A stretch of DNA of 64,000 bases from contig NC_000964.3 in assembly GCF_000009045.1 (NCBI RefSeq), positions 4,092,001 through 4,156,000 of the forward strand. Reading direction: 5' to 3'. The number at the start of each line of letters is the position of its first letter. The stretch's first letter is position 1. The notes under the pieces are model-generated. The model made no database searches. It was given only the letters and a program-made list of their open reading frames with translations, and was not told where the DNA came from. Of the stretch, positions 1 to 64,000 are shown one piece after another. The translations under genes were made by a program, and so were the position numbers. Source of the stretch: Bacillus subtilis subsp. subtilis str. 168 (GTDB lineage Bacteria; Bacillota; Bacilli; Bacillales; Bacillaceae).

Positions 1-666
1 AACGGAGGACAGGCCGAATCCTTTCACCTCGATGTGTCAGATGAAAACAGTGTGAAAGCATTTGCTGATCAAATCAAGGATGCATGCGGAACGATTGATA
101 TTCTGTTTAATAATGCCGGCGTTGATCAGGAAGGCGGAAAGGTGCACGAATATCCGGTTGACCTGTTTGACCGCATTATCGCCGTCGACCTGCGCGGCAC
201 ATTCCTTTGCAGCAAATATTTGATTCCGCTCATGCTCGAAAATGGAGGCTCCATCATCAACACCTCCTCCATGTCAGGCCGTGCCGCGGACCTTGACCGC
301 TCCGGCTACAACGCCGCAAAAGGCGGTATCACCAACCTGACAAAGGCAATGGCAATCGACTACGCACGAAACGGCATCCGCGTCAATTCCATTTCACCGG
401 GCACGATCGAAACACCGCTGATTGACAAATTAGCAGGCACAAAAGAACAGGAAATGGGCGAACAATTCCGCGAAGCCAACAAATGGATCACGCCGCTCGG
501 ACGTCTTGGCCAGCCCAAAGAAATGGCAACAGTGGCACTGTTCCTCGCATCAGACGACAGCTCATACGTCACAGGAGAAGACATCACCGCAGACGGCGGC
601 ATCATGGCGTACACATGGCCTGGGAAGATGCTGATTGAGGAGAAATGGAAGGAAGAAACGAAATAA
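1..666 (+). CDS. yxbG: Short-chain dehydrogenase/reductase (5'-truncated by the window edge)
   Basis: Frame is open from base 1 to TAA at 664-666. SDR motifs NNAG, YNAAKGG (YxxxK) and NSISPG. Confidence 0.9.
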   Translation, partial: NGGQAESFHLDVSDENSVKAFADQIKDACGTIDILFNNAGVDQEGGKVHEYPVDLFDRIIAVDLRGTFLCSKYLIPLMLENGGSIINTSSMSGRAADLDRSGYNAAKGGITNLTKAMAIDYARNGIRVNSISPGTIETPLIDKLAGTKEQEMGEQFREANKWITPLGRLGQPKEMATVALFLASDDSSYVTGEDITADGGIMAYTWPGKMLIEEKWKEETK

Positions 667-689
667 GAGAGGGAGCCCCCTCTCTTTTT
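665..689. terminator. Intrinsic terminator between convergent yxbG and yxbF
   Basis: AAGAGAGGG-agcc-CCCTCTCTT hairpin followed by a T-run. Confidence 0.75.
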
Positions 690-694
690 GTCTT

Positions 695-1837
695 TTAAAG
701 CAATACAACCTTATATTTCTTCACATCCAAAAACTGCAAAAACTCCCTCGCCAGCACTTCAGGCGGATGCGCCTTTCCTTCATCCAGCCGATACAAAAGC
801 AACCCGATAATCATTGCGGATACATAATGGGCATAAAGCTTTTTCTCTGCGTGAATATCAGTTTGCTGATGCAGATAAAACGATTCCAGCGCTTTGAACA
901 TATCAGGTATCACATGAGGAACACCCCATTCCCGATTGAGAAAATGGACAATGGGCATGTTTGACAAAGCAGAAAGCAGAATGGCGAGCGCCTTCTCCGC
1001 TTCCTTTAAGGAAAATTCATTCGGGCTGGAGGCAATCGTCAGGTGATCAATGATCTCCGCACATGATCGCTGTATCATGGTTTGGAGCAATTCCTCCTTA
1101 TTGGCATAGTGATCATAAAAGGTTGCACGGCGGATATTGCTTTTACGCGTAATATCTGAAATCGTGATGCCCGCGTAGTCTTGTTTCTCCGCCAATACAT
1201 CCAGAAATGCCTTCTGCAGCGCCTCTCTCGTTCGAACCACCCGCCTGTCGATTTGCTTCTCCTTCTCTCGCTCTCCTGGCACAGCTTTTCCAAACAGCCA
1301 ATAAAACCGCTTTTGAGAAACAAGCTCCCATACCTTCTGGCTGATGGCTTCAGGAGACGCGGCCGCATCCTCATTCAGCCAATACAGGATAATCGCGTAC
1401 GTGTACAAGGCCCGATAATGTCCATAAATGTCCCGTTCAATCGGCGTTAAATTCACATGGATCGGAGCCAGCAGCACATCCTGCTGAAACACATCCTTAA
1501 AAAAACGATGAAAATGTCCTCTGTTCATCATCACAGAAAAAAAGGAACGATGCTCATGAACAAAGGACAGCGTCGGATGCACCGTTTGCCGTTTTTTGTT
1601 CAAATGAAGGGTATCCATATGACTGAAGGCGTCAAAAAGCGCTTTGCCCAGTCCTTCCTTCATGTCTTCGATCACATCCTCAATGATTGAAAACTTATCC
1701 TCATAATAAAGGTAGAGCGATCCGCGGCTCACTTTGGCCTTCTCAGCGATTTCTTTCATTGTGATGTGTTGAATATCTCTATCTTTCAATAAAGCCAGCA
1801 GCGCCTCTTTCACTTGAGCTTCGGCAGATTCCGGCAC
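695..1837 (-). CDS. yxbF: Transcriptional regulator with two tandem TetR-family modules
   Basis: Two TetR HTHs (ITMKEIAEKAKVSRGSLYLYY; ITISDITRKSNIRRATFYDHY). GTG start at 1837 follows a GGAGG SD (the ORF track extends to 1852). Confidence 0.85.
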   Translation of the reverse strand: MPESAEAQVKEALLALLKDRDIQHITMKEIAEKAKVSRGSLYLYYEDKFSIIEDVIEDMKEGLGKALFDAFSHMDTLHLNKKRQTVHPTLSFVHEHRSFFSVMMNRGHFHRFFKDVFQQDVLLAPIHVNLTPIERDIYGHYRALYTYAIILYWLNEDAAASPEAISQKVWELVSQKRFYWLFGKAVPGEREKEKQIDRRVVRTREALQKAFLDVLAEKQDYAGITISDITRKSNIRRATFYDHYANKEELLQTMIQRSCAEIIDHLTIASSPNEFSLKEAEKALAILLSALSNMPIVHFLNREWGVPHVIPDMFKALESFYLHQQTDIHAEKKLYAHYVSAMIIGLLLYRLDEGKAHPPEVLAREFLQFLDVKKYKVVLL

Positions 1838-1979
1838 AAAAGACACCTCCAATCATTAGACAGATCTTAGATATATGTACGGTAACGTATAGATGGTTCA
1901 CCGTTGTCTTTCTTACAGAAAAGGTACCACCTTATAATAGGTCCGAGAAAAGAAGAAAGCAAATGAGGGGGATTTTACA

Positions 1980-3317
1980 ATGGAACAGCAAGTAAAGGAC
2001 GACATCCAGCGTGTCTTTCAGCTTCAGAAAAAACAGCAAAAAGCCTTGCGCGCTTCAACAGCGGAACAGCGGAGAGAAAAGCTTCAACGCTTTTTAGATT
2101 CCGTCATCGCCCATGAAGAAGAAATCATCGAAGCGATCCGCAAAGACGTCCGCAAACCATATCACGAAGTCAAAAAAGCGGAAATCGAAGGAACAAAAAA
2201 AGCGATTAGAGATAATATGAATAACCTGGAACAATGGATGGCGCCTAAAGAAGTCGGTTCATCGTTAAGCCCTGACGCAAACGGAATTCTTATGTACGAG
2301 CCTAAAGGCGTCACACTCATCCTCGGCCCGTGGAACTATCCGTTTATGCTGACGATGGCGCCGCTTGCCGCTTCTCTCGCAGCCGGAAACAGCGCGATTG
2401 TGAAGCTGTCCGATTTCACGATGAACACGAGCAACATTGCTGCTAAAGTAATAAGAGACGCTTTTGATGAAAAAGAAGTCGCGATTTTTGAAGGAGAGGT
2501 TGAGGTGGCAACCGAACTACTTGATCAGCCGTTCGACCATATTTTCTTCACTGGAAGCACAAATGTCGGGAAAATTGTCATGACAGCGGCTGCCAAACAC
2601 TTGGCATCTGTCACACTTGAGCTTGGCGGCAAGAGCCCGACGATCATTGACAGTGAATACGATCTGATGGACGCAGCGAAAAAGATCGCCGTCGGGAAAT
2701 TCGTAAACGCCGGCCAAACCTGCATCGCACCTGATTACCTGTTCATTAAAAAAGACGTTCAGGACAGGTTCGCGGGGATTTTACAAACAGTCGTCAACGC
2801 TGGATTTATGGAGGATGATCATACCCCAGACCGCAGCAAATTTACGCAGATCGTCAATGACCGCAACTTCAACCGCGTCAAAGATCTGTTCGACGATGCC
2901 ATCGAAAGAGGGGCGGAAGTGGTGTTCGGCGGCGTATTCGATGCCAGCGACCGCACGATCTCGCCAACCGTTTTGAAAAACGTCACGCCTGACATGAAAA
3001 TCATGCAGGAGGAAATCTTCGCATCGATCCTGCCAATGATGAACTATGAAGACATCGACGAGGTCATCGATTACGTAAATGACCGCGATAAACCGCTTGC
3101 ACTTTATGTGTTCAGCAAAAACCAAGATCTGATTGACAACGTCCTTCAGCACACGACATCAGGAAATGCCGCCATCAATGATGTCGTCGTCCATTTCAGT
3201 GACGTCAACCTGCCATTCGGCGGCGTCAACACAAGCGGAATCGGCTCCTATCATGGGGTATACGGATTCAAAGAGTTTTCTCATGAGAAGGGTGTATTTA
3301 TTCAGGCCGCTGAATAA
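1980..3317 (+). CDS. aldX: Aldehyde dehydrogenase
   Basis: PWNYP, FTGS, LELGGKSP, GQTCIAPDY, EEIF and PFGG motifs; GAGGGG SD. Confidence 0.93.
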   Translation: MEQQVKDDIQRVFQLQKKQQKALRASTAEQRREKLQRFLDSVIAHEEEIIEAIRKDVRKPYHEVKKAEIEGTKKAIRDNMNNLEQWMAPKEVGSSLSPDANGILMYEPKGVTLILGPWNYPFMLTMAPLAASLAAGNSAIVKLSDFTMNTSNIAAKVIRDAFDEKEVAIFEGEVEVATELLDQPFDHIFFTGSTNVGKIVMTAAAKHLASVTLELGGKSPTIIDSEYDLMDAAKKIAVGKFVNAGQTCIAPDYLFIKKDVQDRFAGILQTVVNAGFMEDDHTPDRSKFTQIVNDRNFNRVKDLFDDAIERGAEVVFGGVFDASDRTISPTVLKNVTPDMKIMQEEIFASILPMMNYEDIDEVIDYVNDRDKPLALYVFSKNQDLIDNVLQHTTSGNAAINDVVVHFSDVNLPFGGVNTSGIGSYHGVYGFKEFSHEKGVFIQAAE

Positions 3318-3327
3318 TCGCATGATC

Positions 3328-3357
3328 AAAAGGCGCTTCCTTAGAGGAGCGCCTTTT
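3328..3357. terminator. Bidirectional terminator aldX/yxbD
   Basis: AAAAGGCGCTTCC...GGAGCGCCTTTT inverted repeat. Confidence 0.8.
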
Positions 3358-3835
3358 ATTGTAACTCCTTGACCAAAAGCAATTCATCACGGATAGGTAT
3401 TTTATTATCTGCCAGTAAAGGAATTTCGGGCTTCATCTTTCTGGCCGTCTCGACTGCATTCACAAATAGTCGATCCAACCGGTACCCTCTCTTCTGATAA
3501 AACGCTAATGCATGAATATTATCATTGGTTGTGATCAGTTTTATTTGTTTGATATTTCTCTCTCTGCATGCTTCCTCGGCTTTCTCTAGCAGAGCTGTTC
3601 CGATCCCTTTATTCTCAATGACACTATCCAGCGAAATGATTTCACAGGCATCTTCTTCAAATATGTATGTAATAAGGCCAACAATCTGGTTATCATCGTT
3701 GAGCATTCCATAACCATCTAATTCATCGCAGTTATAAATACCGCTAGAAATAACCATTTGCGGACTGCCCCAGTGTTTTTGAAAAAACGCGGAAACAAGA
3801 TCTTTAGGTACCTGGCATGTCGGAATAATATTCAT
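3356..3835 (-). CDS. yxbD: GNAT-family N-acetyltransferase
   Basis: Acetyl-CoA motif (ENKGIGTALL) and NIHALAFYQKRGY; GGAGG SD. Confidence 0.88.
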   Translation of the reverse strand: MNIIPTCQVPKDLVSAFFQKHWGSPQMVISSGIYNCDELDGYGMLNDDNQIVGLITYIFEEDACEIISLDSVIENKGIGTALLEKAEEACRERNIKQIKLITTNDNIHALAFYQKRGYRLDRLFVNAVETARKMKPEIPLLADNKIPIRDELLLVKELQ

Positions 3836-3914
3836 ATTTTCCTCCTTTTAGCTGAACAAAAATAAGAGAATTAACAACCTATTTTATGTCATTAATCCCC
3901 TTATCTAGTATTTA

Positions 3915-4907
3915 CTAGAACTTATAACTTGTCAAAAGCTGTCTGAATACCAATTGCGTGGATTGATAAGGATCAAAATCTGAATCCTGAGATTGGAAGA
4001 TTTGCTCTGGGGTCAATGTCTCTGCGTTCTCTGATAACGTTTGAATCAGACTTTCCAAATATCCATTTAACTCTGATTTGGACGATTCATGTAGGGATTG
4101 ATGATTTACAGCGAGTTCTCTAAATCTGTTATCACTGATTAATTTTTTTCGAAGAGCTGCTAGCATCAAGTCAAGCCATGCAGGCTGGCCAAATGTAATA
4201 TTTAAAGCTAACGTTGCTTGATCAGATTTGGTGGAGTGCCATAAACCTCTTGGCAAATACAGCATGGTTCCCGGTGTTAAATTAACGATTTCTGCATCTG
4301 GCAGATCCTCTTTTGGCGGATCTCCTTTCCAATATGACTGTAAATCATCAGGATAGTAAGGAGCCTCTGATAAATCATAGTGCTGCATTGGATTGCTCAC
4401 ATTTTCATTCTTGGCAAGCTTCCATGTTTTCTCACCTTGAATTTGAAAAATCAAGTTGGTGTAGGCGTCAAAATGGGCTTTGAATCCCCCGCCATTTTTC
4501 GCCGCGTAAACAATGGCTTTGGAAGAAGTACCCGCAGGCAGTCTTAATTCCGCTTTGAGTTTTTCTATCCACCTTCTGACTTGGGGAATAAATAGGTCGG
4601 TGAAATCAAACTCTAATGCAGCCCCTTTTTCATACCACTCTAAAGCCTCTGCAGGTGACACAAGAAATCTGTCTGTGATCCCTTCAGATTCTTCAATCAC
4701 AGCATCACCAACGACCATGACTGGATTATTGTAGATAGCCAATACGTTTTCTAGCGTTCTAACCTTTTCAAACCCCGGTATGCTTGTAAATCTCTCCACT
4801 TCTCCTCTGGCTACCAAAGGTTTTACAGGCCAATATTCTTCTAAAAACTCACTCATCGTTACAGGACTGATGATAGACTCCAAAACCGATTCGGTTACAG
4901 CACTCAT
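3915..4907 (-). CDS. yxbC: JmjC/cupin 2-oxoglutarate-Fe(II) oxygenase
   Basis: HFD...WH facial triad (AHFDAYTN; PRGLWHST) and LTPGTMLYLPRG. ATG at 4907 follows a GGGAGG SD. Confidence 0.88.
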   Translation of the reverse strand: MSAVTESVLESIISPVTMSEFLEEYWPVKPLVARGEVERFTSIPGFEKVRTLENVLAIYNNPVMVVGDAVIEESEGITDRFLVSPAEALEWYEKGAALEFDFTDLFIPQVRRWIEKLKAELRLPAGTSSKAIVYAAKNGGGFKAHFDAYTNLIFQIQGEKTWKLAKNENVSNPMQHYDLSEAPYYPDDLQSYWKGDPPKEDLPDAEIVNLTPGTMLYLPRGLWHSTKSDQATLALNITFGQPAWLDLMLAALRKKLISDNRFRELAVNHQSLHESSKSELNGYLESLIQTLSENAETLTPEQIFQSQDSDFDPYQSTQLVFRQLLTSYKF

Positions 4908-4971
4908 ATTATCCCTCCCAAAAAAAGTAACTTCACCACAAAGATATAACATTTTTTTCTAAAAGTAAATA

Positions 4972-5000
4972 TTGACAGAATTATCAGAGGATTATAATAT
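4972..5000 (+). promoter_or_regulatory. SigA-type promoter for the peptide-yxbB-asnH transcript, overlapped by a CodY-like box
   Basis: TTGACA at 4972-4977. TATAAT at 4993-4998 (15-bp spacer) or TAATAT at 4995-5000 (17-bp spacer). AATTATCAGAGGATT at 4979-4993 matches the CodY consensus AATTTTCWGAAAATT at 12/15. Confidence 0.65.
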
Positions 5001-5048
5001 TTAGTTGTGCGTGATAGCCTATTTTTTTACAAGGAAGGAGGGAAAAGG

Positions 5049-5117
5049 ATGAAAAAGGCTTATAAGAAACCTCGTCTTTTTGAACTGCGCCGTGCTGTAG
5101 CAGCTGGCGGCCATTAA
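5049..5117 (+). CDS. 22-aa putative RiPP precursor, copy 1: MKKAYKKPRLFELRRAVAAGGH
   Basis: AAGGAGG SD, ATG...TAA, YxxPxL motif. Too short for the ORF track; translated by hand. Confidence 0.82.
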   Translation: MKKAYKKPRLFELRRAVAAGGH

Positions 5118-5166
5118 TCTCATATAGCATTTGACATCTAGTACTCTATTTTAGGAGGGATGCTCA

Positions 5167-5235
5167 ATGAAAAAAGCTTATAAGAAACCTCGCCTTTTTG
5201 AACTGCGCCGTGCTGTAGCAGCTGGCGGCCATTAA
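5167..5235 (+). CDS. 22-aa putative RiPP precursor, copy 2 (identical peptide)
   Basis: AGGAGG SD 8 nt upstream. Differs from copy 1 only at synonymous sites (AAG>AAA, CGT>CGC). Confidence 0.82.
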   Translation: MKKAYKKPRLFELRRAVAAGGH

Positions 5236-5284
5236 TCTCATATAGCATTTGACATCTAGTACTCTATTTTAGGAGGGATGCTCA

Positions 5285-5353
5285 ATGAAAAAAGCTTATA
5301 AGAAACCTCGCCTTTTTGAATTGCGCCGCGCTGTAGCAGCTGGCGGTCATTAA
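5285..5353 (+). CDS. 22-aa putative RiPP precursor, copy 3 (identical peptide)
   Basis: AGGAGG SD. Differs from copy 2 only at synonymous sites (CTG>TTG, CGT>CGC, GGC>GGT). Confidence 0.82.
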   Translation: MKKAYKKPRLFELRRAVAAGGH

Positions 5354-5415
5354 TCTTATCCAAAACGATTAACGTTTGAGGCTATCACGCCAACTTGATA
5401 AGGAGGATGCTGAAG

Positions 5416-6150
5416 ATGATTACGGCTGAAGAATGCAGAACGTACAAAGAATTTGTTGATCTTTACCAATCCTATCTTTACCCCTTGCTTGGCGCCAGAC
5501 TGTCCCGGATGTATTCCCCCAAAAACAAAGTCATTATCGATATGGGCACAGGTCCAGGTTATTTAAGCATTCAGTTGGCTAAAAGAACAAATGCGCACGT
5601 GCATGCTGTCGATATTAACCCGGCCATGCATGAAATCGCTCAAGAAGAAGCTAAAAAAAGCGGAGTAAGCAGCCTGATTTCATTTGATTTGGAAGATGTC
5701 CACCATTTATCTTACGCTGACCAATATGCTGACTTCATCGTCTCCTACTCTTGCCTGCATCATTGGGAAGACGTTGTTAAAGGACTTAAAGAGTGCTATA
5801 GAGTTCTGGCTCCGGGCGGAAAAATTGTCATTTTGGATACATTTAATCCCCAAGGAAGCCATTTAGAGATTATGCGAAAACAAATCAAAGAACCGGAATA
5901 CTTCAGGTTTGTAAGAGAGGCATTTGAAGAAAGTTATTCCTTTGAAGACATTCACCAGTTTGTTCAGGATGCCGGCATTCCCAATTATTCATTAGAAACC
6001 TTTCACTTTTTACCGGAGGATTTTATAGAAAGCTTAGATGAGCTGGAGGATGCTCCCCTGTGGGAACAAAATGATCAAAGTACTGATCATGAAATTGAGT
6101 CTGTCACATGGATGTTAACGATAGAAAAAGAAAAGGAAGGTGCATTGTAA
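5416..6150 (+). CDS. yxbB: Class I SAM-dependent methyltransferase
   Basis: Motif [37 protein letters not shown]; AGGAGG SD at 5401. Confidence 0.9.
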
Positions 6151-6419
6151 TGATCAATGAATCAACTGTTTTATCCAAAAATCCAGAAATGCCATCAAGA
6201 AAATATTTGAAAAGCATTATTATAGAGCCGGGCATCACTTTAAATGAAATGGCATCAGATATTTATAACCATATCGACGGCAAGGTCAGCATACATGATA
6301 TTTGCTCAAAAATCGTCAATGAATATGATGTTGATTATCAAACCTGCTTAGAAGATTGTATGGAGCTGTTTGAGTTGCTTATTGATCATGAAGCAATCAA
6401 AGTTAAGCAGGGGGCATGA
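6150..6419 (+). CDS. yxbA: PqqD-family / RiPP recognition element (RRE) protein
   Basis: 89 aa with the PqqD-type pattern [31 protein letters not shown]...[12 protein letters not shown]; start overlaps the yxbB stop (TAATG). Confidence 0.82.
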
Positions 6420-6422
6420 GAA

Positions 6423-6905
6423 TTGGAAAAACAAAAAGTGCTTGCTTTACCAGACGATGTACATGAGCTGAGTACACACCGTTCTAAATCAATCGTAAAT
6501 TACATCATCACTCTGCTTGCCTTTGCCAAAAAACAAGGATTGACTCATCAAGATATTGTAAGCTGGATTCACGAGCAATATGAGGAAAGAGGATATTATG
6601 ATGAGTGGAGACACATTAACAGCCAACAACCAGTTGGATCATTTGTGGAACTCTTTATAAAAGGAAGACGTTTACTTTATGACAAAATTGAATTGTTTGA
6701 AACAGAAGATAAATATGTCGTAAATACCCACACTTGGTATGAAAAAGAACCTAGTGAGGCCTTTTTTTATTTTGAAATTGATCCCGAAGAATTTTCTGCG
6801 TACGCTTCCATTCTCGCAATCGAAAACGCAAAACGTCTCGGAATTAAAATCGATATTGTAAAAGAAACAGATGTAGAGACAGCTTATATCTATAAACATC
6901 AATAA
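6423..6905 (+). CDS. yxnB: Uncharacterised 160-aa protein
   Basis: TTG-start ORF in the operon between yxbA and asnH; no motif recognised. Confidence 0.8.
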   Translation: MEKQKVLALPDDVHELSTHRSKSIVNYIITLLAFAKKQGLTHQDIVSWIHEQYEERGYYDEWRHINSQQPVGSFVELFIKGRRLLYDKIELFETEDKYVVNTHTWYEKEPSEAFFYFEIDPEEFSAYASILAIENAKRLGIKIDIVKETDVETAYIYKHQ

Positions 6906-6925
6906 CGCTATTGGGAGGGAGACAT

Positions 6926-9169
6926 ATGTGCGGGCTCGCGGGTATTATAAATCTGGCTGCTCCCCGTTCTCAGGAATGTACCTTTCATATATTGAAAGGC
7001 ATGGCAGATGCCATCAGCTATAGGGGACCGGATGATGAACAATATCATATTGATTCCAAAGTCGGCTTTGCATTTCGGCGATTGTCCATTCTTGACCTTG
7101 TAAATGGACAGCAGCCCTTTTTAAATGAGGATGGATCAATCGTCGTTATGGTAAATGGAGAAATTTATAACTATAAAGAACTGAAGGCTTCTTTACACAA
7201 TCATATGTTTAAAACGACATCTGATTGTGAAGTAATTGTTCATTTATATGAAGAAAAAGGGATTGGATTTGTAGACGACATCATCGGAATGTTTTCAATA
7301 GCCATTTGGGACAAAAATAAAAACAAAGTATTTTTAGTTCGTGACCGCTTTGGGATTAAACCGCTTTTTTACACAGAGCTAAAACACGAGCTTATATTTG
7401 CCTCTGAAATAAAATCCCTATTTTCTCATCCTCACTGTCCCCGCCAATTTAATTGGAAAGAAGCACTCTCAGACATTTGGCTAAGCGGGGAAGCAGCCAG
7501 TAATCATAAAGAAACCACTTCCTTTTTTGTAAACATCCAAAATCTCGATGCTGGCCATTATCTCGAAATTAATTTGACAACAAATGAACGAAAAACAGCA
7601 AGCTATTGGTCTTTACAGGATATTTTGCTCAGGCAAGGCTATCGTGAGAATCTCCATCCCGATGACCTGATTGAAGGATATAGAGAACTGCTGGCAGATT
7701 CAGTCCATAGATGTTTACAAAGCGACGTTGAAGTCGGGTTGTTTCTTAGCGGTGGCATTGATTCAGCTGCAGTCGCACATTTTGCTGCAGAAAAACAGGA
7801 TCTCCATACGTTTACAGTATTAAGCCAAAGTACATTTACAAATGAAGATGCAAAATATGCCCATTGGCTGGCTAAAGATTTACACCTTCCAAATCATCAG
7901 GTTCTCTATCAATTAGGGAACGATGAGTTATTACAACCAGAGTCATATAAACATTTGTTATGGATCTGTGAAACACCGTTTTGCGGACCGGAACAATTAT
8001 ATAAGTTTCATTTACATAAGTATGCCAAAGCGATAAGGCCAAACCTGAAAGTCATGCTGACCGGCCAGGGCAGCGACGAATTTAACGGCGGTTACAGCAC
8101 GACACTTTCACCAGCCGAGAACCCAAGTTGGGAAGGATTTATTGAATCGGTCAATACGATGGAGATGAACCGGCTGCATCGGCTGCAGGGAAATATCTTT
8201 AGAGTGTGGGAGGAGCATTTTGGACTTTCTCCTATAAACCTTTCTTATTTAAAGAGCAATGATTCCAGCCAAGCAGATCCTTGGCAATCGTATGTCCTGA
8301 CAAAATACCGTGATCTGCAAATGTATAATTGCTGGCATGAAGATCGGATCGCCGCGGCTAATCATATCGAAAACCGTGTACCGTTCTTGGACCATCGGCT
8401 TGTTGAATGGGTTTGCGGAATACCTGATGGACTCCGTAAAGACTTGTTATGGGATAAGTCGGTATTGCGAAAATCATTAACAAATGAGCTGCATACAAGC
8501 TATACCCACCGGCCAAAGGTTCCTTTTTTCTATGGTAAGGACGTGAGATATACACATAAAATGATGTTTCATCTTCTGAAGAAAAACAATTATCAGCTTA
8601 TAGAGGAGGCCTTCTCTCACAGCGATGCCTCCAGCATAATACAGGTTGAACACATTCATGCCATCATGACATATTTGGAGGATGATCCTGAGTTTACAAA
8701 TTTTGAATTTTTATTAAGACTGGTGAACATGGGACTTTTATCAAAAATGACTAAAGAAACCCCTTCTGTTCAATTAGACATAACCAGCCATTTAGAATCG
8801 ATAACAATAAAAGACTGGCACTCACAGGAAGGTGATATTGCCAGTCGTTTAAATATCTCAGCCAATAAGTGTGAAGGACAAGATATTTTGGCGCTAAACC
8901 CTGGCGTCACTCTGTTAAGGCCGGAAAGCGATAGTGAGCATTGCATCTACATTGCGGAAGAAGGATTTATTCAGTTTATTGTTTCGGAGGAAGACGTCGG
9001 AGCTTGGCTGCATATTCTCTGCGATATTAATGGAAAAGACACACTTCATACGATTTTAGACAGACATGGTGTCAGCCTTGAAGAAGTGGCCAAATATATT
9101 CAAGAAGCCATCGAACACAATATCATTTTGATCAAACAAAAAAATCTGCCAGAAGGAGCATATAGATGA
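6926..9169 (+). CDS. asnH: Glutamine-hydrolysing asparagine synthetase-like amidotransferase with C-terminal extension
   Basis: N-terminal MCGLAG (Ntn Cys), RGPDD, PP-loop LSGGIDS, TGQGSDE; GGGAGG SD. Confidence 0.93.
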   Translation: MCGLAGIINLAAPRSQECTFHILKGMADAISYRGPDDEQYHIDSKVGFAFRRLSILDLVNGQQPFLNEDGSIVVMVNGEIYNYKELKASLHNHMFKTTSDCEVIVHLYEEKGIGFVDDIIGMFSIAIWDKNKNKVFLVRDRFGIKPLFYTELKHELIFASEIKSLFSHPHCPRQFNWKEALSDIWLSGEAASNHKETTSFFVNIQNLDAGHYLEINLTTNERKTASYWSLQDILLRQGYRENLHPDDLIEGYRELLADSVHRCLQSDVEVGLFLSGGIDSAAVAHFAAEKQDLHTFTVLSQSTFTNEDAKYAHWLAKDLHLPNHQVLYQLGNDELLQPESYKHLLWICETPFCGPEQLYKFHLHKYAKAIRPNLKVMLTGQGSDEFNGGYSTTLSPAENPSWEGFIESVNTMEMNRLHRLQGNIFRVWEEHFGLSPINLSYLKSNDSSQADPWQSYVLTKYRDLQMYNCWHEDRIAAANHIENRVPFLDHRLVEWVCGIPDGLRKDLLWDKSVLRKSLTNELHTSYTHRPKVPFFYGKDVRYTHKMMFHLLKKNNYQLIEEAFSHSDASSIIQVEHIHAIMTYLEDDPEFTNFEFLLRLVNMGLLSKMTKETPSVQLDITSHLESITIKDWHSQEGDIASRLNISANKCEGQDILALNPGVTLLRPESDSEHCIYIAEEGFIQFIVSEEDVGAWLHILCDINGKDTLHTILDRHGVSLEEVAKYIQEAIEHNIILIKQKNLPEGAYR

Positions 9170-10365
9170 GCATCTTTTATTCGTTTTCCGCACTTAGGGG
9201 ATTAGCAATGGGGATTTTTTCGCCTATTTGGATTCTTTATCTGATATCTAAAGATTATGATTTCCTTCAGATTGGATTAATGGGAGCGGTACTTGAAATT
9301 GCTAAGCTTATATTTGAAGTTCCTTCCGGCGTTTTTGCTGATCGTTATGGAATTAAAATTTCAATTGCCAGTTCATTCTTTTTCTCCATCCTTACATGGG
9401 CCTTCTTCCCTTTTATCGATTCAGCTGCTATTTGCATACTGGCTATGATCATATGGGCTTTATCAGATTCCTTAATTTCCGGTTCTTTTGAAACTTGGAT
9501 GAGCCGTGTCGCAGGGGAAGATCGATTCGGCAAAGAAATGATGAAAAACACACAATTGCTAATCACTTTTTTAATTATTGGAAGTATTGCCAGCGGGTAT
9601 TTGTATTCATTAAATATCTATTTTCCTTTCCTGCTCGTTATGGTGATCTACTTATTACTATTTATTTGGATGTCTGTATTTATTAAAGTCCCTTCTGTTT
9701 CCGAAACAAATCATGGGGATCAGAACCAACATGATTCGATAAAGATTATCAAAGAAAGTTTAAAAATTATCTTTAACAAAAAAAGGGTTCTTTTAATCGT
9801 CATAGCCGGTTTCTTTACAGCCACAGCCTATGACACAATTTCCCGTTACTGGCAGCCTTTTTTGAGTGATTTAGGCTTTTCAGAAAAGTCACTGGGATAT
9901 ATTTTTGCCCTAGGAGGGTTTACCGCTCTCGTTCTTTTGACATTAACCATCAGGTTCGAAAAGAAGATCGAAAAAAATCCATATCTCGCTTTAACCTCAT
10001 TGGATTCCATGGGCATGGTCATGACTTTTCTATTGTCTAGAGCATTCAGGCCGCTGGGCATTCCATGTACAGCGTTTTTGCTTGCAATTGAAGATATTCA
10101 TCATCCGATCGTAACAAGTTACTTAAATAAGTTTTTCCCCGATTCATACAAGAACACACTTTTCTCGTTAAACTCAGGGGTAGGAGCAATTGGAGAAATT
10201 CTTTCCGGTGTCATTTTCGGCATCATTTCCGCAGCCTTTGGGCTCTCTGCCATGTTTGTTGTTGTAGCTGTATTTCTATTAATCCCTATTATCCTTTATA
10301 CGATAGTGCCTAAGATTAAAGACAATGATATGAAAGTTCAGATTGAAAAATCCCAGCAAGTGTAA
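9166..10365 (+). CDS. yxaM: MFS efflux transporter
   Basis: Many hydrophobic segments; MFS motif A-like GVFADRYGIK; overlaps the asnH stop (ATGA). Confidence 0.88.
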   Translation: MSIFYSFSALRGLAMGIFSPIWILYLISKDYDFLQIGLMGAVLEIAKLIFEVPSGVFADRYGIKISIASSFFFSILTWAFFPFIDSAAICILAMIIWALSDSLISGSFETWMSRVAGEDRFGKEMMKNTQLLITFLIIGSIASGYLYSLNIYFPFLLVMVIYLLLFIWMSVFIKVPSVSETNHGDQNQHDSIKIIKESLKIIFNKKRVLLIVIAGFFTATAYDTISRYWQPFLSDLGFSEKSLGYIFALGGFTALVLLTLTIRFEKKIEKNPYLALTSLDSMGMVMTFLLSRAFRPLGIPCTAFLLAIEDIHHPIVTSYLNKFFPDSYKNTLFSLNSGVGAIGEILSGVIFGIISAAFGLSAMFVVVAVFLLIPIILYTIVPKIKDNDMKVQIEKSQQV

Positions 10366-10383
10366 ATGTTTTGTATCACAGTA

Positions 10384-10414
10384 AGAAGACCTTCTTATTA
10401 AAAGAAGGTCTTCT
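10384..10414. terminator. Bidirectional terminator yxaM/yxaL
   Basis: Perfect 13-bp stem AGAAGACCTTCTT/AAGAAGGTCTTCT. Confidence 0.8.
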
Positions 10415-10428
10415 GCTATTCTATTCAG

Positions 10429-11661
10429 TTATTTCCCAAAAGCCATCAGCTTCGTATAACTTCCAATATAAAGTGTTCCGTCCTCAGCGAGCTGAGGAGA
10501 AGACACGACGTTGCTGTCGGTTTGATAGCTCCATAATTCATTGCCGTTTGCGTCTGCCGCATAAACCTTCATATCATCTGACCCGAAATAAACCGTTCCC
10601 TTCGCGTCAATCAGCGGCGCCGTTCTGACAGGGCCGTCTGTGTAGAATGACCAGTTCATATCCCCGTTTTTGCTGATGGAAAACAGCTCGCCGCTTCCTG
10701 AGCCGATGTAGATATTGCCATTATGATCAATCGCAGGAGATGAGCTGGAGAACCCGTTTAGCGGGAATGTCCATTTCAAACTGCCTGTTGATGTATAAGC
10801 ATACAGCTGTCCATCTTGGTTGCCGGCATAAATGTTTCCGTCCTTATCAATCACCGGATATCCTTTAAACGCATTTGACGTCGTTCTGGACCATTTCACC
10901 TGTCCGGTTCCGGAGTTGATCGCATAAAACACGTAATTATATGTGCCGACATACACGGTGCCGTTTTTGGCAAGCACCGGCACAGAGCTGACGACCCCAT
11001 TTGTTTTCAACTTCCAGCGCTCTGTCCAGGTTGATTTTGACGTCGGTTTGATCGCGTGAACATAATTATCAAGTGTTGAGAAATACAACGTCCCGTCTGA
11101 ACCGATCACCGTTTCAGAGCTTGGCCCGCCGCTTAACGGAACCGTTGTTAAAATTTCTCCCGTTTCTTTGTCAATAAAATAAATCTTTTTGTCATAGGAT
11201 GCCAAATAGATAACGCCGTTGGTCCCAAGTACAGGAGATTGCGTATATGTTTTTCCAAGATTGCCCGTCACCCATTTGACTGAGCCGTCTGGATTAAAGG
11301 CTTTCATTTCCCCGTCTCTGGAATGAAGATATACTGTGCCGTCTCCGTCAATCACAGCCCCCGCTCCATTTTGCGGAGTCGTTCTGATGTCGTTTTGCCA
11401 TTTCAGCGTCCCGTCTGTATTTCCGGCGAACCGGCTTTCGCGTGACCAGTTAAACATGGCAGGCGCCATCGCTTGTACATCATATCTTCCTGGCAAAAAG
11501 CCAGATGCTCCATTATTTTGAGAAAACACCGTTTCCGCCGCATAAGCAGCTGTCGGCTGAAGCACTTTGGCAGCGGGCACATCAGAAACAGCGCCGGCCG
11601 AAACAGCCGCCGCCACCGCAGCTCCCGCAATCAAAGCTTTCATACGAAATGACTTGACCAT
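10429..11661 (-). CDS. yxaL: Secreted PQQ-like/BamB-type beta-propeller protein
   Basis: Ala-rich signal peptide; repeated 'G.lkW.f......ssP.i..dGtiY.gs.d..lyA' blades. Confidence 0.88.
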   Translation of the reverse strand: MVKSFRMKALIAGAAVAAAVSAGAVSDVPAAKVLQPTAAYAAETVFSQNNGASGFLPGRYDVQAMAPAMFNWSRESRFAGNTDGTLKWQNDIRTTPQNGAGAVIDGDGTVYLHSRDGEMKAFNPDGSVKWVTGNLGKTYTQSPVLGTNGVIYLASYDKKIYFIDKETGEILTTVPLSGGPSSETVIGSDGTLYFSTLDNYVHAIKPTSKSTWTERWKLKTNGVVSSVPVLAKNGTVYVGTYNYVFYAINSGTGQVKWSRTTSNAFKGYPVIDKDGNIYAGNQDGQLYAYTSTGSLKWTFPLNGFSSSSPAIDHNGNIYIGSGSGELFSISKNGDMNWSFYTDGPVRTAPLIDAKGTVYFGSDDMKVYAADANGNELWSYQTDSNVVSSPQLAEDGTLYIGSYTKLMAFGK

Positions 11662-11761
11662 CATTGAGACCCCCATTATATGTAACTTCTAATTTGTGAC
11701 CATCATAACATATTCATCCATTTTATAAATCTATTTCACAAAAACATCACAAACTAGAAAA

Positions 11762-12187
11762 CTATGTAAGAGTATTCACGGACGTTTTTTCAGCACCCGA
11801 TCGAAATGCAGCCACAAACCAAATGACGTTGACAGCAGCCGCAGCGAGACTAACTCCCAAAACAAAGATCACCTCAGAAAGCAGATGGTCACTAAAGAAA
11901 CTAAACATCAAGATAAAACCGGCCGAAGACAAATGAATCAAAAGCCCGAAGCCGCAAAGCACCGCCATGACATACCTCATTGCATCGACTCCGAGCATAT
12001 AAACGAGAAATGGAATGAAATACAAGACAAGGATCATACCGACAGCTGACCACATGCCAGCTGAATTAAACTGATTGGCCGCCGCTCCCGTTCCGGCCAG
12101 CGGCGAAAGTGAAGCCGCCACAATCACGGCGCAAAAAAGAAACGCAGAAATGGTTGTCATGATCGCCACGCTATTTTTTTTTGACAT
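11762..12187 (-). CDS. yxaJ: Integral membrane protein, four predicted TM segments
   Basis: Hydrophobic ORF with AAGGAGGAG SD. Confidence 0.82.
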   Translation of the reverse strand: MSKKNSVAIMTTISAFLFCAVIVAASLSPLAGTGAAANQFNSAGMWSAVGMILVLYFIPFLVYMLGVDAMRYVMAVLCGFGLLIHLSSAGFILMFSFFSDHLLSEVIFVLGVSLAAAAVNVIWFVAAFRSGAEKTSVNTLT

Positions 12188-12443
12188 CAAACTCCTCCTT
12201 TAATAGAAATATTAACCTTTTTTATTATAAGTAAGTTGAATGTTATATTCATTATATTTTTAAAAAATTCCAGAATACATACACAAATGCTATGCTTCTT
12301 TCTAGTATATTTATATAGTAAAAAACAAAGGATAAAAGACTCATTTTTCTGTAATATCAGGATTTTATCACCATACCATATTGCATGTACATGTTTTTCA
12401 AAGTATACTATTCCAGATTAATTCAGAGGAGAGAGAAAAATAC

Positions 12444-12899
12444 ATGGAAAAACCAGCAGGATTTTGGATTCGTTTTTTAGCTTATTTTATTGACGGCATT
12501 ATTGTATCTGTTCCTAGTTATATTATTCTATTTATTATCAATTCTGTGTTTGTAGCTGGGGCTGTGGCAACAAACCCTTACATGACGGAAGAAGAGTATT
12601 TAGTGAAATACATGACGCTTGCATTTTTGCCTACTATGCTGATCATGATCGTCATCAGCGTGTTATATTACGGGCTGCTCACAGCTTCTAAAATGCAAGG
12701 CACACTTGGCAAAAAAATTCTTGGCCTGAAAGTGGTCAATGAACAAGGTGAACGGGTTTCTGTCGGACAGGGAATTGGCCGTTACTTTGCCTATATCTTA
12801 TCTGGAATCATCTTTTATATCGGGTTTATCATGATCGCCTTTGGAGAGAAAAAAGGCCTGCATGACATCATTTGCAAAACACGTGTCGTGTATAAATAA
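12444..12899 (+). CDS. yxaI: RDD-family membrane protein
   Basis: AGFWIRFLAYFIDG, GTLGKKILGLKVV, GLHDIICKTRVV. Confidence 0.88.
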   Translation: MEKPAGFWIRFLAYFIDGIIVSVPSYIILFIINSVFVAGAVATNPYMTEEEYLVKYMTLAFLPTMLIMIVISVLYYGLLTASKMQGTLGKKILGLKVVNEQGERVSVGQGIGRYFAYILSGIIFYIGFIMIAFGEKKGLHDIICKTRVVYK

Positions 12900-12928
12900 T
12901 AGAAAAAAGTCTAGACGCCAATAGGCAT

Positions 12929-14137
12929 CTAGACTTTTGTTTTCTTTGCAATAGGCTGCCACGACAGATACGTAGCGCTTCTCCACAACCACTCAAACGG
13001 CCCCATCCGAAAGACACGAAGCCAAAGGTGGCTGAAGACCATTTGAACGGCACAAACAGCAATTGTAATGAGCACACCGGCAGCAGGGTACACTTTTCCA
13101 TACAGGCCCAAGCCGTAATGATAAAAAATCCAAGTACACACAATAGACTGCATCAAATAATTGGTAAATGCCATCCTCCCAACAGCGGAGAATGATTGCA
13201 GCACTGTTCTCACTCTTGTTTTATGATAAAGATAGACAACCGTTGTAACATAGAAAAACATGAGGAAAGGCGCGCCAATCAGCAAACATATTTCTTTATC
13301 CGTTACACTGTACAGCACCTGGGCGCCGATGCCGATGACAAGCCCAGCCATCCATAATCGTTTTAATCCTTTGCGATGCTTTTCCGGTTCATGCAAATAC
13401 CGTGATTTTGCTGCCGCAGCTCCCAGCAAAAACATGCTGAAATATGGAATGGATGCAAAGAAGTAGTTGAGCGGATTATACGTAAGCATGCCATTCGAAG
13501 ACATGTAAACAAGACGGTCGTGGATCCGCTGTTCTGCAATATCCTTCAGGCTGCCGCTTCCATAAACATGAATCGCTTGTTTTGCCTGCTGTGTTACCGC
13601 TTGTACCCATTCCTGTCCGTTTGATTGATCAAAACTTGTCAACATGAACGGAATGGAAAACAGAAGATACAAAGAGACCGCCCATATCAGCAGTGTTTTC
13701 GGCTTTGCTTTTCGAAACAAGAGCAGGACAAATCCGAGCAGGGCATATTCTGTTAAAATATCCCCGTCCCATATCAAAAAGGCATGAATCGTTCCAAACA
13801 AGAGAAGCGCCATTAACCTTCTCACATATAACGGAACAAACCGTTTCCCTTTGTTTTCTGCTCTCTCCATCATGACAACCATGCCAAATCCAAATAAAAA
13901 GGAAAACAATAAAATACATTTTGTTTGAATGAAGAATTTCAGTATGTCTGCGGCGGCAAAATCAGCTTCAGACCACTTATCCATGAAAAAATTCTCTTTT
14001 CCAAGCATAGACAAATACATATCCGGATAACTGAAATGTGCCAGATTGACAAATAAGATGCCGAAAATCGCCATTCCTCTCAGCACATCAAGCACACCGA
14101 TCCGCTCATTTGTTAAAGTCGGCTGTAATGAAGACAT
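12929..14137 (-). CDS. yxaH: DUF418-like polytopic membrane protein
   Basis: RIGVLDVLRGMAIFGIL, GRMAFTNYLMQS, GPFEWLWR. Confidence 0.85.
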   Translation of the reverse strand: MSSLQPTLTNERIGVLDVLRGMAIFGILFVNLAHFSYPDMYLSMLGKENFFMDKWSEADFAAADILKFFIQTKCILLFSFLFGFGMVVMMERAENKGKRFVPLYVRRLMALLLFGTIHAFLIWDGDILTEYALLGFVLLLFRKAKPKTLLIWAVSLYLLFSIPFMLTSFDQSNGQEWVQAVTQQAKQAIHVYGSGSLKDIAEQRIHDRLVYMSSNGMLTYNPLNYFFASIPYFSMFLLGAAAAKSRYLHEPEKHRKGLKRLWMAGLVIGIGAQVLYSVTDKEICLLIGAPFLMFFYVTTVVYLYHKTRVRTVLQSFSAVGRMAFTNYLMQSIVCTWIFYHYGLGLYGKVYPAAGVLITIAVCAVQMVFSHLWLRVFRMGPFEWLWRSATYLSWQPIAKKTKV

Positions 14138-14244
14138 AGCCATCACGCTCCTTTTTTCTGTACCTTAAGGGTAGGAAAAAATGAAGCGCGGTAACATCGA
14201 TTTAGGTGTCAGGCCGGCATGAAAACCTTACAATCTTGTCATCT

Positions 14245-15258
14245 TTATGGTTTCATCACCTTTAAATCTAATGCTTCGATATTCTGCAAAATGCGATCAA
14301 AGCGCAAAGCCTGAGGCTCACATGGGAAGATGTGGCCTTCATACGGGTCGCCTAACGTCCGGAAAAACGGTTCAAATAAACCAGGAACCAATACGCCCAC
14401 CATCTTTGTATAGTGAGAATCAAGGCGATAGGAGTGAACGGTATTTGCAGGGACATGCAGGAAATCTCCCGGATTCAGCTGAATTTCCTGGCCATCTGTC
14501 CACATCGTCATCTGGCCTTCAAGGCAATAAAATGTTTCTGTATGATATTCATGGTAGTGATCAACGATTCGGTCACCTTTAGGGCCTTCAGATGATACGA
14601 CGATAAACTGGCCATCTGTATTTTTTTGTGCAGCCACAATGCGGTGAAGCTGATCTCCAGTCAACAGACGATCTCCTTCTCCAGATTCAAGAACGTATGG
14701 AACCGCTCCATCTGGCAGCTCTGTAAGTTCCGCTAATTTGGCCGAACATGCAGGCTTTGCTTCATCTAGAAATACAATGTCCGCTACAGCGGCTGCTTCT
14801 GCAAATCGCTCGTTTGAGACTTCTTCGCTTGCGTACGGCGGATGTTCAGCGTGATCATACGGATTCCCAATAACGGAATACAAGTGCGCTACGTTTCCTT
14901 TCATCGTGTAAGACACCAGTCTTGTTCTGTGGCTCTGCATCCGGTAGCTGTGCGGTGTTCCCGCCGGAATGTTGGCATAATCACCTGATATTAATAAATA
15001 GCGTTCACCATCAAGTGTCAGTTCCAGTTTCCCGTCCAAAACGAGAATTCCTTCATGTGTGTCCTTGTGGACGTGAAGCGGAAAGGCATCTCCTTTTCCC
15101 CCGGAAAGAAGCACGATCTCAAACAAATCACCTGTGCTCCTCCCATTCGCCATCACCGTGGCAACCTGTCTGCCGAACAGATAGCGCTCGCCTTCTCCGC
15201 TCCGGAGCAAATAAGGCATTTTTTCTTTAGGCAATGAATGTGTACATAATGTTTTCAT
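14245..15258 (-). CDS. qdoI: Quercetin 2,3-dioxygenase (bicupin)
   Basis: Two cupin motifs, HVHKDTHE and HYHEYHTE. Confidence 0.92.
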   Translation of the reverse strand: MKTLCTHSLPKEKMPYLLRSGEGERYLFGRQVATVMANGRSTGDLFEIVLLSGGKGDAFPLHVHKDTHEGILVLDGKLELTLDGERYLLISGDYANIPAGTPHSYRMQSHRTRLVSYTMKGNVAHLYSVIGNPYDHAEHPPYASEEVSNERFAEAAAVADIVFLDEAKPACSAKLAELTELPDGAVPYVLESGEGDRLLTGDQLHRIVAAQKNTDGQFIVVSSEGPKGDRIVDHYHEYHTETFYCLEGQMTMWTDGQEIQLNPGDFLHVPANTVHSYRLDSHYTKMVGVLVPGLFEPFFRTLGDPYEGHIFPCEPQALRFDRILQNIEALDLKVMKP

Positions 15259-15277
15259 ATTATCGCTTCCTCCAATT

Positions 15278-15327
15278 TAGACCAGTCTATATATTATCAT
15301 TCATTTGTCTAGACCGTTCTATATAAT
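15278..15327 (-). promoter_or_regulatory. Two tandem QdoR/LmrA operator boxes upstream of qdoI
   Basis: AATATATAGACTGGTCTA (15278-15295) and ATTATATAGAACGGTCTA (15310-15327) on the minus strand. Confidence 0.75.
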
Positions 15328-15351
15328 TGTAGGAGAAAGGATAACAAAATG

Positions 15352-15927
15352 CTACCCTTTTTTTCTCACCAGCACTGGTATTTGTTCGGCAATGAGAAGA
15401 AGAGGCGTTTTGTCTTTATTCGTTAACGAAAGCATGATGCCGCCCTCAATCATCGAATTAATCAGCGTTCCAAGCTGATTTGCTTCTTCTTCTGCAAATC
15501 CGTTTTCCATTAATTTTCTGGCAAAAACCGCTTCCCAGCTTTTAAACACCTTCATGCAAACCGTCCGCAGCGGTTCACTGATTAACGCTGTCTCACTCGC
15601 CAGCAAACCGACTGGAATACCTTTAATGCTTTCTGTGTTGTCAAATTGGCTGGCTGTTTTTTTGATAAAAAGCTGAATCGCTTCAACAGGATCAGAGGAT
15701 TCATCCATGCTTTGCTGTATCAGATGTTCAACGATCTTACCTGTATATGTAACCGCTTCAATTGCTAGTTCTTCTTTGCCATTCGGAAAAAAGTGATAAA
15801 GCGATCCTTTTGGAGCACCGCTTTCTTTTACAATCTGGTTCAAACCTGTCGCGTGATATCCTTGCAGCTGGAACAGACGTGACGCCGTGTGAAGGATTTT
15901 TTCACGTGAATCTCCTCTGCTAGTCAT
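15352..15927 (-). CDS. qdoR: TetR-family flavonoid-responsive repressor
   Basis: TetR HTH (TGLNQIVKESGAPKGSLYHFFP); adjacent to qdoI. Confidence 0.9.
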   Translation of the reverse strand: MTSRGDSREKILHTASRLFQLQGYHATGLNQIVKESGAPKGSLYHFFPNGKEELAIEAVTYTGKIVEHLIQQSMDESSDPVEAIQLFIKKTASQFDNTESIKGIPVGLLASETALISEPLRTVCMKVFKSWEAVFARKLMENGFAEEEANQLGTLINSMIEGGIMLSLTNKDKTPLLLIAEQIPVLVRKKG

Positions 15928-15951
15928 TAAAACATTCCCTCCTAGGTATGG

Positions 15952-15969
15952 TAGAGCGACTTATATAAT
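15952..15969 (-). promoter_or_regulatory. QdoR/LmrA box upstream of qdoR
   Basis: ATTATATAAGTCGCTCTA, similar to the two boxes at 15278-15327. Confidence 0.65.
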
Positions 15970-16057
15970 ATAAAAAAGAACCCTGTGATTGTCAAAAGGG
16001 GTAAGACCCTTCCGGATGGGGTAATGTACAAAAACAGCGTCTAGGAGGGATCTCTCA

Positions 16058-17128
16058 ATGACAATCGATCATTCAGTCACAAATACAGAGCAGCTTGAAC
16101 AACAGAACCCCGCCATAAAAACAAAGCTCAAACTGAAAAAGCTTAAGGATCAGGTGATCGTCATTACCGGCGCTTCAAGCGGTATCGGACTTGTCACGGC
16201 GAGAATGGCAGCTGAAAAAGGCGCAAAGGTCGTGGCAGCAGCGCGAAATGAAGAGGCGCTGAAGGAGCTCACTGATGAACTTAAGGAAAAAGGGCACGAC
16301 GCCATATGGGTAAAGGCGGATGTCGGAAAAGAAGAGGACGTCAACCGCATCGCAGAAACCGCGATCAGCACATTCGGCCGCTTTGATACATGGGTCAACA
16401 ATGCGGCCGTCTCGACTTTCGGACACGCCATGGACGTCACCGTCGAAGACATGAAGCGCATGTTCGACACAAATTTCTGGGGACCTGTTTACGGAACAAG
16501 AGCGGCTGTCAAACACTACACCGGCAGAGGTGTGCCGGGCGCACTCATTAATGTAGGAAGCCTGTTCGGAGACAGGGGAACGGTCATTCAATCCACATAT
16601 GCATCTGCCAAATTTGCGCTTCACGGCTGGACGGAAAGCATCCGAATGGAGCTTGAAAAGGAACAGGCGCCCGTCTCGGTAACGCTCATCCACCCGGGCA
16701 GAATTGACACACCATATAACGAGCATGCGCACAGCTACCTCGACAAACAGCCGGCTCATTACCGCTCCATGATCTATCCGCCGGAAGCGGTCGCCGAAGC
16801 GATCCTGTTTGCCGCCGAACACCCTAAGCGCGACATGTACATCGGCTCACAGGCCAAAGCCATCGCCATGCTGGGCGCGCTTTTTCCTCGTCTGACCGAC
16901 AGACTGATGGAAAAAATCATGTATCACAGCCAGCATGCCGAAAGACCGTCCAATCCGAGAGAAGAAAGCGCTCTTTATGATGCTGGCTGCGGTATGCATG
17001 ACAGAGGCACAAATAAAGGATGGATGAGGTCAAGAAGCTACTACACAAAAGCGACGAAGCGCCCAATTGTATCGGCGGCTGTTGTTGCCGGACTAGTGGC
17101 TTGGGCTGCCGCCAAACGATGCAGATAA
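16058..17128 (+). CDS. yxnA: Short-chain dehydrogenase/reductase
   Basis: TGASSGIG, NNAA, YASAK. Confidence 0.88.
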   Translation: MTIDHSVTNTEQLEQQNPAIKTKLKLKKLKDQVIVITGASSGIGLVTARMAAEKGAKVVAAARNEEALKELTDELKEKGHDAIWVKADVGKEEDVNRIAETAISTFGRFDTWVNNAAVSTFGHAMDVTVEDMKRMFDTNFWGPVYGTRAAVKHYTGRGVPGALINVGSLFGDRGTVIQSTYASAKFALHGWTESIRMELEKEQAPVSVTLIHPGRIDTPYNEHAHSYLDKQPAHYRSMIYPPEAVAEAILFAAEHPKRDMYIGSQAKAIAMLGALFPRLTDRLMEKIMYHSQHAERPSNPREESALYDAGCGMHDRGTNKGWMRSRSYYTKATKRPIVSAAVVAGLVAWAAAKRCR

Positions 17129-17184
17129 TCTCTGACCATAAGAAAAACCCATGCTGTTCCAGCGAACCATGGGTTTTTCAGCTG

Positions 17185-17616
17185 TTAATCGATAAAAGCC
17201 TTGTTCATACGCTGCAGCAGCTCGCCGAACATCTCTTTTTCCTGTGTTGACCATTCTTTCAGCATCTGTTCATAACGTTCAAGGCGCTTTTGCTGATCGG
17301 CTTTTAATAGTTGTTTGCCGAGTTTTGTAATGGTAAACAGGCTGACTCTCCCATCAGACGGGTCTGAGAAACGATAGATGAGCTCCTTTGCCTCTAATGC
17401 AGCTGCTTGTCTTGAAAGAGTAGAAATATCAAGCTTAAACGATTCAGCCAATTCCTTAACACGAGCAGGCCCAAACTCATCCAATTGTCTCAGTAATAAG
17501 TACGAAGATCTCTCCAAATTCCCTGTTCTTTTCTCCGATTGATCCAGATAAACAGCTCTCCTGATAAAAGTCGTCAGCTCATATTCAATTAATTCAACTG
17601 GATTTTGATTTTGCAA
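17185..17616 (-). CDS. yxaD: MarR-family regulator
   Basis: wHTH (VKELAESFKLDISTLSRQAAALE...DGRVSLFTIT); TTG start after a GGGAG SD. Confidence 0.85.
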   Translation of the reverse strand: MQNQNPVELIEYELTTFIRRAVYLDQSEKRTGNLERSSYLLLRQLDEFGPARVKELAESFKLDISTLSRQAAALEAKELIYRFSDPSDGRVSLFTITKLGKQLLKADQQKRLERYEQMLKEWSTQEKEMFGELLQRMNKAFID

Positions 17617-17842
17617 TCGCTCTCGCTCCCTATTCCAATCTCCGGCATTGACAACATCATATATACTTGTATAATACAAATGTACATTAACTGAATAAAT
17701 ACAAGTCGTTATATGACTAAATCAATTATTATACTTGTATAGTACAATCATATAAAAAGAAAGTAAAGCGATTCCTCAGAACCATCCTAGAAGCAAGCAC
17801 CAGAAAGGAGGAAGCTGTTCTGATTGGAGAGCAGCACTTGAT

Positions 17843-18247
17843 GTGAAAGTCATACGAATTATTTTGCAAGTGTTGATATTATATGTATTTTTTATGATCG
17901 GGGAAGCCATTCAGCATCTGTTTCATTTACCCGTGTCAGGAAGCATCGTTGGATTGGTATTGCTTCTGATCTGCTTGGGCCTCCGTATTGTTCCCGTCTC
18001 CATCATTGAAGACGGAGCAGGGTTTTTATTATCCTTCCTTCCATTGTTGTTCATCCCGGCAATGACAGGAGTGATAAACTATCCGTCTCTCATTTCATTC
18101 AATGGCCTGATGCTGCTGATTACAGTCGTTCTCAGCACCATCGTCACGATCATTGCGGCTGGATTCGCCAGCCAGCTATTAGAGAAAAAAGCAAAAAAAC
18201 GGGAGGAGAAAGAGAAATGCAGCAAGCATGTATCGCGATCATTATAA
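17843..18247 (+). CDS. yxzK: CidA/LrgA holin-like protein
   Basis: LPVSGSIVGLVLL, LPLLFIPAMTGV. Confidence 0.85.
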   Translation: MKVIRIILQVLILYVFFMIGEAIQHLFHLPVSGSIVGLVLLLICLGLRIVPVSIIEDGAGFLLSFLPLLFIPAMTGVINYPSLISFNGLMLLITVVLSTIVTIIAAGFASQLLEKKAKKREEKEKCSKHVSRSL

Positions 18248-18909
18248 TTCTTTTAACAGTTGCCGCTTATTTAGCGATGGTCAAACTCTATAAGCGATTC
18301 CCGCTTCCATTTCTGATCCCTGTTCTGACAACGACAATTTTGATTGTAGCGGCTTTGATGATGTTTCATGTTTCCTATGAAGGCTATATGATCGGGGGGA
18401 AATGGATCAATTCTTTGCTTGGGCCGGCTGTTGTGGCGCTGGCCTATCCGCTTTATAAGCAATGGCATATCATTGTCAAACATTGTGTTCCCATTTTAGG
18501 CGGCGTCCTGGTCGGCTTATGCATGGGAATGATCAGCGGGCTGATCTTCGCAGAAGCATTCGGGATTGATCATGATCTCTTATTATCCATTCTGCCAAAA
18601 TCGATCACAACCCCTGTCGCTATTCAGATCGCCGCCGGTCTTGGCGGCGTCCCTTCCATGACAGTCGTATTTGTCATGATTGCGGGCTTTTCAGGCGTCA
18701 TCCTCGGGCCGCTTTTCCTAAAATGGCTTCGCATACGCAGCTCCCTAGGACAAGGCATTGCATTAGGCAGCGCCTCCCATGCACTGGGTACCTCCAAAGC
18801 GTTGGAATATGGGGAATTGGCCGTATCCATGAGTTCCGTCTCCATGACGCTTTGTGCGGTGCTCGGCTCATTCTTCGGCCCGCTCGTCGTCTGGCTGTTT
18901 CATATTTAA
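18217..18909 (+). CDS. yxaC: CidB/LrgB-family membrane protein
   Basis: LLGPAVVALAYPLY, LPKSITTPVAI, GSASHALGT. Confidence 0.88.
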   Translation: MQQACIAIIIILLTVAAYLAMVKLYKRFPLPFLIPVLTTTILIVAALMMFHVSYEGYMIGGKWINSLLGPAVVALAYPLYKQWHIIVKHCVPILGGVLVGLCMGMISGLIFAEAFGIDHDLLLSILPKSITTPVAIQIAAGLGGVPSMTVVFVMIAGFSGVILGPLFLKWLRIRSSLGQGIALGSASHALGTSKALEYGELAVSMSSVSMTLCAVLGSFFGPLVVWLFHI

Positions 18910-18948
18910 CAAAGAAAGACTGCCCCGGGGGAGGGCAGTCTTTTTCGT

Positions 18949-19980
18949 TTAAGAAGCAAAAAAATCAATCAACGGCTGAAAGTCCTTAGATAAATCAACG
19001 TCATTCGGTTCTGCTTGAAGCAGGCGGTCAATCATACGCTCCAGCTCCTCAACATCATTCTTATCCGTATATTCAATGAAGTTTAAGCTTTCAAGCCAAT
19101 CCCGATATGAATGTTTGGCTTTGCCATAGCTGTTTCCAAAGACAAGGCAAGGTGTTTTGGTGATAATCGAGAAAATCATCGCGTGAAGGCGGTCGGTAAT
19201 CACCAATTTACTGGAGCCGATGCGGTCCAGCATCTCCATAAAATGCTTTTCACGATCAGCGTAATCGATGGTGTCTACCGTATCCAGCACCGTATCGGTA
19301 CGCTCTGTGTAAGTTGTTTTTTCTGCCCATTGCTTCATCTGTGAAATAAAATCTTCGTCAGTCACTTTCTCCTTATCCGCTCTTAAAATAAAGAGAACGC
19401 CGTCCCGCTCGAGCTCTCGCGGCACAATATCCAAGGAAAGCACCATGTCCGGTGTAAAGATCACATTGGAGTTGAAGGTCTCTTTCACAACATCCAGTGT
19501 TTGCGTCTCACGCGCAGCAATCGTTAAGTTTGTATTTTGATGGTACGCATCCTGTGTTTTTTTCTTTTCCTTCTGTCCTTCCTCTGTATCCTCAAAATAA
19601 ACGGATTGTGGCAGAGAAATTGATTTGTAGTCTTTAAACGCCGAAAAGACCTTTCTTCTGTCTTCCTCAATATCGAGATAAAGGTTTCCTAAATTCCCTC
19701 CGCCTGTAAAGCAGACAATATCGTCTTCACGAATGATCTCCTTCACCAGTTCAATGCCCTCATCCGTCGCATAATCCATAATCTCAATGTATTCATAATA
19801 CGGAAAATGATTTTTGATAAATTTCTCTTCCGCATACGCAATCGCTTGGTCGCCAATGTTTGTGTAGCTAGGGGAACCAAACAAAAATACTTTTCGTTTA
19901 TCATTTAACAGAGCTTCCGGCTCCACATTTGGCGCAATGCCTTTTACTAGTTTTTTGCCTTTGATTTCTTGTACAGTCAT
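18949..19980 (-). CDS. yxaB: Polysaccharide pyruvyl transferase family protein
   Basis: NIGDQAI, GGGNLGNLY, ITDRLHAMI. Confidence 0.87.
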   Translation of the reverse strand: MTVQEIKGKKLVKGIAPNVEPEALLNDKRKVFLFGSPSYTNIGDQAIAYAEEKFIKNHFPYYEYIEIMDYATDEGIELVKEIIREDDIVCFTGGGNLGNLYLDIEEDRRKVFSAFKDYKSISLPQSVYFEDTEEGQKEKKKTQDAYHQNTNLTIAARETQTLDVVKETFNSNVIFTPDMVLSLDIVPRELERDGVLFILRADKEKVTDEDFISQMKQWAEKTTYTERTDTVLDTVDTIDYADREKHFMEMLDRIGSSKLVITDRLHAMIFSIITKTPCLVFGNSYGKAKHSYRDWLESLNFIEYTDKNDVEELERMIDRLLQAEPNDVDLSKDFQPLIDFFAS

Positions 19981-20072
19981 ATCTGCGTCCTCCTTCTGGG
20001 ATGAATTCCTCATTGTGTGTTAACTGTCTCTACCCAAAAAGAAGGATGGCTATGCATTGGCATGTGCATCGG

Positions 20073-21221
20073 CTATATCAGAAACATCGTTTTCGCCAAT
20101 TTGATAGACGCTGCAATGTCCCGCGCCGTTCTTTCCATATATTCCGCGGCATGTTCAAACGCGTCTTCTAGTGGCACGGCTCCGGGGACGATGCTGAAAA
20201 GCGCATCGATTCCGTGTTGATAGACGGCATTACTGTCTCGGGAAATTGATCCCGCAATGCCGATAACGGGCACATCGTATGATTTAGCGGCCTTGGCCAC
20301 CCCGATCGGTGTTTTTCCATGAACCGTTTGGCTGTCGATTCGTCCCTCGCCGGTAATCACAAGGTCTGCATCCTGAACGATACTTTCAAAATCAACCGCT
20401 TCAAGGACAATATCAATGCCTCTTTTCAGGTCAGCCTGAAGATAAGTTAGCAGGCTCCATCCAAGACCGCCCGCTGCACCGGCGCCCTCTGTATCTCGGA
20501 AGGTTGATCCGAGCGCTTTTTCTGCCATATCAGCGAAATGGCTTACGTTCTGGTCTAGTACATCCAACATGTCGGCCGTCGCGCCTTTTTGCGGCCCGAA
20601 AACAGCCGTAGCACCCTTTGGTCCTGTTAACGGATTGTCCACGTCACAGGCAACTTCCAGTTTGACATTCCGCAATCTGGAATCAAGCCCGCTCACATCT
20701 ATTGATGCAAGCTGAGATAACGCGCCGCCCCCTGGGCCAATCTCGCTGCCTGAGTTATCAAGAAGCCTTCCGCCCAATGCCTGAATCATCCCGGCTCCCC
20801 CGTCGTTCGTGGCGCTTCCGCCGATTCCGATGATCAATCGCTCCGCTCCCGCATCAAGAGCTGCTCCGATTAATTCTCCCGTTCCCCTTGTTGTAGTGAT
20901 GAGCGGATTTCGCTTATCTACAGGCACCAGATGCAGCCCTGAAGCAGCAGCCATTTCAATCACAGCTGTTCTCCCATCTCCCATCATGCCAAAGAAAGCT
21001 CTCACCGGTTCCCCCAGCGGCCCTGTGACAACTTGCTCTATGATCCTTCCATTGGTCGCATCGACCAGAGATTGAACGGTTCCCTCGCCGCCATCCGCCA
21101 CCGGCAATTTTCTGTAATCAGCACCCGGAAAGACCGATTTGAAACCTCTTTCTATCGCTTCGGCTGCCTCCAGAGCTGATAAGCTTTCCTTAAAAGAATC
21201 AGGTGCAATGATGATTTTCAT
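20073..21221 (-). CDS. glxK: Glycerate kinase
   Basis: APDSFKESL, ADGGEGT, GGSATNDGG, GAGAAGGLG, TGEGRID. Confidence 0.93.
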   Translation of the reverse strand: MKIIIAPDSFKESLSALEAAEAIERGFKSVFPGADYRKLPVADGGEGTVQSLVDATNGRIIEQVVTGPLGEPVRAFFGMMGDGRTAVIEMAAASGLHLVPVDKRNPLITTTRGTGELIGAALDAGAERLIIGIGGSATNDGGAGMIQALGGRLLDNSGSEIGPGGGALSQLASIDVSGLDSRLRNVKLEVACDVDNPLTGPKGATAVFGPQKGATADMLDVLDQNVSHFADMAEKALGSTFRDTEGAGAAGGLGWSLLTYLQADLKRGIDIVLEAVDFESIVQDADLVITGEGRIDSQTVHGKTPIGVAKAAKSYDVPVIGIAGSISRDSNAVYQHGIDALFSIVPGAVPLEDAFEHAAEYMERTARDIAASIKLAKTMFLI

Positions 21222-21336
21222 CCAAATCGCCTCTTTCAAAACATGATTCACTTAACCTATTGATCTCCAATGTACCATAATTGATCTGGAAATACATACC
21301 ATGCAATATGGTAAAAATTTAAATAAAAATTAGAAA

Positions 21337-21390
21337 TGAAAGTGTTTGCATAAAAGAAATATTCACGTTATCATACTTGTATACAAGTAT
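21337..21390 (+). promoter_or_regulatory. gnt promoter with upstream cre site and GntR operator
   Basis: cre-like TGAAAGTGTTTGCA at 21337-21350; -35 TTGCAT (21346), 17-bp spacer, -10 TATCAT (21369); perfect palindrome ATACTTGTATACAAGTAT at 21373-21390. Confidence 0.85.
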
Positions 21391-21416
21391 ACTCCTTGAG
21401 TGAGGAAGGTGAGTGT

Positions 21417-22148
21417 ATGCTAGACTCCAAAGACCTGTTGTATCCCGCAAAATGGCTCTCAAAAGCGTCAACCGGAGTTCGTGTCGCATACGAGCTGAGA
21501 ATGCGGATCGTTTCAGGTCTGATTGAAAGCGGTACCATTTTATCAGAAAATACAATCGCCGCCGAGTTTTCAGTAAGCCGTTCGCCGGTTCGCGAAGCGC
21601 TAAAAATACTCGCATCCGAAAAAATCATCCGCTTAGAACGAATGGGAGCGGTCGTAATTGGTTTAACTGAGAAGAAAATCGCGGAAATTTATGATGTGCG
21701 GTTACTATTAGAAACATTTGTCTTTGAACGGCTTGTCAAAATAGACATTGAGCCTTTAGTTAAGGATCTCAGCAAAATTCTTGAAATGATGAAAGTCTCA
21801 ATCAAATATGAGGATGCTGACGAATTTTCATTTCAAGATGTGCTGTTCCATGAAACGATTATCCGAGCGATTGATCATTCATACATTCAGATGATCTGGA
21901 ACAATCTAAAACCCGTCATGGAAAGCTTTATTCTTTTATCGATGCGGGTACGGTTAAAGGAAAAGTATGAAGACTTCACAAGGATTTTAGATAACCACGA
22001 GCTTTATATTCAAGCCATCAAAACAAAGGATAGGGCGCTGATGATTCAGTCTCTTCACCAAAACTTTGATGATGTGCAGGATAAGGTAGAAGACCTATGG
22101 CTCTCACAACAAATGCTGGCAAAAGGAGCTGAATACAACAATGACTAG
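21417..22148 (+). CDS. gntR: Gluconate operon repressor
   Basis: GntR HTH (SENTIAAEFSVSRSPVREAL) plus FCD domain. Confidence 0.93.
   Translation: MLDSKDLLYPAKWLSKASTGVRVAYELRMRIVSGLIESGTILSENTIAAEFSVSRSPVREALKILASEKIIRLERMGAVVIGLTEKKIAEIYDVRLLLETFVFERLVKIDIEPLVKDLSKILEMMKVSIKYEDADEFSFQDVLFHETIIRAIDHSYIQMIWNNLKPVMESFILLSMRVRLKEKYEDFTRILDNHELYIQAIKTKDRALMIQSLHQNFDDVQDKVEDLWLSQQMLAKGAEYNND
21524..21537 (+). promoter_or_regulatory. cre (CcpA) site inside gntR
   Basis: TGAAAGCGGTACCA. Confidence 0.75.
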
Positions 22149-23682
22149 TTATATGTTAGGAATCGATATCGGCACGACAAGCACAAAAGCTGTGCTGTTC
22201 AGTGAAAACGGAGATGTGGTACAGAAAGAAAGCATCGGCTACCCGCTCTATACACCGGACATCTCAACAGCTGAACAAAATCCGGAAGAGATTTTTCAGG
22301 CAGTCATCCATACAACAGCGAGAATTACAAAACAGCATCCCGAAAAACGGATCTCTTTCATTTCGTTCAGCAGCGCCATGCACAGCGTCATTGCAATCGA
22401 CGAAAATGACAAGCCGCTGACGCCATGCATTACATGGGCCGACAACAGAAGTGAAGGCTGGGCGCATAAGATCAAAGAGGAATTGAACGGACATGAGGTG
22501 TACAAACGGACGGGAACACCGATTCATCCGATGGCACCGTTAAGTAAAATTGCCTGGATCACGAATGAAAGAAAAGAAATCGCTTCCAAGGCAAAAAAAT
22601 ATATCGGCATCAAAGAATACATTTTTAAACAGCTGTTCAATGAGTATGTCATCGATTACTCATTGGCATCAGCGACAGGCATGATGAACCTGAAGGGCTT
22701 GGATTGGGACGAAGAGGCACTGCGCATCGCAGGCATCACGCCGGATCACTTATCCAAACTCGTGCCGACAACCGAGATCTTTCAGCACTGCAGCCCGGAA
22801 ATAGCGATCCAAATGGGAATCGATCCGGAAACGCCTTTTGTCATCGGCGCCAGCGACGGCGTGCTGTCCAACCTCGGCGTCAACGCCATTAAAAAGGGTG
22901 AAATCGCCGTCACCATCGGTACAAGCGGTGCCATTCGGACGATTATTGACAAGCCGCAAACCGATGAAAAAGGGAGAATTTTTTGCTATGCCTTGACGGA
23001 CAAGCATTGGGTTATTGGGGGACCTGTGAACAATGGGGGCATCGTCCTTCGCTGGATCAGAGACGAGTTTGCCTCCTCCGAAATCGAAACAGCGACACGG
23101 CTGGGCATTGATCCATATGACGTGCTGACGAAAATTGCCCAACGCGTCAGACCCGGTTCTGACGGTCTGCTGTTCCACCCATATCTCGCCGGAGAACGCG
23201 CTCCGTTGTGGAATCCGGATGTACGCGGCTCATTTTTCGGCTTGACCATGTCGCATAAGAAAGAGCATATGATACGCGCGGCATTGGAAGGCGTCATTTA
23301 CAACCTGTACACGGTGTTCTTGGCGTTAACTGAATGCATGGATGGCCCGGTAACCCGCATCCAAGCGACAGGGGGTTTTGCAAGGTCGGAGGTTTGGCGC
23401 CAAATGATGTCGGATATCTTCGAATCAGAGGTTGTCGTTCCGGAAAGCTACGAAAGCTCATGTCTCGGCGCCTGCATTTTAGGCCTGTATGCAACAGGAA
23501 AAATCGATTCTTTCGACGCCGTGTCCGATATGATCGGCAGCACATACAGACATACGCCGATCGAAGACTCAGCCAAGGAATACAGAACATTAATGCCGAT
23601 TTTCATCAATCTATCAAGATTATTAGAAAATCAATATACACAAATTGCAGATTATCAGAGGGGCTTAATCACACACAAATAG
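22141..23682 (+). CDS. gntK: Gluconate kinase (FGGY family)
   Basis: GIDIGTTSTK, TWADNRS, GASDGVLSNLG, TIGTSGA. Confidence 0.94.
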   Translation: MTSYMLGIDIGTTSTKAVLFSENGDVVQKESIGYPLYTPDISTAEQNPEEIFQAVIHTTARITKQHPEKRISFISFSSAMHSVIAIDENDKPLTPCITWADNRSEGWAHKIKEELNGHEVYKRTGTPIHPMAPLSKIAWITNERKEIASKAKKYIGIKEYIFKQLFNEYVIDYSLASATGMMNLKGLDWDEEALRIAGITPDHLSKLVPTTEIFQHCSPEIAIQMGIDPETPFVIGASDGVLSNLGVNAIKKGEIAVTIGTSGAIRTIIDKPQTDEKGRIFCYALTDKHWVIGGPVNNGGIVLRWIRDEFASSEIETATRLGIDPYDVLTKIAQRVRPGSDGLLFHPYLAGERAPLWNPDVRGSFFGLTMSHKKEHMIRAALEGVIYNLYTVFLALTECMDGPVTRIQATGGFARSEVWRQMMSDIFESEVVVPESYESSCLGACILGLYATGKIDSFDAVSDMIGSTYRHTPIEDSAKEYRTLMPIFINLSRLLENQYTQIADYQRGLITHK

Positions 23683-23710
23683 TACATGACATGAAGGGGA
23701 GGGCATTACC

Positions 23711-25057
23711 ATGCCGTTAATCATCGTTGCACTTGGGATCTTAGCATTACTATTTCTGATTATGGGCTTAAAATTAAACACATTTATTTCCCTGCTGGTC
23801 GTATCGTTCGGCGTGGCACTGGCACTCGGGATGCCGTTCGATAAAGTTGTCAGCTCCATCGAAGCAGGAATAGGGGGGACTCTTGGCCACATCGCGCTCA
23901 TCTTCGGACTCGGTGCGATGCTGGGCAAACTGATCGCGGATTCAGGAGGCGCACAGCGCATTGCGATGACGCTCGTCAACAAATTCGGTGAGAAAAATAT
24001 TCAATGGGCCGTTGTCATTGCCTCATTCATTATTGGGATTGCGTTATTTTTTGAAGTAGGACTGGTTCTATTAATTCCGATTGTCTTTGCGATTTCAAGA
24101 GAATTGAAGATTTCTATTTTATTTCTCGGAATCCCGATGGTCGCGGCACTATCCGTCACACACGGTTTCCTGCCGCCGCACCCGGGACCTACGGCGATCG
24201 CCGGTGAGTATGGCGCAAACATTGGAGAAGTGCTGCTGTACGGCTTTATCGTTGCTGTTCCGACAGTGCTCATTGCAGGGCCGTTATTTACAAAGTTCGC
24301 GAAAAAAATCGTTCCTGCATCATTTGCGAAAAACGGCAATATTGCATCACTCGGCACACAAAAAACATTTAACCTTGAAGAAACACCCGGCTTTGGAATC
24401 AGTGTCTTTACTGCAATGCTCCCGATTATCATCATGTCGGTCGCGACCATTATCGACCTGCTTCAAGAAACAATCGGGTTTGCAGATAACGGAGTTTTAG
24501 CTTTTATCAGATTGATTGGAAACGCATCGACTGCTATGATTATTTCGTTATTGGTCGCAGTCTATACAATGGGCATCAAGCGCAACATTCCAGTCAAAAC
24601 CGTGATGGATTCTTGTTCAACTGCCATTTCACAAATCGGCATGATGCTTTTGATCATCGGAGGAGGCGGCGCCTTCAAACAAGTGCTGATCAACGGCGGT
24701 GTCGGCGATTACGTAGCAGACTTATTCAAAGGAACGGCATTATCGCCAATCATTCTGGCATGGCTCATCGCAGCGATCCTGCGCATTTCTCTAGGATCGG
24801 CGACTGTTGCCGCACTAAGCACAACAGGTCTGGTCATTCCGTTATTGGGCCATTCTGATGTTAACCTGGCGTTAGTCGTACTCGCAACAGGAGCCGGAAG
24901 TGTCATCGCTTCACACGTCAATGACGCCGGCTTCTGGATGTTCAAGGAATACTTCGGATTAAGCATGAAAGAAACATTCGCCACATGGACATTGCTGGAA
25001 ACCATTATTTCCGTTGCTGGACTGGGATTCATTTTATTGTTAAGTTTAGTTGTATGA
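23711..25057 (+). CDS. gntP: Gluconate permease
   Basis: GntP motifs LPPHPGP and SHVNDAGFW. Confidence 0.94.
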
Positions 25058-25079
25058 AATTAAGAAGGAGCTGTAACAC

Positions 25080-26486
25080 ATGTTCAATTCGATTGGTGTC
25101 ATAGGCTTAGGCGTAATGGGAAGCAACATCGCCTTAAACATGGCAAATAAAGGCGAAAACGTCGCTGTCTATAATTACACCAGAGATTTAACGGACCAGC
25201 TTATCCAAAAGCTGGATGGACAATCTCTCAGCCCGTATTACGAGCTTGAGGACTTTGTTCAATCGTTAGAAAAACCAAGAAAAATCTTTTTGATGGTCAC
25301 AGCGGGAAAACCCGTAGATTCCGTCATCCAATCATTAAAGCCTTTGCTTGAAGAAGGCGACGTCATCATGGACGGAGGAAACTCCCACTATGAAGACACA
25401 GAAAGAAGATATGACGAGCTGAAGGAAAAAGGGATCGGCTACCTGGGAGTCGGCATTTCCGGCGGTGAAGTCGGTGCGTTAACAGGGCCTTCCATCATGC
25501 CGGGCGGAGATCGCGACGTCTATGAGAAAGCCGCTCCTATCCTGACGAAAATCGCAGCCCAAGTCGGAGATGACCCTTGCTGTGTCTATATCGGACCAAA
25601 AGGGGCAGGGCACTTTACAAAAATGGTGCACAACGGCATTGAATATGCCGACATGCAGCTGATTGCAGAAGCTTATACGTTTCTAAGAGAAACGCTTCGT
25701 CTGCCGCTAGATGAAATTGCATCTATTTTTGAAACATGGAATCAAGGTGAGCTGAAAAGCTATTTAATAGAGATTACAGCTGAGATTTTACGCAAAAAAG
25801 ACGAAAAAACAGGACAGCCTCTGATCGATGTCATCCTTGATAAAACCGGCCAAAAAGGCACCGGAAAATGGACGAGCATGCAGGCGATTGATAACGGCAT
25901 CCCGTCCACGATCATCACAGAGTCCTTGTTCGCCCGCTACTTGTCATCTTTAAAAGAAGAACGGATGGCAGCTCAAGATGTATTAGCAGGCCCGGAAGCC
26001 GAAGAAAAACACTTGGATAAAGACACTTGGATTGAATACGTCAGACAGGCTCTTTACATGGGGAAAGTATGCGCCTATGCACAAGGCTTTGCCCAATATA
26101 AGATGTCATCTGAGCTTTACGGCTGGAATCTGCCGCTCAAAGACATCGCCTTGATTTTCCGAGGCGGCTGCATCATCCGCGCTGATTTCCTAAACGTGAT
26201 CAGCGAAGCATTCAGTGAGCAGCCAAATCTGGCTAACCTGCTGATCGCGCCTTATTTCACAGATAAGCTCCATGCCTATCAAACAGGCCTGCGAAAAGTC
26301 GTTTGCGAGGGTATCAGCACCGGAATCTCTTTCCCATGCTTAACTACCGCGCTCTCTTATTACGACGGCTACCGCACAGGGCGTTCCAATGCGAACCTCT
26401 TGCAGGCACAGCGCGATTACTTTGGCGCTCACACGTACGAACGGACTGATATGGACGGCGTCTTCCATACGAATTGGTCTGAATAA
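25080..26486 (+). CDS. gntZ: 6-phosphogluconate dehydrogenase
   Basis: GLGVMG, SGGEVGA, KMVHNGIEYADMQLIAE, QAQRDYFGAH. Confidence 0.94.
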   Translation: MFNSIGVIGLGVMGSNIALNMANKGENVAVYNYTRDLTDQLIQKLDGQSLSPYYELEDFVQSLEKPRKIFLMVTAGKPVDSVIQSLKPLLEEGDVIMDGGNSHYEDTERRYDELKEKGIGYLGVGISGGEVGALTGPSIMPGGDRDVYEKAAPILTKIAAQVGDDPCCVYIGPKGAGHFTKMVHNGIEYADMQLIAEAYTFLRETLRLPLDEIASIFETWNQGELKSYLIEITAEILRKKDEKTGQPLIDVILDKTGQKGTGKWTSMQAIDNGIPSTIITESLFARYLSSLKEERMAAQDVLAGPEAEEKHLDKDTWIEYVRQALYMGKVCAYAQGFAQYKMSSELYGWNLPLKDIALIFRGGCIIRADFLNVISEAFSEQPNLANLLIAPYFTDKLHAYQTGLRKVVCEGISTGISFPCLTTALSYYDGYRTGRSNANLLQAQRDYFGAHTYERTDMDGVFHTNWSE

Positions 26487-26494
26487 CCTGTATT

Positions 26495-26531
26495 AAAAAC
26501 ACGGTCAGTTTCAACTGAACCGTGTTTTTTT
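26495..26531 (+). terminator. gnt operon terminator
   Basis: AAAAACACGGTCAGTT...AACTGAACCGTGTTTTTT. Confidence 0.8.
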
Positions 26532-26850
26532 CTTCTATCCCAAACAACAGAAGACATAAGTTATGTTTTAAATATCATAAACAGTGATACAATAATAGCT
26601 AGAAACAATCCCCAAGATCATCATGTGACAGCAGATTGCTGTTCCGTTCTATTCTGCTTTTGGCCATTGTCCTTTGCCCTTGACCATGGTGTCATAAAAT
26701 GTTCAAATGCCAAAACGGCCTGGCATTCTGATTTACAAAAGTCCCTGAAAACCTTATCTAATTGAGAATCAGCCTCTCATTTATTATAAAAGAAATGCCT
26801 AAATCCTACCTGTCACACCTTTATTAAGATGAAAAAAAGTAGGTTATGGC

Positions 26851-26904
26851 TTGACAAAAAATATATATTAATTAATAATTCATATATAATTAGAATTATT
26901 ATTG
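26851..26904 (+). promoter_or_regulatory. ahpC promoter and PerR box
   Basis: TTGACA at 26851-26856, 17-bp spacer, AATAAT; PerR-like TTAGAATTATTATTG at 26890-26904. Confidence 0.65.
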
Positions 26905-26949
26905 AAAGCGATTATGCTTTCTAATACATTTTTAGGAGGAATATACATT

Positions 26950-27513
26950 ATGTCTTTAATCGGTAAAGAAGTACTTCCATTCGAAGCAAAAGCATTCAAA
27001 AACGGTGAATTCATCGATGTAACAAACGAAGATTTGAAAGGCCAATGGAGCGTATTCTGCTTCTACCCAGCAGATTTCTCTTTCGTATGCCCAACTGAGC
27101 TTGAAGATCTTCAAGAACAATATGCTGCACTTAAAGAATTAGGTGTTGAAGTATACTCTGTTTCTACAGATACTCACTTCGTACACAAAGGCTGGCATGA
27201 CAGCTCTGAAAAAATCAGCAAAATCACTTACGCAATGATCGGTGACCCATCTCAAACGATCTCTCGCAACTTCGATGTTCTTGACGAAGAAACTGGCCTT
27301 GCTGACCGCGGAACATTCATCATCGATCCAGACGGCGTTATCCAAACTGTTGAAATCAATGCAGGCGGTATCGGCCGTGACGCAAGCAACCTTGTAAACA
27401 AAGTAAAAGCAGCTCAATACGTTCGTCAAAACCCAGGTGAAGTTTGCCCGGCTAAATGGGAAGAAGGCGGCGAAACTCTTACACCTAGCCTTGATCTAGT
27501 AGGTAAAATCTAA
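26950..27513 (+). CDS. ahpC: Alkyl hydroperoxide reductase C
   Basis: [13 protein letters not shown] and GEVCPAKW. Confidence 0.96.
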
Positions 27514-27526
27514 GGAGTGCATTCAA

Positions 27527-29056
27527 TTGGTACTTGATGCAAATATCAAAGCACAATTAAATCAATATATGCAGCTAATTGAGAATGACATTGTTCTCAA
27601 AGTTAGCGCAGGCGAAGATGACACTTCTAAGGACATGCTGGCTCTCGTTGATGAGCTGGCTTCCATGTCATCGAAAATTTCAGTTGAAAAAGCTGAATTA
27701 AACAGAACGCCGAGCTTCAGTGTCAATCGTGTCGGAGAAGACACTGGCGTGACTTTCGCCGGTATCCCTCTGGGCCACGAATTCACATCATTAGTGTTGG
27801 CGTTGCTCCAAGTGAGCGGCAGACCGCCTAAGGTAGACCAAAAAGTCATTGATCAGGTGAAGAAGATCAGTGGTGAATACCACTTCGAATCTTATATCAG
27901 CCTGACATGCCACAACTGTCCTGATGTTGTACAAGCTTTAAACATGATGAGCGTGCTGAACCCGAACATTACGCACACGATGATTGACGGTGCAGCATAC
28001 AAAGCAGAAGTTGAAAGCAAAAACATCATGGCAGTGCCGACCGTTTACCTGAATGGCGAATCCTTCGGAAGCGGCCGTATGACGCTTGAAGAAATTCTTG
28101 CGAAAATGGGCAGCGGCACAGATGCATCTGAGTTTGCTGACAAAGAGCCGTTTGACGTTCTTGTGGTCGGAGGCGGACCTGCTGGTGCAAGTGCAGCGAT
28201 CTACACTGCACGTAAAGGCATCCGAACTGGTGTTGTCGCTGAGCGCTTCGGCGGACAGGTTCTCGACACCATGAGCATCGAAAACTTCATCAGCGTCAAA
28301 GCGACGGAAGGACCGAAGCTAGCGGCAAGTCTTGAAGAGCATGTGAAGGAATATGATATTGATGTCATGAACCTTCAGCGTGCGAAACGCCTTGAGAAGA
28401 AAGATCTGTTCGAACTTGAACTCGAAAACGGCGCTGTCCTGAAAAGTAAAACAGTGATCCTTTCAACAGGTGCACGCTGGCGCAATGTCAACGTCCCCGG
28501 TGAACAAGAGTTCAAAAACAAAGGTGTCGCATACTGCCCGCACTGTGATGGGCCATTGTTTGAAGGCAAAGACGTTGCGGTAATCGGCGGCGGAAACTCT
28601 GGTATCGAAGCAGCGATTGATCTTGCAGGTATTGTCAATCACGTTACTGTACTAGAATTCGCGCCGGAACTGAAAGCAGACGAAGTCCTGCAAAAACGTC
28701 TCTACAGCCTGCCTAACGTTACTGTCGTGAAAAACGCACAAACAAAAGAAATCACAGGTGATCAGAGTGTTAACGGCATCACATATGTAGACCGCGAAAC
28801 AGGCGAAGAAAAACACGTTGAACTTCAAGGTGTATTCGTCCAAATCGGTCTCGTGCCAAACACAGAATGGTTAGAAGGAACGGTTGAACGCAACCGCATG
28901 GGCGAAATTATTGTCGACAAACACGGCGCAACAAGCGTACCAGGCTTATTTGCTGCCGGCGACTGCACAGACAGTGCGTACAACCAAATTATTATTTCTA
29001 TGGGATCAGGTGCAACTGCCGCCCTCGGCGCGTTTGATTACCTAATCCGTAACTAA
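27527..29056 (+). CDS. ahpF: Alkyl hydroperoxide reductase F
   Basis: CHNC, GGGPAG, CPHCDG, GGGNSG. Confidence 0.96.
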
Positions 29057-29062
29057 TATAAG

Positions 29063-29104
29063 AAATCCGCTATATTGCCAGATTGGCAGGATAGCGGATT
29101 TTTC
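29063..29104. terminator. Terminator between ahpF and bglA
   Basis: AAATCCGCTAT...ATAGCGGATTT followed by a T-run. Confidence 0.7.
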
Positions 29105-29165
29105 TTTTTCTACAGAAAAAAACCGAACCAGGCACTACGGTAAAAGTGCTCGATTCGAGCGCTTC

Positions 29166-31036
<1,871 letters not shown>

Positions 31037-31055
31037 TTCACCCACCCCTTCGTTT

Positions 31056-31069
31056 TGGTTACGCTTTCA
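31056..31069 (-). promoter_or_regulatory. cre site upstream of the PTS pseudogene-bglA transcript
   Basis: TGAAAGCGTAACCA on the minus strand. Confidence 0.65.
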
Positions 31070-31192
31070 TTATAATTGTAACGGTATAATTTATCAATTC
31101 CGAAACAAAATATTTACGCACTAACTATCATTGTAAGCGGTTTATGCTATAATTTTGACAAGTGAAACTAAACGAATAAATGAGGAATGCGT

Positions 31193-31903
31193 ATGTTAAA
31201 ATACCAGCAAATCGCAACGGAAATTGAAACATATATAGAAGAACACCAGCTTCAGCAGGGAGACAAACTGCCAGTCCTAGAAACCCTCATGGCCCAGTTT
31301 GAAGTCAGCAAAAGCACCATCACAAAGTCCCTCGAGCTATTAGAGCAAAAAGGCGCGATCTTTCAGGTCAGAGGAAGCGGCATTTTCGTCAGAAAACATA
31401 AACGAAAAGGCTATATCAGCCTTCTGTCGAATCAGGGATTTAAAAAAGATCTCGAGGATTTCAACGTCACCTCAAAAGTCATCGAACTGGACGTGAGAAA
31501 GCCAACACCGGAAGCGGCGGAAAACCTGAACATCGGAATGGACGAGGACATCTACTATGTCAAAAGGGTCCGCTACATCAACGGCCAGACCCTTTGCTAC
31601 GAAGAATCCTATTACACCAAATCCATCGTGACGTATTTAAACAACGAAATCGTCTCCCACTCCATCTTCCATTACATCCGGGAAGGACTGGGGTTGAAGA
31701 TTGGTTTTTCTGATTTGTTTCTGCACGTGGGCCAGCTTAATGAGGAAGAAGCGGAATATTTGGGATTAGAGGCTGGACTGCCGAAGCTGTATATAGAAAG
31801 TATTTTTCACCTGACAAATGGGCAGCCGTTTGATTACTCGAAGATTTCGTATAATTATGAGCAGTCGCAGTTTGTGGTACAGGCTAATAGTTTTTTATTA
31901 TAG
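31193..31903 (+). CDS. yydK: GntR/HutC-family regulator (UTRA domain)
   Basis: LPVLETLMAQFEVSKSTITKSL HTH; VRGSGIFV. Confidence 0.9.
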   Translation: MLKYQQIATEIETYIEEHQLQQGDKLPVLETLMAQFEVSKSTITKSLELLEQKGAIFQVRGSGIFVRKHKRKGYISLLSNQGFKKDLEDFNVTSKVIELDVRKPTPEAAENLNIGMDEDIYYVKRVRYINGQTLCYEESYYTKSIVTYLNNEIVSHSIFHYIREGLGLKIGFSDLFLHVGQLNEEEAEYLGLEAGLPKLYIESIFHLTNGQPFDYSKISYNYEQSQFVVQANSFLL

Positions 31904-31930
31904 GGCTCTTCACTACGGTAGGTGGTCGAC

Positions 31931-32089
31931 ATGTACAAAATTATCATTCCTGCCATACTAGCCATCTTTGCGCTCTGGATACTCTTACAGATTTCACTAG
32001 AGATGAGCATCGTTAAGAATCCAATGAACTACTTTATCGTATTCATTATCTTTTTCCTCTTTGTAAAGATGGTGAAAGAAAAACAATAA
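31931..32089 (+). CDS. 52-aa membrane protein with two hydrophobic helices
   Basis: MYKIIIPAILAIFALWILLQISLEMSIVKNPMNYFIVFIIFFLFVKMVKEKQ with AGGTGG SD; below the ORF-track cutoff. Confidence 0.65.
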   Translation: MYKIIIPAILAIFALWILLQISLEMSIVKNPMNYFIVFIIFFLFVKMVKEKQ

Positions 32090-32185
32090 TAGTTTGGGCG
32101 ATGCAAACAGAAAAACATCCTTCCCTTAACAAACTCAGCCAGTCACATGCATTAATCTTGATGTTAATGATATATAGGTGCACAT

Positions 32186-32212
32186 AAAAAGCTACTTCAT
32201 TGTGAAGTAGCT
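32186..32212 (-). terminator. epe operon terminator
   Basis: AGCTACTTCA-caa-TGAAGTAGCT followed by TTTT on the minus strand. Confidence 0.75.
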
Positions 32213-32219
32213 CCCTTTA

Positions 32220-32942
32220 TTAAAGGCCCATTTTGATCCATCTAGTTTTAGAAAAGCGAAGGACAATCGCATTTATGATAATAATTGAAACTAAATACAA
32301 AATAATAAATAAAACATCATTACTCCCAAGTGTCATGTTATCAGATTGCAGCACTCTTTCTATTCGGGGGTACATAGTGTTACCTGCCTCAAAAGGAGCA
32401 ATGAAACCAAACGTTTTATTGCTTATAGCTACTAAGATAACAGAAGTCATCCAATAAACGATACTGACACCTATACTAATTAATATATTAGGACATAACA
32501 CGCTTATAGTTCCGATAATTAGAATATACTGCAGTATAACTGCAGAAAATAAAAAAAGTAATAATGCAAAATGCGAAAAATCATGGTACATCAACGATAT
32601 GATTAGCAGGCCTAGCGTTATAAATGCAAAACATTCTAAAAATAAAACAGCTATCTTTTTATAAAAGAAAGTATAGATGTTCTCTCCAATTAACTTGTAA
32701 AAGAGAATATTTTTGTTTGAATACTCTCTATTAATAAAGAAAGCTATAACAAATGAAAATAACATCAAACCAAACTGGGTCGCAACAGTATAGGAGCTAA
32801 AGAAAAACATTTCAGGTGTAACATTACTGACTTTATCGATTCCAACAAGTAAAAAATAACCCAGCAAAAATAAAAATACAAACATTGCTCCTAAAATAAT
32901 GATAACTTTGTTGCTAATACTCTTTTTAAACTCTAATTTCAT
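32220..32942 (-). CDS. yydJ: ABC transporter permease, epipeptide immunity (EpeB)
   Basis: Six hydrophobic segments; last gene of the yydFGHIJ operon. Confidence 0.88.
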   Translation of the reverse strand: MKLEFKKSISNKVIIILGAMFVFLFLLGYFLLVGIDKVSNVTPEMFFFSSYTVATQFGLMLFSFVIAFFINREYSNKNILFYKLIGENIYTFFYKKIAVLFLECFAFITLGLLIISLMYHDFSHFALLLFLFSAVILQYILIIGTISVLCPNILISIGVSIVYWMTSVILVAISNKTFGFIAPFEAGNTMYPRIERVLQSDNMTLGSNDVLFIILYLVSIIIINAIVLRFSKTRWIKMGL

Positions 32943-32962
32943 CTCAAGCCCCCACTGTTTTA

Positions 32963-33592
32963 TTACTCATTTATATACACTTCAATTAATTTATCCACTG
33001 AATGATATTGTTGAATTTCTTGGTGATTAAATATATAATAATCCCCTTCTATCGCCTTTAAATCAGACAAATCATGTGTAATGTTGATGATAATCTTCTC
33101 GGGGTTCTCCTGAATATACTTGTTTAAGAAGCCATGAATCTCTATAACCGTTTTTTTGTCTAATGAATTCGTTATTTCATCTAAAACAATAATATTTTTA
33201 TCCTCTAATAAGAAACTGAGCAATTTTAATTTTTGCTTTTGTCCATCACTCAAATTTTTGATCAGAACTTTTCCATCAATATTATCCAGATTAAGTAAAT
33301 ATGCGATTTTATCTATCATTTTTGCATCAAATTTTTTACTCAAAAAGTGTAATAAAAAGTCCTTAGAAACATCATTAGGTATATTCGACGAGCTGGATAT
33401 TAAAGAAACATTTTGACGAATATCTCTGCCGATTCTTTTGCTATTATTCAACAAAAAGTCTTTAGCAAGCTGTGATTTACCGACTCCATTTTTTCCGACA
33501 ACGTGATTAATTTTCCCGCTCGAAAAATGCAAGTCGGTGTCCTGAAGTAACGTTTTGCCTTTCACTTTTAAAGTGTAATTCGCTATATTCAT
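32963..33592 (-). CDS. yydI: ABC transporter ATPase (EpeA)
   Basis: GKNGVGKS, LSDGQKQK, IVLDE. Confidence 0.9.
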   Translation of the reverse strand: MNIANYTLKVKGKTLLQDTDLHFSSGKINHVVGKNGVGKSQLAKDFLLNNSKRIGRDIRQNVSLISSSSNIPNDVSKDFLLHFLSKKFDAKMIDKIAYLLNLDNIDGKVLIKNLSDGQKQKLKLLSFLLEDKNIIVLDEITNSLDKKTVIEIHGFLNKYIQENPEKIIINITHDLSDLKAIEGDYYIFNHQEIQQYHSVDKLIEVYINE

Positions 33593-33741
33593 ATACATAC
33601 TCCTAGGAAATATTTGCATAATAATAAAATGTTCTGCCTTGTGATTTGTTACTAATGTCTAAGCTTTTGAGGTACCTCTTTCGTTTCCGATCCGGAAGCG
33701 AAAGAAATGTTTTTAGATGGCTAATTTGGAGATCTTTTACT

Positions 33742-34500
33742 CTAGTTTACAATATATAATATCCAATGTACAACTGAATTCACTGCAAGGCCAATCCCTA
33801 TAATTTGAATCGTAAGAACTAACCAATGATTTGTCTTAAAACGGCTATATTCATCTAAGCTCAGAAAAGCTAAAAGAATTTTGTAACCATCAGAATTCAA
33901 TATTGGGATTAAGTTCCACAATAAAGTAGACGAGAAAAGCATAAATGCCATAGTTAATGCTTCACTGGAAAATGTAAATTGATTTATTAATTCTAATGTA
34001 TTTATTAAAAGATAATTGATAAACAAGCCAAATAAATGAACGATTATCTTTTCATTTCTTGATAGCATGTAGGTTTCATTCAATTGGACATAAAAAGCAG
34101 GAAATACATAAAAATTCAGTTTGAATCCCACTTTATCAAAGTTTTTCCCGAAAAATTTTAAGGAATAAATATGTCCCAGTTCATGAAGCACTATATTCAT
34201 TATAAAATAAATAACTATAATTATCCACATTTTCCAGCCGTAAAATACTGAGGACAATCCATTTTGCAATTTTATTAAATGAATATAATTTAATATGAAC
34301 ATGAGAGCCGTAAAGGATAAGAACAGATAAAAAAACTTTGGTGATACTTTCTCTTTATACATTTTAAAACGTAATAATTGTTTATCTGACAGAGAATTTA
34401 AACTATTTTTATAGTATTCTCCGCTTTTTTTGTCTTTTATAAATACGTTGTTTTGCACAAGCACTTCATATTTTTCATCTTCATACTTTAAAATTTTCAT
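33742..34500 (-). CDS. yydH: Membrane metalloprotease, M50-like (EpeP)
   Basis: HELGH within TM segments; NLIPILNSDG. Confidence 0.88.
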   Translation of the reverse strand: MKILKYEDEKYEVLVQNNVFIKDKKSGEYYKNSLNSLSDKQLLRFKMYKEKVSPKFFYLFLSFTALMFILNYIHLIKLQNGLSSVFYGWKMWIIIVIYFIMNIVLHELGHIYSLKFFGKNFDKVGFKLNFYVFPAFYVQLNETYMLSRNEKIIVHLFGLFINYLLINTLELINQFTFSSEALTMAFMLFSSTLLWNLIPILNSDGYKILLAFLSLDEYSRFKTNHWLVLTIQIIGIGLAVNSVVHWILYIVN

Positions 34501-35440
34501 TATAGTATTTTTCCATATAAGGATAGAAGTAGTTTATTTTTTCTGCAGAGTTGAATAAGGAACCACAAACTCCACAAATAGAGGAAAATTCATAAGGAAT
34601 GTCAAATTCCTCTATTTTGTTATTTTCTTTTAAAATATTCAAAAACCATTTGAATCCTTCTTTTCTAAGAATAAATAATAGCAAATTGGAATTTAACTTT
34701 TCCACGGTTCTTTCGAAACTTTGGTTATATTCTTCCCTTAGGGTTATTTTCGTTTCAAAAATAGCAGGGGAACAACATGGATAAATTTCTCCATCATGAT
34801 GATATACAATGTCATATCCGGGACAATGTAAGGAATCTTCATCTTCAAGACTGTAAAATTTATGTATGTTTTCTTGCTTAATTCTAGTTTTAGCAGCGCC
34901 AACTGATATCATTGGAAATTTTGTTATCTTTACACCTAAGATTGAATCCCCCAATTCCTCTAAAATGTGGTTGGACATTTTGTCTTTGGTAACTGCCATA
35001 TTAAGAGAAATATCGATATCAGGGTATTTCCTGCTATGTTCTAATATGTTTTTAATACTGGAAGACTTGACAAATGGAGCATGGTACTCATCATAACTTA
35101 TAGTCAGTGCTATCACATTTAAAGAATTCATATCATGAAAGTACTCCTGGACCTTTTTCTTGCTCAAACCCCAAAATCCATTAGAGATCAACGTTATTTG
35201 TTTTTCATATGGTTTAATGATTTCCATTAGTTCTTTTAAAAATTTATAATCTAAAAAAACTTCCCCACCTGTAAAAGAAATCACTTGAATGGTTTTGTTT
35301 TTTGCAAATTCAGTTACTAACTCTCTTATGTATTCTTTTTCCATCCTGGTTGTTGAAGTTGGTGAACTAGAAAAACAACAATGGTCACAGGATGCATTAC
35401 ACCTTGAATCTAAATTGATTGATACTGTTTTATTATACAT
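34481..35440 (-). CDS. yydG: Radical SAM peptide epimerase (EpeE)
   Basis: CNASCDHC (CX3CX2C), FTGGE, C-terminal Cys residues. Confidence 0.92.
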   Translation of the reverse strand: MYNKTVSINLDSRCNASCDHCCFSSSPTSTTRMEKEYIRELVTEFAKNKTIQVISFTGGEVFLDYKFLKELMEIIKPYEKQITLISNGFWGLSKKKVQEYFHDMNSLNVIALTISYDEYHAPFVKSSSIKNILEHSRKYPDIDISLNMAVTKDKMSNHILEELGDSILGVKITKFPMISVGAAKTRIKQENIHKFYSLEDEDSLHCPGYDIVYHHDGEIYPCCSPAIFETKITLREEYNQSFERTVEKLNSNLLLFILRKEGFKWFLNILKENNKIEEFDIPYEFSSICGVCGSLFNSAEKINYFYPYMEKYYNENFKV

Positions 35441-35462
35441 GAAATATCCCCCAACAAATGGT

Positions 35463-35485
35463 AAAGGAGAGTTAGACTCTCCTTT
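35463..35485. other. Perfect stem-loop between precursor and epimerase genes (probable mRNA processing/stabilising element)
   Basis: AAAGGAGAG-ttaga-CTCTCCTTT. Confidence 0.65.
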
Positions 35486-35497
35486 GTACCCCTCTAA

Positions 35498-35647
35498 TTA
35501 ATGACCACTTCCAAGAATCCAGCGATTTTCTTTTGATTTTACAAAATACCAAAGATCATTCACTTTTGCTAACTTTTGTGATTCATCTAATAGACCCTTA
35601 AATTCTAAGTTTTTCACAGTCTCATTGTTAGTGATTTCCTTTTTCAT
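35498..35647 (-). CDS. yydF: Epipeptide precursor EpeX, 49 aa (MKKEITNNETVKNLEFKGLLDESQKLAKVNDLWYFVKSKENRWILGSGH)
   Basis: Translated by hand; strong AGGAGGAGGG SD; directly upstream of the radical SAM gene. Confidence 0.92.
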   Translation of the reverse strand: MKKEITNNETVKNLEFKGLLDESQKLAKVNDLWYFVKSKENRWILGSGH

Positions 35648-36118
35648 ATTATCCCTCCTCCTTTTCTAATATAAACCAATTATTCTATATCATTCAATAC
35701 ATGTCAATATATTGTACCTAAAAAATCTGAAAAATGTCACTATTCTTGGTATATAAAGCCTATAGTCCTCTAGCCCCTCTAAGCTATACCGAATGAAAGG
35801 CCATAGTTTGATTTAAAGCTTCGTAATGAAAAGTAAAACATCAATATTGACTACACTAGTTAAGGGATATACAGATTTTAAGTGGAAGAAATGAGGCAAA
35901 CAATCTTACCCTAAACCAACCTGTACTGAAAAGCTGTTTTAAGCTCTTGCTTACCCCATTTGGCACCTCTTTCTCTCGTTTTAATTGTCTCTAAAAGCAG
36001 TTATGCGGTACTATCATATAAAGGTCCAATGTTTAAAAATAATGTCATACTTTTAAATTCACCTTATCATGCACATGCTCATAAAGAGGGGTTTATTCTA
36101 AAAAGGGGATGGACGGTT

Positions 36119-38044
36119 TTGGAAAGCAAGTACCTAGATCTACTCGCACAAAAATACGATTGTGAAGAAAAAGTGGTAACAGAAATCATCAATTTGAAAG
36201 CGATATTGAACCTGCCAAAAGGCACCGAGCATTTTGTCAGTGATCTGCACGGAGAGTATCAGGCATTCCAGCACGTGTTGCGCAATGGTTCAGGACGAGT
36301 CAAAGAGAAGATACGCGACATCTTCAGCGGTGTCATTTACGATAGAGAAATTGATGAATTAGCAGCATTGGTCTATTATCCGGAAGACAAACTGAAATTA
36401 ATCAAACATGACTTTGATGCGAAAGAAGCGTTAAACGAGTGGTATAAAGAAACGATTCATCGAATGATTAAGCTCGTTTCATATTGCTCCTCTAAGTATA
36501 CCCGCTCCAAATTACGCAAAGCACTGCCTGCCCAATTTGCTTATATTACGGAGGAGCTGTTATACAAAACAGAACAAGCTGGCAACAAGGAGCAATATTA
36601 CTCCGAAATCATTGATCAGATCATTGAACTTGGCCAAGCCGATAAGCTGATCACCGGCCTTGCTTACAGCGTTCAGCGATTGGTGGTCGACCATCTGCAT
36701 GTGGTCGGCGATATTTATGACCGCGGCCCGCAGCCGGATAGAATTATGGAAGAACTGATCAACTATCATTCTGTCGATATTCAGTGGGGAAATCACGATG
36801 TCCTTTGGATCGGCGCCTATTCCGGTTCCAAAGTGTGCCTGGCCAATATTATCCGCATCTGTGCCCGCTACGACAACCTGGATATTATTGAGGACGTGTA
36901 CGGCATCAACCTGAGACCGCTGCTGAACCTGGCCGAAAAATATTATGATGATAATCCAGCGTTCCGTCCAAAAGCAGACGAAAACAGGCCAGAGGATGAG
37001 ATTAAGCAAATCACAAAAATCCATCAAGCGATTGCCATGATCCAATTCAAGCTTGAGAGCCCGATTATCAAGAGACGGCCGAACTTTAATATGGAAGAGC
37101 GGCTGTTATTAGAGAAAATAGACTATGACAAAAATGAAATCACGCTGAACGGAAAAACATATCAACTGGAAAACACCTGCTTTGCGACGATTAATCCGGA
37201 GCAGCCAGATCAGCTATTAGAAGAAGAAGCAGAAGTCATAGACAAGCTGCTATTCTCTGTCCAGCATTCCGAAAAGCTGGGCCGCCATATGAATTTTATG
37301 ATGAAAAAAGGCAGCCTTTATTTAAAATATAACGGCAACCTGTTGATTCACGGCTGTATTCCAGTTGATGAAAACGGCAATATGGAAACGATGATGATTG
37401 AGGATAAACCGTATGCGGGCCGTGAGCTGCTCGATGTATTTGAACGATTCTTGCGGGAAGCCTTTGCCCACCCGGAAGAAACCGATGACCTGGCGACAGA
37501 TATGGCTTGGTATTTATGGACAGGCGAATACTCCTCCCTCTTCGGAAAACGCGCCATGACGACATTTGAGCGCTATTTCATCAAAGAGAAGGAAACGCAT
37601 AAAGAGAAGAAAAACCCGTATTATTATTTACGAGAAGACGAGGCAACCTGCCGAAACATCCTGGCAGAATTCGGCCTCAATCCAGATCACGGCCATATCA
37701 TCAACGGCCATACACCTGTAAAAGAAATCGAAGGAGAAGACCCAATCAAAGCAAACGGAAAAATGATCGTCATCGACGGCGGCTTCTCCAAAGCCTACCA
37801 ATCCACAACAGGCATCGCCGGCTACACGCTGCTATACAACTCCTACGGCATGCAGCTCGTCGCCCATAAACACTTCAATTCCAAGGCAGAAGTCCTAAGC
37901 ACCGGAACCGACGTCTTAACGGTCAAACGATTAGTGGACAAAGAGCTTGAGCGGAAGAAAGTGAAGGAAACGAATGTGGGTGAGGAATTGTTGCAGGAAG
38001 TTGCGATTTTAGAGAGTTTGCGGGAGTATCGGTATATGAAGTGA
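36119..38044 (+). CDS. fbp: Fructose-1,6-bisphosphatase class III
   Basis: [32 protein letters not shown]; TTG start after an AAGGGG SD. Confidence 0.93.
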
Positions 38045-38534
38045 GGGGTGTGGGGTTCAGGGATGGTGATATGCTGCTCCCCTAAAAGTAGATAGATGAA
38101 TTTTAGAAAATCTGTTTGCCTTGGGGAGTTTTTTCATGGCTGGACAATTATACTACAAGGAAGAAATACTAATACTTATAGAATGTAATTGGGTAATGAT
38201 TCGGAGAAAGAGGTTGCGAAATAATATGGTATTACACTGAAACAATTATCAATGGAGAACATGCACGATATAGCCGTTCTATATTCTCCCTCTATTATGG
38301 CACTCATTAGTAGACATAACCGTAAAAAAATGCACTCAAAAAAAGTCCATTCTATATAACTCTCGCTAGGGTGGACCTTTTTCAACATTCAAAGTACTAG
38401 ATTTTTTCTAGTGAAAGAATAAGAAAAGACATAAGTTCTATTTTATCACTCTGTTATAGGTTAAGTTATTACGGTGTTTCATTATATACTGAATTTAAAC
38501 ACCCTTGACATTATGGGAATTTTTAAAACAGGTT

Positions 38535-38560
38535 AAAAGGAAGTTCTATAAGAACTCCCT
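38535..38560 (-). terminator. Terminator after yydD
   Basis: AGGGAGTTC-ttata-GAACTTCCT followed by TTT on the minus strand. Confidence 0.6.
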
Positions 38561-38577
38561 AGTTTAATATTATTTGG

Positions 38578-40338
38578 TCAAAATCTAAAACCAAAAAATC
38601 TATTTTTATCTTCATTGTTTCTATCTAATTTTGCAACAATCATACCTTTCGACTCTAATTCTTGAAGGTCATCTAATAATAATTCATTTTTATTTATTGT
38701 TACAAAATATTGTCCGATCCTATTCTCTAACAGACTTGAATTGATATGTTTTAATAATGTACCTTTTACATGAGGATCAGGATTAGAATAAGATCCGTCA
38801 TGAATTAAAATATTCAAACTACACTTATTTATACACCTGTATAAAAACCAAGTAAGATCAAATATATTTATCTTCATATGGAGTCTACCATGTGAACGTT
38901 CATCCGGTATAGAACAAGAAATTTTGATCCTTCCTGTAGTTGATTGTTTTGCGTTACTTATTCTATTATCATATTCAAAATCTAAAAATCCATGTTGGTT
39001 GTATGTAACATCCATTAGATTATTAAAAAGCTTCTTTAACTCACTAACTATAGCGCTATAAGATTGAAACTCATCATAATACATTGAATTAACTCTTAAT
39101 ATTTCATGTTGAAGTTCATTAATCTTATCAAAAATATGGTTTTTTTTATCGTAGTCACTAATTCTCAATCTTACTTCCGCTAACTCTATTTCTTTCCTTC
39201 TTTGTTCTTCCATCACAATGGAAATATCCTCAATGAAATTGTTACTCTTTAAAATTCTGGCACTTGATTCCAGTTGTTCTGTTAATCCTTGCTTTTTGAT
39301 ATTAAGTTTTTTTAAATCGGCTTGTATTTTAACAATTTTATCTTTAAAATAACTCCCTCTACTTTCTACCATGAAATTATAGAACTCTTGGACTTTATTA
39401 TAATTCTGTTTTACTTCCTCTGGAAAAAAACCTACAATATCTTCATAGAATTTTTCTATATTTTCTAATTCTTTAATCTTAGTTACTTTTTTATTTAAAT
39501 CATCTATATTTCTTTGATATTGTTTACAAATATGTTCATTTTCAAATATTTCATTTTGTATTTTATTAAGTTCACTTTTAATTTCTGAGTACCTATTTGT
39601 ATCATTATTATATTTATTGGCAGTCTTAGTTTGATAGATAACTCTATTGTAATCCTCTATCTCATTTATTAATTCATCTTCCTTAACTTTTAAATCGCCA
39701 ATGTTAATATTCATTGATTCAATCAATTTTATTTCACTATTTAATTTTTCAATCTTATCCCGAAAAACCTTTATGTTTTTTTCTGTATGAGTTGGTAAAG
39801 TAAAAAGATAGTTAAGTAATTTATATTGTTTTAACCCTCCCCTATTCGGTAAAACTATATCATTAAACCCTGTCTTTTCGTCTCTTATAATATACTCCCT
39901 TAACGCCGCAAAAGTTATATCCTCTTTCTCACCCTTTAAAATTTCCTTTTCAATAAATTTTTTATATACACTTATACTAACTTTTTTCCATTCCTCCAAA
40001 TTAAAAGTTAAAGAAGTATCATGTAATGTATAACCATGTTTAGGAGAATTAAAAGATCTAGCAAGGAATACTTGATTTCCATCAATTTCCACATTCAAAA
40101 CAATAAAAACGTTTTTATTGAGAAGAATTTCATTTGTCGTATAAAAATTTGATATAGTCTTCCCTAGTAAAAAGGAGATGCATTCAATCATCGTTGACTT
40201 ACCTACACCATTAGTCTCTTCATGATCTTCTCTCTTTTCACCAAGTATTATATTTACTCCTACAGCATTAAATTTATACTCTTTCAAAATTTCTTGGGAA
40301 TTGCAAACAAAAAGATTTTTTATAATCATAACAATCAC
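38578..40338 (-). CDS. yydD: SMC/Rad50-like ABC ATPase with long coiled coil (ABC-3C / Lamassu LmuB-like)
   Basis: Walker A NGVGKST, long heptad-rich region, signature-like RSHG, Walker B ILIHD. Confidence 0.82.
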   Translation of the reverse strand: MIVMIIKNLFVCNSQEILKEYKFNAVGVNIILGEKREDHEETNGVGKSTMIECISFLLGKTISNFYTTNEILLNKNVFIVLNVEIDGNQVFLARSFNSPKHGYTLHDTSLTFNLEEWKKVSISVYKKFIEKEILKGEKEDITFAALREYIIRDEKTGFNDIVLPNRGGLKQYKLLNYLFTLPTHTEKNIKVFRDKIEKLNSEIKLIESMNINIGDLKVKEDELINEIEDYNRVIYQTKTANKYNNDTNRYSEIKSELNKIQNEIFENEHICKQYQRNIDDLNKKVTKIKELENIEKFYEDIVGFFPEEVKQNYNKVQEFYNFMVESRGSYFKDKIVKIQADLKKLNIKKQGLTEQLESSARILKSNNFIEDISIVMEEQRRKEIELAEVRLRISDYDKKNHIFDKINELQHEILRVNSMYYDEFQSYSAIVSELKKLFNNLMDVTYNQHGFLDFEYDNRISNAKQSTTGRIKISCSIPDERSHGRLHMKINIFDLTWFLYRCINKCSLNILIHDGSYSNPDPHVKGTLLKHINSSLLENRIGQYFVTINKNELLLDDLQELESKGMIVAKLDRNNEDKNRFFGFRF

Positions 40339-40736
40339 TAACTCTCCGTTCTGCTAATCATATTTTGATTAAAAGAAACTTTACCTAATGAATATAAAAA
40401 AGTTAACGATAAATACAGTATCCGTTCAATATTCAAATTTATTATAATACCTTGACTCTTAGCATAATCAAGAAAAAGTTGATCAATATGTTTTTCCTTC
40501 TCTAACAGTTCATAAAGTATCTTTGATGAGTATAAAATATTTTCTTCCACAGCATTATATTTAGTTAATAAAAAATGATTCATTTCTGGCCTCTCCGCCT
40601 TTTCCTTTTTTAAAGGAGAATTATTCACTAGAGGAATAAGATCATTTCCAATTTGAATGTTTTTAAACTCATTTTCTAATAAAACATAAGAGTATTTGAG
40701 AATATTTTCAGCTGTTTCAATTTTAAGATCAATCAT
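40338..40736 (-). CDS. yydC: Small protein; putative ABC-3C middle component / LmuC-like
   Basis: Overlaps both neighbours (translational coupling); family assignment is from position and size only. Confidence 0.7.
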   Translation of the reverse strand: MIDLKIETAENILKYSYVLLENEFKNIQIGNDLIPLVNNSPLKKEKAERPEMNHFLLTKYNAVEENILYSSKILYELLEKEKHIDQLFLDYAKSQGIIINLNIERILYLSLTFLYSLGKVSFNQNMISRTES

Positions 40737-42174
40737 TCTTAACACTTCTTTTGTTATCATTAAAAATCTCACATTCATAAATGCACCAACATGTTAAAAT
40801 CTTAATGTATTTTTTCGTTAAAGCCTTTGAATATGGTAAAACTGAATGACATTCTAGATAAATCTCATTAACAATTTTTACAAATATCTCATCTCCATTA
40901 TTATATTGATTATGAAACTCTAGATATTTGTCTACTATCGTCTCAGCAATCAATTCCTTTTTATCAGCACTTACATACGAAGTGGAATCCATTATATGGT
41001 TTATCACACCAAAATACTCAGAATAACTATCGAATTTCCGTTTAAAAGTTTCCCCACTTTTCATATCATAAAATTTTTTATCTAAACCAATTTGATTATC
41101 AAAATTACTAGTAAATGTTTTATAACTTTCTCTATACTCATGAAAATCTATAATAAAGCTCTTAAACTCATCTTCATCAATTTTATCATCGTTATCTTCT
41201 ATTTCTTTTTCAATAAGGCTCTCTAATCTATTAATCTTATAATTTAACTTCCCTTCCTGTAGTCTCCTTCCTCCTTGGTTGTTTTTTGACCAGTATTTAT
41301 ATTCGGTATTCCAAATGTAGTATGTTACTTCTGTCTCGCCATTATCTAAATTCACATCCACCGAAATAAATTCTGGAGTAGCATACTCATCCTTTATAAT
41401 GGCTCCACTTACTAATTCTAAGAATGGATTTTCATTTGTATTTGCAGTAATATTAAATGAAGAATCATGTACATGTCCTGCCAAATATAGATCAATAAAG
41501 TAATCATCAAAATGTGCCTTTATTGATTCTCTTTCGGAAGATTCAATACAACCTAACGTATGGTGCCCAATAGCTATATTTAATACCTTGCCCTTATTTT
41601 TCTCTTTGTTCATCTTCCTTATTGCTTTATATAATTTCATCTGTGCAGTTAATAACGTTCCTTCTTCACCTTTTTTATCTGATAACAGACATGTATTTAT
41701 TGATAAAACATTATACTTCTCCGATTGATACAAAAAATGCAAATCTTCTTCCGGATATTTAACACCCATAAAATCTTCATAAAAATCGAAAAATTTCCTT
41801 TGACCTTCCACTAATATATTTGTAGCTTTTTGATCTAGTTTATCCAACATTTCTGAGGGGTTAGGAGATTTCATAATACTATCAATCAAAAGTGTCCTCG
41901 TCATGTCTCTAGATATATCGTGATTTCCTGGCACTAAGTGTACGTTATTCTTACTTAATCCCATACTTTTAATAATTCCATTAAGATATTCTTTAACATC
42001 TTCGTTATACACATCACCTTTGTGTGCTATATCTCCAGTTAATAATAAAAAATCAAAATCTGACTCTCTTCTTAAAACTTCTATAAAATCTAATAATTTA
42101 TCTCTCATTACAATAGTGTCATAATTTTGAAACTGAAAATGCAAATCAGAAATTTGTAAAAAACGTACCTTCAA
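40729..42174 (-). CDS. yydB: Calcineurin-like metallophosphoesterase with C-terminal helical domain (putative effector)
   Basis: SDLH, TGD, GNHD, GHH and GHVH motifs; C-terminus ends ...CWCIYECEIF...; GAGAGG SD. Confidence 0.85.
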   Translation of the reverse strand: MKVRFLQISDLHFQFQNYDTIVMRDKLLDFIEVLRRESDFDFLLLTGDIAHKGDVYNEDVKEYLNGIIKSMGLSKNNVHLVPGNHDISRDMTRTLLIDSIMKSPNPSEMLDKLDQKATNILVEGQRKFFDFYEDFMGVKYPEEDLHFLYQSEKYNVLSINTCLLSDKKGEEGTLLTAQMKLYKAIRKMNKEKNKGKVLNIAIGHHTLGCIESSERESIKAHFDDYFIDLYLAGHVHDSSFNITANTNENPFLELVSGAIIKDEYATPEFISVDVNLDNGETEVTYYIWNTEYKYWSKNNQGGRRLQEGKLNYKINRLESLIEKEIEDNDDKIDEDEFKSFIIDFHEYRESYKTFTSNFDNQIGLDKKFYDMKSGETFKRKFDSYSEYFGVINHIMDSTSYVSADKKELIAETIVDKYLEFHNQYNNGDEIFVKIVNEIYLECHSVLPYSKALTKKYIKILTCWCIYECEIFNDNKRSVKND

Positions 42175-42435
42175 TACAAACATCCTCTCATAAGTATATT
42201 TATCCCCTATATATTTCTAGAAAACTTTTTATTCTATATCATCTTTACTCTTTAATATATTAAGACTCTTTCCACACCATCAAATAAATTATAACCTAAA
42301 CATAACTCTTTACTCATTTTAGTATTGTATTTAAGTCAAACATTGCATTGGTTGCTGAAATATTATATTCATTGAATTATTCCATTAAATAGCTTTTAGT
42401 TGAACTTTAGTCTTTCTGTAATGGTGGAGATGCTC

Positions 42436-42915
42436 TTACTTATGATAAGGCTCCCCACGATTAATCCGAAAAGCCCGATAAATCTGCTCCACTAAAATAA
42501 GCCGCATCAACTGATGAGGAAATGTCATCTTCGAGAACGATAGCTTCTCGTCCGCTCGCTTCATCACCGTGTCACTCAATCCGAGTGATCCGCCGATGAC
42601 GAAGGTGACTTTGCTTTTTCCATAAGTAGCCAGCTTATCTATTGTATCGGCTAGTTCTTCGGATGTTTTCATTTTTCCTTCGATGGCGAGGGCGATGACG
42701 TGGGCGTCGGGGCTGATTTTGGATAGGATGCGGTCGCCTTCTTTGTCTTTTATGATTTTCATGTCCTGGTCGCTTAGGTTTTCCGGCGCTTTTTCGTCCG
42801 GGAGTTCGATGATGTCGATTTTTGCGTAGGCCGAAAGTCGTTTGGTGTATTCTTCAATGCCTTGCTTGAGGTATTTTTCTTTTAGTTTTCCGATTGTCAC
42901 AATATTGATATTCAC
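42436..42915 (-). CDS. rlmH: 23S rRNA m3-pseudouridine-1915 methyltransferase
   Basis: [33 protein letters not shown]. Confidence 0.96.
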
Positions 42916-43294
42916 AGGTCATCCCCACTTTAAAAACAAGTTATTCATATATGTTGTCCACAATTGTGGATATCTTTTCTGTATTTTGTGTAAGATCATT
43001 CGTTCCCCACTATATATACTGCGGGGTCTCCACATAATTCACAGGCTGTGGATAAACTGTTAGTATGTTCGATTTTTCTGATTTCGGGCGGCAGCTCGTG
43101 GTCGTCTATGTACATATCCAGCACCGTTTCGATGTGTTCTTCACAAGAATAATACGCTTGTTTCATGTTCAAATCCTCCGATGTTTTCTTCCATTTTTAC
43201 AAATGTTCTCTTCTCAATATAACCTATTTATTCACATGTTAGTAGTGCTTCGGGCTGAGTTTTATCCACAATTCGACAAACAAGCTGTTGATGA
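42908..43294. promoter_or_regulatory. DnaA-box cluster
   Basis: Perfect boxes TGTGGATAA 43047-55, TTATTCACA 43228-36, TTATCCACA 43262-70; 1-mismatch boxes at 42941, 42954, 42965 and 43035. Confidence 0.8.
42996..43166 (-). CDS. yyzF: 56-aa CxxH/CxxC protein
   Basis: MKQAYYSCEEHIETVLDMY...ACELCGDPAVYIVGNE; GGAGG SD; translated by hand. Confidence 0.82.
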   Translation of the reverse strand: MKQAYYSCEEHIETVLDMYIDDHELPPEIRKIEHTNSLSTACELCGDPAVYIVGNE

Positions 43295-43350
43295 CTCTAT
43301 TTCGCTCGTGTGTTAGTTTGGATGTAACCGATGTGTGGGGAGGTCTGCAT

Positions 43351-43764
43351 TTGCGCTTTAGATGGGTTTGGCTTTTTGTGATTATGTTGCTGCTTGCTGA
43401 GTGTCAGCCATCTTATTGGGTGTTGGAGAAGGATCGAATCGGTGAAGGCAGTCCAGACTTAGAAATATACGCTAATTATCTCCAAATGCATGATGACGTG
43501 AAAGGATATCAAGTCTTCACCATATCAGAAGGCAAAAAAATGGTCGTCGTGTCTCTCGGAAGCAGCGAGAAAGATAAGAAGCTTGAAGTGTCGGACGTCA
43601 AATTCTCATCTAAAGAAACGATTGTAACTGTGGAGCGAAAACCTGCTCCTACGGCAAATGAGAAAAACCCTTTTATTTTGATTGGACTGGACAAAATTGA
43701 AGGGGATTTAATTGTTCAAGACGAAACAGGAGATCGCTTTGAAGAAACGGATTACCAGCAATAA
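43351..43764 (+). CDS. yycS: Exported/lipoprotein-like protein
   Basis: TTG start after GGGGAGG; hydrophobic N-terminus followed by LAEC. Confidence 0.8.
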   Translation: MRFRWVWLFVIMLLLAECQPSYWVLEKDRIGEGSPDLEIYANYLQMHDDVKGYQVFTISEGKKMVVVSLGSSEKDKKLEVSDVKFSSKETIVTVERKPAPTANEKNPFILIGLDKIEGDLIVQDETGDRFEETDYQQ

Positions 43765-43797
43765 AGCCGGCGTTCTGAGAACGTCCGGCTTTTTCTT

Positions 43798-45024
43798 TTA
43801 CTTCAATGTCCCATGCGGGTCGATGACGAATTTTTTGGCTGCGCCTTTGTCGAAGTCGCTGTAGCCTTTTGGCGCGTCGTCCAGAGAAATAACGGTGGCA
43901 TTGACGGCTTTTGCGATCTGCGCTCTGCCGCTCAGGATCGCTTTCATCAAATTGCGGTTGTATGTCATGGCGGGCGTTTGTCCGGTGACGAAGGTGTGGG
44001 CTTTGGCCCAGCCGAGTCCGAAGCGGATTTTTAATGAGCCTGTTTTGGCGTCCGCATCCTTTGCACCGGGATCTTCGGTCACGTATAAGCCTGGAATGCC
44101 AAGGCTGCCTCCGACCTGGGTGACGTCCATGATTGAGTTCAGCACGGCGGCTGGCGCTTCTCCTTGATTGCCGTGCCCAGATGCTTCAAAGCCGACACAG
44201 TCCACTGCAGCATCAACGGTTGGTTCACCTAGTATTTGTTCAATTTGCTCGCCGAGGCGGTCGTGTTTTTGCACGTTGACCGTTTCACAGCCGAAGCTTC
44301 TGGCCTGTGCCAGCCTGTCTTCGTTCAGATCGCCGACAATCACGGTAGAGGCGCCTAGGAGCTGAGCGGAGTGTGCAGCTGCCAAGCCGACAGGACCCGC
44401 TCCAGCGATATAAACGGTTGAACCTGTTTGCACGCCCGCTGTATAAGCTCCATGGAAGCCGGTCGGAAAAATGTCGGACAGCATGGTCAAATCGAGAATC
44501 TTTTCTAGCGCCTGTTCTTTATCAGGGAATACCAAAAGCTGAAAATCAGCGTATGGCACCATGACATATTCAGACTGGCCGCCGACCCAGCCGCCCATAT
44601 CGACGTAGCCGTAAGCCGATCCCGGCCGGTCCGGATTGACATTCAGGCACACATGCGTTTTCTGCGTTTTGCACATCACACAGCGTCCGCAGGCAATATT
44701 GAAAGGAACGGATACGATATCTCCTTTTTTGATAAATTCAACATCACGCCCCGTTTCAATGACTTCTCCCGTAATTTCATGCCCGAGCACCAAGCCTTCT
44801 GGCGCCGTTGTGCGGCCTCTGACCATATGCTGGTCGCTTCCGCAAATGTTGGTTGTAATGACTTTGAGAATAACCCCATGCTCACATTTTCGATTCACAT
44901 TCGCCTTCGGGACGCCGGGCCCGTCCCTCAAGATTAACTCCGGATAACCGATATCCTCCACCGCTACAGTCCCTTTGCCTTTGTACACAACCGCTTTGTT
45001 TCCTGTCAACGCCATTCCTCCCAT
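43798..45024 (-). CDS. yycR: Glutathione-independent formaldehyde dehydrogenase (Zn-MDR)
   Basis: NICGSDQH, GHE, CGRCVMC...C, GAGPVG; SD spacing suggests the true start may be TTG at 45009. Confidence 0.92.
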   Translation of the reverse strand: MGGMALTGNKAVVYKGKGTVAVEDIGYPELILRDGPGVPKANVNRKCEHGVILKVITTNICGSDQHMVRGRTTAPEGLVLGHEITGEVIETGRDVEFIKKGDIVSVPFNIACGRCVMCKTQKTHVCLNVNPDRPGSAYGYVDMGGWVGGQSEYVMVPYADFQLLVFPDKEQALEKILDLTMLSDIFPTGFHGAYTAGVQTGSTVYIAGAGPVGLAAAHSAQLLGASTVIVGDLNEDRLAQARSFGCETVNVQKHDRLGEQIEQILGEPTVDAAVDCVGFEASGHGNQGEAPAAVLNSIMDVTQVGGSLGIPGLYVTEDPGAKDADAKTGSLKIRFGLGWAKAHTFVTGQTPAMTYNRNLMKAILSGRAQIAKAVNATVISLDDAPKGYSDFDKGAAKKFVIDPHGTLK

Positions 45025-45086
45025 TCATGTGTTTGGACTCTCCGTCCTTGAACATGACTTCGGTTCGGCATGACTCTTTCCCTTTT

Positions 45087-45257
45087 TCACGACTGTTTTT
45101 TCTGTATTCTTACAACAACAAATATGCCAAGAAAGCATCCAATAATGGTTCCGCCGATGTCTAAGAAGTCGACTTTACATCCATTTAACAAGAACACAGT
45201 AATGGCCGAAACCAGGCAGATCATAACTGCCAGAAGAATAACCCGATTTGTCTGCAT
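45087..45257 (-). CDS. yyzG: 56-aa membrane protein with two hydrophobic helices
   Basis: MQTNRVILLAVMICLVSAITVFLL...FLGIFVVVRIQKKQS; AAGGAGG SD; translated by hand. Confidence 0.7.
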   Translation of the reverse strand: MQTNRVILLAVMICLVSAITVFLLNGCKVDFLDIGGTIIGCFLGIFVVVRIQKKQS

Positions 45258-45361
45258 GTAATTCCTCCTTTGGATTCGTTTCTAAACCATACCCAAAATC
45301 CTCTGCAAACTTCGGTTCAACAAAAAAAGAGACTTCACACCAGTCTCTTCATAAACAGAGA

Positions 45362-45610
45362 TCACTCAAAAAATTTCCTGAGAAATAATGTGGCAACACT
45401 CGTTACTAACGCAATTGCCGTATACATAACAACCCAAAATATGAATGAGCTATTCCCCGAAGCTAACGTAACTAACAATATCAAGCTCGTGATAAGAACG
45501 ATGAGCGGTGCCACCCAAAATCTTTTAAATAAAAAATGACCCGCTATACCAAATACACCTGCGACGATCGGAAAACCAAAAACGATAAATAAAACGGCGA
45601 TGGCTCCCAT
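45362..45610 (-). CDS. yycQ: Small membrane protein, three predicted TM segments
   Basis: Hydrophobic 82-aa ORF with AAGGAGG SD. Confidence 0.8.
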   Translation of the reverse strand: MGAIAVLFIVFGFPIVAGVFGIAGHFLFKRFWVAPLIVLITSLILLVTLASGNSSFIFWVVMYTAIALVTSVATLFLRKFFE

Positions 45611-45625
45611 ACTACCCTCCTTGCC

Positions 45626-46789
45626 TTAAAACCTCTTCATCACCTCAACATCATACAGCTTCAAATGACTCTTCGGCGTCACGACATCCTTTACCTTCCC
45701 AATCTCTTTTTCTTTCATTTTCTTTCCGGTTTTCAGGCTGTACTGTTCAATGTAGGCAGGCTTGTGATACGTGTATGTGAAGAAATAGAGGCTGCTGCCT
45801 TTTTGGGTGATTTCTTTGAATTCGGCTTTCATTTTGTCCGGGGAAAGGGTGAAGACGATGCTTGTTTTTCCTGTCTTGGCATCGATTTTGTGTACCTTTC
45901 CGAAGCCGTCAATGAAATACAGGTTCCCGTCATAAGGGAAAAAGCTGTTTTTAAAGCTGAAGGGCATGGAGCTGTATATCGTTTGTTCGTCGTTTTTGTA
46001 TTCGGCGATATCGTGCAGCTCTACTTCGCCGCTTTTTTTGTTGATCTTGACCATTTGATAGAGATCGTGGGCTTTTTGGCCGCGAACCATAACATACACA
46101 GCTTGGTCGTCCACGGCAAGTTGGGATTCGACTGAGGCTCCTTCCCGGTACTGCCATTCCGTTATGCTGAGATAGGTAAGCTTCTTCTGATCTGCTTGAA
46201 TCTGAAGGAGCTGATAGCCTTTTCCGTCATCTGTCGGGACGAGTGCGTAAATGGCGCCATCATGGAAACCGGAGGCTCGGATGTAGTAGGGGATGACGTC
46301 TTTTTTCCACTCTCCGTCCATTTGGCGGTACAGCTCTGAGCGGTATCCGTCTCCCTTTTTGTCGTAGCCGGAGTTGTATAAGGTGTAAAAGCCGTCCGTG
46401 TTTTGCAGAAAGCCCGCGCTGTCGCCTGTGTGCTGATAGGTTCTTTTATGGGAGCGCAGGCCGTTTTTGATCGTATAAATCGTGTTTTTGTCCTCCAGCA
46501 TCACGCTGTCACCGTGAACCTTTGCTGAGCCCAGCTCAAGGCCCTTCATCTGAAAGGAAGACAGCGTCCCGTCATGGCTGATAAACAGGGCGTAGCTTTT
46601 CCCGCCGCCAAATGCATCTTGATCCGCAGAGGATGAGAAATACAGCAGGACTTCTTTGTCATCCAGGAAATCGGGATTTCTGAGATCCTGCTGACTCACG
46701 GTTTTATGGCTTTTGAGAGGAGAAATGAAGACAAATAGTGCGATTCCTGCGAGAATCAGCATGGCGATGGTAATCATCCACTTTTTCAT
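45626..46789 (-). CDS. yycP: Membrane-anchored extracellular protein, beta-rich
   Basis: N-terminal signal/anchor MKKWMITIAMLILAGIALFVFI. Confidence 0.8.
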   Translation of the reverse strand: MKKWMITIAMLILAGIALFVFISPLKSHKTVSQQDLRNPDFLDDKEVLLYFSSSADQDAFGGGKSYALFISHDGTLSSFQMKGLELGSAKVHGDSVMLEDKNTIYTIKNGLRSHKRTYQHTGDSAGFLQNTDGFYTLYNSGYDKKGDGYRSELYRQMDGEWKKDVIPYYIRASGFHDGAIYALVPTDDGKGYQLLQIQADQKKLTYLSITEWQYREGASVESQLAVDDQAVYVMVRGQKAHDLYQMVKINKKSGEVELHDIAEYKNDEQTIYSSMPFSFKNSFFPYDGNLYFIDGFGKVHKIDAKTGKTSIVFTLSPDKMKAEFKEITQKGSSLYFFTYTYHKPAYIEQYSLKTGKKMKEKEIGKVKDVVTPKSHLKLYDVEVMKRF

Positions 46790-46799
46790 AGCCTTCTCC

Positions 46800-47537
46800 T
46801 TAGTAAATGGTCATAATGGTTGTCGTATAAGAAGAACTAGTGATGTCGCGCGGATACACGCCTAAGCCTCCGTTGCTGTCTATATCAATCCCTGCTTTCA
46901 GCAAAAAGGCAGACCATAGGAGCTTTGAACAGTTTTTGGCGCCGTCATGGCCGGTATTTCTGTTATTGACGAAGTTAAATGAGTATGGGTCGCCGACTTT
47001 TGATACCGCCCAGTCGGCAGCAGCTGTTTTTTGAGATGAGGATACGCTGACGGTTTGCACAATGGAGTTGTCTTCCACGTCTCTGGCATTATACGCGATC
47101 TGCCTGACGCCGTCGCTCGGGACAGATTCAACAATTTTGTCAGCGGCGGAGTACATGCCGACATGGCCGTGATTGTAGTAGGCTGTGTAGGAGTTCGTGT
47201 AATAGATATTGCCTTTCGCGCTTGTCGGGAGTTTTTTCGTGCCGGACGAGCCGCCCATGATAGACATGCCGCTTTCCTTGGCGAGCCGGTCCCCCTCTGC
47301 TTTATCAGCCGTGATCTCCTTATAGAACTGTTTTAGGATAACGTCCTGCTTTACGTGCTGCTGTTTGGCAATCTGGCTGGCAGATTTCATGATTTCTTCC
47401 GGTGTCGTGCCTGGCTGCAGTGCGGCGATTTCTTCAGCATAATTTGTGGTCTTTACGGCTTTGGCGGGAGTAACAAACAGGCCGCCGCACATTGTGAGCG
47501 CTACCAAAAACATCGACACTCGTTTCTTCAACTTCAT
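46800..47537 (-). CDS. yycO: Secreted protein with a permuted papain-like (YiiX/YaeF-type NlpC/P60) domain
   Basis: Signal peptide ending AKA; HGHVGMY precedes NCSKLLW (His before Cys). Confidence 0.78.
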   Translation of the reverse strand: MKLKKRVSMFLVALTMCGGLFVTPAKAVKTTNYAEEIAALQPGTTPEEIMKSASQIAKQQHVKQDVILKQFYKEITADKAEGDRLAKESGMSIMGGSSGTKKLPTSAKGNIYYTNSYTAYYNHGHVGMYSAADKIVESVPSDGVRQIAYNARDVEDNSIVQTVSVSSSQKTAAADWAVSKVGDPYSFNFVNNRNTGHDGAKNCSKLLWSAFLLKAGIDIDSNGGLGVYPRDITSSSYTTTIMTIY

Positions 47538-47678
47538 TACATCTCCTCTTTTCTTGTGAGTGTAGGAAAGGTAATTTCCTCACCCACATTATATTAGGAA
47601 AATAAGGAAAGTAACTAGGTTATTTACAGAATTTTTAGAAATCGTTTACAGAAAAAGGCCTTTATCAGGCCCTTTTCG

Positions 47679-48149
47679 TTAAAGCTTCTTGCTCATCACT
47701 ACGTCTGTTTCTTGAAATCCGGTTTGCTCATATAGCTTTCGAGCCGTCTGATTATGGGCAAAGACATGAAGGGACAGCTTGCGGATTCCCATACTGCGTG
47801 CCGCTTGATCTAATGCCGCCAATGCTTGCTTTGCGTAGCCCTTTCCCCGATACGGTTCATATAACCCGAAATCATAAATAAACGCTTCCTGCTGCGGATG
47901 CTCCGGTTCAGCATGTATCCAGAGCCAGCCAACGATATCCTTTTCATTCAGCTTGAGGCTCCACAAATGGTGATGGGGTGTTTCGAGCCCTCTCGGAAGC
48001 AGATCAGTAAACACCTGCTTAGACAAAAGCTGGGCATCTTCAGGCAGCCATGTTCCCGCTTTTACCTTTTCTTCCGCGTAATGCTTTGTTGTGTACGTGA
48101 GATAAGACCGAAATTCTTCTGTCTGCATAGGGGTTAGCATAATTGTCAT
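47679..48149 (-). CDS. yycN: GNAT acetyltransferase
   Basis: YRGKGYAKQAL, NQTARKLYEQTGF. Confidence 0.88.
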   Translation of the reverse strand: MTIMLTPMQTEEFRSYLTYTTKHYAEEKVKAGTWLPEDAQLLSKQVFTDLLPRGLETPHHHLWSLKLNEKDIVGWLWIHAEPEHPQQEAFIYDFGLYEPYRGKGYAKQALAALDQAARSMGIRKLSLHVFAHNQTARKLYEQTGFQETDVVMSKKL

Positions 48150-48259
48150 ATCATCTCTCCTTCATATATTGACTAGAGGATTTTACATAAAATAGAAAGA
48201 GGTGTTACTATCAGAATAAGCAACTGAGATTGATAAGTCACTAGAGAAAGGAGTTTCAC

Positions 48260-49357
48260 ATGAATAAGATCGCACCCGCAGAAATCGCTAGCATGCTCAA
48301 CGATTGGTACCTTGCCATCAAGAAACATGAAGTTGAAGAATCCTCCCGTTTATTTGAAGAAGTGAAGCCTTTATTGGATGACATGGAAGAGGATCAGGAG
48401 GTGCTTGCCTACTTCTCCTTATTGGAACTGCGCCACAAGGTTTTGCTTCACGAGGCGAGAGGACAGGGCTTTCAGCATGAGGAGCCTTCTCATATGAATG
48501 CTACGTCTGACATGCTGAAATATTACTTTTTTCTGTTTGAAGGCATGTATGAGGCCTATAAAAATAATTATGACATTGCCATTGGGCTGTATAAAGATGC
48601 AGAGCAGTATCTCGACAACATTCCCGATCCGATTGAAAAAGCCGAATTTCACCTGAAGGTCGGTAAGCTCTATTATAAGCTGGGACAAAATATTGTGTCC
48701 CTCAATCATACACGGCAAGCAGTCAAAACATTCAGAGAAGAGACAGATTATAAAAAGAAGCTGGCTTCAGCCCTGATTACCATGTCAGGCAATTTTACAG
48801 AGATGAGCCAGTTTGAAGAAGCTGAGGCTTATTTGGACGAAGCAATTCGGATCACGAGTGAATTAGAGGATCATTTTTTTGAAGCCCAGCTTTTGCATAA
48901 CTTCGGCCTTCTACATGCGCAAAGCGGCAAATCAGAAGAAGCGGTTTCGAAATTAGAGGAGGCTCTACAGAACGATGAGTATGCCCGCTCCGCCTATTAT
49001 TATCATTCTGCCTACTTGCTGATACGAGAGCTGTTTAAGATCAAAAAGAAAGAACAGGCCTTATCTTATTACCAAGACGTGAAGGAAAAATTGACTGCTG
49101 AGCCGAATAGAATATGTGAGGCAAAAATAGACATTTTATATGCCATTTATGCAGAAGGGGGTCATGCGGAAACGTTTCACTTATGCAAACAACATATGGA
49201 TGACTTGTTGTCCGAGAAAGAGTATGACAGTGTAAGAGAACTTTCCATTTTGGCTGGCGAACGGTATAGGGAACTTGAGCTTTACAAAGAAGCTGCCCAC
49301 TTTTTTTATGAAGCATTACAGATTGAAGAACTGATTAAACGAACGGAGGTTATATAA
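48260..49357 (+). CDS. rapG: Rap-family TPR regulator
   Basis: Typical Rap N-terminus (LNDWYLAI) and TPR repeats; followed by a phr gene. Confidence 0.92.
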   Translation: MNKIAPAEIASMLNDWYLAIKKHEVEESSRLFEEVKPLLDDMEEDQEVLAYFSLLELRHKVLLHEARGQGFQHEEPSHMNATSDMLKYYFFLFEGMYEAYKNNYDIAIGLYKDAEQYLDNIPDPIEKAEFHLKVGKLYYKLGQNIVSLNHTRQAVKTFREETDYKKKLASALITMSGNFTEMSQFEEAEAYLDEAIRITSELEDHFFEAQLLHNFGLLHAQSGKSEEAVSKLEEALQNDEYARSAYYYHSAYLLIRELFKIKKKEQALSYYQDVKEKLTAEPNRICEAKIDILYAIYAEGGHAETFHLCKQHMDDLLSEKEYDSVRELSILAGERYRELELYKEAAHFFYEALQIEELIKRTEVI

Positions 49358-49474
49358 ATGAAAAGATTTCTGATTGGCGCAGGCGTCGCAGCGGTGATTT
49401 TATCAGGTTGGTTTATTGCGGACCATCAAACCCACTCACAGGAAATGAAAGTCGCTGAGAAAATGATTGGATAA
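49358..49474 (+). CDS. phrG: Phr signalling peptide precursor, 38 aa (C-terminal EKMIG)
   Basis: MKRFLIGAGVAAVILSGWFIADHQTHSQEMKVAEKMIG; GGAGG SD inside the rapG 3' end. Confidence 0.92.
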   Translation: MKRFLIGAGVAAVILSGWFIADHQTHSQEMKVAEKMIG

Positions 49475-49478
49475 ATGA

Positions 49479-49706
49479 AAAACCCCCGCGGGATGCGGGG
49501 GTTCAATTTAACGAAAGAATCCTAAAACGGTTTGTAGTTTTAGGATTCTTTCATCTTTTCAGCGTGATTGAAAACCCTTGAAGTCTAGGAAGAACGAGCA
49601 TTGGAGCGCAGCGAATGTTTGGAATTCGTGAGCACCGAAGCGCAGGCCTGACAACGAATGCGAGGGTTTGTCGACACGCTGAAACCCCCGCGGGTGCGGG
49701 GGTTTT
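49479..49706. repeat. Structured intergenic element: duplicated terminator hairpin flanking a 128-bp unit with terminal inverted repeats
   Basis: AAACCCCCGCGGG(A)TGCGGGGGTT at about 49479 and 49681; 16-bp perfect stem at 49513-49552; TTTCAGCGTG (49557) / CACGCTGAAA (49684). Confidence 0.7.
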
Positions 49707-49710
49707 CTTA

Positions 49711-50601
49711 TTACAGCAGCTTCTTCCCTAACAGGGATTCTACGAGCTCTACTGCTGTTTTGCCCGTTTTGTTTTTGTGATCAAGGATCGGGTTAACCTC
49801 AACGAATTCGGCTGAGGTAATGATGCCTGCGTCATACAGCATTTCCATAGCCAAATGGCTCTCCCGGTAGCTGATGCCGCCGACGACAGGGGTTCCGACA
49901 CCCGGTGCGTCGTTCGGATCAAGTCCGTCCAGATCAAGGCTCAGATGGACGCCATCACATGCTGATAAATAATCAAGGGTTTCTTCAATGACCTTTGTCA
50001 TGCCAAGACGATCGATTTCGTGCATTGTGTACACCTTCATGCCGCTTTCCTTAATGTACTTGCGCTCCCCTTCATCAAGTGACCGGGCGCCAATGATGAC
50101 GACGTTTTCCGGTTTGATTTTAGGCGCGTAGCCTTCAAGGTTAACCAGTGACTCGTGGCCAATGCCTAGGCTGACCGCGAGCGGCATGCCGTGAATATTG
50201 CCCGATGGTGAAGTTTCAAGTGTATTCAAATCGCCGTGCGCGTCATACCAGATGACGCCGAGATTATCGTAATGCTTCGCTGTGCCTGCAAGCGTGCCGA
50301 TCGCAATACTGTGGTCACCGCCCAGGACAAGCGGGAATTTTTTCTCTTCAATGACTTTGTTGACCTTTTGCGCGAGTTTTTCATTTCCCGCCAAAACGGA
50401 ATTCAGGTTTTTCAGTTCCTCGTCATTTTTGATTTTTTCGCGATTGATCGGAATGTCACCGAGATCTTCAACCGTATACCCCATGTCTGACAGCCTCTCG
50501 ATCAGATGAGCGTACCGGATGGCACTCGGGCCCATATCCACTCCGCGTCGTGCTTGTCCTAAATCCATTGGCATTCCAATAACCGAAATCGTTTTATCCA
50601 T
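49711..50601 (-). CDS. rocF: Arginase
   Basis: GGDHS, DAHGD, SGNIHGM, SLDLDGLDP. Confidence 0.95.
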   Translation of the reverse strand: MDKTISVIGMPMDLGQARRGVDMGPSAIRYAHLIERLSDMGYTVEDLGDIPINREKIKNDEELKNLNSVLAGNEKLAQKVNKVIEEKKFPLVLGGDHSIAIGTLAGTAKHYDNLGVIWYDAHGDLNTLETSPSGNIHGMPLAVSLGIGHESLVNLEGYAPKIKPENVVIIGARSLDEGERKYIKESGMKVYTMHEIDRLGMTKVIEETLDYLSACDGVHLSLDLDGLDPNDAPGVGTPVVGGISYRESHLAMEMLYDAGIITSAEFVEVNPILDHKNKTGKTAVELVESLLGKKLL

Positions 50602-50674
50602 CTGTGATTCCACCTCAACATTTAAGATAATGTCCTATGCGGGTTATAACAAAGATGACTTGCGGACAACGTTT

Positions 50675-52078
50675 TTAAAGCTCTAGCTGACGATTTGCCT
50701 GCTGGCGTTTTTTAATGACGACATGATAAATGATGTAGCAAATGATCATAAACGGTACGCCGCAATACAGCGCGATACGCTGCTCCGGATCAAATGCAAG
50801 ACTGATGAGCACGACCGTATTTAACGTTAGGCCGATCAGCGGAAGCACCGGGTACAGCGGTGTTTTAAATTTCAAATCTTCTATCTTCCCGCCCTCACGG
50901 ATATATTTGCGTCTGAACATGATTTGGGAAAGCGAGATCGTAATCCAGCCGACCTGCGCGCTCATGCCCGCCAAAGATAACAGTACCATATATACGGTTT
51001 CAGCCTGCGCAAACTTTGTCAGAAGTGATAGGCAGGCCACAGCCATCGTTACGATTAACGAGTACATCGGTACACCGCGCTGATTTGTTTTGCCAAGCGC
51101 TTTGAAGGCTTGTCCTTCATTCGCCATCGCGTACAGAATACGTGTTGATGCGTATAAACCTGAGTTCGCAACAGATAACAGTGCGATTAAAATAACAAAG
51201 TTCATGATATCAGCTGCATATGGGATTCCGATTTGCTCAAATACGGCAACAAATGGACTTTCCACGACACCCGCCTGTTTCCACGGAATCATGCCGGCAA
51301 TGACAATGATTGAAAGCACAAAGAACACAAGCGTTCTCCATACTGTCTGTTTGATGGACCGCGGAATCGTTTTTTCAGGGTCTTCACTTTCTCCGGCTGC
51401 AACCCCGATCAGCTCAGTCCCCTGAAACGCAAAGTTCACAGTAATCATCGTAATCAGCATTGCCTTTATGCCGTTCGGAAATAACCCGTCTTCATAAAAA
51501 TGTGTCAAAAACGGCGCCTGCTCTCCGCCCTTCAGATCAATCAGGCCAAACATGGCAGCTCCGCCGAGAATAATAAATAAAAGGATAATCAAAATTTTAA
51601 TGCCTGAGAACCAGAATTCAGATTCCGCAAAGGCTTTTGTGGTGATCGCATTTAAAATAAACATCAGTGCCGCAAAGACCAGACACCAGATCCACACGTC
51701 TATATGCGGAAACCAGCGTTGCATCAGCTGCCCCGCTGATAAAAATTCAATGGCGCATGTAACCGCCCAGCCGAGCCAGTACAGCCAGCCGAACGCAAAC
51801 CCGAAGGCCGGGCTGATAAATTTCGTGGCATAGGTCTGGAAGGACCCCGACACAGGAAAGGCGACTGCCAGCTCTCCTAAGCAGAGCATGGTCAAAAACA
51901 TGATAAAGCCGCCCACTAAATAGGACAGAACCGCGCCGAGCGGTCCCGCTTGGTTAATGGTAAACCCGGTTCCAAGGAAGAAACCGGTTCCGATCACTCC
52001 GCCCAATGAAATCATGAACAAATGGCGTGATTTCATTGTCCGCTGGAGCTGATTTCCGTTATCTTGGTTTGTATTCAC
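50675..52078 (-). CDS. rocE: Amino acid (arginine/ornithine) permease, APC family
   Basis: RHLFMISLGGVIGTGFFLG, FQGTELIG. Confidence 0.92.
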   Translation of the reverse strand: MNTNQDNGNQLQRTMKSRHLFMISLGGVIGTGFFLGTGFTINQAGPLGAVLSYLVGGFIMFLTMLCLGELAVAFPVSGSFQTYATKFISPAFGFAFGWLYWLGWAVTCAIEFLSAGQLMQRWFPHIDVWIWCLVFAALMFILNAITTKAFAESEFWFSGIKILIILLFIILGGAAMFGLIDLKGGEQAPFLTHFYEDGLFPNGIKAMLITMITVNFAFQGTELIGVAAGESEDPEKTIPRSIKQTVWRTLVFFVLSIIVIAGMIPWKQAGVVESPFVAVFEQIGIPYAADIMNFVILIALLSVANSGLYASTRILYAMANEGQAFKALGKTNQRGVPMYSLIVTMAVACLSLLTKFAQAETVYMVLLSLAGMSAQVGWITISLSQIMFRRKYIREGGKIEDLKFKTPLYPVLPLIGLTLNTVVLISLAFDPEQRIALYCGVPFMIICYIIYHVVIKKRQQANRQLEL

Positions 52079-52300
52079 ATTCTGCACCCCTTCAGCAACT
52101 TGTATTGGATCTAAGCTGGAACATCTGCATGGTGCTATCCCAGTTTGCTGTCCAAAGAGTCTCTATCTATTTAATATAAAATTCACTTCTTCTCATAAAG
52201 ATACATTATACTAAAATACTGTAGCTGAGCAAATAGGGAGTGCTGATTTTTCTGTTGTAAATTTATACAAACGAAGTGAATATCCCGCCATGGTGCGGAT

Positions 52301-53506
52301 TTATGCGTTTCGCAGCACGTGCTTAATTTTCTCTATCGCCCAATCCAAGTCCTCTTTGGAAATGATTAATGGCGGTGCAAAACGAATGACTGTATCATGC
52401 GTTTCCTTGCATAAAAGTCCCTCTTCCTTCAAACGCTCACAATACGGACGTGCCGCTTCAGTCAATTCCACACCGATAAACAGCCCTCTGCCGCGGACTT
52501 CTTTAATGACAGGGCTGTCAATACTCTCAAGCTCGCTTTTAAAGTATTCACCAAGTTCAAGAGAACGATCCGCCAGCTTTTCATCCTCCAGCACTTCTAA
52601 TGAAGCGATAGACACTGCACATGCAAGCGGGTTTCCACCAAATGTTGAGCCGTGTGAGCCAGGGTTAAACACGCCTAGGATCTCGCGGTCCGCCGCAATG
52701 CAAGAGATCGGGAACACACCGCCGCCAAGCGCTTTGCCCAAGATATACATATCCGGAACAATGCCGTCCCAGTCACAGGCAAACGTCTTGCCTGTACGTC
52801 CGAGACCCGTCTGAATTTCATCCGCAATAAACAAGACATTCTCTTCCTTACAAATCGCCGCCGCTTCCTGTAAAAATCCTTCAGGCGGAATCACAATGCC
52901 CGCTTCGCCTTGAATCGGTTCAAACAAGAATGCCGCTGTATTCGGCGTAATGGCCTGTCGAAGCGCTTCCACATCGCCGTAAGGAATGAGTTTGATTCCT
53001 GGAAGCATCGGGCCGAATCCTCGTTTATATTCCTCTTCAGAAGAAAGAGATACCGCCAGCATCGTGCGGCCGTGGAAGTTCCCGACACATGCGATAATTT
53101 CCGCTTGATTGTCAGCTACGCCCTTCACTTCATACGCCCAGCGTCTCGCCGCTTTCACCGCGGATTCAACCGCTTCGGCTCCTGTATTCATCGGCAGAAT
53201 CATCTCTTTGCCTGTCAGTTTAGCTGTTTTTTCGTAAAACGGCCCAAGCTGATCGTTATGAAACGCGCGTGACGTGAGGGTGATTTTATCAGCCTGATCC
53301 TTTAATGCCTGAATGATTTTCGGGTGTCTGTGCCCCTGGTTTACCGCAGAGTAAGCACTCAGCATATCCATATATTCATTGCCTTCCGGGTCCTTTACCC
53401 AAGCACCCAGCGCTTCAGAAATAACAATCGGGAGCGGGTGATAATTGTTGGCTCCGTAATGAGACGTCTGATCAATAATTTCTTTGGATTTAGATAAAGC
53501 TGTCAT
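52301..53506 (-). CDS. rocD: Ornithine aminotransferase
   Basis: [29 protein letters not shown]. Confidence 0.95.
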
Positions 53507-53565
53507 ATTTGAATTCCCCCTTGTTTTCTGTTTCAACATGTTATCCTGCTTTCCCTTTATATAAA

Positions 53566-53582
53566 TGCAAGTTCTGTGCCAA
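53566..53582 (-). promoter_or_regulatory. SigL (sigma-54) -24/-12 promoter of rocDEF
   Basis: TTGGCACAGAACTTGCA on the minus strand. Confidence 0.9.
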
Positions 53583-53664
53583 ATCAAGAATTCGTGTGTT
53601 TTCTACAATTTTCGAGGACAAGGTGCAAAAACATTCTGATATTTCGAGCGAAAATTTCAGCAAG

Positions 53665-53681
53665 TGCAAAATTCTTTTGCA
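53665..53681. promoter_or_regulatory. Upstream activating sequence (RocR site)
   Basis: Palindrome TGCAAAA-ttc-TTTTGCA about 85 bp upstream of the -24 element. Confidence 0.65.
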
Positions 53682-53746
53682 TATCCTCTCCGTTTTTTTA
53701 TAAAATAGAAGCAATATTAAGAAAATAATTGAGGGAGGTTCATACA

Positions 53747-55132
53747 GTGGTCAAAGACAGCGAATTCCTCACATTGGTTTTTCAGAGTATTTTAGATGAA
53801 ATCGATGTTGGCCTGCACGTGGTAGACGAGCATGGAAACACAATCGTTTATAACAATAAAATGATGCAGATTGAAGATATGGAGAAGCATGACGTCTTGA
53901 ATAAAAACCTGATGGATGTGTTTATGTTTTCAAAGCAGCAGGACAGCACACTGGTACAGGCTCTTCAGGAAGGCAAGACGATTAAAAACGTCAAACAGAG
54001 CTATTTCAATAATAAAGGCCAGGAAATTACGACGATCAATCATACATATCCCATCGTCCAAGACGGCAAAATCAGGGGCGCCGTTGAAATTGCCAAGGAT
54101 GTGACAAAGCTGGAACGGCTGATCAGGGAGAATATGAACAAAAAAGGCAGCACAACCTATACGTTTGACAGTATTCTCGGCACCAGTCCGGCCATTCAAG
54201 ACGTCATCGAAAACGCCAAGCGGGCAACCCGTACGTCATCATCTGTCCTTCTAGCAGGCGAAACCGGCACGGGAAAAGAACTGTTCGCGCAAAGTATCCA
54301 TAATGGAAGCGATCGTTCTGGCGGCCCGTTTATTTCGCAAAACTGCGCGGCACTGCCAGACAGCCTTGTGGAAAGCATTTTGTTTGGGACGAAAAAAGGC
54401 GCGTTTACCGGCGCTGTCGACCAGCCCGGCCTGTTTGAACAAGCCCACGGCGGCACACTGCTGTTAGATGAAATCAACTCGCTGAATCTCAGCCTTCAGG
54501 CGAAGCTGCTGCGCGCCCTTCAAGAACGGAAAATCAGGCGCATCGGTTCAACAAAGGATACACCGATTGACGTACGTATTATTGCCACGATGAATGAAGA
54601 CCCAATTGATGCAATTGCAGGCGAACGAATGCGGAAGGACTTGTATTACAGGCTGAGTGTCGTCACACTGATCATCCCGCCGCTTCGGGAACGAAAAGAA
54701 GACATTTTGCTTCTCGCGTCGGAGTTCATCCAGAAAAACAACCATCTGTTCCAAATGAATGTTGAACACATCAGCGATGACGTGAAGCAATTTTTCCTTT
54801 CTTATGACTGGCCGGGAAATATTCGCGAGCTTGAGCATATGATCGAAGGCGCAATGAATTTCATGACGGACGAGCAAACGATTACGGCTTCCCATCTGCC
54901 CTATCAATACCGCATGAAAATCAAGCCGGCTGACATCCCAGAGCCGGAAACACCAAGACACCAGCCAGCCGCGGACTTAAAAGAAAAAATGGAAAGCTTC
55001 GAAAAATATGTGATAGAGAACGTGTTAAGAAAACACGGCCATAACATCTCGAAAGCTGCTCAGGAGCTTGGCATCAGCAGACAAAGCCTCCAATATCGGC
55101 TGAAGAAATTTTCTCACTCGTCTAACGAATAA
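53747..55132 (+). CDS. rocR: Sigma-54-dependent activator (PAS-AAA+-Fis HTH)
   Basis: GETGTGKE, GAFTGA, LLDEI, WPGNIRELE. Confidence 0.95.
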   Translation: MVKDSEFLTLVFQSILDEIDVGLHVVDEHGNTIVYNNKMMQIEDMEKHDVLNKNLMDVFMFSKQQDSTLVQALQEGKTIKNVKQSYFNNKGQEITTINHTYPIVQDGKIRGAVEIAKDVTKLERLIRENMNKKGSTTYTFDSILGTSPAIQDVIENAKRATRTSSSVLLAGETGTGKELFAQSIHNGSDRSGGPFISQNCAALPDSLVESILFGTKKGAFTGAVDQPGLFEQAHGGTLLLDEINSLNLSLQAKLLRALQERKIRRIGSTKDTPIDVRIIATMNEDPIDAIAGERMRKDLYYRLSVVTLIIPPLRERKEDILLLASEFIQKNNHLFQMNVEHISDDVKQFFLSYDWPGNIRELEHMIEGAMNFMTDEQTITASHLPYQYRMKIKPADIPEPETPRHQPAADLKEKMESFEKYVIENVLRKHGHNISKAAQELGISRQSLQYRLKKFSHSSNE

Positions 55133-55302
55133 TCCGGAGCAGGAAGCCTGATCAGAAAAACAGTGCCTCTGCCGATTTCACTTTTCACTTCAATCGTCCC
55201 ATTGTGATTGTCGATAATCGATTTCGTTATGGCAAGGCCTAATCCCGAACCTCCATATTTCCGGGAGCGGGATGGGTCTGCCTTGTAAAACCGGTCAAAC
55301 AC
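55114..55302 (-). pseudogene. C-terminal fragment of a sensor histidine kinase (HATPase_c)
   Basis: VFDRFYKADPSRSRKYGGSGLGLAITKSIIDNHNGTIEVKSEIGRGTVFLIRLP with no upstream kinase sequence or SD. Confidence 0.8.
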
Positions 55303-55433
55303 TAAAAAACGTCACTTCTTATGCATTGAAGAAAGAAAATGGCACCTATGTGTATCACAGCCAGCAACCACACGGTACAAACCATTAAAGTCCATGCAAA
55401 TAACGGAAGTATTTGCAGCTAACTGCCATTTGC

Positions 55434-55449
55434 TGTTTCACGTGTAACA
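55434..55449. other. parS centromere site (Spo0J/ParB binding)
   Basis: TGTTTCACGTGTAACA; reverse complement TGTTACACGTGAAACA matches the consensus TGTTNCACGTGAAACA. Confidence 0.88.
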
Positions 55450-55566
55450 TCCATCTTGTATTTTTCTTCATATTCGATATATCCTTTTTCAACTGAACGG
55501 GCGTGACCCCTGTTCAGTTTTTTTTGCATATCAAAACAGCCTGGCAACGATGCCAGACTGCTTTTA

Positions 55567-56769
55567 TTAACTGCCTAATTGGTCTGCGGAGGACAGCTTG
55601 ATATCAACAGATTTTTCTTTTCCGCCGCGATAAAACTTCACCTTCACCCGGTCACCGACTTTTTTCTGATAAAGCCGTTTTCGCAGGTCAACAATATCAT
55701 TTACTTTGTATCCGTCAAATTCCGTGATGACATCCAGTTCCTTCAGCCCCGCTTTTCCGGCAGGTGAAAAGGCGTCTACACCCATCACAACCGCTCCATT
55801 GGTGACGTTCTTAGGAAGCTTTAATGTTTCATCCCAATGATAGCTTGCGATGTCACTTAGCGATTTCATCTCAATGCCAAGGAACGGGCGTTTGACCTTT
55901 CCGTATCTCTCTAAATCCTCTATCACAGGGATCACGAGCTTAGACGGAATGGACAGGCCAATCCCTTCAACCGCTGACTCGGCAATTTTCATTGAATTGA
56001 TGCCAATGACCTTCCCATCCATATTTAACAAAGCGCCGCCGCTGTTCCCAGGGTTAATGGCCGCATCTGTTTGCAGGACTTCAGCGTTCCAGTCAGGCTG
56101 TCCATCACCGTTTGAATCTACTGGGATCGCCCTCTCCGTACCCGAGATGACGCCTTGTGTGACAGAGCCTGCAAACTCAAGGCCTAACGGGTTCCCGATC
56201 GCAATAACCGGCTCCCCAGACTTCACTTTATCTGAATTTCCGAAATCAGCGACTGCTTTAATCTTATCGCTTTTCACCCGTAAAACGGCAAGGTCCATCA
56301 GCTGGTCGCTGCCGACAAGATCAGCTGATACACGTGAGCCGTCTTTCAAGCTGATTTCAATTTGGGAAGCGCCTTCGATGACATGATGGTTGGTCACGAC
56401 ATAAGCGGAATGGTCATTTTTCTTATAGATGACGCCAGAGCCGCTCCCAGCCTCGCCGCTCTCTCCCCAAATATCTGATTTTTGGATGTTCACAACACCG
56501 ACAACGGCGGGCGACATATTGCTGACAATCTTGGTGACGGCATTGTTGACACTGACATTCACCGTCCTGATTGATTCCCGGCCATTGTTGTTTTGCTGCT
56601 GATCTAAGGCGCCTGTATCCAGCCCTTCATTTGAAAGGTACGGCATGATAAACGCCATTAATACGGCACCGACAATCACGCCAATCAGACTCGAAAGAAA
56701 ATATCCTTTTTTGCTTCTCTTTGGCTGTTCAGGAGTAGTATGTTCTTCCTCACGTTCGTAATCCACCAT
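55567..56769 (-). CDS. htrC: HtrA-family serine protease with PDZ domain
   Basis: TNHHV, DLAVL, NPGNSGG, PDZ. Confidence 0.92.
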
Positions 56770-56850
56770 ATTCCATCCTTTCCAAGAACGTTAATATGGT
56801 TATATTGTGGGTTAGAAACTCCTAGAATAGTCATGATTTACATAGAAAAA

Positions 56851-57645
56851 TTATACAGCGCAAAGCGGAGTGGCCTTCTTCGGATCGGTGTCGTATAAGT
56901 CAAATGTCTCACCCGTCACAAATCCTTTAGAAGCCAATGTCTGCTGCACAGACATTCTTGCCAGCTCCTTCATGTTGTTGTCCTGGCTCAAATGCGCCAG
57001 GTAAATACGAGACGTCTCATCGCCAATGACATCCGTCATCGCCAAGGCAGCATCTTCATTTGACACGTGCCCGACGTCACTTAAAATCCGCCGCTTAATG
57101 CTCCATGGGTATCTTCCCATTTGCAGCATACCGACATCGTGATTGCTTTCAAACACAAATACATTCGCTGAACGGATAATGCCTTTCATCCGGTCGCTGA
57201 CATATCCCGTATCTGTCATTAACGCGAGCTTTCGGCCGCTATAATGGAATACATAAAACATCGGTTCCGCCGCATCGTGGGAAACGCCAAACGATTCAAC
57301 ATCAAGTCCGCCGAACGACTTCACCGTCTCCATTGGAAATACAAACTTTTGATCGGTGTCAATTTTGCCGATTTGATTCTCCATCGCTTTCCAAGTCTTC
57401 TCATTCGCATAGATCGGAAGCTTGTACTTTCTGGCGACGACACCAAGGCCCTTAATATGGTCACTATGCTCATGCGTCACAAAAATGCCGTCTACATCAT
57501 CCAGCTTACGCCCGATCTGCGCCATCAGCCCATCCATGGCTTTTCCGCTCAAACCGGCGTCCACTAAAAATGCGTGATCCTCTGTTTCGAGGTAAAACGC
57601 ATTTCCCGTACTCCCGCTCGCAAGTACGCTAAATTGCAAGCTCAT
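56851..57645 (-). CDS. walJ: Metallo-beta-lactamase-fold nuclease
   Basis: [18 protein letters not shown]. Confidence 0.92.
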
Positions 57646-57666
57646 GTTTGTCTCACTCCATTATTT

Positions 57667-58509
57667 TCATTGATCTGTATCTAAAATCGTACTCTCCAAA
57701 GCATTCACAGTAAAATACTCTTGTACTGTCTTTTTCTCACCGTTCACTTTTTTCTCGTACTCGACCGTAATTCTCCATACCGGCGCCAGCACCTGCGTAC
57801 TTGTCAGCGGATATTGTGCTACATAGCCGAATTTACAGCTCTTCACAGTGCTGTATTCTTTTAATTGATTTTGATAGTACAATAGCTCAACCGCATCCAT
57901 TTCAGTAATTAAGCTTTCTTTCTGGATTTGCTTGAAGGTCTCAAGCGTAGTCTGGTCGTATGACACAACCTCGTTTTTACCGTTTAAGTGCAGCACCACT
58001 TGCCCGATCATATTAGAGGGATTGTCGGTCTTTTGGTAAATATAATGACCTTCGTACGTTTGGAAGAAAATAATTTCTTTCTTCGATTTATCAACCTTCC
58101 AAAGCTTATATTTTTCGCCATCTTGAATTTTCGAAGAAACAAGTGCCTGAGCATCGTCCTCGATATCCTTCTTTGATAGTGCGATTGGATTTGCAAACTT
58201 CATTTTCAGGCTCGTTACTTTATGATCATCACTAGGCATGTCCATCAAAGGCTTTTGATCCTTCAGCGCCTCAATTTCCTCCTTGGAGAAAGACTTTTGA
58301 TTTGCCGTGATCCGATAGCCTTCTGTTGCTTCCTTATTCAAGCCTTCATACGTGATATGATCGGCCTTCATGTCATGCTCGACATCATTTTTAATGACTT
58401 CATATTCTTTGCCGGTAGCCTGCCATTTTTGAAAAAACTGATAGCCTAAGAAAATATCTAAAATGAGGAAGGCAACGATGAAGATTGATTTTGTCTTATT
58501 CCACTCCAC
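57667..58509 (-). CDS. yycI: WalK regulator
   Basis: [21 protein letters not shown] anchor; position in the wal operon. Confidence 0.92.
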
Positions 58510-59863
58510 TGTTAGCCCCCTCCTTCCTCAATAAATCCTTTGTAATCGGCACAATTTTTCCATTTACTTTCATCGCCCAAACCGGTTCCAGTTCAACGAG
58601 AGGATCATCGTTGGTTGATGTTGATACCAATTGATAAGCAAGGAAGATCTGATCAATTTTGTCCGTATCATAAGCGGTTTGTTTCGAAAGCAGCATCTTC
58701 ACTTCGCTGCCGCCCATGAGCTCTGTTTCACTTGTTTTAATCGGATTCGTTCCGAGACTGTAATTCGGCCGCTTATAGCTGAGAATATCATCATTCGCCC
58801 ATTGCACCGTAATCGCCGATGTCGCCCCGAAAGGTTTGGCGGTGCTGTTAATGACCGGGATCTGATCCATAAAAATATAGAAGCTCAACTGCTGGCTGTC
58901 ATTGATATTGAAAAATTGATAGTGATCCGTCCAGCTTCCGGTATCCTCAAGGTATTTTTGGCTCTTTTTGATTAATTCACCTGTTTGATAGGATGTGCTC
59001 TGCACCAAATTGCGCTGCTGAAATTGCACCTGTCTCTGGCTTAGATTCACATCTAACCGGCTGATCCCATCTGTCAGCACATTTCTGTTGTTGTAATTCG
59101 AATCTTCTCTTACAATGCTCGGATCACTAAACAAAGCCTGCTTAAAGGTATTTGTTTTAATCGATTCTGTGACAAATTCTTTTTTGTCCATCGTAAGCGG
59201 TTTGTTCGGCAGCAAGAACTCTTTCTTTGAGCCAATGGAGAACAAACTGAACGCCGGCATATTTGATTGCCTGTTTTTCAAGTCGTTCATAATGTTCCGG
59301 TAGTTTGCTGATTCAACCGTCACTTCAAGAATGAGCTGCTTGCTGTATGACACCAAATAGATTTTCTTGTTCGCTTTTGTTTCATTGAACGGGATCAGAA
59401 TATGGTCAAACGAACTGTATTCAAACGACTGATTAGACCATTTAAACAGCGTTTGGAAAATATCAATCGGGATCGTATCGCTGAATTGCAAGTCAAGCTT
59501 GGCTTCAGAACCGCCTATTCCATAAAACCAGCTTTTGAATCCAGCCTTGTCATACTGATCCGAAATATCTTTAATTCCTTTCACATCCCAATGCGGCAAG
59601 TCAGACCAAATTTCTTCATAGAGGGCATTGTCATCCACTTTGTAATGAGCGCCGTCATCATGGATAAACATGTCCCTTGGCCTTACCGTTTCAGACAGCT
59701 TTTGGGTGGTTTTTTCGATTTTATGTTTCACACGAACAGTAGACTCTGTTGAGGATGAGCCTTCAGAAAAGTTTGGCTGGAACGTCCATATCCCCCATGT
59801 AAAAACAAGACTGATGACGACGAGTACCGTAAGTAATATCGTTTTTATATTTTCACGCTTCAT
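58496..59863 (-). CDS. yycH: WalK regulator
   Basis: [23 protein letters not shown] anchor; position in the wal operon. Confidence 0.92.
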
Positions 59864-61688
59864 CCCAATCATCCTCTTGTTCCTCTTTATATGGAAGAGT
59901 AAATGTAATCGTCGTGCCTTTTCCTTCTATGCTGTCCGCCCAAATATCTCCACCGTGCGCCTGTACCATTTCCTTGGCAATCGCCAATCCCAGACCGGTG
60001 CCGCCAAGCTTTCTCGTTCTCGCTTTATCCACCCTGTAGAAGCGGTCAAAGACTTTTTCGACATCTTTTTTCGGAATGCCGATCCCTTCATCCTTCACGC
60101 TGATATAGAGAAGTTCTTCCTCTTCATTGACATCAATCGAGAACGTGACATGTCCGCCTTCCGGTGAATATTTTAAAGCGTTAGAAATAATATTATCGAG
60201 CACCTGCGTTATTTTATCCTGGTCAATCTCGACATACAGATCTCTGTCCGGCAGATTGCGGATAAACTCCACATGCTGCTCTTTTGTCATTTCAAAACGG
60301 TCAATAATAAGTGACATAAACCGGACAATCTGAATCCATTCCCGGTTAAATTGATAATCTTTACTGTCAAATTTCGACAGCTGAAGCAGATCATTGACAA
60401 GCCGGATCATACGCTCTGTTTCATTTTGCGTCACCATTAAGAAGCGCGGAGCAATGTCTTTATTTTCCCACGCGCCTTCAGCTAACGCTTCTAAATAGCT
60501 GCGCATTGTCGTAAGCGGCGTCCGCAGCTCATGTGATACATTCGCAACGAATTCTCTGCGTTCCTGATCCATTTTCTCTTGTTCGGTTACATCGTAAATG
60601 ACAGCGATTAAACCATCAATTTTGCCGTGTTCCCTTTGAATCACAGAGAAATTCACGCGAAGCACCGTTAATTCATCATCGCGCTCAATTTCAAGCAGCA
60701 TAGAATCCTGCTGTTCCACTAAATCTTCAAAAGTATAATTCTCTTGAAGCCCCAGCAAACTCGTAATCGGCATTTCTAAGGCTGTTTCACGTGAAACGTT
60801 CAACAGTTCCAGCGCCGGGCTGTTTAAGAGAATAATCGCTCCGTTTCGGTTTGTGGCGATAACGCCGTCTGTCATATAAGCAATGACAGAGGCTAGCTTT
60901 CTGCGTTCTCCTTCAGTCATCGCCTGGGCATCTTCAAGCTCTCTCGTTAAGTGGTTAAACGTTGTGGCCAGCTGCCCAATTTCATCATGTCCATACTTTT
61001 TAACCTTCCTCGAGAAATTCCCTTTCGCAAGCTCCATCGCCTGCTTTCGCATATCTGAAAGCGGGTGGGTAATGGTTCTTGCCAGAAAAATACCGAGAAG
61101 AGCCGTCAAAACAAGTGCCAAACCTGTGCCGGACGCCAGTATCGTGTTGATCGTCTTCATTTGATTAAAGACATCTTCCATACTCGCGACAACGTAGATC
61201 GCGCCCACAACCTCTTGGTTTTCAGTCATGACGGGCTTCGCGGAAATAAGAACTCTGATTTTGCTTTTCGGGTCATAATATTTTCTTAAATACGACTGTT
61301 TGGTAGAAAAGATTCTTTTGAAAATCAGATCGGTCGTTTGTTTCCCAGCCACTTCCTCACCGTACGGCTTTGAAGAACCGACCACTTCATAGCTTTTATC
61401 TACAAAGCTAATTTCCCGAACCTCATCACTTTTCGTGAAGTCATTCAAAATACGGCTGACGTCATCCTTTATGACGGTACTGTCGTTATCGCTCTTATAT
61501 TCTTGTTCGATATAATAAGAAAGGTTGTCGATTCGCTGATTCAGCGATTGTTCATAAGAGCTGATCAGCGACTTCTCTACCTGATTGACAAAATACACAC
61601 CAATGATTTGCATGGCAATGATAATCAAAAGCACATAAATCAAGGTAATCTTAAATTGGATCGACCGAAAAAAACCAACCTTATTCAT
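59853..61688 (-). CDS. walK: Essential sensor histidine kinase
   Basis: HAMP, PAS, H-box VSHELRTPL, N/G/F boxes. Confidence 0.96.
   Translation of the reverse strand: MNKVGFFRSIQFKITLIYVLLIIIAMQIIGVYFVNQVEKSLISSYEQSLNQRIDNLSYYIEQEYKSDNDSTVIKDDVSRILNDFTKSDEVREISFVDKSYEVVGSSKPYGEEVAGKQTTDLIFKRIFSTKQSYLRKYYDPKSKIRVLISAKPVMTENQEVVGAIYVVASMEDVFNQMKTINTILASGTGLALVLTALLGIFLARTITHPLSDMRKQAMELAKGNFSRKVKKYGHDEIGQLATTFNHLTRELEDAQAMTEGERRKLASVIAYMTDGVIATNRNGAIILLNSPALELLNVSRETALEMPITSLLGLQENYTFEDLVEQQDSMLLEIERDDELTVLRVNFSVIQREHGKIDGLIAVIYDVTEQEKMDQERREFVANVSHELRTPLTTMRSYLEALAEGAWENKDIAPRFLMVTQNETERMIRLVNDLLQLSKFDSKDYQFNREWIQIVRFMSLIIDRFEMTKEQHVEFIRNLPDRDLYVEIDQDKITQVLDNIISNALKYSPEGGHVTFSIDVNEEEELLYISVKDEGIGIPKKDVEKVFDRFYRVDKARTRKLGGTGLGLAIAKEMVQAHGGDIWADSIEGKGTTITFTLPYKEEQEDDWDEA
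60783..60798. other. parS site inside walK
   Basis: TGTTTCACGTGAAACG, 1 mismatch to the consensus. Confidence 0.8.
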
Positions 61689-61695
61689 ATGGGCA

Positions 61696-62403
61696 TTAGT
61701 CCTGTTCTGGGTTTCTCAAGTAATAACCTACACCACGGCGTGTGACGATCCAATTTGGATGGCTCGGGTTGTCCTCGATTTTTTCACGAAGCCGGCGGAC
61801 TGTTACGTCAACCGTTCTGACATCGCCGAAGTAATCATAGCCCCAAACGGTTTGAAGCAAATGTTCACGGGTCATCACTTGTCCGATATGTTTTGCTAAA
61901 TAATGAAGCAATTCGAACTCACGATGAGTCAATTCGATTGTTTCGTCTCGTTTTGATACAACGTACGCGTCAGGGAAGATGACGAGAGAGCCGATATGAA
62001 TCTCGTTAGAGGAAGGCTCTTCCTCCGCAGGCGCTGTTGTCAGCTGGCGGCGCAGGTTCGCTTTTACACGCGCCAAGAGCTCGCGTGTGCTGAATGGTTT
62101 TGTGACATAGTCATCAGCACCGATTTCAAGCCCGATAACCTTGTCAATTTCTGAATCCTTAGCCGTCAGCATAATGATTGGCATATCGTATTTCTTTCTG
62201 ACTTCGCGGCATACTTCAACGCCGTCTTTATTTGGGAGCATAATATCTAAAAGAATTAAATCAGGCTGAAGCTCTTCTACCATTTCAACGGCTTCGTTTC
62301 CGTCGTGGGCACAGTGCACTTCATAGCCTTCTTTTCTTAAGTTAAATTCCAATATATCTGCAATCGGTTTTTCATCATCTACTACAAGGATCTTTTTATC
62401 CAT
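61696..62403 (-). CDS. walR: Essential OmpR-family response regulator
   Basis: [28 protein letters not shown]. Confidence 0.96.
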
Positions 62404-62786
62404 CATTTTGATTTTCCTCCTGCCGAATGACTTCATTTCATCTATATAACATTCGTTTCATCACTTATGGCCCATGTAAAGAATGGGTCCTTGTCTATTA
62501 TAACGGTTTAAGGTCAAAAGATAAAAAAAATAAAGGTTTAGAAAAAAAACACATGTTTCACCTTTATCGCCAGTTGTTTATCTATTGTCATGCTGGTCAA
62601 CTTTTTTTAAAAAAGATAACTTTATTGAAACCTCCCCTCACCGGAGTGCGTCTTTATCAATGACGTCTTCTTCTTTGAACCGGCCGCAGGGCCGGTTCTC
62701 CCTTTTTCTTCTATTATAACACTCCTCATGTTTGCCTTTTTCCTAAAAGAAAAAACGCACCTACGATTGCAGATGCGTTTGGTAAG

Positions 62787-62859
<73 letters not shown>

Positions 62860-62894
62860 AAATGTTTTATTTTTCTCTACTAAGTAAAGTAAAA

Positions 62895-62971
62895 TGGCGG
62901 TCCGGACGGGACTCGAACCCGCGACCTCCTGCGTGACAGGCAGGCATTCTAACCAACTGAACTACCGGACC
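62895..62971 (-). tRNA. tRNA-Asp (GTC)
   Basis: GGTCCGGTAGTTCAG...CTGTCAC...GTTCGAGTCC...CCA. Confidence 0.95.
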
Positions 62972-63052
62972 TTACAGTAATTGCCCGGAGAGCTGTCGTG
63001 TCAGCTCTCACAGACAAATAAGGAATTTAGCAATAACGCTAAAGTAAATCAA

Positions 63053-63124
63053 TGACCCGTACGGGATTCGAACCCGTGTTACCGCCGTGAAAGGGCGGTG
63101 TCTTAACCGCTTGACCAACGGGCC
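63053..63124 (-). tRNA. tRNA-Glu (TTC)
   Basis: GGCCCGTTGGTCAAGCGG...CTTTCAC...GTTCGAATCC. Confidence 0.95.
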
Positions 63125-63133
63125 TTCACGAAA

Positions 63134-63209
63134 TGGTGAGCCATGAAGGACTCGAACCTTCGACCCTCTGATTAAAAGTCAGATGCTCTACCAACTGAGC
63201 TAATGGCTC
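63134..63209 (-). tRNA. tRNA-Lys (TTT)
   Basis: GAGCCATTAGCTCAG...CTTTTAA...GTTCGAGTCC...CCA. Confidence 0.95.
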
Positions 63210-63300
63210 TTAAAGATGTCGGAATTTCTATAGAGCAAACGACTTAAATCTAGTTCTCATCTTGTACTCTATTGAAGCAGTTTCCGTAACAACGAGATTT

Positions 63301-63329
63301 ATAATATCACGAACAAATAGAAGTGGCAA
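63301..63329 (-). promoter_or_regulatory. SigA promoter of the tRNA cluster
   Basis: TTGCCA, 17-bp spacer, TATTAT with an extended -10 TG. Confidence 0.7.
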
Positions 63330-63390
63330 TAACTTTTTTGGTTTTTTTTCATATTTTTTTCTCAGACCAACTTATATGCGGCTTTCAAAC

Positions 63391-63418
63391 AAAAACAAGC
63401 CCCTTAAATAGGGGCTTG
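63391..63418 (-). terminator. purA terminator
   Basis: CAAGCCCC...GGGGCTTG followed by TTTTT on the minus strand. Confidence 0.75.
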
Positions 63419-63432
63419 CAGACATATTCTAT

Positions 63433-64000
63433 TTAGTTCGCACGGTACACACTGCGAAGGACATTTGTTTGTGAGCGGTCTGGACCGACAGAGAAAATAG
63501 AAAGCGGAATGCCTGTCAGCTGAGACACACGCTCAAGATAATGGCGCGCATTTTCCGGAAGCTCGCTCAAGCTCTTCGCACCTGTAATATCCTCAGTCCA
63601 GCCCGGCATTTCTTCATATACCGGCTCACATTCAGCAAGTGCCTTAAGACTTGCTGGGAATTCTTCAATGATTTCGCCTTTGTAGCGGTACGCCACACAG
63701 ATTTTCAACGTTTCAATTCCTGCTAGGACGTCAATTGAGTTCAGAGAAAGATCTGTAATTCCGCTCACACGGCGGGCGTGGCGGACAACAACGCTGTCAA
63801 ACCAGCCGACACGGCGCGGGCGGCCTGTTGTTGTTCCATATTCGCGTCCGACTTCACGGATTTGATCGCCGATTTCATCTTTCAGCTCAGTCGGAAAAGG
63901 ACCGTCGCCGACACGAGTCGTATATGCTTTTGATACACCGACAACGTGCTTGATTTTGGTCGGGCCGACACCAGAACCGATCGTGACACCGCCGGCAACC
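63433..64000 (-). CDS. purA: Adenylosuccinate synthetase (3' part; truncated by the window edge)
   Basis: [31 protein letters not shown]. Confidence 0.95.

What the first reader, a model, noticed from the sequence alone, without database searches (positions are those of the whole stretch)
8780..9169. AsnH has a C-terminal extension resembling a second RRE and keeps an intact glutaminase domain
Seen: AsnH is 747 aa, longer than typical AsnB (about 550-630 aa). It ends with a segment of short beta-like stretches followed by ...AWLHILCDINGKDTLHTILDRHGVSLEEVAKYIQEAIEHNII, which echoes the PqqD/wHTH 'iw.lidG..t..eI...........v..fl..L.....i' pattern. The N-terminal Cys (MCG) is retained. Established: lasso cyclases generally lack an active Ntn-glutaminase, whereas AsnB-like enzymes in some thiopeptide pathways amidate C-termini. 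Inference: AsnH is leader-guided and transfers glutamine-derived ammonia to the peptide, either at the C-terminal His carboxylate or at Glu12.
Basis: inference. Interest (0 to 1): 0.7.

Follow-up and report, generated by a model that had tools for sequence, protein, structure and literature searches.

The report
AsnH: peptide-guided amidotransferase with fused RRE
The Bacillus subtilis gene long annotated as asparagine synthetase AsnH carries a peptide-recognition domain at its C-terminal end and sits in an operon with three copies of a 22-residue peptide, so it most likely modifies the C-terminal end of that peptide rather than only making asparagine.

Summary
AsnH runs from 6926 to 9169 and is 747 aa, starting Met-Cys-Gly. 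All glutaminase residues and the ATP PP-loop are intact. It has 161 residues beyond the Pfam Asn_synthase domain.

The last ~85 residues (654-738; window 8885-9139) fold with high confidence as strands followed by three helices, the order that defines a RiPP recognition element (RRE). The best PDB fold match is a solved RRE (PbtF), followed by MccB and McbB. A profile comparison with the PqqD proteins of related clusters gives 81% probability.

The extension is conserved in about 50 clusters of 705-770 aa AsnB-like enzymes. These sit in RiPP-type neighbourhoods. One (39% identical end to end) matches the neighbourhood published in 2026 for the FzmA group, where FzmA adds hydrazine, or ammonia from Gln, to the C-terminal carboxylate of a 22-mer with a YxxP motif.

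The window's operon encodes three identical 22-mers, MKKAYKKPRLFELRRAVAAGGH. Orthologous clusters keep YxxP and the C-terminal GGH. Two of their peptides have no acidic residue, so Glu12 is out and the C-terminal His carboxylate is the target.

The chemistry (amide, nitrile or another N-donor) is untested. I rate this a new member of a recently described kind.

The parts
4972..5000 (+). Promoter-like site (TTGACA, 17 nt, TAATAT) upstream of the first precursor gene
   Evidence: Consensus scan, 10 of 12 matches. This is a pattern match only.
5049..5117 (+). Precursor peptide copy 1, MKKAYKKPRLFELRRAVAAGGH (22 aa; YxxPxL motif; C-terminal GGH)
   Evidence: It is the first unit of a 118-nt tandem repeat and has AGGAGGG upstream.
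5167..5235 (+). Precursor peptide copy 2, identical peptide
5285..5353 (+). Precursor peptide copy 3, identical peptide with synonymous DNA changes
5395..6150 (+). YxbB, SAM-dependent methyltransferase. The true start may be the internal ATG at 5416, as in the Anoxybacillus orthologue.
   Evidence: Pfam Methyltransf_11 at 8e-25. A methyltransferase is conserved next to PqqD in L002, L008 and L013.
6108..6419 (+). YxbA, a discrete PqqD-family RRE. The start is probably at 6150 (MINEST...).
   Evidence: Pfam PqqD at 1.1e-10. NCBIfam lasso PqqD chaperone at 5e-7, below cut-off. Homologues of 86-89 aa.
6423..6905 (+). YxnB, 160 aa, function unknown
   Evidence: No Pfam, NCBIfam or PDB sequence hit. 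AF2 pLDDT 81, and Foldseek finds only de novo designs. Present in L002 but absent from L008 and L013.
6926..7450 (+). AsnH N-terminal class II (Ntn) glutaminase domain, with the catalytic Cys2 retained
   Evidence: Pfam GATase_7 at 2e-43 and GATase_6 at 6e-37. Residues C2, D36, R52, N77, G78, E79, D100 are kept.
7679..8683 (+). AsnH synthetase (adenylating) domain. The PP-loop SGGIDS is at 275-280 and the E385/Y390 dyad is kept. The AsnB E348 position is Gln381.
   Evidence: Pfam Asn_synthase at 8e-69. Best PDB relative is 7ylz hydroxyamidotransferase at 1e-47. Column check.
8684..8884 (+). AsnH residues 587-653: conserved helix (LVNxGLL), a linker with a conserved DW, and a second helix
   Evidence: Alignment A1. 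AF2 helices 591-610 and 631-641.
8885..9139 (+). AsnH residues 654-738: fused RRE-like domain. Strands 654-657, 661-664, 673-678, 681-687; helices 688-700, 707-714, 718-730; strand 734-738.
   Evidence: AF2 pLDDT above 90 over this stretch. Foldseek top hit 8t19 PbtF RRE, then MccB and McbBCD. hhalign against PqqD proteins 81%.
9166..10365 (+). YxaM, an MFS transporter and likely exporter. Its start overlaps the asnH stop.
   Evidence: Pfam MFS_1 at 7.5e-26. An MFS gene is conserved in L002, L013 and L006.
10384..10414 (+). Terminator-like hairpin (13-bp stem plus a T-rich tail) ending the operon
3915..4952 (-). YxbC, a JmjC/cupin Fe(II)/2-oxoglutarate dioxygenase transcribed divergently. It is a candidate peptide hydroxylase. 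Its start is probably at 4907.
   Evidence: Pfam JmjC_2 at 1e-15. Conserved in the same position in L002 and L013. Solved as PDB 1VRB and the top structural homologue of the RiPP hydroxylase CzlI (PMC11575548).
3356..3835 (-). YxbD, a GNAT acetyltransferase. Whether it belongs to the cluster is uncertain.
   Evidence: NCBIfam rimI-like at 8e-11. GNAT genes lie beside the AS-RRE gene in L008, L010 and L013.

Best explanation
AsnH is a three-part enzyme. It has an intact Ntn glutaminase domain, an AsnB-type adenylating domain, and a fused C-terminal RRE (residues 654-738).

The proposed mechanism has three steps:
1. The RRE binds the N-terminal YxxP(x)L motif of the 22-residue peptides encoded three times at the head of the same operon. 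This holds the short C-terminal tail (…AVAAGGH) at the synthetase site.
2. The enzyme adenylates the C-terminal His22 carboxylate with ATP.
3. Nitrogen released from glutamine in the glutaminase domain attacks the adenylate. The simplest product is a C-terminal histidine amide.

The discrete RRE YxbA presumably presents the same peptide to the other tailoring enzymes: the YxbB methyltransferase, the YxbC JmjC oxygenase and perhaps YxnB. YxaM would export the product.

Shown here: domain architecture, catalytic residues, RRE fold, conservation of the fusion, and conservation of the peptide and the gene set. Inferred: peptide binding, the site of modification and the chemistry.
For: **Architecture**
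- Pfam and NCBIfam assignments and retained catalytic residues.

**RRE**
- AF2 pLDDT is above 90 over residues 654-738, with strands then three helices. [quoted passage not shown]
- The Foldseek top hit is the PbtF RRE 8t19 (prob 0.98, TM 0.55 normalised to the target). It is followed by MccB, McbBCD and carbamoyltransferases, an enzyme family (PF02543) in which PMC12710340 reports RRE fusions.
- hhalign against six PqqD proteins from related clusters gives 81%, E 1.2e-5.
- PaaA-like_N (PF21475) is hit weakly by 5 of 37 relatives. From memory, that domain is the RRE of PaaA.

**Family**
- 52 representative clusters carry the extension at the end of AsnB-like enzymes.
- P0005 is 39% identical over the full length. 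Its locus has a 22-mer MRKYTKPVAKKVVFGTVLTNVC, a discrete PqqD, an NTase-like gene, AurF and MFS. That is the neighbourhood published for the FzmA group.

**Precedent**
- TsrC and ScdTA amidate peptide C-termini, and PesC makes a C-terminal nitrile via the amide (PMC13060819).

**Site**
- The peptides of B. subtilis, Anoxybacillus (L002), L008 and L013 all end in GGH and keep YxxP. The L008 and L013 peptides have no Asp or Glu.

**Not a standard AsnB**
- The position of AsnB E348 is Gln381, and Q/G/I/S/A/T across the family. D384 and R387 of AsnB align to N468 and H471.
- Deleting asnH gives no growth or muropeptide phenotype (PMC5485061).
Against: - No biochemical or genetic data link AsnH to the peptide.
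- asnH is reported to complement an E. coli asparagine auxotroph (Yoshida 1999, as cited in PMC5485061), so it can make some asparagine.
- Fold evidence is moderate: no Foldseek hit reaches E 1e-3. The Pfam PqqD model does not hit the extension. A profile search of PDB sequences gives only E 0.46 to PqqD 5sxy.
- I could not compare AsnH with FzmA itself. The link runs through P0005 and the published description of the group's neighbourhood.
- The B. subtilis cluster lacks the NTase and AurF genes common in that group.
- The nitrogen donor and the final product are unknown.
Confidence: 0.6

Rival explanations
1. Same enzyme logic but different chemistry. AsnH still acts on the C-terminal His carboxylate under RRE guidance. 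It either installs something other than a simple amide, or the amide is only an intermediate. Candidates are a nitrile made through a second adenylation (as in PesC), or a hydroxamate or hydrazide made from a glutamine analogue (as in TsnB9 and FzmA).
For: PesC converts the amide on to a nitrile with a second ATP, and no single diagnostic residue is known. The closest solved relative of AsnH is the hydroxyamidotransferase 7ylz at 1e-47, ahead of AsnB. FzmA accepts Gln, Glu-NHOH and glutamylhydrazine. A methyltransferase is conserved in the cluster, as FzmH is in fzm.
Against: No N-N- or N-O-forming enzyme was recognised in the B. subtilis operon: there is no AurF, flavin N-oxygenase or hydrazine synthase. 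The authors of the PesC paper found no other homologue that they could confidently predict to form nitriles.
Confidence: 0.2
2. AsnH is primarily a true asparagine synthetase. The C-terminal domain is regulatory or vestigial, and the operon context is coincidental.
For: The TIGR01536 equivalog score of 361 bits is above its 267 cut-off. The glutaminase domain and PP-loop are intact. asnH is reported to complement an E. coli asparagine auxotroph. Current reviews list it as an Asn synthetase.
Against: - The fusion with an RRE-type domain is conserved from Bacillaceae to actinobacteria and always sits in RiPP-type neighbourhoods.
- The carboxylate at the AsnB E348 position is lost. From memory (Meyer et al. 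2010), that carboxylate is required for beta-aspartyl-AMP formation.
- D384 and R387 are replaced.
- The asnH deletion has no growth phenotype.
- The gene is co-oriented with three precursor genes, behind one promoter-like site and ahead of one terminator-like hairpin.
Confidence: 0.12
3. The extension is an ordinary winged-helix domain that binds DNA or mediates dimerisation. It is not a peptide-binding RRE.
For: Individual family members give weak Pfam hits to HTH_47, MarR_2, HTH_20 and DnaD_N. The PDB sequence-profile hits are wHTH proteins such as NPRL2, TFIIE-beta and AsnC-type regulators at E 0.1-1.
Against: The element order is strands first and then three helices, which is the RRE order, not the alpha-beta-alpha-alpha-beta-beta order typical of DNA-binding winged helices. 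The best fold hits are RRE-containing RiPP enzymes, not regulators. hhalign against PqqD proteins gives 81%.
Confidence: 0.05
4. AsnH is a lasso-type or other macrolactam cyclase that joins an amine to the Glu12 side chain.
For: AsnB-like enzymes paired with PqqD are the hallmark of lasso clusters. The leader has the lasso-like YxxPxL motif. AsnH gives a partial NCBIfam lasso cyclase hit (190 bits).
Against: - The score is far below the 525-bit cut-off.
- No B2-type transglutaminase protease is present in the operon.
- The intact glutaminase domain would be superfluous.
- The peptide is only 22 aa.
- Glu12 is replaced by Arg (L008) or Val (L013), and those peptides have no acidic residue at all.
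Confidence: 0.03

Closest known systems
FzmA and the 'cluster 58' AS-like enzymes with a fused C-terminal RRE (Cha et al., bioRxiv 2026, PMC13622209)
   Same: Both have an intact glutaminase domain, an AsnB-type synthetase domain and a C-terminal RRE. Both use a 21/22-residue precursor with an N-terminal YxxP motif. Both co-occur with a discrete PqqD protein and an MFS transporter. A methyltransferase acts in the same pathway. AsnH is 39% identical end to end to an enzyme (P0005) in a neighbourhood matching that group.
   Different: The B. subtilis cluster has no nucleotidyltransferase, AurF, PepM or hydrazine-forming genes. It has a JmjC oxygenase, a GNAT and YxnB instead. The peptide ends in GGH rather than VR. 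I did not compare AsnH directly with the FzmA sequence.
TsrC (thiostrepton), ScdTA and PesC (nitrilobacillin): AS-like enzymes acting on peptide C-termini
   Same: All perform ATP- and Gln-dependent activation of a ribosomal peptide's C-terminal carboxylate. The Glu/Tyr dyad that PMC13060819 reports as conserved in these enzymes is present in AsnH as E385/Y390.
   Different: No fused RRE is mentioned for these enzymes in the texts I read. Their clusters have different tailoring enzymes (MNIO and HExxH for PesC). PesC goes on to a nitrile.
TsnB9-type hydroxyamidotransferase (PDB 7ylz)
   Same: It is the closest solved relative by sequence, at 1e-47 over residues 1-547.
   Different: It is 623 aa with no RRE. 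From memory and from PMC13622209, it acts on a polyketide carboxylate with a hydroxylamine donor. It keeps Glu at the AsnB E348 position, where AsnH has Gln.
E. coli AsnB (PDB 1ct9)
   Same: Same two-domain fold, N-terminal Cys, glutamine-binding residues and PP-loop. asnH is reported to complement an asparagine auxotroph.
   Different: AsnH has 161 extra C-terminal residues with an RRE. E348, D384 and R387 of AsnB are Q381, N468 and H471 in AsnH. AsnH is embedded in a peptide-modification operon.
Lasso peptide cyclases (McjC type) with PqqD/B1 partners
   Same: They belong to the AsnB superfamily, have a PqqD-type RRE partner, and use a YxxP leader motif.
   Different: From memory, lasso cyclases have a degenerate glutaminase domain. 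They need a B2 protease and an acidic residue in the core. None of these applies here.

Membership tests
RiPP recognition element (RRE, PqqD-like winged helix) | N-to-C order of three strands followed by three helices (strict definition in PMC12710340) | tested here: met
   The AF2 model (pLDDT above 90) has strands 654-657, 661-664, 673-678 and 681-687, then helices 688-700, 707-714 and 718-730. There is one strand more than the minimal three, and a further strand after the helices.
RiPP recognition element (RRE, PqqD-like winged helix) | Structural similarity to solved RREs | tested here: met
   The Foldseek PDB top hit is the 8t19 PbtF RRE (E 0.02, prob 0.98, TM 0.55 by target), followed by MccB and McbBCD. 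The support is moderate, because no hit is at or below 1e-3.
RiPP recognition element (RRE, PqqD-like winged helix) | Sequence or profile match to the PqqD family | tested here: inconclusive
   Pfam PF05402 does not hit AsnH or its 36 relatives at E up to 1. hmmsearch against PDB gives 5sxy PqqD at E 0.46. hhalign against six PqqD proteins gives 81%, E 1.2e-5 over 45 columns.
RiPP recognition element (RRE, PqqD-like winged helix) | Binds the leader region of a co-encoded precursor peptide | not testable with these tools
   The only evidence is contextual: three 22-mers with YxxPxL in the same operon, and the same arrangement in relatives.
Glutamine-dependent AsnB-type amidotransferase | N-terminal nucleophile Cys directly after Met, plus the glutamine-binding Arg, Asn-Gly-Glu and Asp | tested here: met
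   C2, R52, N77-G78-E79 and D100 are present, and are conserved in 18 of 20 full-length relatives.
Glutamine-dependent AsnB-type amidotransferase | PP-loop SGGxDS ATP pyrophosphatase motif and a family model score above cut-off | tested here: met
   SGGIDS at 275-280. TIGR01536 scores 361 bits against a 267 cut-off.
Glutamine-dependent AsnB-type amidotransferase | Carboxylate at the AsnB Glu348 position. From memory, it is needed for beta-aspartyl-AMP formation. | tested here: not met
   Gln381 in AsnH, and Q/G/I/S/A/T in the family.
FzmA-type AS-like/RRE fusion acting on short YxxP peptides | Fused C-terminal RRE on an AS-like enzyme | tested here: met
FzmA-type AS-like/RRE fusion acting on short YxxP peptides | 21/22-residue precursor with an N-terminal YxxP motif encoded nearby | tested here: met
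   Three 22-mers with YKKP at residues 5-8.
FzmA-type AS-like/RRE fusion acting on short YxxP peptides | Co-occurrence with a discrete PqqD and MFS, and in most members with a nucleotidyltransferase and AurF | tested here: inconclusive
   PqqD (YxbA) and MFS (YxaM) are present. No NTase or AurF is present. YxnB is not an NTase by sequence or fold.
FzmA-type AS-like/RRE fusion acting on short YxxP peptides | Sequence relationship to FzmA itself | not tested
The proxy is 39% identity to P0005, whose neighbourhood fits the published description.
FzmA-type AS-like/RRE fusion acting on short YxxP peptides | [quoted passage not shown] | not testable with these tools
   Indirect support: GGH-COOH is the only conserved carboxylate in the peptide family.
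Lasso peptide cyclase | Family model above cut-off, a B2 protease partner, and an acidic acceptor residue in the core | tested here: not met
   NF033535 scores 190 bits against a 525 cut-off. No protease is present in the operon. The acidic residue is not conserved.

The most novel reading that the evidence does not exclude
B. subtilis 168 carries an unrecognised RiPP class. A short cationic carrier peptide would have its C-terminal histidine converted into a warhead. AsnH would amidate it, or convert it to a nitrile. YxbC would hydroxylate it and YxbB would methylate it. YxaM would export the product.

The GNAT YxbD would act as self-immunity by acetylating the released histidine analogue, as MccE does for processed microcin C. 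The product would be a Trojan-horse antimetabolite, for example against histidyl-tRNA synthetase or a histidine-dependent enzyme.
Probability: 0.15. Interest if true: 0.85.

Novelty: new member of a known kind. Interest (0 to 1): 0.6.

Why it matters
AsnH has been listed as one of three asparagine synthetases of the best-studied Gram-positive model organism since 1999. The evidence here says it is instead the core enzyme of a cryptic ribosomal-peptide pathway, made up of three precursor copies, two RREs, a methyltransferase, a JmjC oxygenase and an exporter.

This corrects a textbook annotation. It also places a genetically tractable, laboratory-safe member of the newly described FzmA-like enzyme group in B. 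subtilis 168. The peptide is only 22 residues long and easy to synthesise, so the chemistry and the roles of the two RREs can be tested directly.

Enzymes that amidate or otherwise derivatise peptide C-termini under leader control are also of biocatalytic interest.

Tried and rejected
- **Word-indexed homologue searches.** Searches with the extension, YxnB and YxbA returned only near-identical Bacillus proteins. The exhaustive phmmer search was needed to find the family.
- **Sequence-only detection of an RRE.** This was weak. There was no Pfam PqqD hit, and the profile search against PDB gave E 0.1-1 to assorted winged helices and 0.46 to PqqD. hhalign against YxbA alone gave 3%, and against four close YxbA homologues 26%. 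Only a more diverse set of six PqqD proteins gave 81%.
- **YxnB as the counterpart of the FzmU nucleotidyltransferase.** Rejected. It has no sequence similarity to the NTase-like protein of L006. It has no family hit. Its fold matches only de novo designed proteins.
- **Precursor in L003 (Streptoverticillium).** No YxxP short ORF was found within 6 kb.
- **Supplements of the two van der Donk preprints.** They were not held, or did not mention B. subtilis or AsnH. Whether the authors' network already contains AsnH is unknown.
- **Literature.** Searches for asnH, yxbA, yxnB, yxbB, yxbC or yxaM together with RiPP terms found no characterisation of this operon.
- **Lasso cyclase and Glu12 isopeptide readings.** Rejected on the grounds given under rival explanations.
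Full report
**Where this is.** The window comes from a Bacillus subtilis chromosome. The AsnH protein belongs to a 90% cluster whose named members are 'asparagine synthase (glutamine-hydrolyzing) [Bacillus subtilis]'. The 22-aa peptide described below is on record on a 4,215,606-bp contig. From memory, the gene order matches the yxbB-yxbA-yxnB-asnH-yxaM operon of strain 168.

**Checking the observation.** The ORF list shows 6911..9169 (+). The ATG at 6926 follows GGGAGGGAG and gives a 747-aa protein starting MCGLAGII. Pfam assigns GATase_7 to residues 51-166 and Asn_synthase to 252-586. The last 161 residues get only a sub-threshold DnaD_N winged-helix hit.

**The enzyme core.**
- NCBIfam TIGR01536 scores 361 bits against a cut-off of 267.
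- The closest solved relative is the hydroxyamidotransferase 7ylz (1e-47), ahead of E. coli AsnB 1ct9 (1e-36).
- Using the printed alignment to 1ct9, AsnB D33, R49, N74-G75-E76 and D98 correspond to AsnH D36, R52, N77-G78-E79 and D100. Cys2 follows the initiator Met.
- In an alignment of 20 full-length relatives, these residues are identical in 18.
- The PP-loop SGGIDS (275-280) is present. So is the Glu/Tyr dyad (E385, Y390) that the nitrilobacillin paper found conserved in AS-like enzymes acting on carboxylates.
- There is one notable difference from AsnB. The AsnB E348 position is Gln381 in AsnH, and never a carboxylate in the glutaminase-intact members. D384 and R387 of AsnB align to N468 and H471.
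- From memory (Meyer et al. 2010), E348 is required for beta-aspartyl-AMP formation. My assignment of D384/R387 as the aspartate-binding dyad is also from memory.

**The extension.**
- An exhaustive phmmer search with residues 590-747 found 52 representative proteins. Nearly all match at the C-terminal end of 705-770 aa proteins or fragments of them.
- The alignment of 37 sequences (A1) shows a conserved helix (LVNxGLL), a DW motif, and a block with near-invariant W694, L698 and G703.
- AlphaFold2 on this alignment gives mean pLDDT 88, and above 90 for residues 654-738.
- The predicted elements are strands 654-657, 661-664, 673-678 and 681-687, helices 688-700, 707-714 and 718-730, and a final strand 734-738.
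- Strands followed by three helices is the strict RRE definition used in PMC12710340.
- The Foldseek PDB top hit is the solved RRE of PbtF (8t19; E 0.02, prob 0.98, TM 0.55 by target). After it come carbamoyltransferases (GdmN, NovN), MccB and McbBCD. PMC12710340 reports RREs fused to carbamoyltransferases (PF02543).
- No Foldseek hit is at or below 1e-3, so the fold evidence is moderate. The 60 N-terminal linker residues in the query dilute the score.
- Sequence evidence is weak with standard models. A local hhalign of the trimmed family profile against six Pfam-verified PqqD proteins from the related clusters gives 81% probability, E 1.2e-5, in the register of helices 1-3.
- I conclude with about 85% confidence that the extension is an RRE-type domain. 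It is the second RRE in the operon, because YxbA is a PqqD protein (Pfam 1.1e-10).

**Context in the window.**
- A promoter-like site lies at 4972-5000 (TTGACA, 17 nt, TAATAT).
- It is followed by three 118-nt tandem units, each with a ribosome-binding site and the same 22-codon ORF, MKKAYKKPRLFELRRAVAAGGH.
- Next come YxbB (methyltransferase), YxbA (PqqD), YxnB (unknown), AsnH and YxaM (MFS).
- A 13-bp-stem terminator lies at 10384-10414.
- Transcribed divergently are YxbC, a JmjC Fe/2OG dioxygenase, and YxbD, a GNAT. YxbC is solved as 1VRB and is the top structural homologue of the RiPP phenylalanine hydroxylase CzlI (PMC11575548).

**Relatives elsewhere.**
- *Anoxybacillus mongoliensis* (L002) has the whole set in synteny. 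It has two copies of MKKEYKKPRAFELRRAVIAGGH, and its AsnH homologue is 53% identical.
- L008 (P0002, 49% identical) has GNAT, AS-RRE, the peptide MKAYVKPRLFRLRRAVVAGGH, PqqD, a methyltransferase, a B12-radical SAM enzyme and an S9 peptidase.
- L013 (P0036, 43% identical) has JmjC, the peptide MKKAYKTPKVVVIRNANITGGH, a methyltransferase, PqqD, GNAT, MFS and AS-RRE.
- The recurring set is therefore the peptide, AS-RRE, PqqD and a methyltransferase. JmjC, GNAT and MFS each occur in most but not all of these loci. YxnB is specific to Bacillaceae.
- More distant members sit beside YcaO and nitroreductase genes (L012), or beside five short ORFs and an ABC transporter (L014).
- P0005 (39% identical over the full length) sits in an actinobacterial locus. 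That locus has a 22-mer MRKYTKPVAKKVVFGTVLTNVC, a CAAX-protease-like gene, an NTase-like gene, PqqD, AurF and MFS.

**Comparison with the literature.**
- A September 2026 preprint (PMC13622209) describes a sequence-similarity cluster of 89 AS-like enzymes with a fused C-terminal RRE.
- These co-occur with discrete PqqD (79%), nucleotidyltransferases (62%), AurF-like proteins (60%) and MFS (54%). Their precursors are 21/22-mers with an N-terminal YxxP motif.
[quoted passage not shown] With L-Gln it simply amidates that C-terminus.
- The P0005 locus matches that description, and AsnH is a full-length homologue of P0005.
- TsrC and ScdTA amidate peptide C-termini. PesC goes from the amide on to a nitrile.
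- None of the texts I could read mention B. subtilis AsnH. Searches combining the operon's gene names with RiPP terms found nothing.

**Mechanism proposed.**
- The RRE binds the YxxP(x)L motif at residues 5-10. The 12-residue tail then reaches the synthetase site.
- The His22 carboxylate is adenylated and attacked by ammonia tunnelled from the glutaminase site.
- The choice of site rests on comparison. GGH at the C-terminal end is invariant in four diverged clusters. Position 12 is E, E, R and V, and two of the peptides have no acidic residue at all.
- Loss of the E348, D384 and R387 equivalents fits a substrate that has no free alpha-amino acid moiety. That point is inference.

**What argues against.**
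- asnH complemented an E. coli asparagine auxotroph (Yoshida 1999, as cited in PMC5485061), so some asparagine synthesis is possible. That may be promiscuity under expression from a plasmid.
- The asnH deletion has no growth or muropeptide phenotype.
- The nitrogen donor, the final functional group, and the roles of YxbA, YxbB, YxbC, YxbD and YxnB are open.

**Verdict.** It is a new, uncharacterised member (the GGH-type cluster) of a kind described only in 2026.

Noticed in passing
window 6423-6905 (+): YxnB (160 aa) has no hit in Pfam, NCBIfam or PDB sequences, and its homologues are found only in Bacillaceae. The AF2 model (pLDDT 81, pTM 0.75) is a helical bundle packed on a four-stranded sheet, and it matches only de novo designed proteins in the PDB. 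Its role in the operon is unexplained.
   Followed up: partly
family members P0012 and P0034 (found with the AsnH extension; not in the window): Two AS-like proteins carry the same C-terminal extension but have lost the N-terminal Cys and the glutamine-binding residues. They keep Glu at the AsnB E348 position and lack the Tyr of the dyad. They may be cyclase-like relatives with a fused RRE.
   Followed up: no
window 32220-35440 (-), GC about 0.30: Four co-oriented genes include a radical SAM enzyme (34481-35440) and an ABC ATPase (32963-33619), in a low-GC stretch next to fbp (35960-38044). From memory this is the yydFGHIJ epipeptide locus, a second RiPP cluster in the window.
   Followed up: partly
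window 38578-42183 (-), GC about 0.28: A low-GC three-gene island encodes a DUF2326 protein with PADLOC hits to PDC-M68B (4.5e-46) and LmuB (6e-12), a 146-aa protein, and a metallophosphoesterase that hits a PADLOC 'Effector endonuclease' model (1e-65). It is a candidate Lamassu-like anti-phage defence system.
   Followed up: partly
L012 and L014 (related loci): The same AS-like/RRE fusion occurs next to YcaO and nitroreductase genes (L012). It also occurs upstream of five tandem 51-76 aa ORFs that share a PG(L/I)xAK...AGQ motif, plus an ABC transporter (L014). This suggests that leader-guided C-terminal modification has been recruited into several RiPP classes.
   Followed up: no
window 5049-5402 (+): The three precursor genes lie in 118-nt tandem units. 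Units 1 and 2 are 98% identical in DNA. Copy 3 encodes the same peptide with synonymous changes, and unit 3 is 67% identical overall. Anoxybacillus has two copies, while L008 and L013 have one.
   Followed up: partly

Follow-up and report, generated by a model that had tools for sequence, protein, structure and literature searches.

The yydBCD operon of Bacillus subtilis 168, which consists of yydB, yydC and yydD alone and is located between rlmH and fbp, raises the question of what purpose is served by a phosphoesterase, a small protein and a coiled-coil ATPase encoded together. A sequence-only reading of this locus had suggested an anti-phage system of the ABC-three-component (ABC-3C) or Lamassu type with a variable effector. 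Following computational analysis of the genes and their products, it is probable that this operon represents a horizontally acquired three-gene defence cassette, namely a short Lamassu (ABC-3C) that would act through release and oligomerisation of its effector.

The open reading frame calls place the three genes on the minus strand (as are all features described here), co-directional and touching one another: yydB, for the LmuA-like effector, at 40729–42174 (481 aa from a TTG start), yydC, for the LmuC-like middle component, at 40338–40736 (132 aa), and yydD, for the SMC/Rad50-like ABC ATPase resembling a short LmuB, at 38578–40338 (586 aa from a GTG start). An upstream ATG at 42183 would extend YydB to 484 aa, the TTG at 42174 being codon 4 of that reading frame, and the 481-aa form equals PDB chain 9a6c_B in length. 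The longest reading frame of yydC spans 40338–40778 (146 aa), and the ATG at 40736 yields the 132-aa protein of the sequence-only reading. The true start of yydD may lie at 40329, since aligning 60 homologues shows the Met at residue 4 to be invariant. The overlap of yydB and yydC measures 8 nt (ATGATTGA), while yydC and yydD overlap by a single nucleotide (TAGTG) if the GTG start is used and are separated by 8 nt if translation begins at the ATG. The genes are thus overlapping, as had been noted, and also AT-rich: the GC content of 38578–42183 is 0.273 versus 0.447 for the window (the whole 64-kb stretch of DNA that was analysed) minus its two AT-rich tracts, and the yydBCD region is the GC minimum among the 3.6-kb stretches of this window.

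Concerning the ATPase, YydD matches Pfam DUF2326 with 98.8 bits (threshold 28.7; E 2.8e-28) as well as AAA_23, and its residues 4–444 match the PADLOC LmuB model PDLC03859 at 5.9e-12. The AlphaFold model of YydD (pLDDT 85.8) displays a split head and approximately 260 aa of long helices (residues 185–207, 213–236, 240–302, 307–363, 369–425 and 428–446), which make up a coiled-coil insert at 39001–39786 (residues ~185–446) with the apex G-F-F-P at 303–306. When this model was compared to solved structures using Foldseek, the self-match 9a6c_A was followed by LmuB chains and then by Rad50, JetC and SMC. The best non-self PDB matches were the LmuB chains 9uxh_F, 9hqu_A and 9hqx_B (1.5e-12 to 2.9e-11), to which the sequence identity of YydD is only ~12%, and LmuB ranked just narrowly ahead of Rad50 with TM-scores of ~0.4–0.5 for each.

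The nucleotide-binding motifs of YydD, including the NGVGKST and ILIHD stretches by which it had originally been recognised as a coiled-coil ABC ATPase, are intact and conserved. In the Walker A motif ETNGVGKST (40192–40218; residues 41–49, with NGVGKST at 43), G46 and K47 are invariant in the 60 homologues and are also kept in distant DUF2326 proteins. The equivalent of the signature motif, S-H-G-R (38884–38895; residues 482–485), contains an invariant G484 flanked by the near-invariant S482, H483 and R485, and its S-x-G is retained across distant DUF2326 ATPases. The Walker B variant LNILIHDGS (38791–38814; residues 509–516, with ILIHD at 510) lacks the catalytic Glu because Asp514 is followed by Gly; H513, D514 and S516 are invariant and G515 is present in at least 90% of the homologues, the pattern being hhhHD-G in the YydD family and hhhHD-S in distant DUF2326 proteins. 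At the apex of the coiled coil F305 and P306 are invariant, while a CxxC zinc hook is absent and no conserved Cys is found in either the 60 homologues or the alignment of distant DUF2326 proteins.

The small middle protein conforms to the same assignment, as YydC passes the gathering threshold of Pfam MC6 (28.6 versus 27.2 bits; 40362–40565). It is 46% identical (E 1e-21) to the 75-aa middle component of a SIR2-containing cassette, and a homologous middle component was found in every related cassette examined. The lengths of YydC homologues lie between 75 and 137 aa, which suggests that the N-terminal ~55 aa are a variable extension. The ABC-3C/Lamassu architecture is therefore borne out by the matches of YydD to DUF2326, to the LmuB model and to LmuB structures and by that of YydC to MC6, and yydBCD is very probably a member of this family.

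Of the systems described to date, short type II Lamassu (LmuA-LmuC-LmuB, as in DdmABC of Vibrio cholerae and LmuACB of Salmonella enterica, 9hqu/9hqx) exhibits the same order of effector, small middle protein and SMC-like ATPase of ~600 aa as yydBCD. It likewise employs effectors in which an enzymatic head is joined to a helical C-terminal domain, as in YydB, and YydD shares with the Vibrio system the lack of both a catalytic Walker B Glu and a zinc hook. A further likeness is that the effector YydB physically contacts the ATPase YydD in cells. The two differ in that the head of YydB is a binuclear metallophosphoesterase as opposed to a Cap4, PD-(D/E)xK or Mrr nuclease, in that YydB and YydC are CTD11-like and MC6-like whereas Lamassu possesses CTD7 and MC3, and in that the D-G of the YydD Walker B motif places a Gly outside the published set hhhhD[Q/S/T/E] reported for short LmuB.

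The metallophosphoesterase head of YydB (41191–42171; residues 5–331) comprises a catalytic core and a beta-rich cap, and all five catalytic motifs, namely DxH (DLH at 13), GD (GDIAH at 50), GNHD (at 86), GHH (at 206) and GHxH (GHVH at 236), are invariant across 22 homologues. The YydB sequence shows 100% identity with chain 9a6c_B, which represents B. subtilis YydB. The match to Pfam Metallophos (E 1.8e-18), together with an AlphaFold model that consists of this head and a helical C-terminal domain with helices at 337–470, upholds the earlier description of a calcineurin-like phosphoesterase bearing an additional C-terminal domain; a Pfam scan of YydB detected neither SAVED nor any other sensor domain. 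The head also matches modules of other defence systems: YydB is recognised by the PADLOC model PDLC00736 ('Effector / Endonuclease'; E 1.1e-65) and by PDC-S60, positions 1–321 match NCBIfam DS8_antiphage (E 1.7e-30) at 105.6 bits, and the head matches DS9_1 (E 1.1e-17). The homology to DS8 holds at the level of the domain only, because this score is far under the full-length NCBIfam cut-off of 790. DS-8 (metallophosphatase-NACHT) and DS-9A are anti-phage systems validated by DefensePredictor, and their defence requires the metallophosphatase catalytic residues (PMC13092281). The metallophosphatase module of DS-8, DS-9A and PDLC00736 is the same as the YydB head (residues ~5–331), and for DS-8, as for YydB, the nearest solved folds belong to the acid-sphingomyelinase/SMPDL3 group. 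In DS-8, however, the module is fused to a NACHT NTPase and in DS-9 it is partnered by a HAD phosphatase, whereas YydB would be bound via its C-terminal domain by a separate SMC-like ATPase and an adaptor. PDLC00736 is presumably assigned to CBASS; membership of CBASS was ruled out since the operon, being composed of yydB, yydC and yydD only, contains no CD-NTase cyclase and YydB is devoid of SAVED.

The pairing of a Rad50-like, coiled-coil ABC ATPase with a calcineurin-fold phosphoesterase resembles SbcC/SbcD (Mre11-Rad50) in its fold classes, and yydBCD could accordingly be viewed as a housekeeping DNA-repair or end-processing complex acting on hairpins or breaks. Rad50 and Mre11 chains are indeed among the Foldseek matches of the YydD and YydB models, phmmer yielded a match to MRE11 over YydB residues 7–56, and Lamassu itself is thought in the literature to be derived from Rad50/Mre11. 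This explanation is nevertheless highly improbable. YydB attains only 15.8 bits against NCBIfam SbcD (TIGR00619; cut-off 77.65), compared to the 105.6 bits for DS8, and the solved folds nearest to its head are acid sphingomyelinase, Lmo2642, Rv0805 and GpdQ, such that acid sphingomyelinase and cyclic-nucleotide phosphodiesterase folds rank above Mre11. The missing CxxC zinc hook and Walker B Glu of YydD, the extra middle component, the exchange of heads and the mobile distribution described below also set yydBCD apart from a repair complex of this kind.

The helical, CTD11-like C-terminal domain of YydB (40756–41181; residues 335–476) closes with a W-x-I-Y-E-C-x-I-F motif (40762–40785), in which CIYECEIF occupies residues 467–474; the sequence-only reading was correct as to this motif, but not in having the protein end there, as ten further residues (NDNKRSVKND) follow. 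With respect to Pfam, where DUF2326 and MC6 are over threshold, the third expected component falls short, YydB scoring 14.8 bits against CTD11 (threshold 27.7). A profile of the YydB C-terminal domain family (A3) nonetheless retrieves proteins that do pass CTD11 (40.7 and 32.2 bits), and a weak link to the CTD10 set was obtained (hhalign E 3e-4, probability 40%), the terminal motif EC-D/E-IF being common to both. It is thus likely from sequence comparison that this domain is homologous to the ABC-3C CTD families, the Pfam threshold being formally missed.

This C-terminal domain is joined to different heads. The C-terminal region of YydB aligns with the C-terminus of a SIR2 effector (BLASTP 1e-20), and a profile search of the domain against 1.84 billion representatives recovered only 48 clusters, the heads of which are metallophosphoesterase, SIR2, SMEK or short. 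In sister cassettes, whose ATPases are 35–43% identical to YydD, SIR2 replaces the phosphoesterase while the C-terminal domain and middle component are kept; SMEK heads also occur on the YydB-type C-terminal domain, and in remoter DUF2326/MC6 cassettes CTD10 is joined to HNH or SMEK heads. The exchange of heads while the C-terminal domain, the middle component and the ATPase stay constant is the modular hallmark of the family, in agreement with the variable effector proposed previously, and both the replacement of the phosphoesterase by SIR2 and the SMEK heads on the YydB-type C-terminal domain argue against an SbcCD-like repair function.

The DUF2326/MC6/CTD10 ABC-3C systems (PADLOC candidate PDC-M68, on proteobacterial and actinobacterial plasmids), whose genes the NCBI pipeline already annotates as 'ABC-three component system', share with yydBCD the ATPase family (Walker B HD[G/S], S-x-G and QY..T.N), the MC6 middle component also seen in YydC and effectors that end, as in YydB, in h-h-x-E-C-D/E-h-F. 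Their ATPases, however, are only 19–24% identical to YydD, and their CTD10 effectors possess HNH or SMEK heads whereas the YydB family is tied to CTD11. In PADLOC, YydD matches PDC-M68B (4.7e-46) in addition to LmuB; membership of PDC-M68 itself was ruled out, as the 155 bits obtained with PDC-M68B compare to 746 for a true member and YydB lacks a match to PDC-M68A.

Cassettes of the YydBCD type occur repeatedly across Bacillales and Clostridium, the flanks being unrelated between copies, and are found on plasmids and in prophages, where they reside between integrase and repressor; the genes adjoining such copies include RosmerTA-like and Gabija-like genes and Shedu. The operon of B. subtilis is horizontally acquired. 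Such a patchy, mobile distribution, as well as location in a Rok-silenced island of 27% GC, is a further argument against SbcCD-like housekeeping. It could be envisaged that the same machine is naturally directed at plasmids or competing mobile elements and not at lytic phages, through elimination of the DdmABC type or prophage competition. The presence of copies on plasmids and at the prophage integrase-repressor hotspot is compatible with this, and DdmABC, a type II Lamassu, acts against plasmids as well as phages. Many plasmids are, however, routinely maintained in B. subtilis 168, and validated Lamassu systems protect against phages too, the two roles not being mutually exclusive, for which reasons such a restricted target range is deemed unlikely. 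Defence against phage or plasmid, taken together, is the likely function of yydBCD as judged from this analysis.

The genes have been treated as an operon that is bound and repressed by Rok (PMC8894471), and GerR turns off the cluster to which they belong when cells sporulate. The literature that could be searched yielded no phage or plasmid phenotype for yydBCD. These observations would suit a silenced and inert xenogeneic remnant in strain 168, its genes being intact and Rok keeping them off or below threshold. Against this, YydB, YydC and YydD were all detected by mass spectrometry in growing cells of strain 168, YydB and YydD with iBAQ values of ~1.7e7 that are near those of Spo0F and Rex, and YydB-YydD hetero-cross-links and YydD self-links were obtained in cells, co-elution being scored at 0.896 and 0.86 (PMC10090944); 9a6c is a deposited integrative model with YydD as chain A and YydB as chain B. 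Since, in addition, no catalytic or nucleotide-binding motif is damaged and none of the reading frames is shortened relative to homologues, an inert remnant is rather unlikely.

If yydBCD is a defence cassette of the short Lamassu type, its mode of action may be sketched from nuclease-type Lamassu, for which effector sequestration and release, sensing of DNA ends and effector tetramerisation have been described, the resting complex being A1:B2:C1 with an LmuB dimer and LmuC sequestering the C-terminal domain of the effector. We infer that YydBCD follows this logic and protects against phage. Two YydD protomers and the YydC adaptor would hold one YydB monomer inactive by its helical C-terminal domain, with YydD binding ATP and probably being poor at hydrolysis; the cross-links, the co-elution and the 9a6c model lend this arrangement indirect support. 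Aberrant DNA from phage or plasmid replication, for example free ends or hairpins, would then trigger ATP-dependent engagement of the YydD heads and release of YydB, which would oligomerise via its C-terminal domain and thereby switch on the binuclear metallophosphoesterase head; destruction of an essential phosphodiester substrate would abort the infection. The xenogeneic silencer Rok would dampen the operon in B. subtilis. The particulars of this release-and-oligomerise scheme could equally well prove right or wrong for YydBCD. As regards the substrate of YydB, which is likewise inferred, nucleotides or another small phosphodiester are our tentative first choice, DNA or RNA is possible with somewhat less confidence, and lipid head groups are quite improbable.

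Strain 168 and the strains derived from it serve as standard permissive hosts for many phages and readily take up plasmids despite carrying yydBCD. The system may be of narrow specificity, laboratory phages may evade it, or Rok may hold it below threshold.

The operon very probably adds a so far uncharacterised member to an established family of anti-phage systems. Its effector type had been described as less commonly discussed, which is accurate: a phosphoesterase as Lamassu effector is rarely discussed and not new, because one Lamassu preprint already includes it among the listed effector domains, while the heads recorded in a recent census of Lamassu include no phosphoesterase.

With respect to transcription signals, the AT-rich spacer of 252 bp located 5' of yydB contains a candidate sigma-A promoter at 42254–42283 (TTGATG, an 18-nt spacer and TATATT). 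It was identified by a consensus scan alone and is a weak candidate, matching 9 of 12 consensus positions, and the frequency of such sites does not exceed that in shuffled sequence. Beyond the operon, a terminator-like hairpin at 38535–38560 begins 18 nt past the yydD stop codon and comprises 10 bp followed by UUUUAA; its T-run is too short for it to be called by a scan for consensus terminators, and its predicted RNA fold has an energy of −12.3 kcal/mol and a z-score of −3.1 versus shuffles.

The yydBCD operon consists of three genes arranged head to tail on the minus strand: yydB (40729..42183; 484 aa from the first ATG, or 481 aa from the annotated TTG start at 42174), yydC (40338..40778; 146 aa, or 132 aa from a start at 40736) and yydD (38578..40338; 586 aa from a GTG start). 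An 8-nt overlap joins yydB to yydC, while yydC and yydD have one base in common if the GTG start is used. Since a Met at residue 4 of YydD is retained in the alignment of 60 homologues, the genuine start may, judging from this conservation, lie 9 nt downstream of the GTG. The GC content of the operon is 0.273, compared to 0.447 in the window outside its two AT-rich tracts, and it is the lowest of any 3.6-kb stretch in the window, in keeping with the sequence-only reading, which had described these genes as very AT-rich. All motifs quoted in that reading were located in the YydB and YydD ORFs, although YydB does not end at CIYECEIF, as had been stated, and extends for ten further residues. A 10-bp hairpin followed by a U-run is positioned directly 3' of yydD (−12.3 kcal/mol, z −3.1). 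A scan of this AT-rich DNA for consensus promoters and terminators yielded matches at background level only, Rfam analysis identified no RNA element within or near the operon, and a search for direct or inverted repeats bordering the island returned AT-rich chance matches only. The convergent fbp-yydD spacer (38045-38577, 530 bp; no Rfam match) contains an unsupported 70-aa ORF (38176..38388, minus strand).

Pfam analysis of YydD identified DUF2326 (98.8 bits) and AAA_23, and PADLOC matched it to the candidate PDC-M68B (4.7e-46) and to a LmuB model (5.9e-12); COG and JGI already name this ATPase family after YydD. Alignment of 60 homologues shows conservation of the Walker A Gly-Lys and of an S-H-G-R resembling the signature motif, and their Walker B reads h-h-h-H-D-G-S and thus lacks the catalytic Glu; distant DUF2326 ATPases exhibit the same motif layout with a D-S Walker B. 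Structural work on Lamassu has reported a Walker B without catalytic Glu in LmuB. PDB sequence searches, employing single sequences and a YydD profile, yielded nothing beyond coiled-coil noise and brief matches to MRE11 motifs, and fold comparison was therefore required. The YydD model (pLDDT 85.8) comprises a split ABC head and approximately 260 residues of long helices, and, self matches aside, LmuB chains of three Lamassu cryo-EM structures rank first among its PDB hits (9uxh_F, 1.5e-12; 9hqu_A, 2.5e-12; 9hqx_B, 2.9e-11), followed by Rad50, JetC and SMC heads, the margin over Rad50 being small. An SbcCD-like repair complex was considered in view of such Rad50-type folds and rejected: the apex of the YydD coiled coil is G-F-F-P with no CxxC zinc hook, the Walker B D-E pair is absent and no SbcD-family nuclease is present, the NCBIfam SbcD model scoring 15.8 bits on YydB against a cut-off of 77.65. 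YydC matches the ABC-3C middle component family MC6 at 28.6 bits, above the 27.2 threshold.

In YydB, the Pfam Metallophos domain spans residues 7-240 (E 1.8e-18) and residues 388-474 give a sub-threshold match to CTD11. The five metallophosphoesterase motifs (DxH, GD, GNHD, GHH and GHxH) are invariant across 22 homologues, as is a C-terminal W-x-I-x-x-C-x-I motif. The YydB model (pLDDT 80.5) shows a metallophosphoesterase core, a beta-rich cap reaching approximately residue 316 and a helical domain at 337-470; the closest solved folds are acid sphingomyelinase, Lmo2642, Rv0805, GpdQ and purple acid phosphatases, with Mre11 ranking lower. PADLOC matched residues 5-327 to PDC-S60 and to the 'Effector' model PDLC00736 (1.1e-65), which we take to be a CBASS model. 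Assignment of the operon to CBASS was rejected, as it encodes neither a cyclase nor a SAVED domain; a search for distant relatives of the YydB head beside CD-NTases failed, the two contigs examined being uninformative. In NCBIfam the head aligns with the N-terminal 321 positions of DS8_antiphage (1.7e-30) and with DS9_1 (1.1e-17). DS-8, a metallophosphatase-NACHT protein, and DS-9A were validated as anti-phage in E. coli following DefensePredictor analysis; their activity depends on the metallophosphatase catalytic residues, and the authors noted homology to SMPDL3A (PMC13092281). The head also occurs in a different context in L024 (789-4793), where the gene for a distant metallophosphoesterase (667 aa; 26% identity to the YydB head) precedes a gene for a 317-aa protein without Pfam match and a radical-SAM-like gene.

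The trio of a Metallophos protein (~460-490 aa), an MC6-like protein (75-137 aa) and a DUF2326 ATPase (~585 aa) recurs with flanks that are unrelated between copies: at two different loci in B. atrophaeus, adjoining Mu-type and IS21 transposases in Fictibacillus, directly after a RosmerTA-like pair in Paenibacillus, in Clostridium sporogenes, on a metagenomic contig, on a Priestia megaterium plasmid, and between a serine recombinase and an HTH repressor in an IMG/VR prophage. In cassettes with an ATPase 35-43% identical to YydD, the phosphoesterase is replaced by a SIR2 effector, the last ~160 residues of which align with YydB 320-476 (BLASTP 1e-20), and the middle component is 46% identical to YydC. 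A profile of the YydB C-terminal domain retrieved only 48 clusters from 1.84 billion representative proteins; these have phosphoesterase, SIR2 or SMEK heads or only a very short one, and the proteins with very short heads pass Pfam CTD11. On plasmids of proteobacteria and actinobacteria, more remote DUF2326/MC6 cassettes combine CTD10 with an HNH or SMEK head; these cassettes correspond to PADLOC PDC-M68, bear the NCBI label 'ABC-three component system' and neighbour Gabija-like, Shedu, CHAT and helicase genes. This head swapping, together with mobile carriage, therefore demonstrates the architecture proposed in the sequence-only reading, namely exchangeable heads (phosphoesterase, SIR2 and SMEK were seen) mounted on C-terminal domain, middle component and ATPase as a co-evolving chassis that mobile elements carry; which C-terminal domain family goes with which middle component family was deduced from Pfam matches. 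The swap from phosphoesterase to SIR2 is thereby demonstrated inside one narrow clade, which is new.

Many relatives of the YydB C-terminal domain are short proteins (P0130, P0131, P0137 and P0139-P0145; 183-214 aa) in which CTD11 follows a stretch of just ~70 residues that lacks any recognisable enzymatic head; they recall clade O of Lamassu, described by Haudiquet et al. as effector-less. The sole match to YydD in a scan of the genome collection was L001, a 543-bp contig of a Cellulomonas carbonis assembly (NZ_BMEB01000052.1) encoding YydD residues 467-586 at 100% identity, probably a B. subtilis contamination; a tblastn search of deposited phage genomes found no YydD relatives, prophage copies occurring only in IMG/VR.

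The operon thus displays the ATPase, middle component and head variability of ABC-3C systems, a class reportedly defined by Krishnan et al. in 2020, while YydD displays the LmuB-type ATPase and Glu-less Walker B of Lamassu; the ABC-3C C-terminal domain is reached transitively only, YydB alone falling below the Pfam threshold. The full PDC-M68 definition of PADLOC was rejected, there being no M68A match. Since these ABC-3C and LmuB features are present and the alternatives failed, we file yydBCD under short Lamassu/ABC-3C, its effector head being a metallophosphatase and its adaptor pair CTD11-like/MC6-like; for this operon, the present study provides the architecture, homology, motif integrity, modularity and mobility.

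Expression of the operon, contact between YydB and YydD and repression by Rok have been shown by others. All three proteins were detected in B. subtilis 168 when in-cell cross-linking was combined with co-fractionation proteomics (iBAQ: YydD ~1.7e7, YydB 1.8e7, YydC 4.4e6), with heteromeric links for YydB and YydD, YydD self-links and YydB-YydD co-elution scores of 0.896 and 0.86 (PMC10090944); PDB entry 9a6c, the YydB and YydD chains of which are each 100% identical to the sequences analysed here, rests on the same study, and this identity places the window in B. subtilis 168 or a strain nearly identical to it. Rok occupies and represses yydBCD, which was handled as an operon (PMC8894471), and the cluster containing it undergoes GerR-dependent shut-off in sporulation (PMC517825). 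No functional study of yydBCD was found in the searchable literature.

In Lamassu structures, an A1:B2:C1 resting complex sequesters the effector C-terminal domain; the complex binds DNA ends, whereupon the effector is released and tetramerises via that domain. By homology, a YydD dimer and YydC would hold monomeric YydB via its C-terminal domain, aberrant DNA of a replicating phage or plasmid would, with ATP-driven head engagement, bring about its release, and the freed YydB would oligomerise through the same domain into an active phosphoesterase that aborts infection; sensing, release, oligomerisation, substrate and phenotype are all proposed on this basis.

Concerning the substrate, we lean towards a nucleotide or other small phosphodiester on three grounds: fold comparison places SMPDL3/acid-sphingomyelinase-like enzymes and cyclic-nucleotide phosphodiesterases closest, the head shares homology with DS-8, and resemblance to SbcD is poor. 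Cleavage of DNA or RNA stays plausible by analogy, since sister systems use HNH. A more specific proposal, which we regard as tentative and on balance unlikely, is that YydB would be not a nuclease but a nucleotide-directed phosphodiesterase or pyrophosphatase, activated by release from YydCD and C-terminal-domain oligomerisation, that would collapse a nucleotide pool or destroy a phage-required or signalling nucleotide. If true, yydBCD would be the first Lamassu with small-molecule hydrolysis by a metallophosphatase as its output, and the orphan DS-8/DS-9 effector family would acquire a substrate through a system that the main Gram-positive model organism expresses natively and tunes by way of Rok.

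Databases and one preprint already cover the architecture, the family, the logic by which it works and the occurrence of phosphoesterase heads, the preprint listing 'phosphoesterase' among LmuA heads; a large Lamassu census reported Cap4, Mrr, protease, Sir2, FMO, HNH, SMEK and lipase heads, with phosphoesterase absent. The specific assignment of the B. subtilis 168 operon is new and well supported. Also new are the link between the YydB head and the recently validated DS-8/DS-9 module and the recognition that the standard laboratory host itself expresses such a system, with cross-links recorded in it. It represents an annotation upgrade and a solid experimental lead, neither a new principle nor a surprise. 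When foreign defence systems are tested in a Gram-positive background, the standard choice is B. subtilis 168 or one of its derivatives, and a natively expressed Lamassu-family complex could confound such tests. The operon can also serve conveniently as a native model, for which genetics, Rok regulation and in-cell cross-linking data are available, and the presence of a metallophosphatase head on a chassis with structurally understood activation logic renders the substrate question directly approachable.

In the Paenibacillus locus (L006, 4032-5717), an HTH-Peptidase_M78 protein matching RmrA of RosmerTA (PADLOC, 4e-25) is encoded directly upstream of the cassette and is followed by a DUF3368 protein matching PDC-S70. 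A prophage-like region with the SIR2 variant (L009, 4376-6309) carries two extra genes between a Peptidase_M78 gene and the SIR2 effector, one for a 384-aa SMC_N/AAA_23 ATPase, which PADLOC matches weakly to LmuB and AbiL, and one for a 259-aa protein without matches; together these may make up another two-gene defence candidate, as yet unclassified. Downstream of groES-groEL lies the second B. atrophaeus copy (L007, 10527-13034), which is followed by a gene for an 835-aa NB-ARC/TPR STAND NTPase, which has no PADLOC match and may be an Avs-like sensor. In L002/L003 (3306-5369, 9881-10066 and 13335-13529), also from B. atrophaeus, the cassette adjoins a 687-aa Thioredox_DsbH gene and short Thioredox_DsbH fragments of 61-64 aa are called downstream, suggesting that insertion disrupted or duplicated part of that gene. 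The SIR2-type cassette on a B. cereus plasmid (L020, NZ_CP135061.1, 3469-5010) looks degraded or mis-annotated, with a 276-aa SIR2 protein, a separate 110-aa protein and a 250-bp unannotated gap at the expected position of the middle component.

Within the window, a second AT-rich tract (32220-35647, minus strand, GC 0.30) lies across fbp from yydBCD and looks like the yydF-J epipeptide operon: on the minus strand it contains a 49-aa ORF (35498..35647), a 319-aa radical-SAM-like protein with CxxxCxxC (34481..35440), a 252-aa membrane protease-like protein (33742..34500) and two further ORFs (32963..33619 and 32220..32942). With AT-rich tracts on either side, fbp, of normal GC content, is thus flanked by two acquired islands. 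Four clustered tRNA genes are located at 62787-63209 on the minus strand (Rfam RF00005, 67-78 bits).
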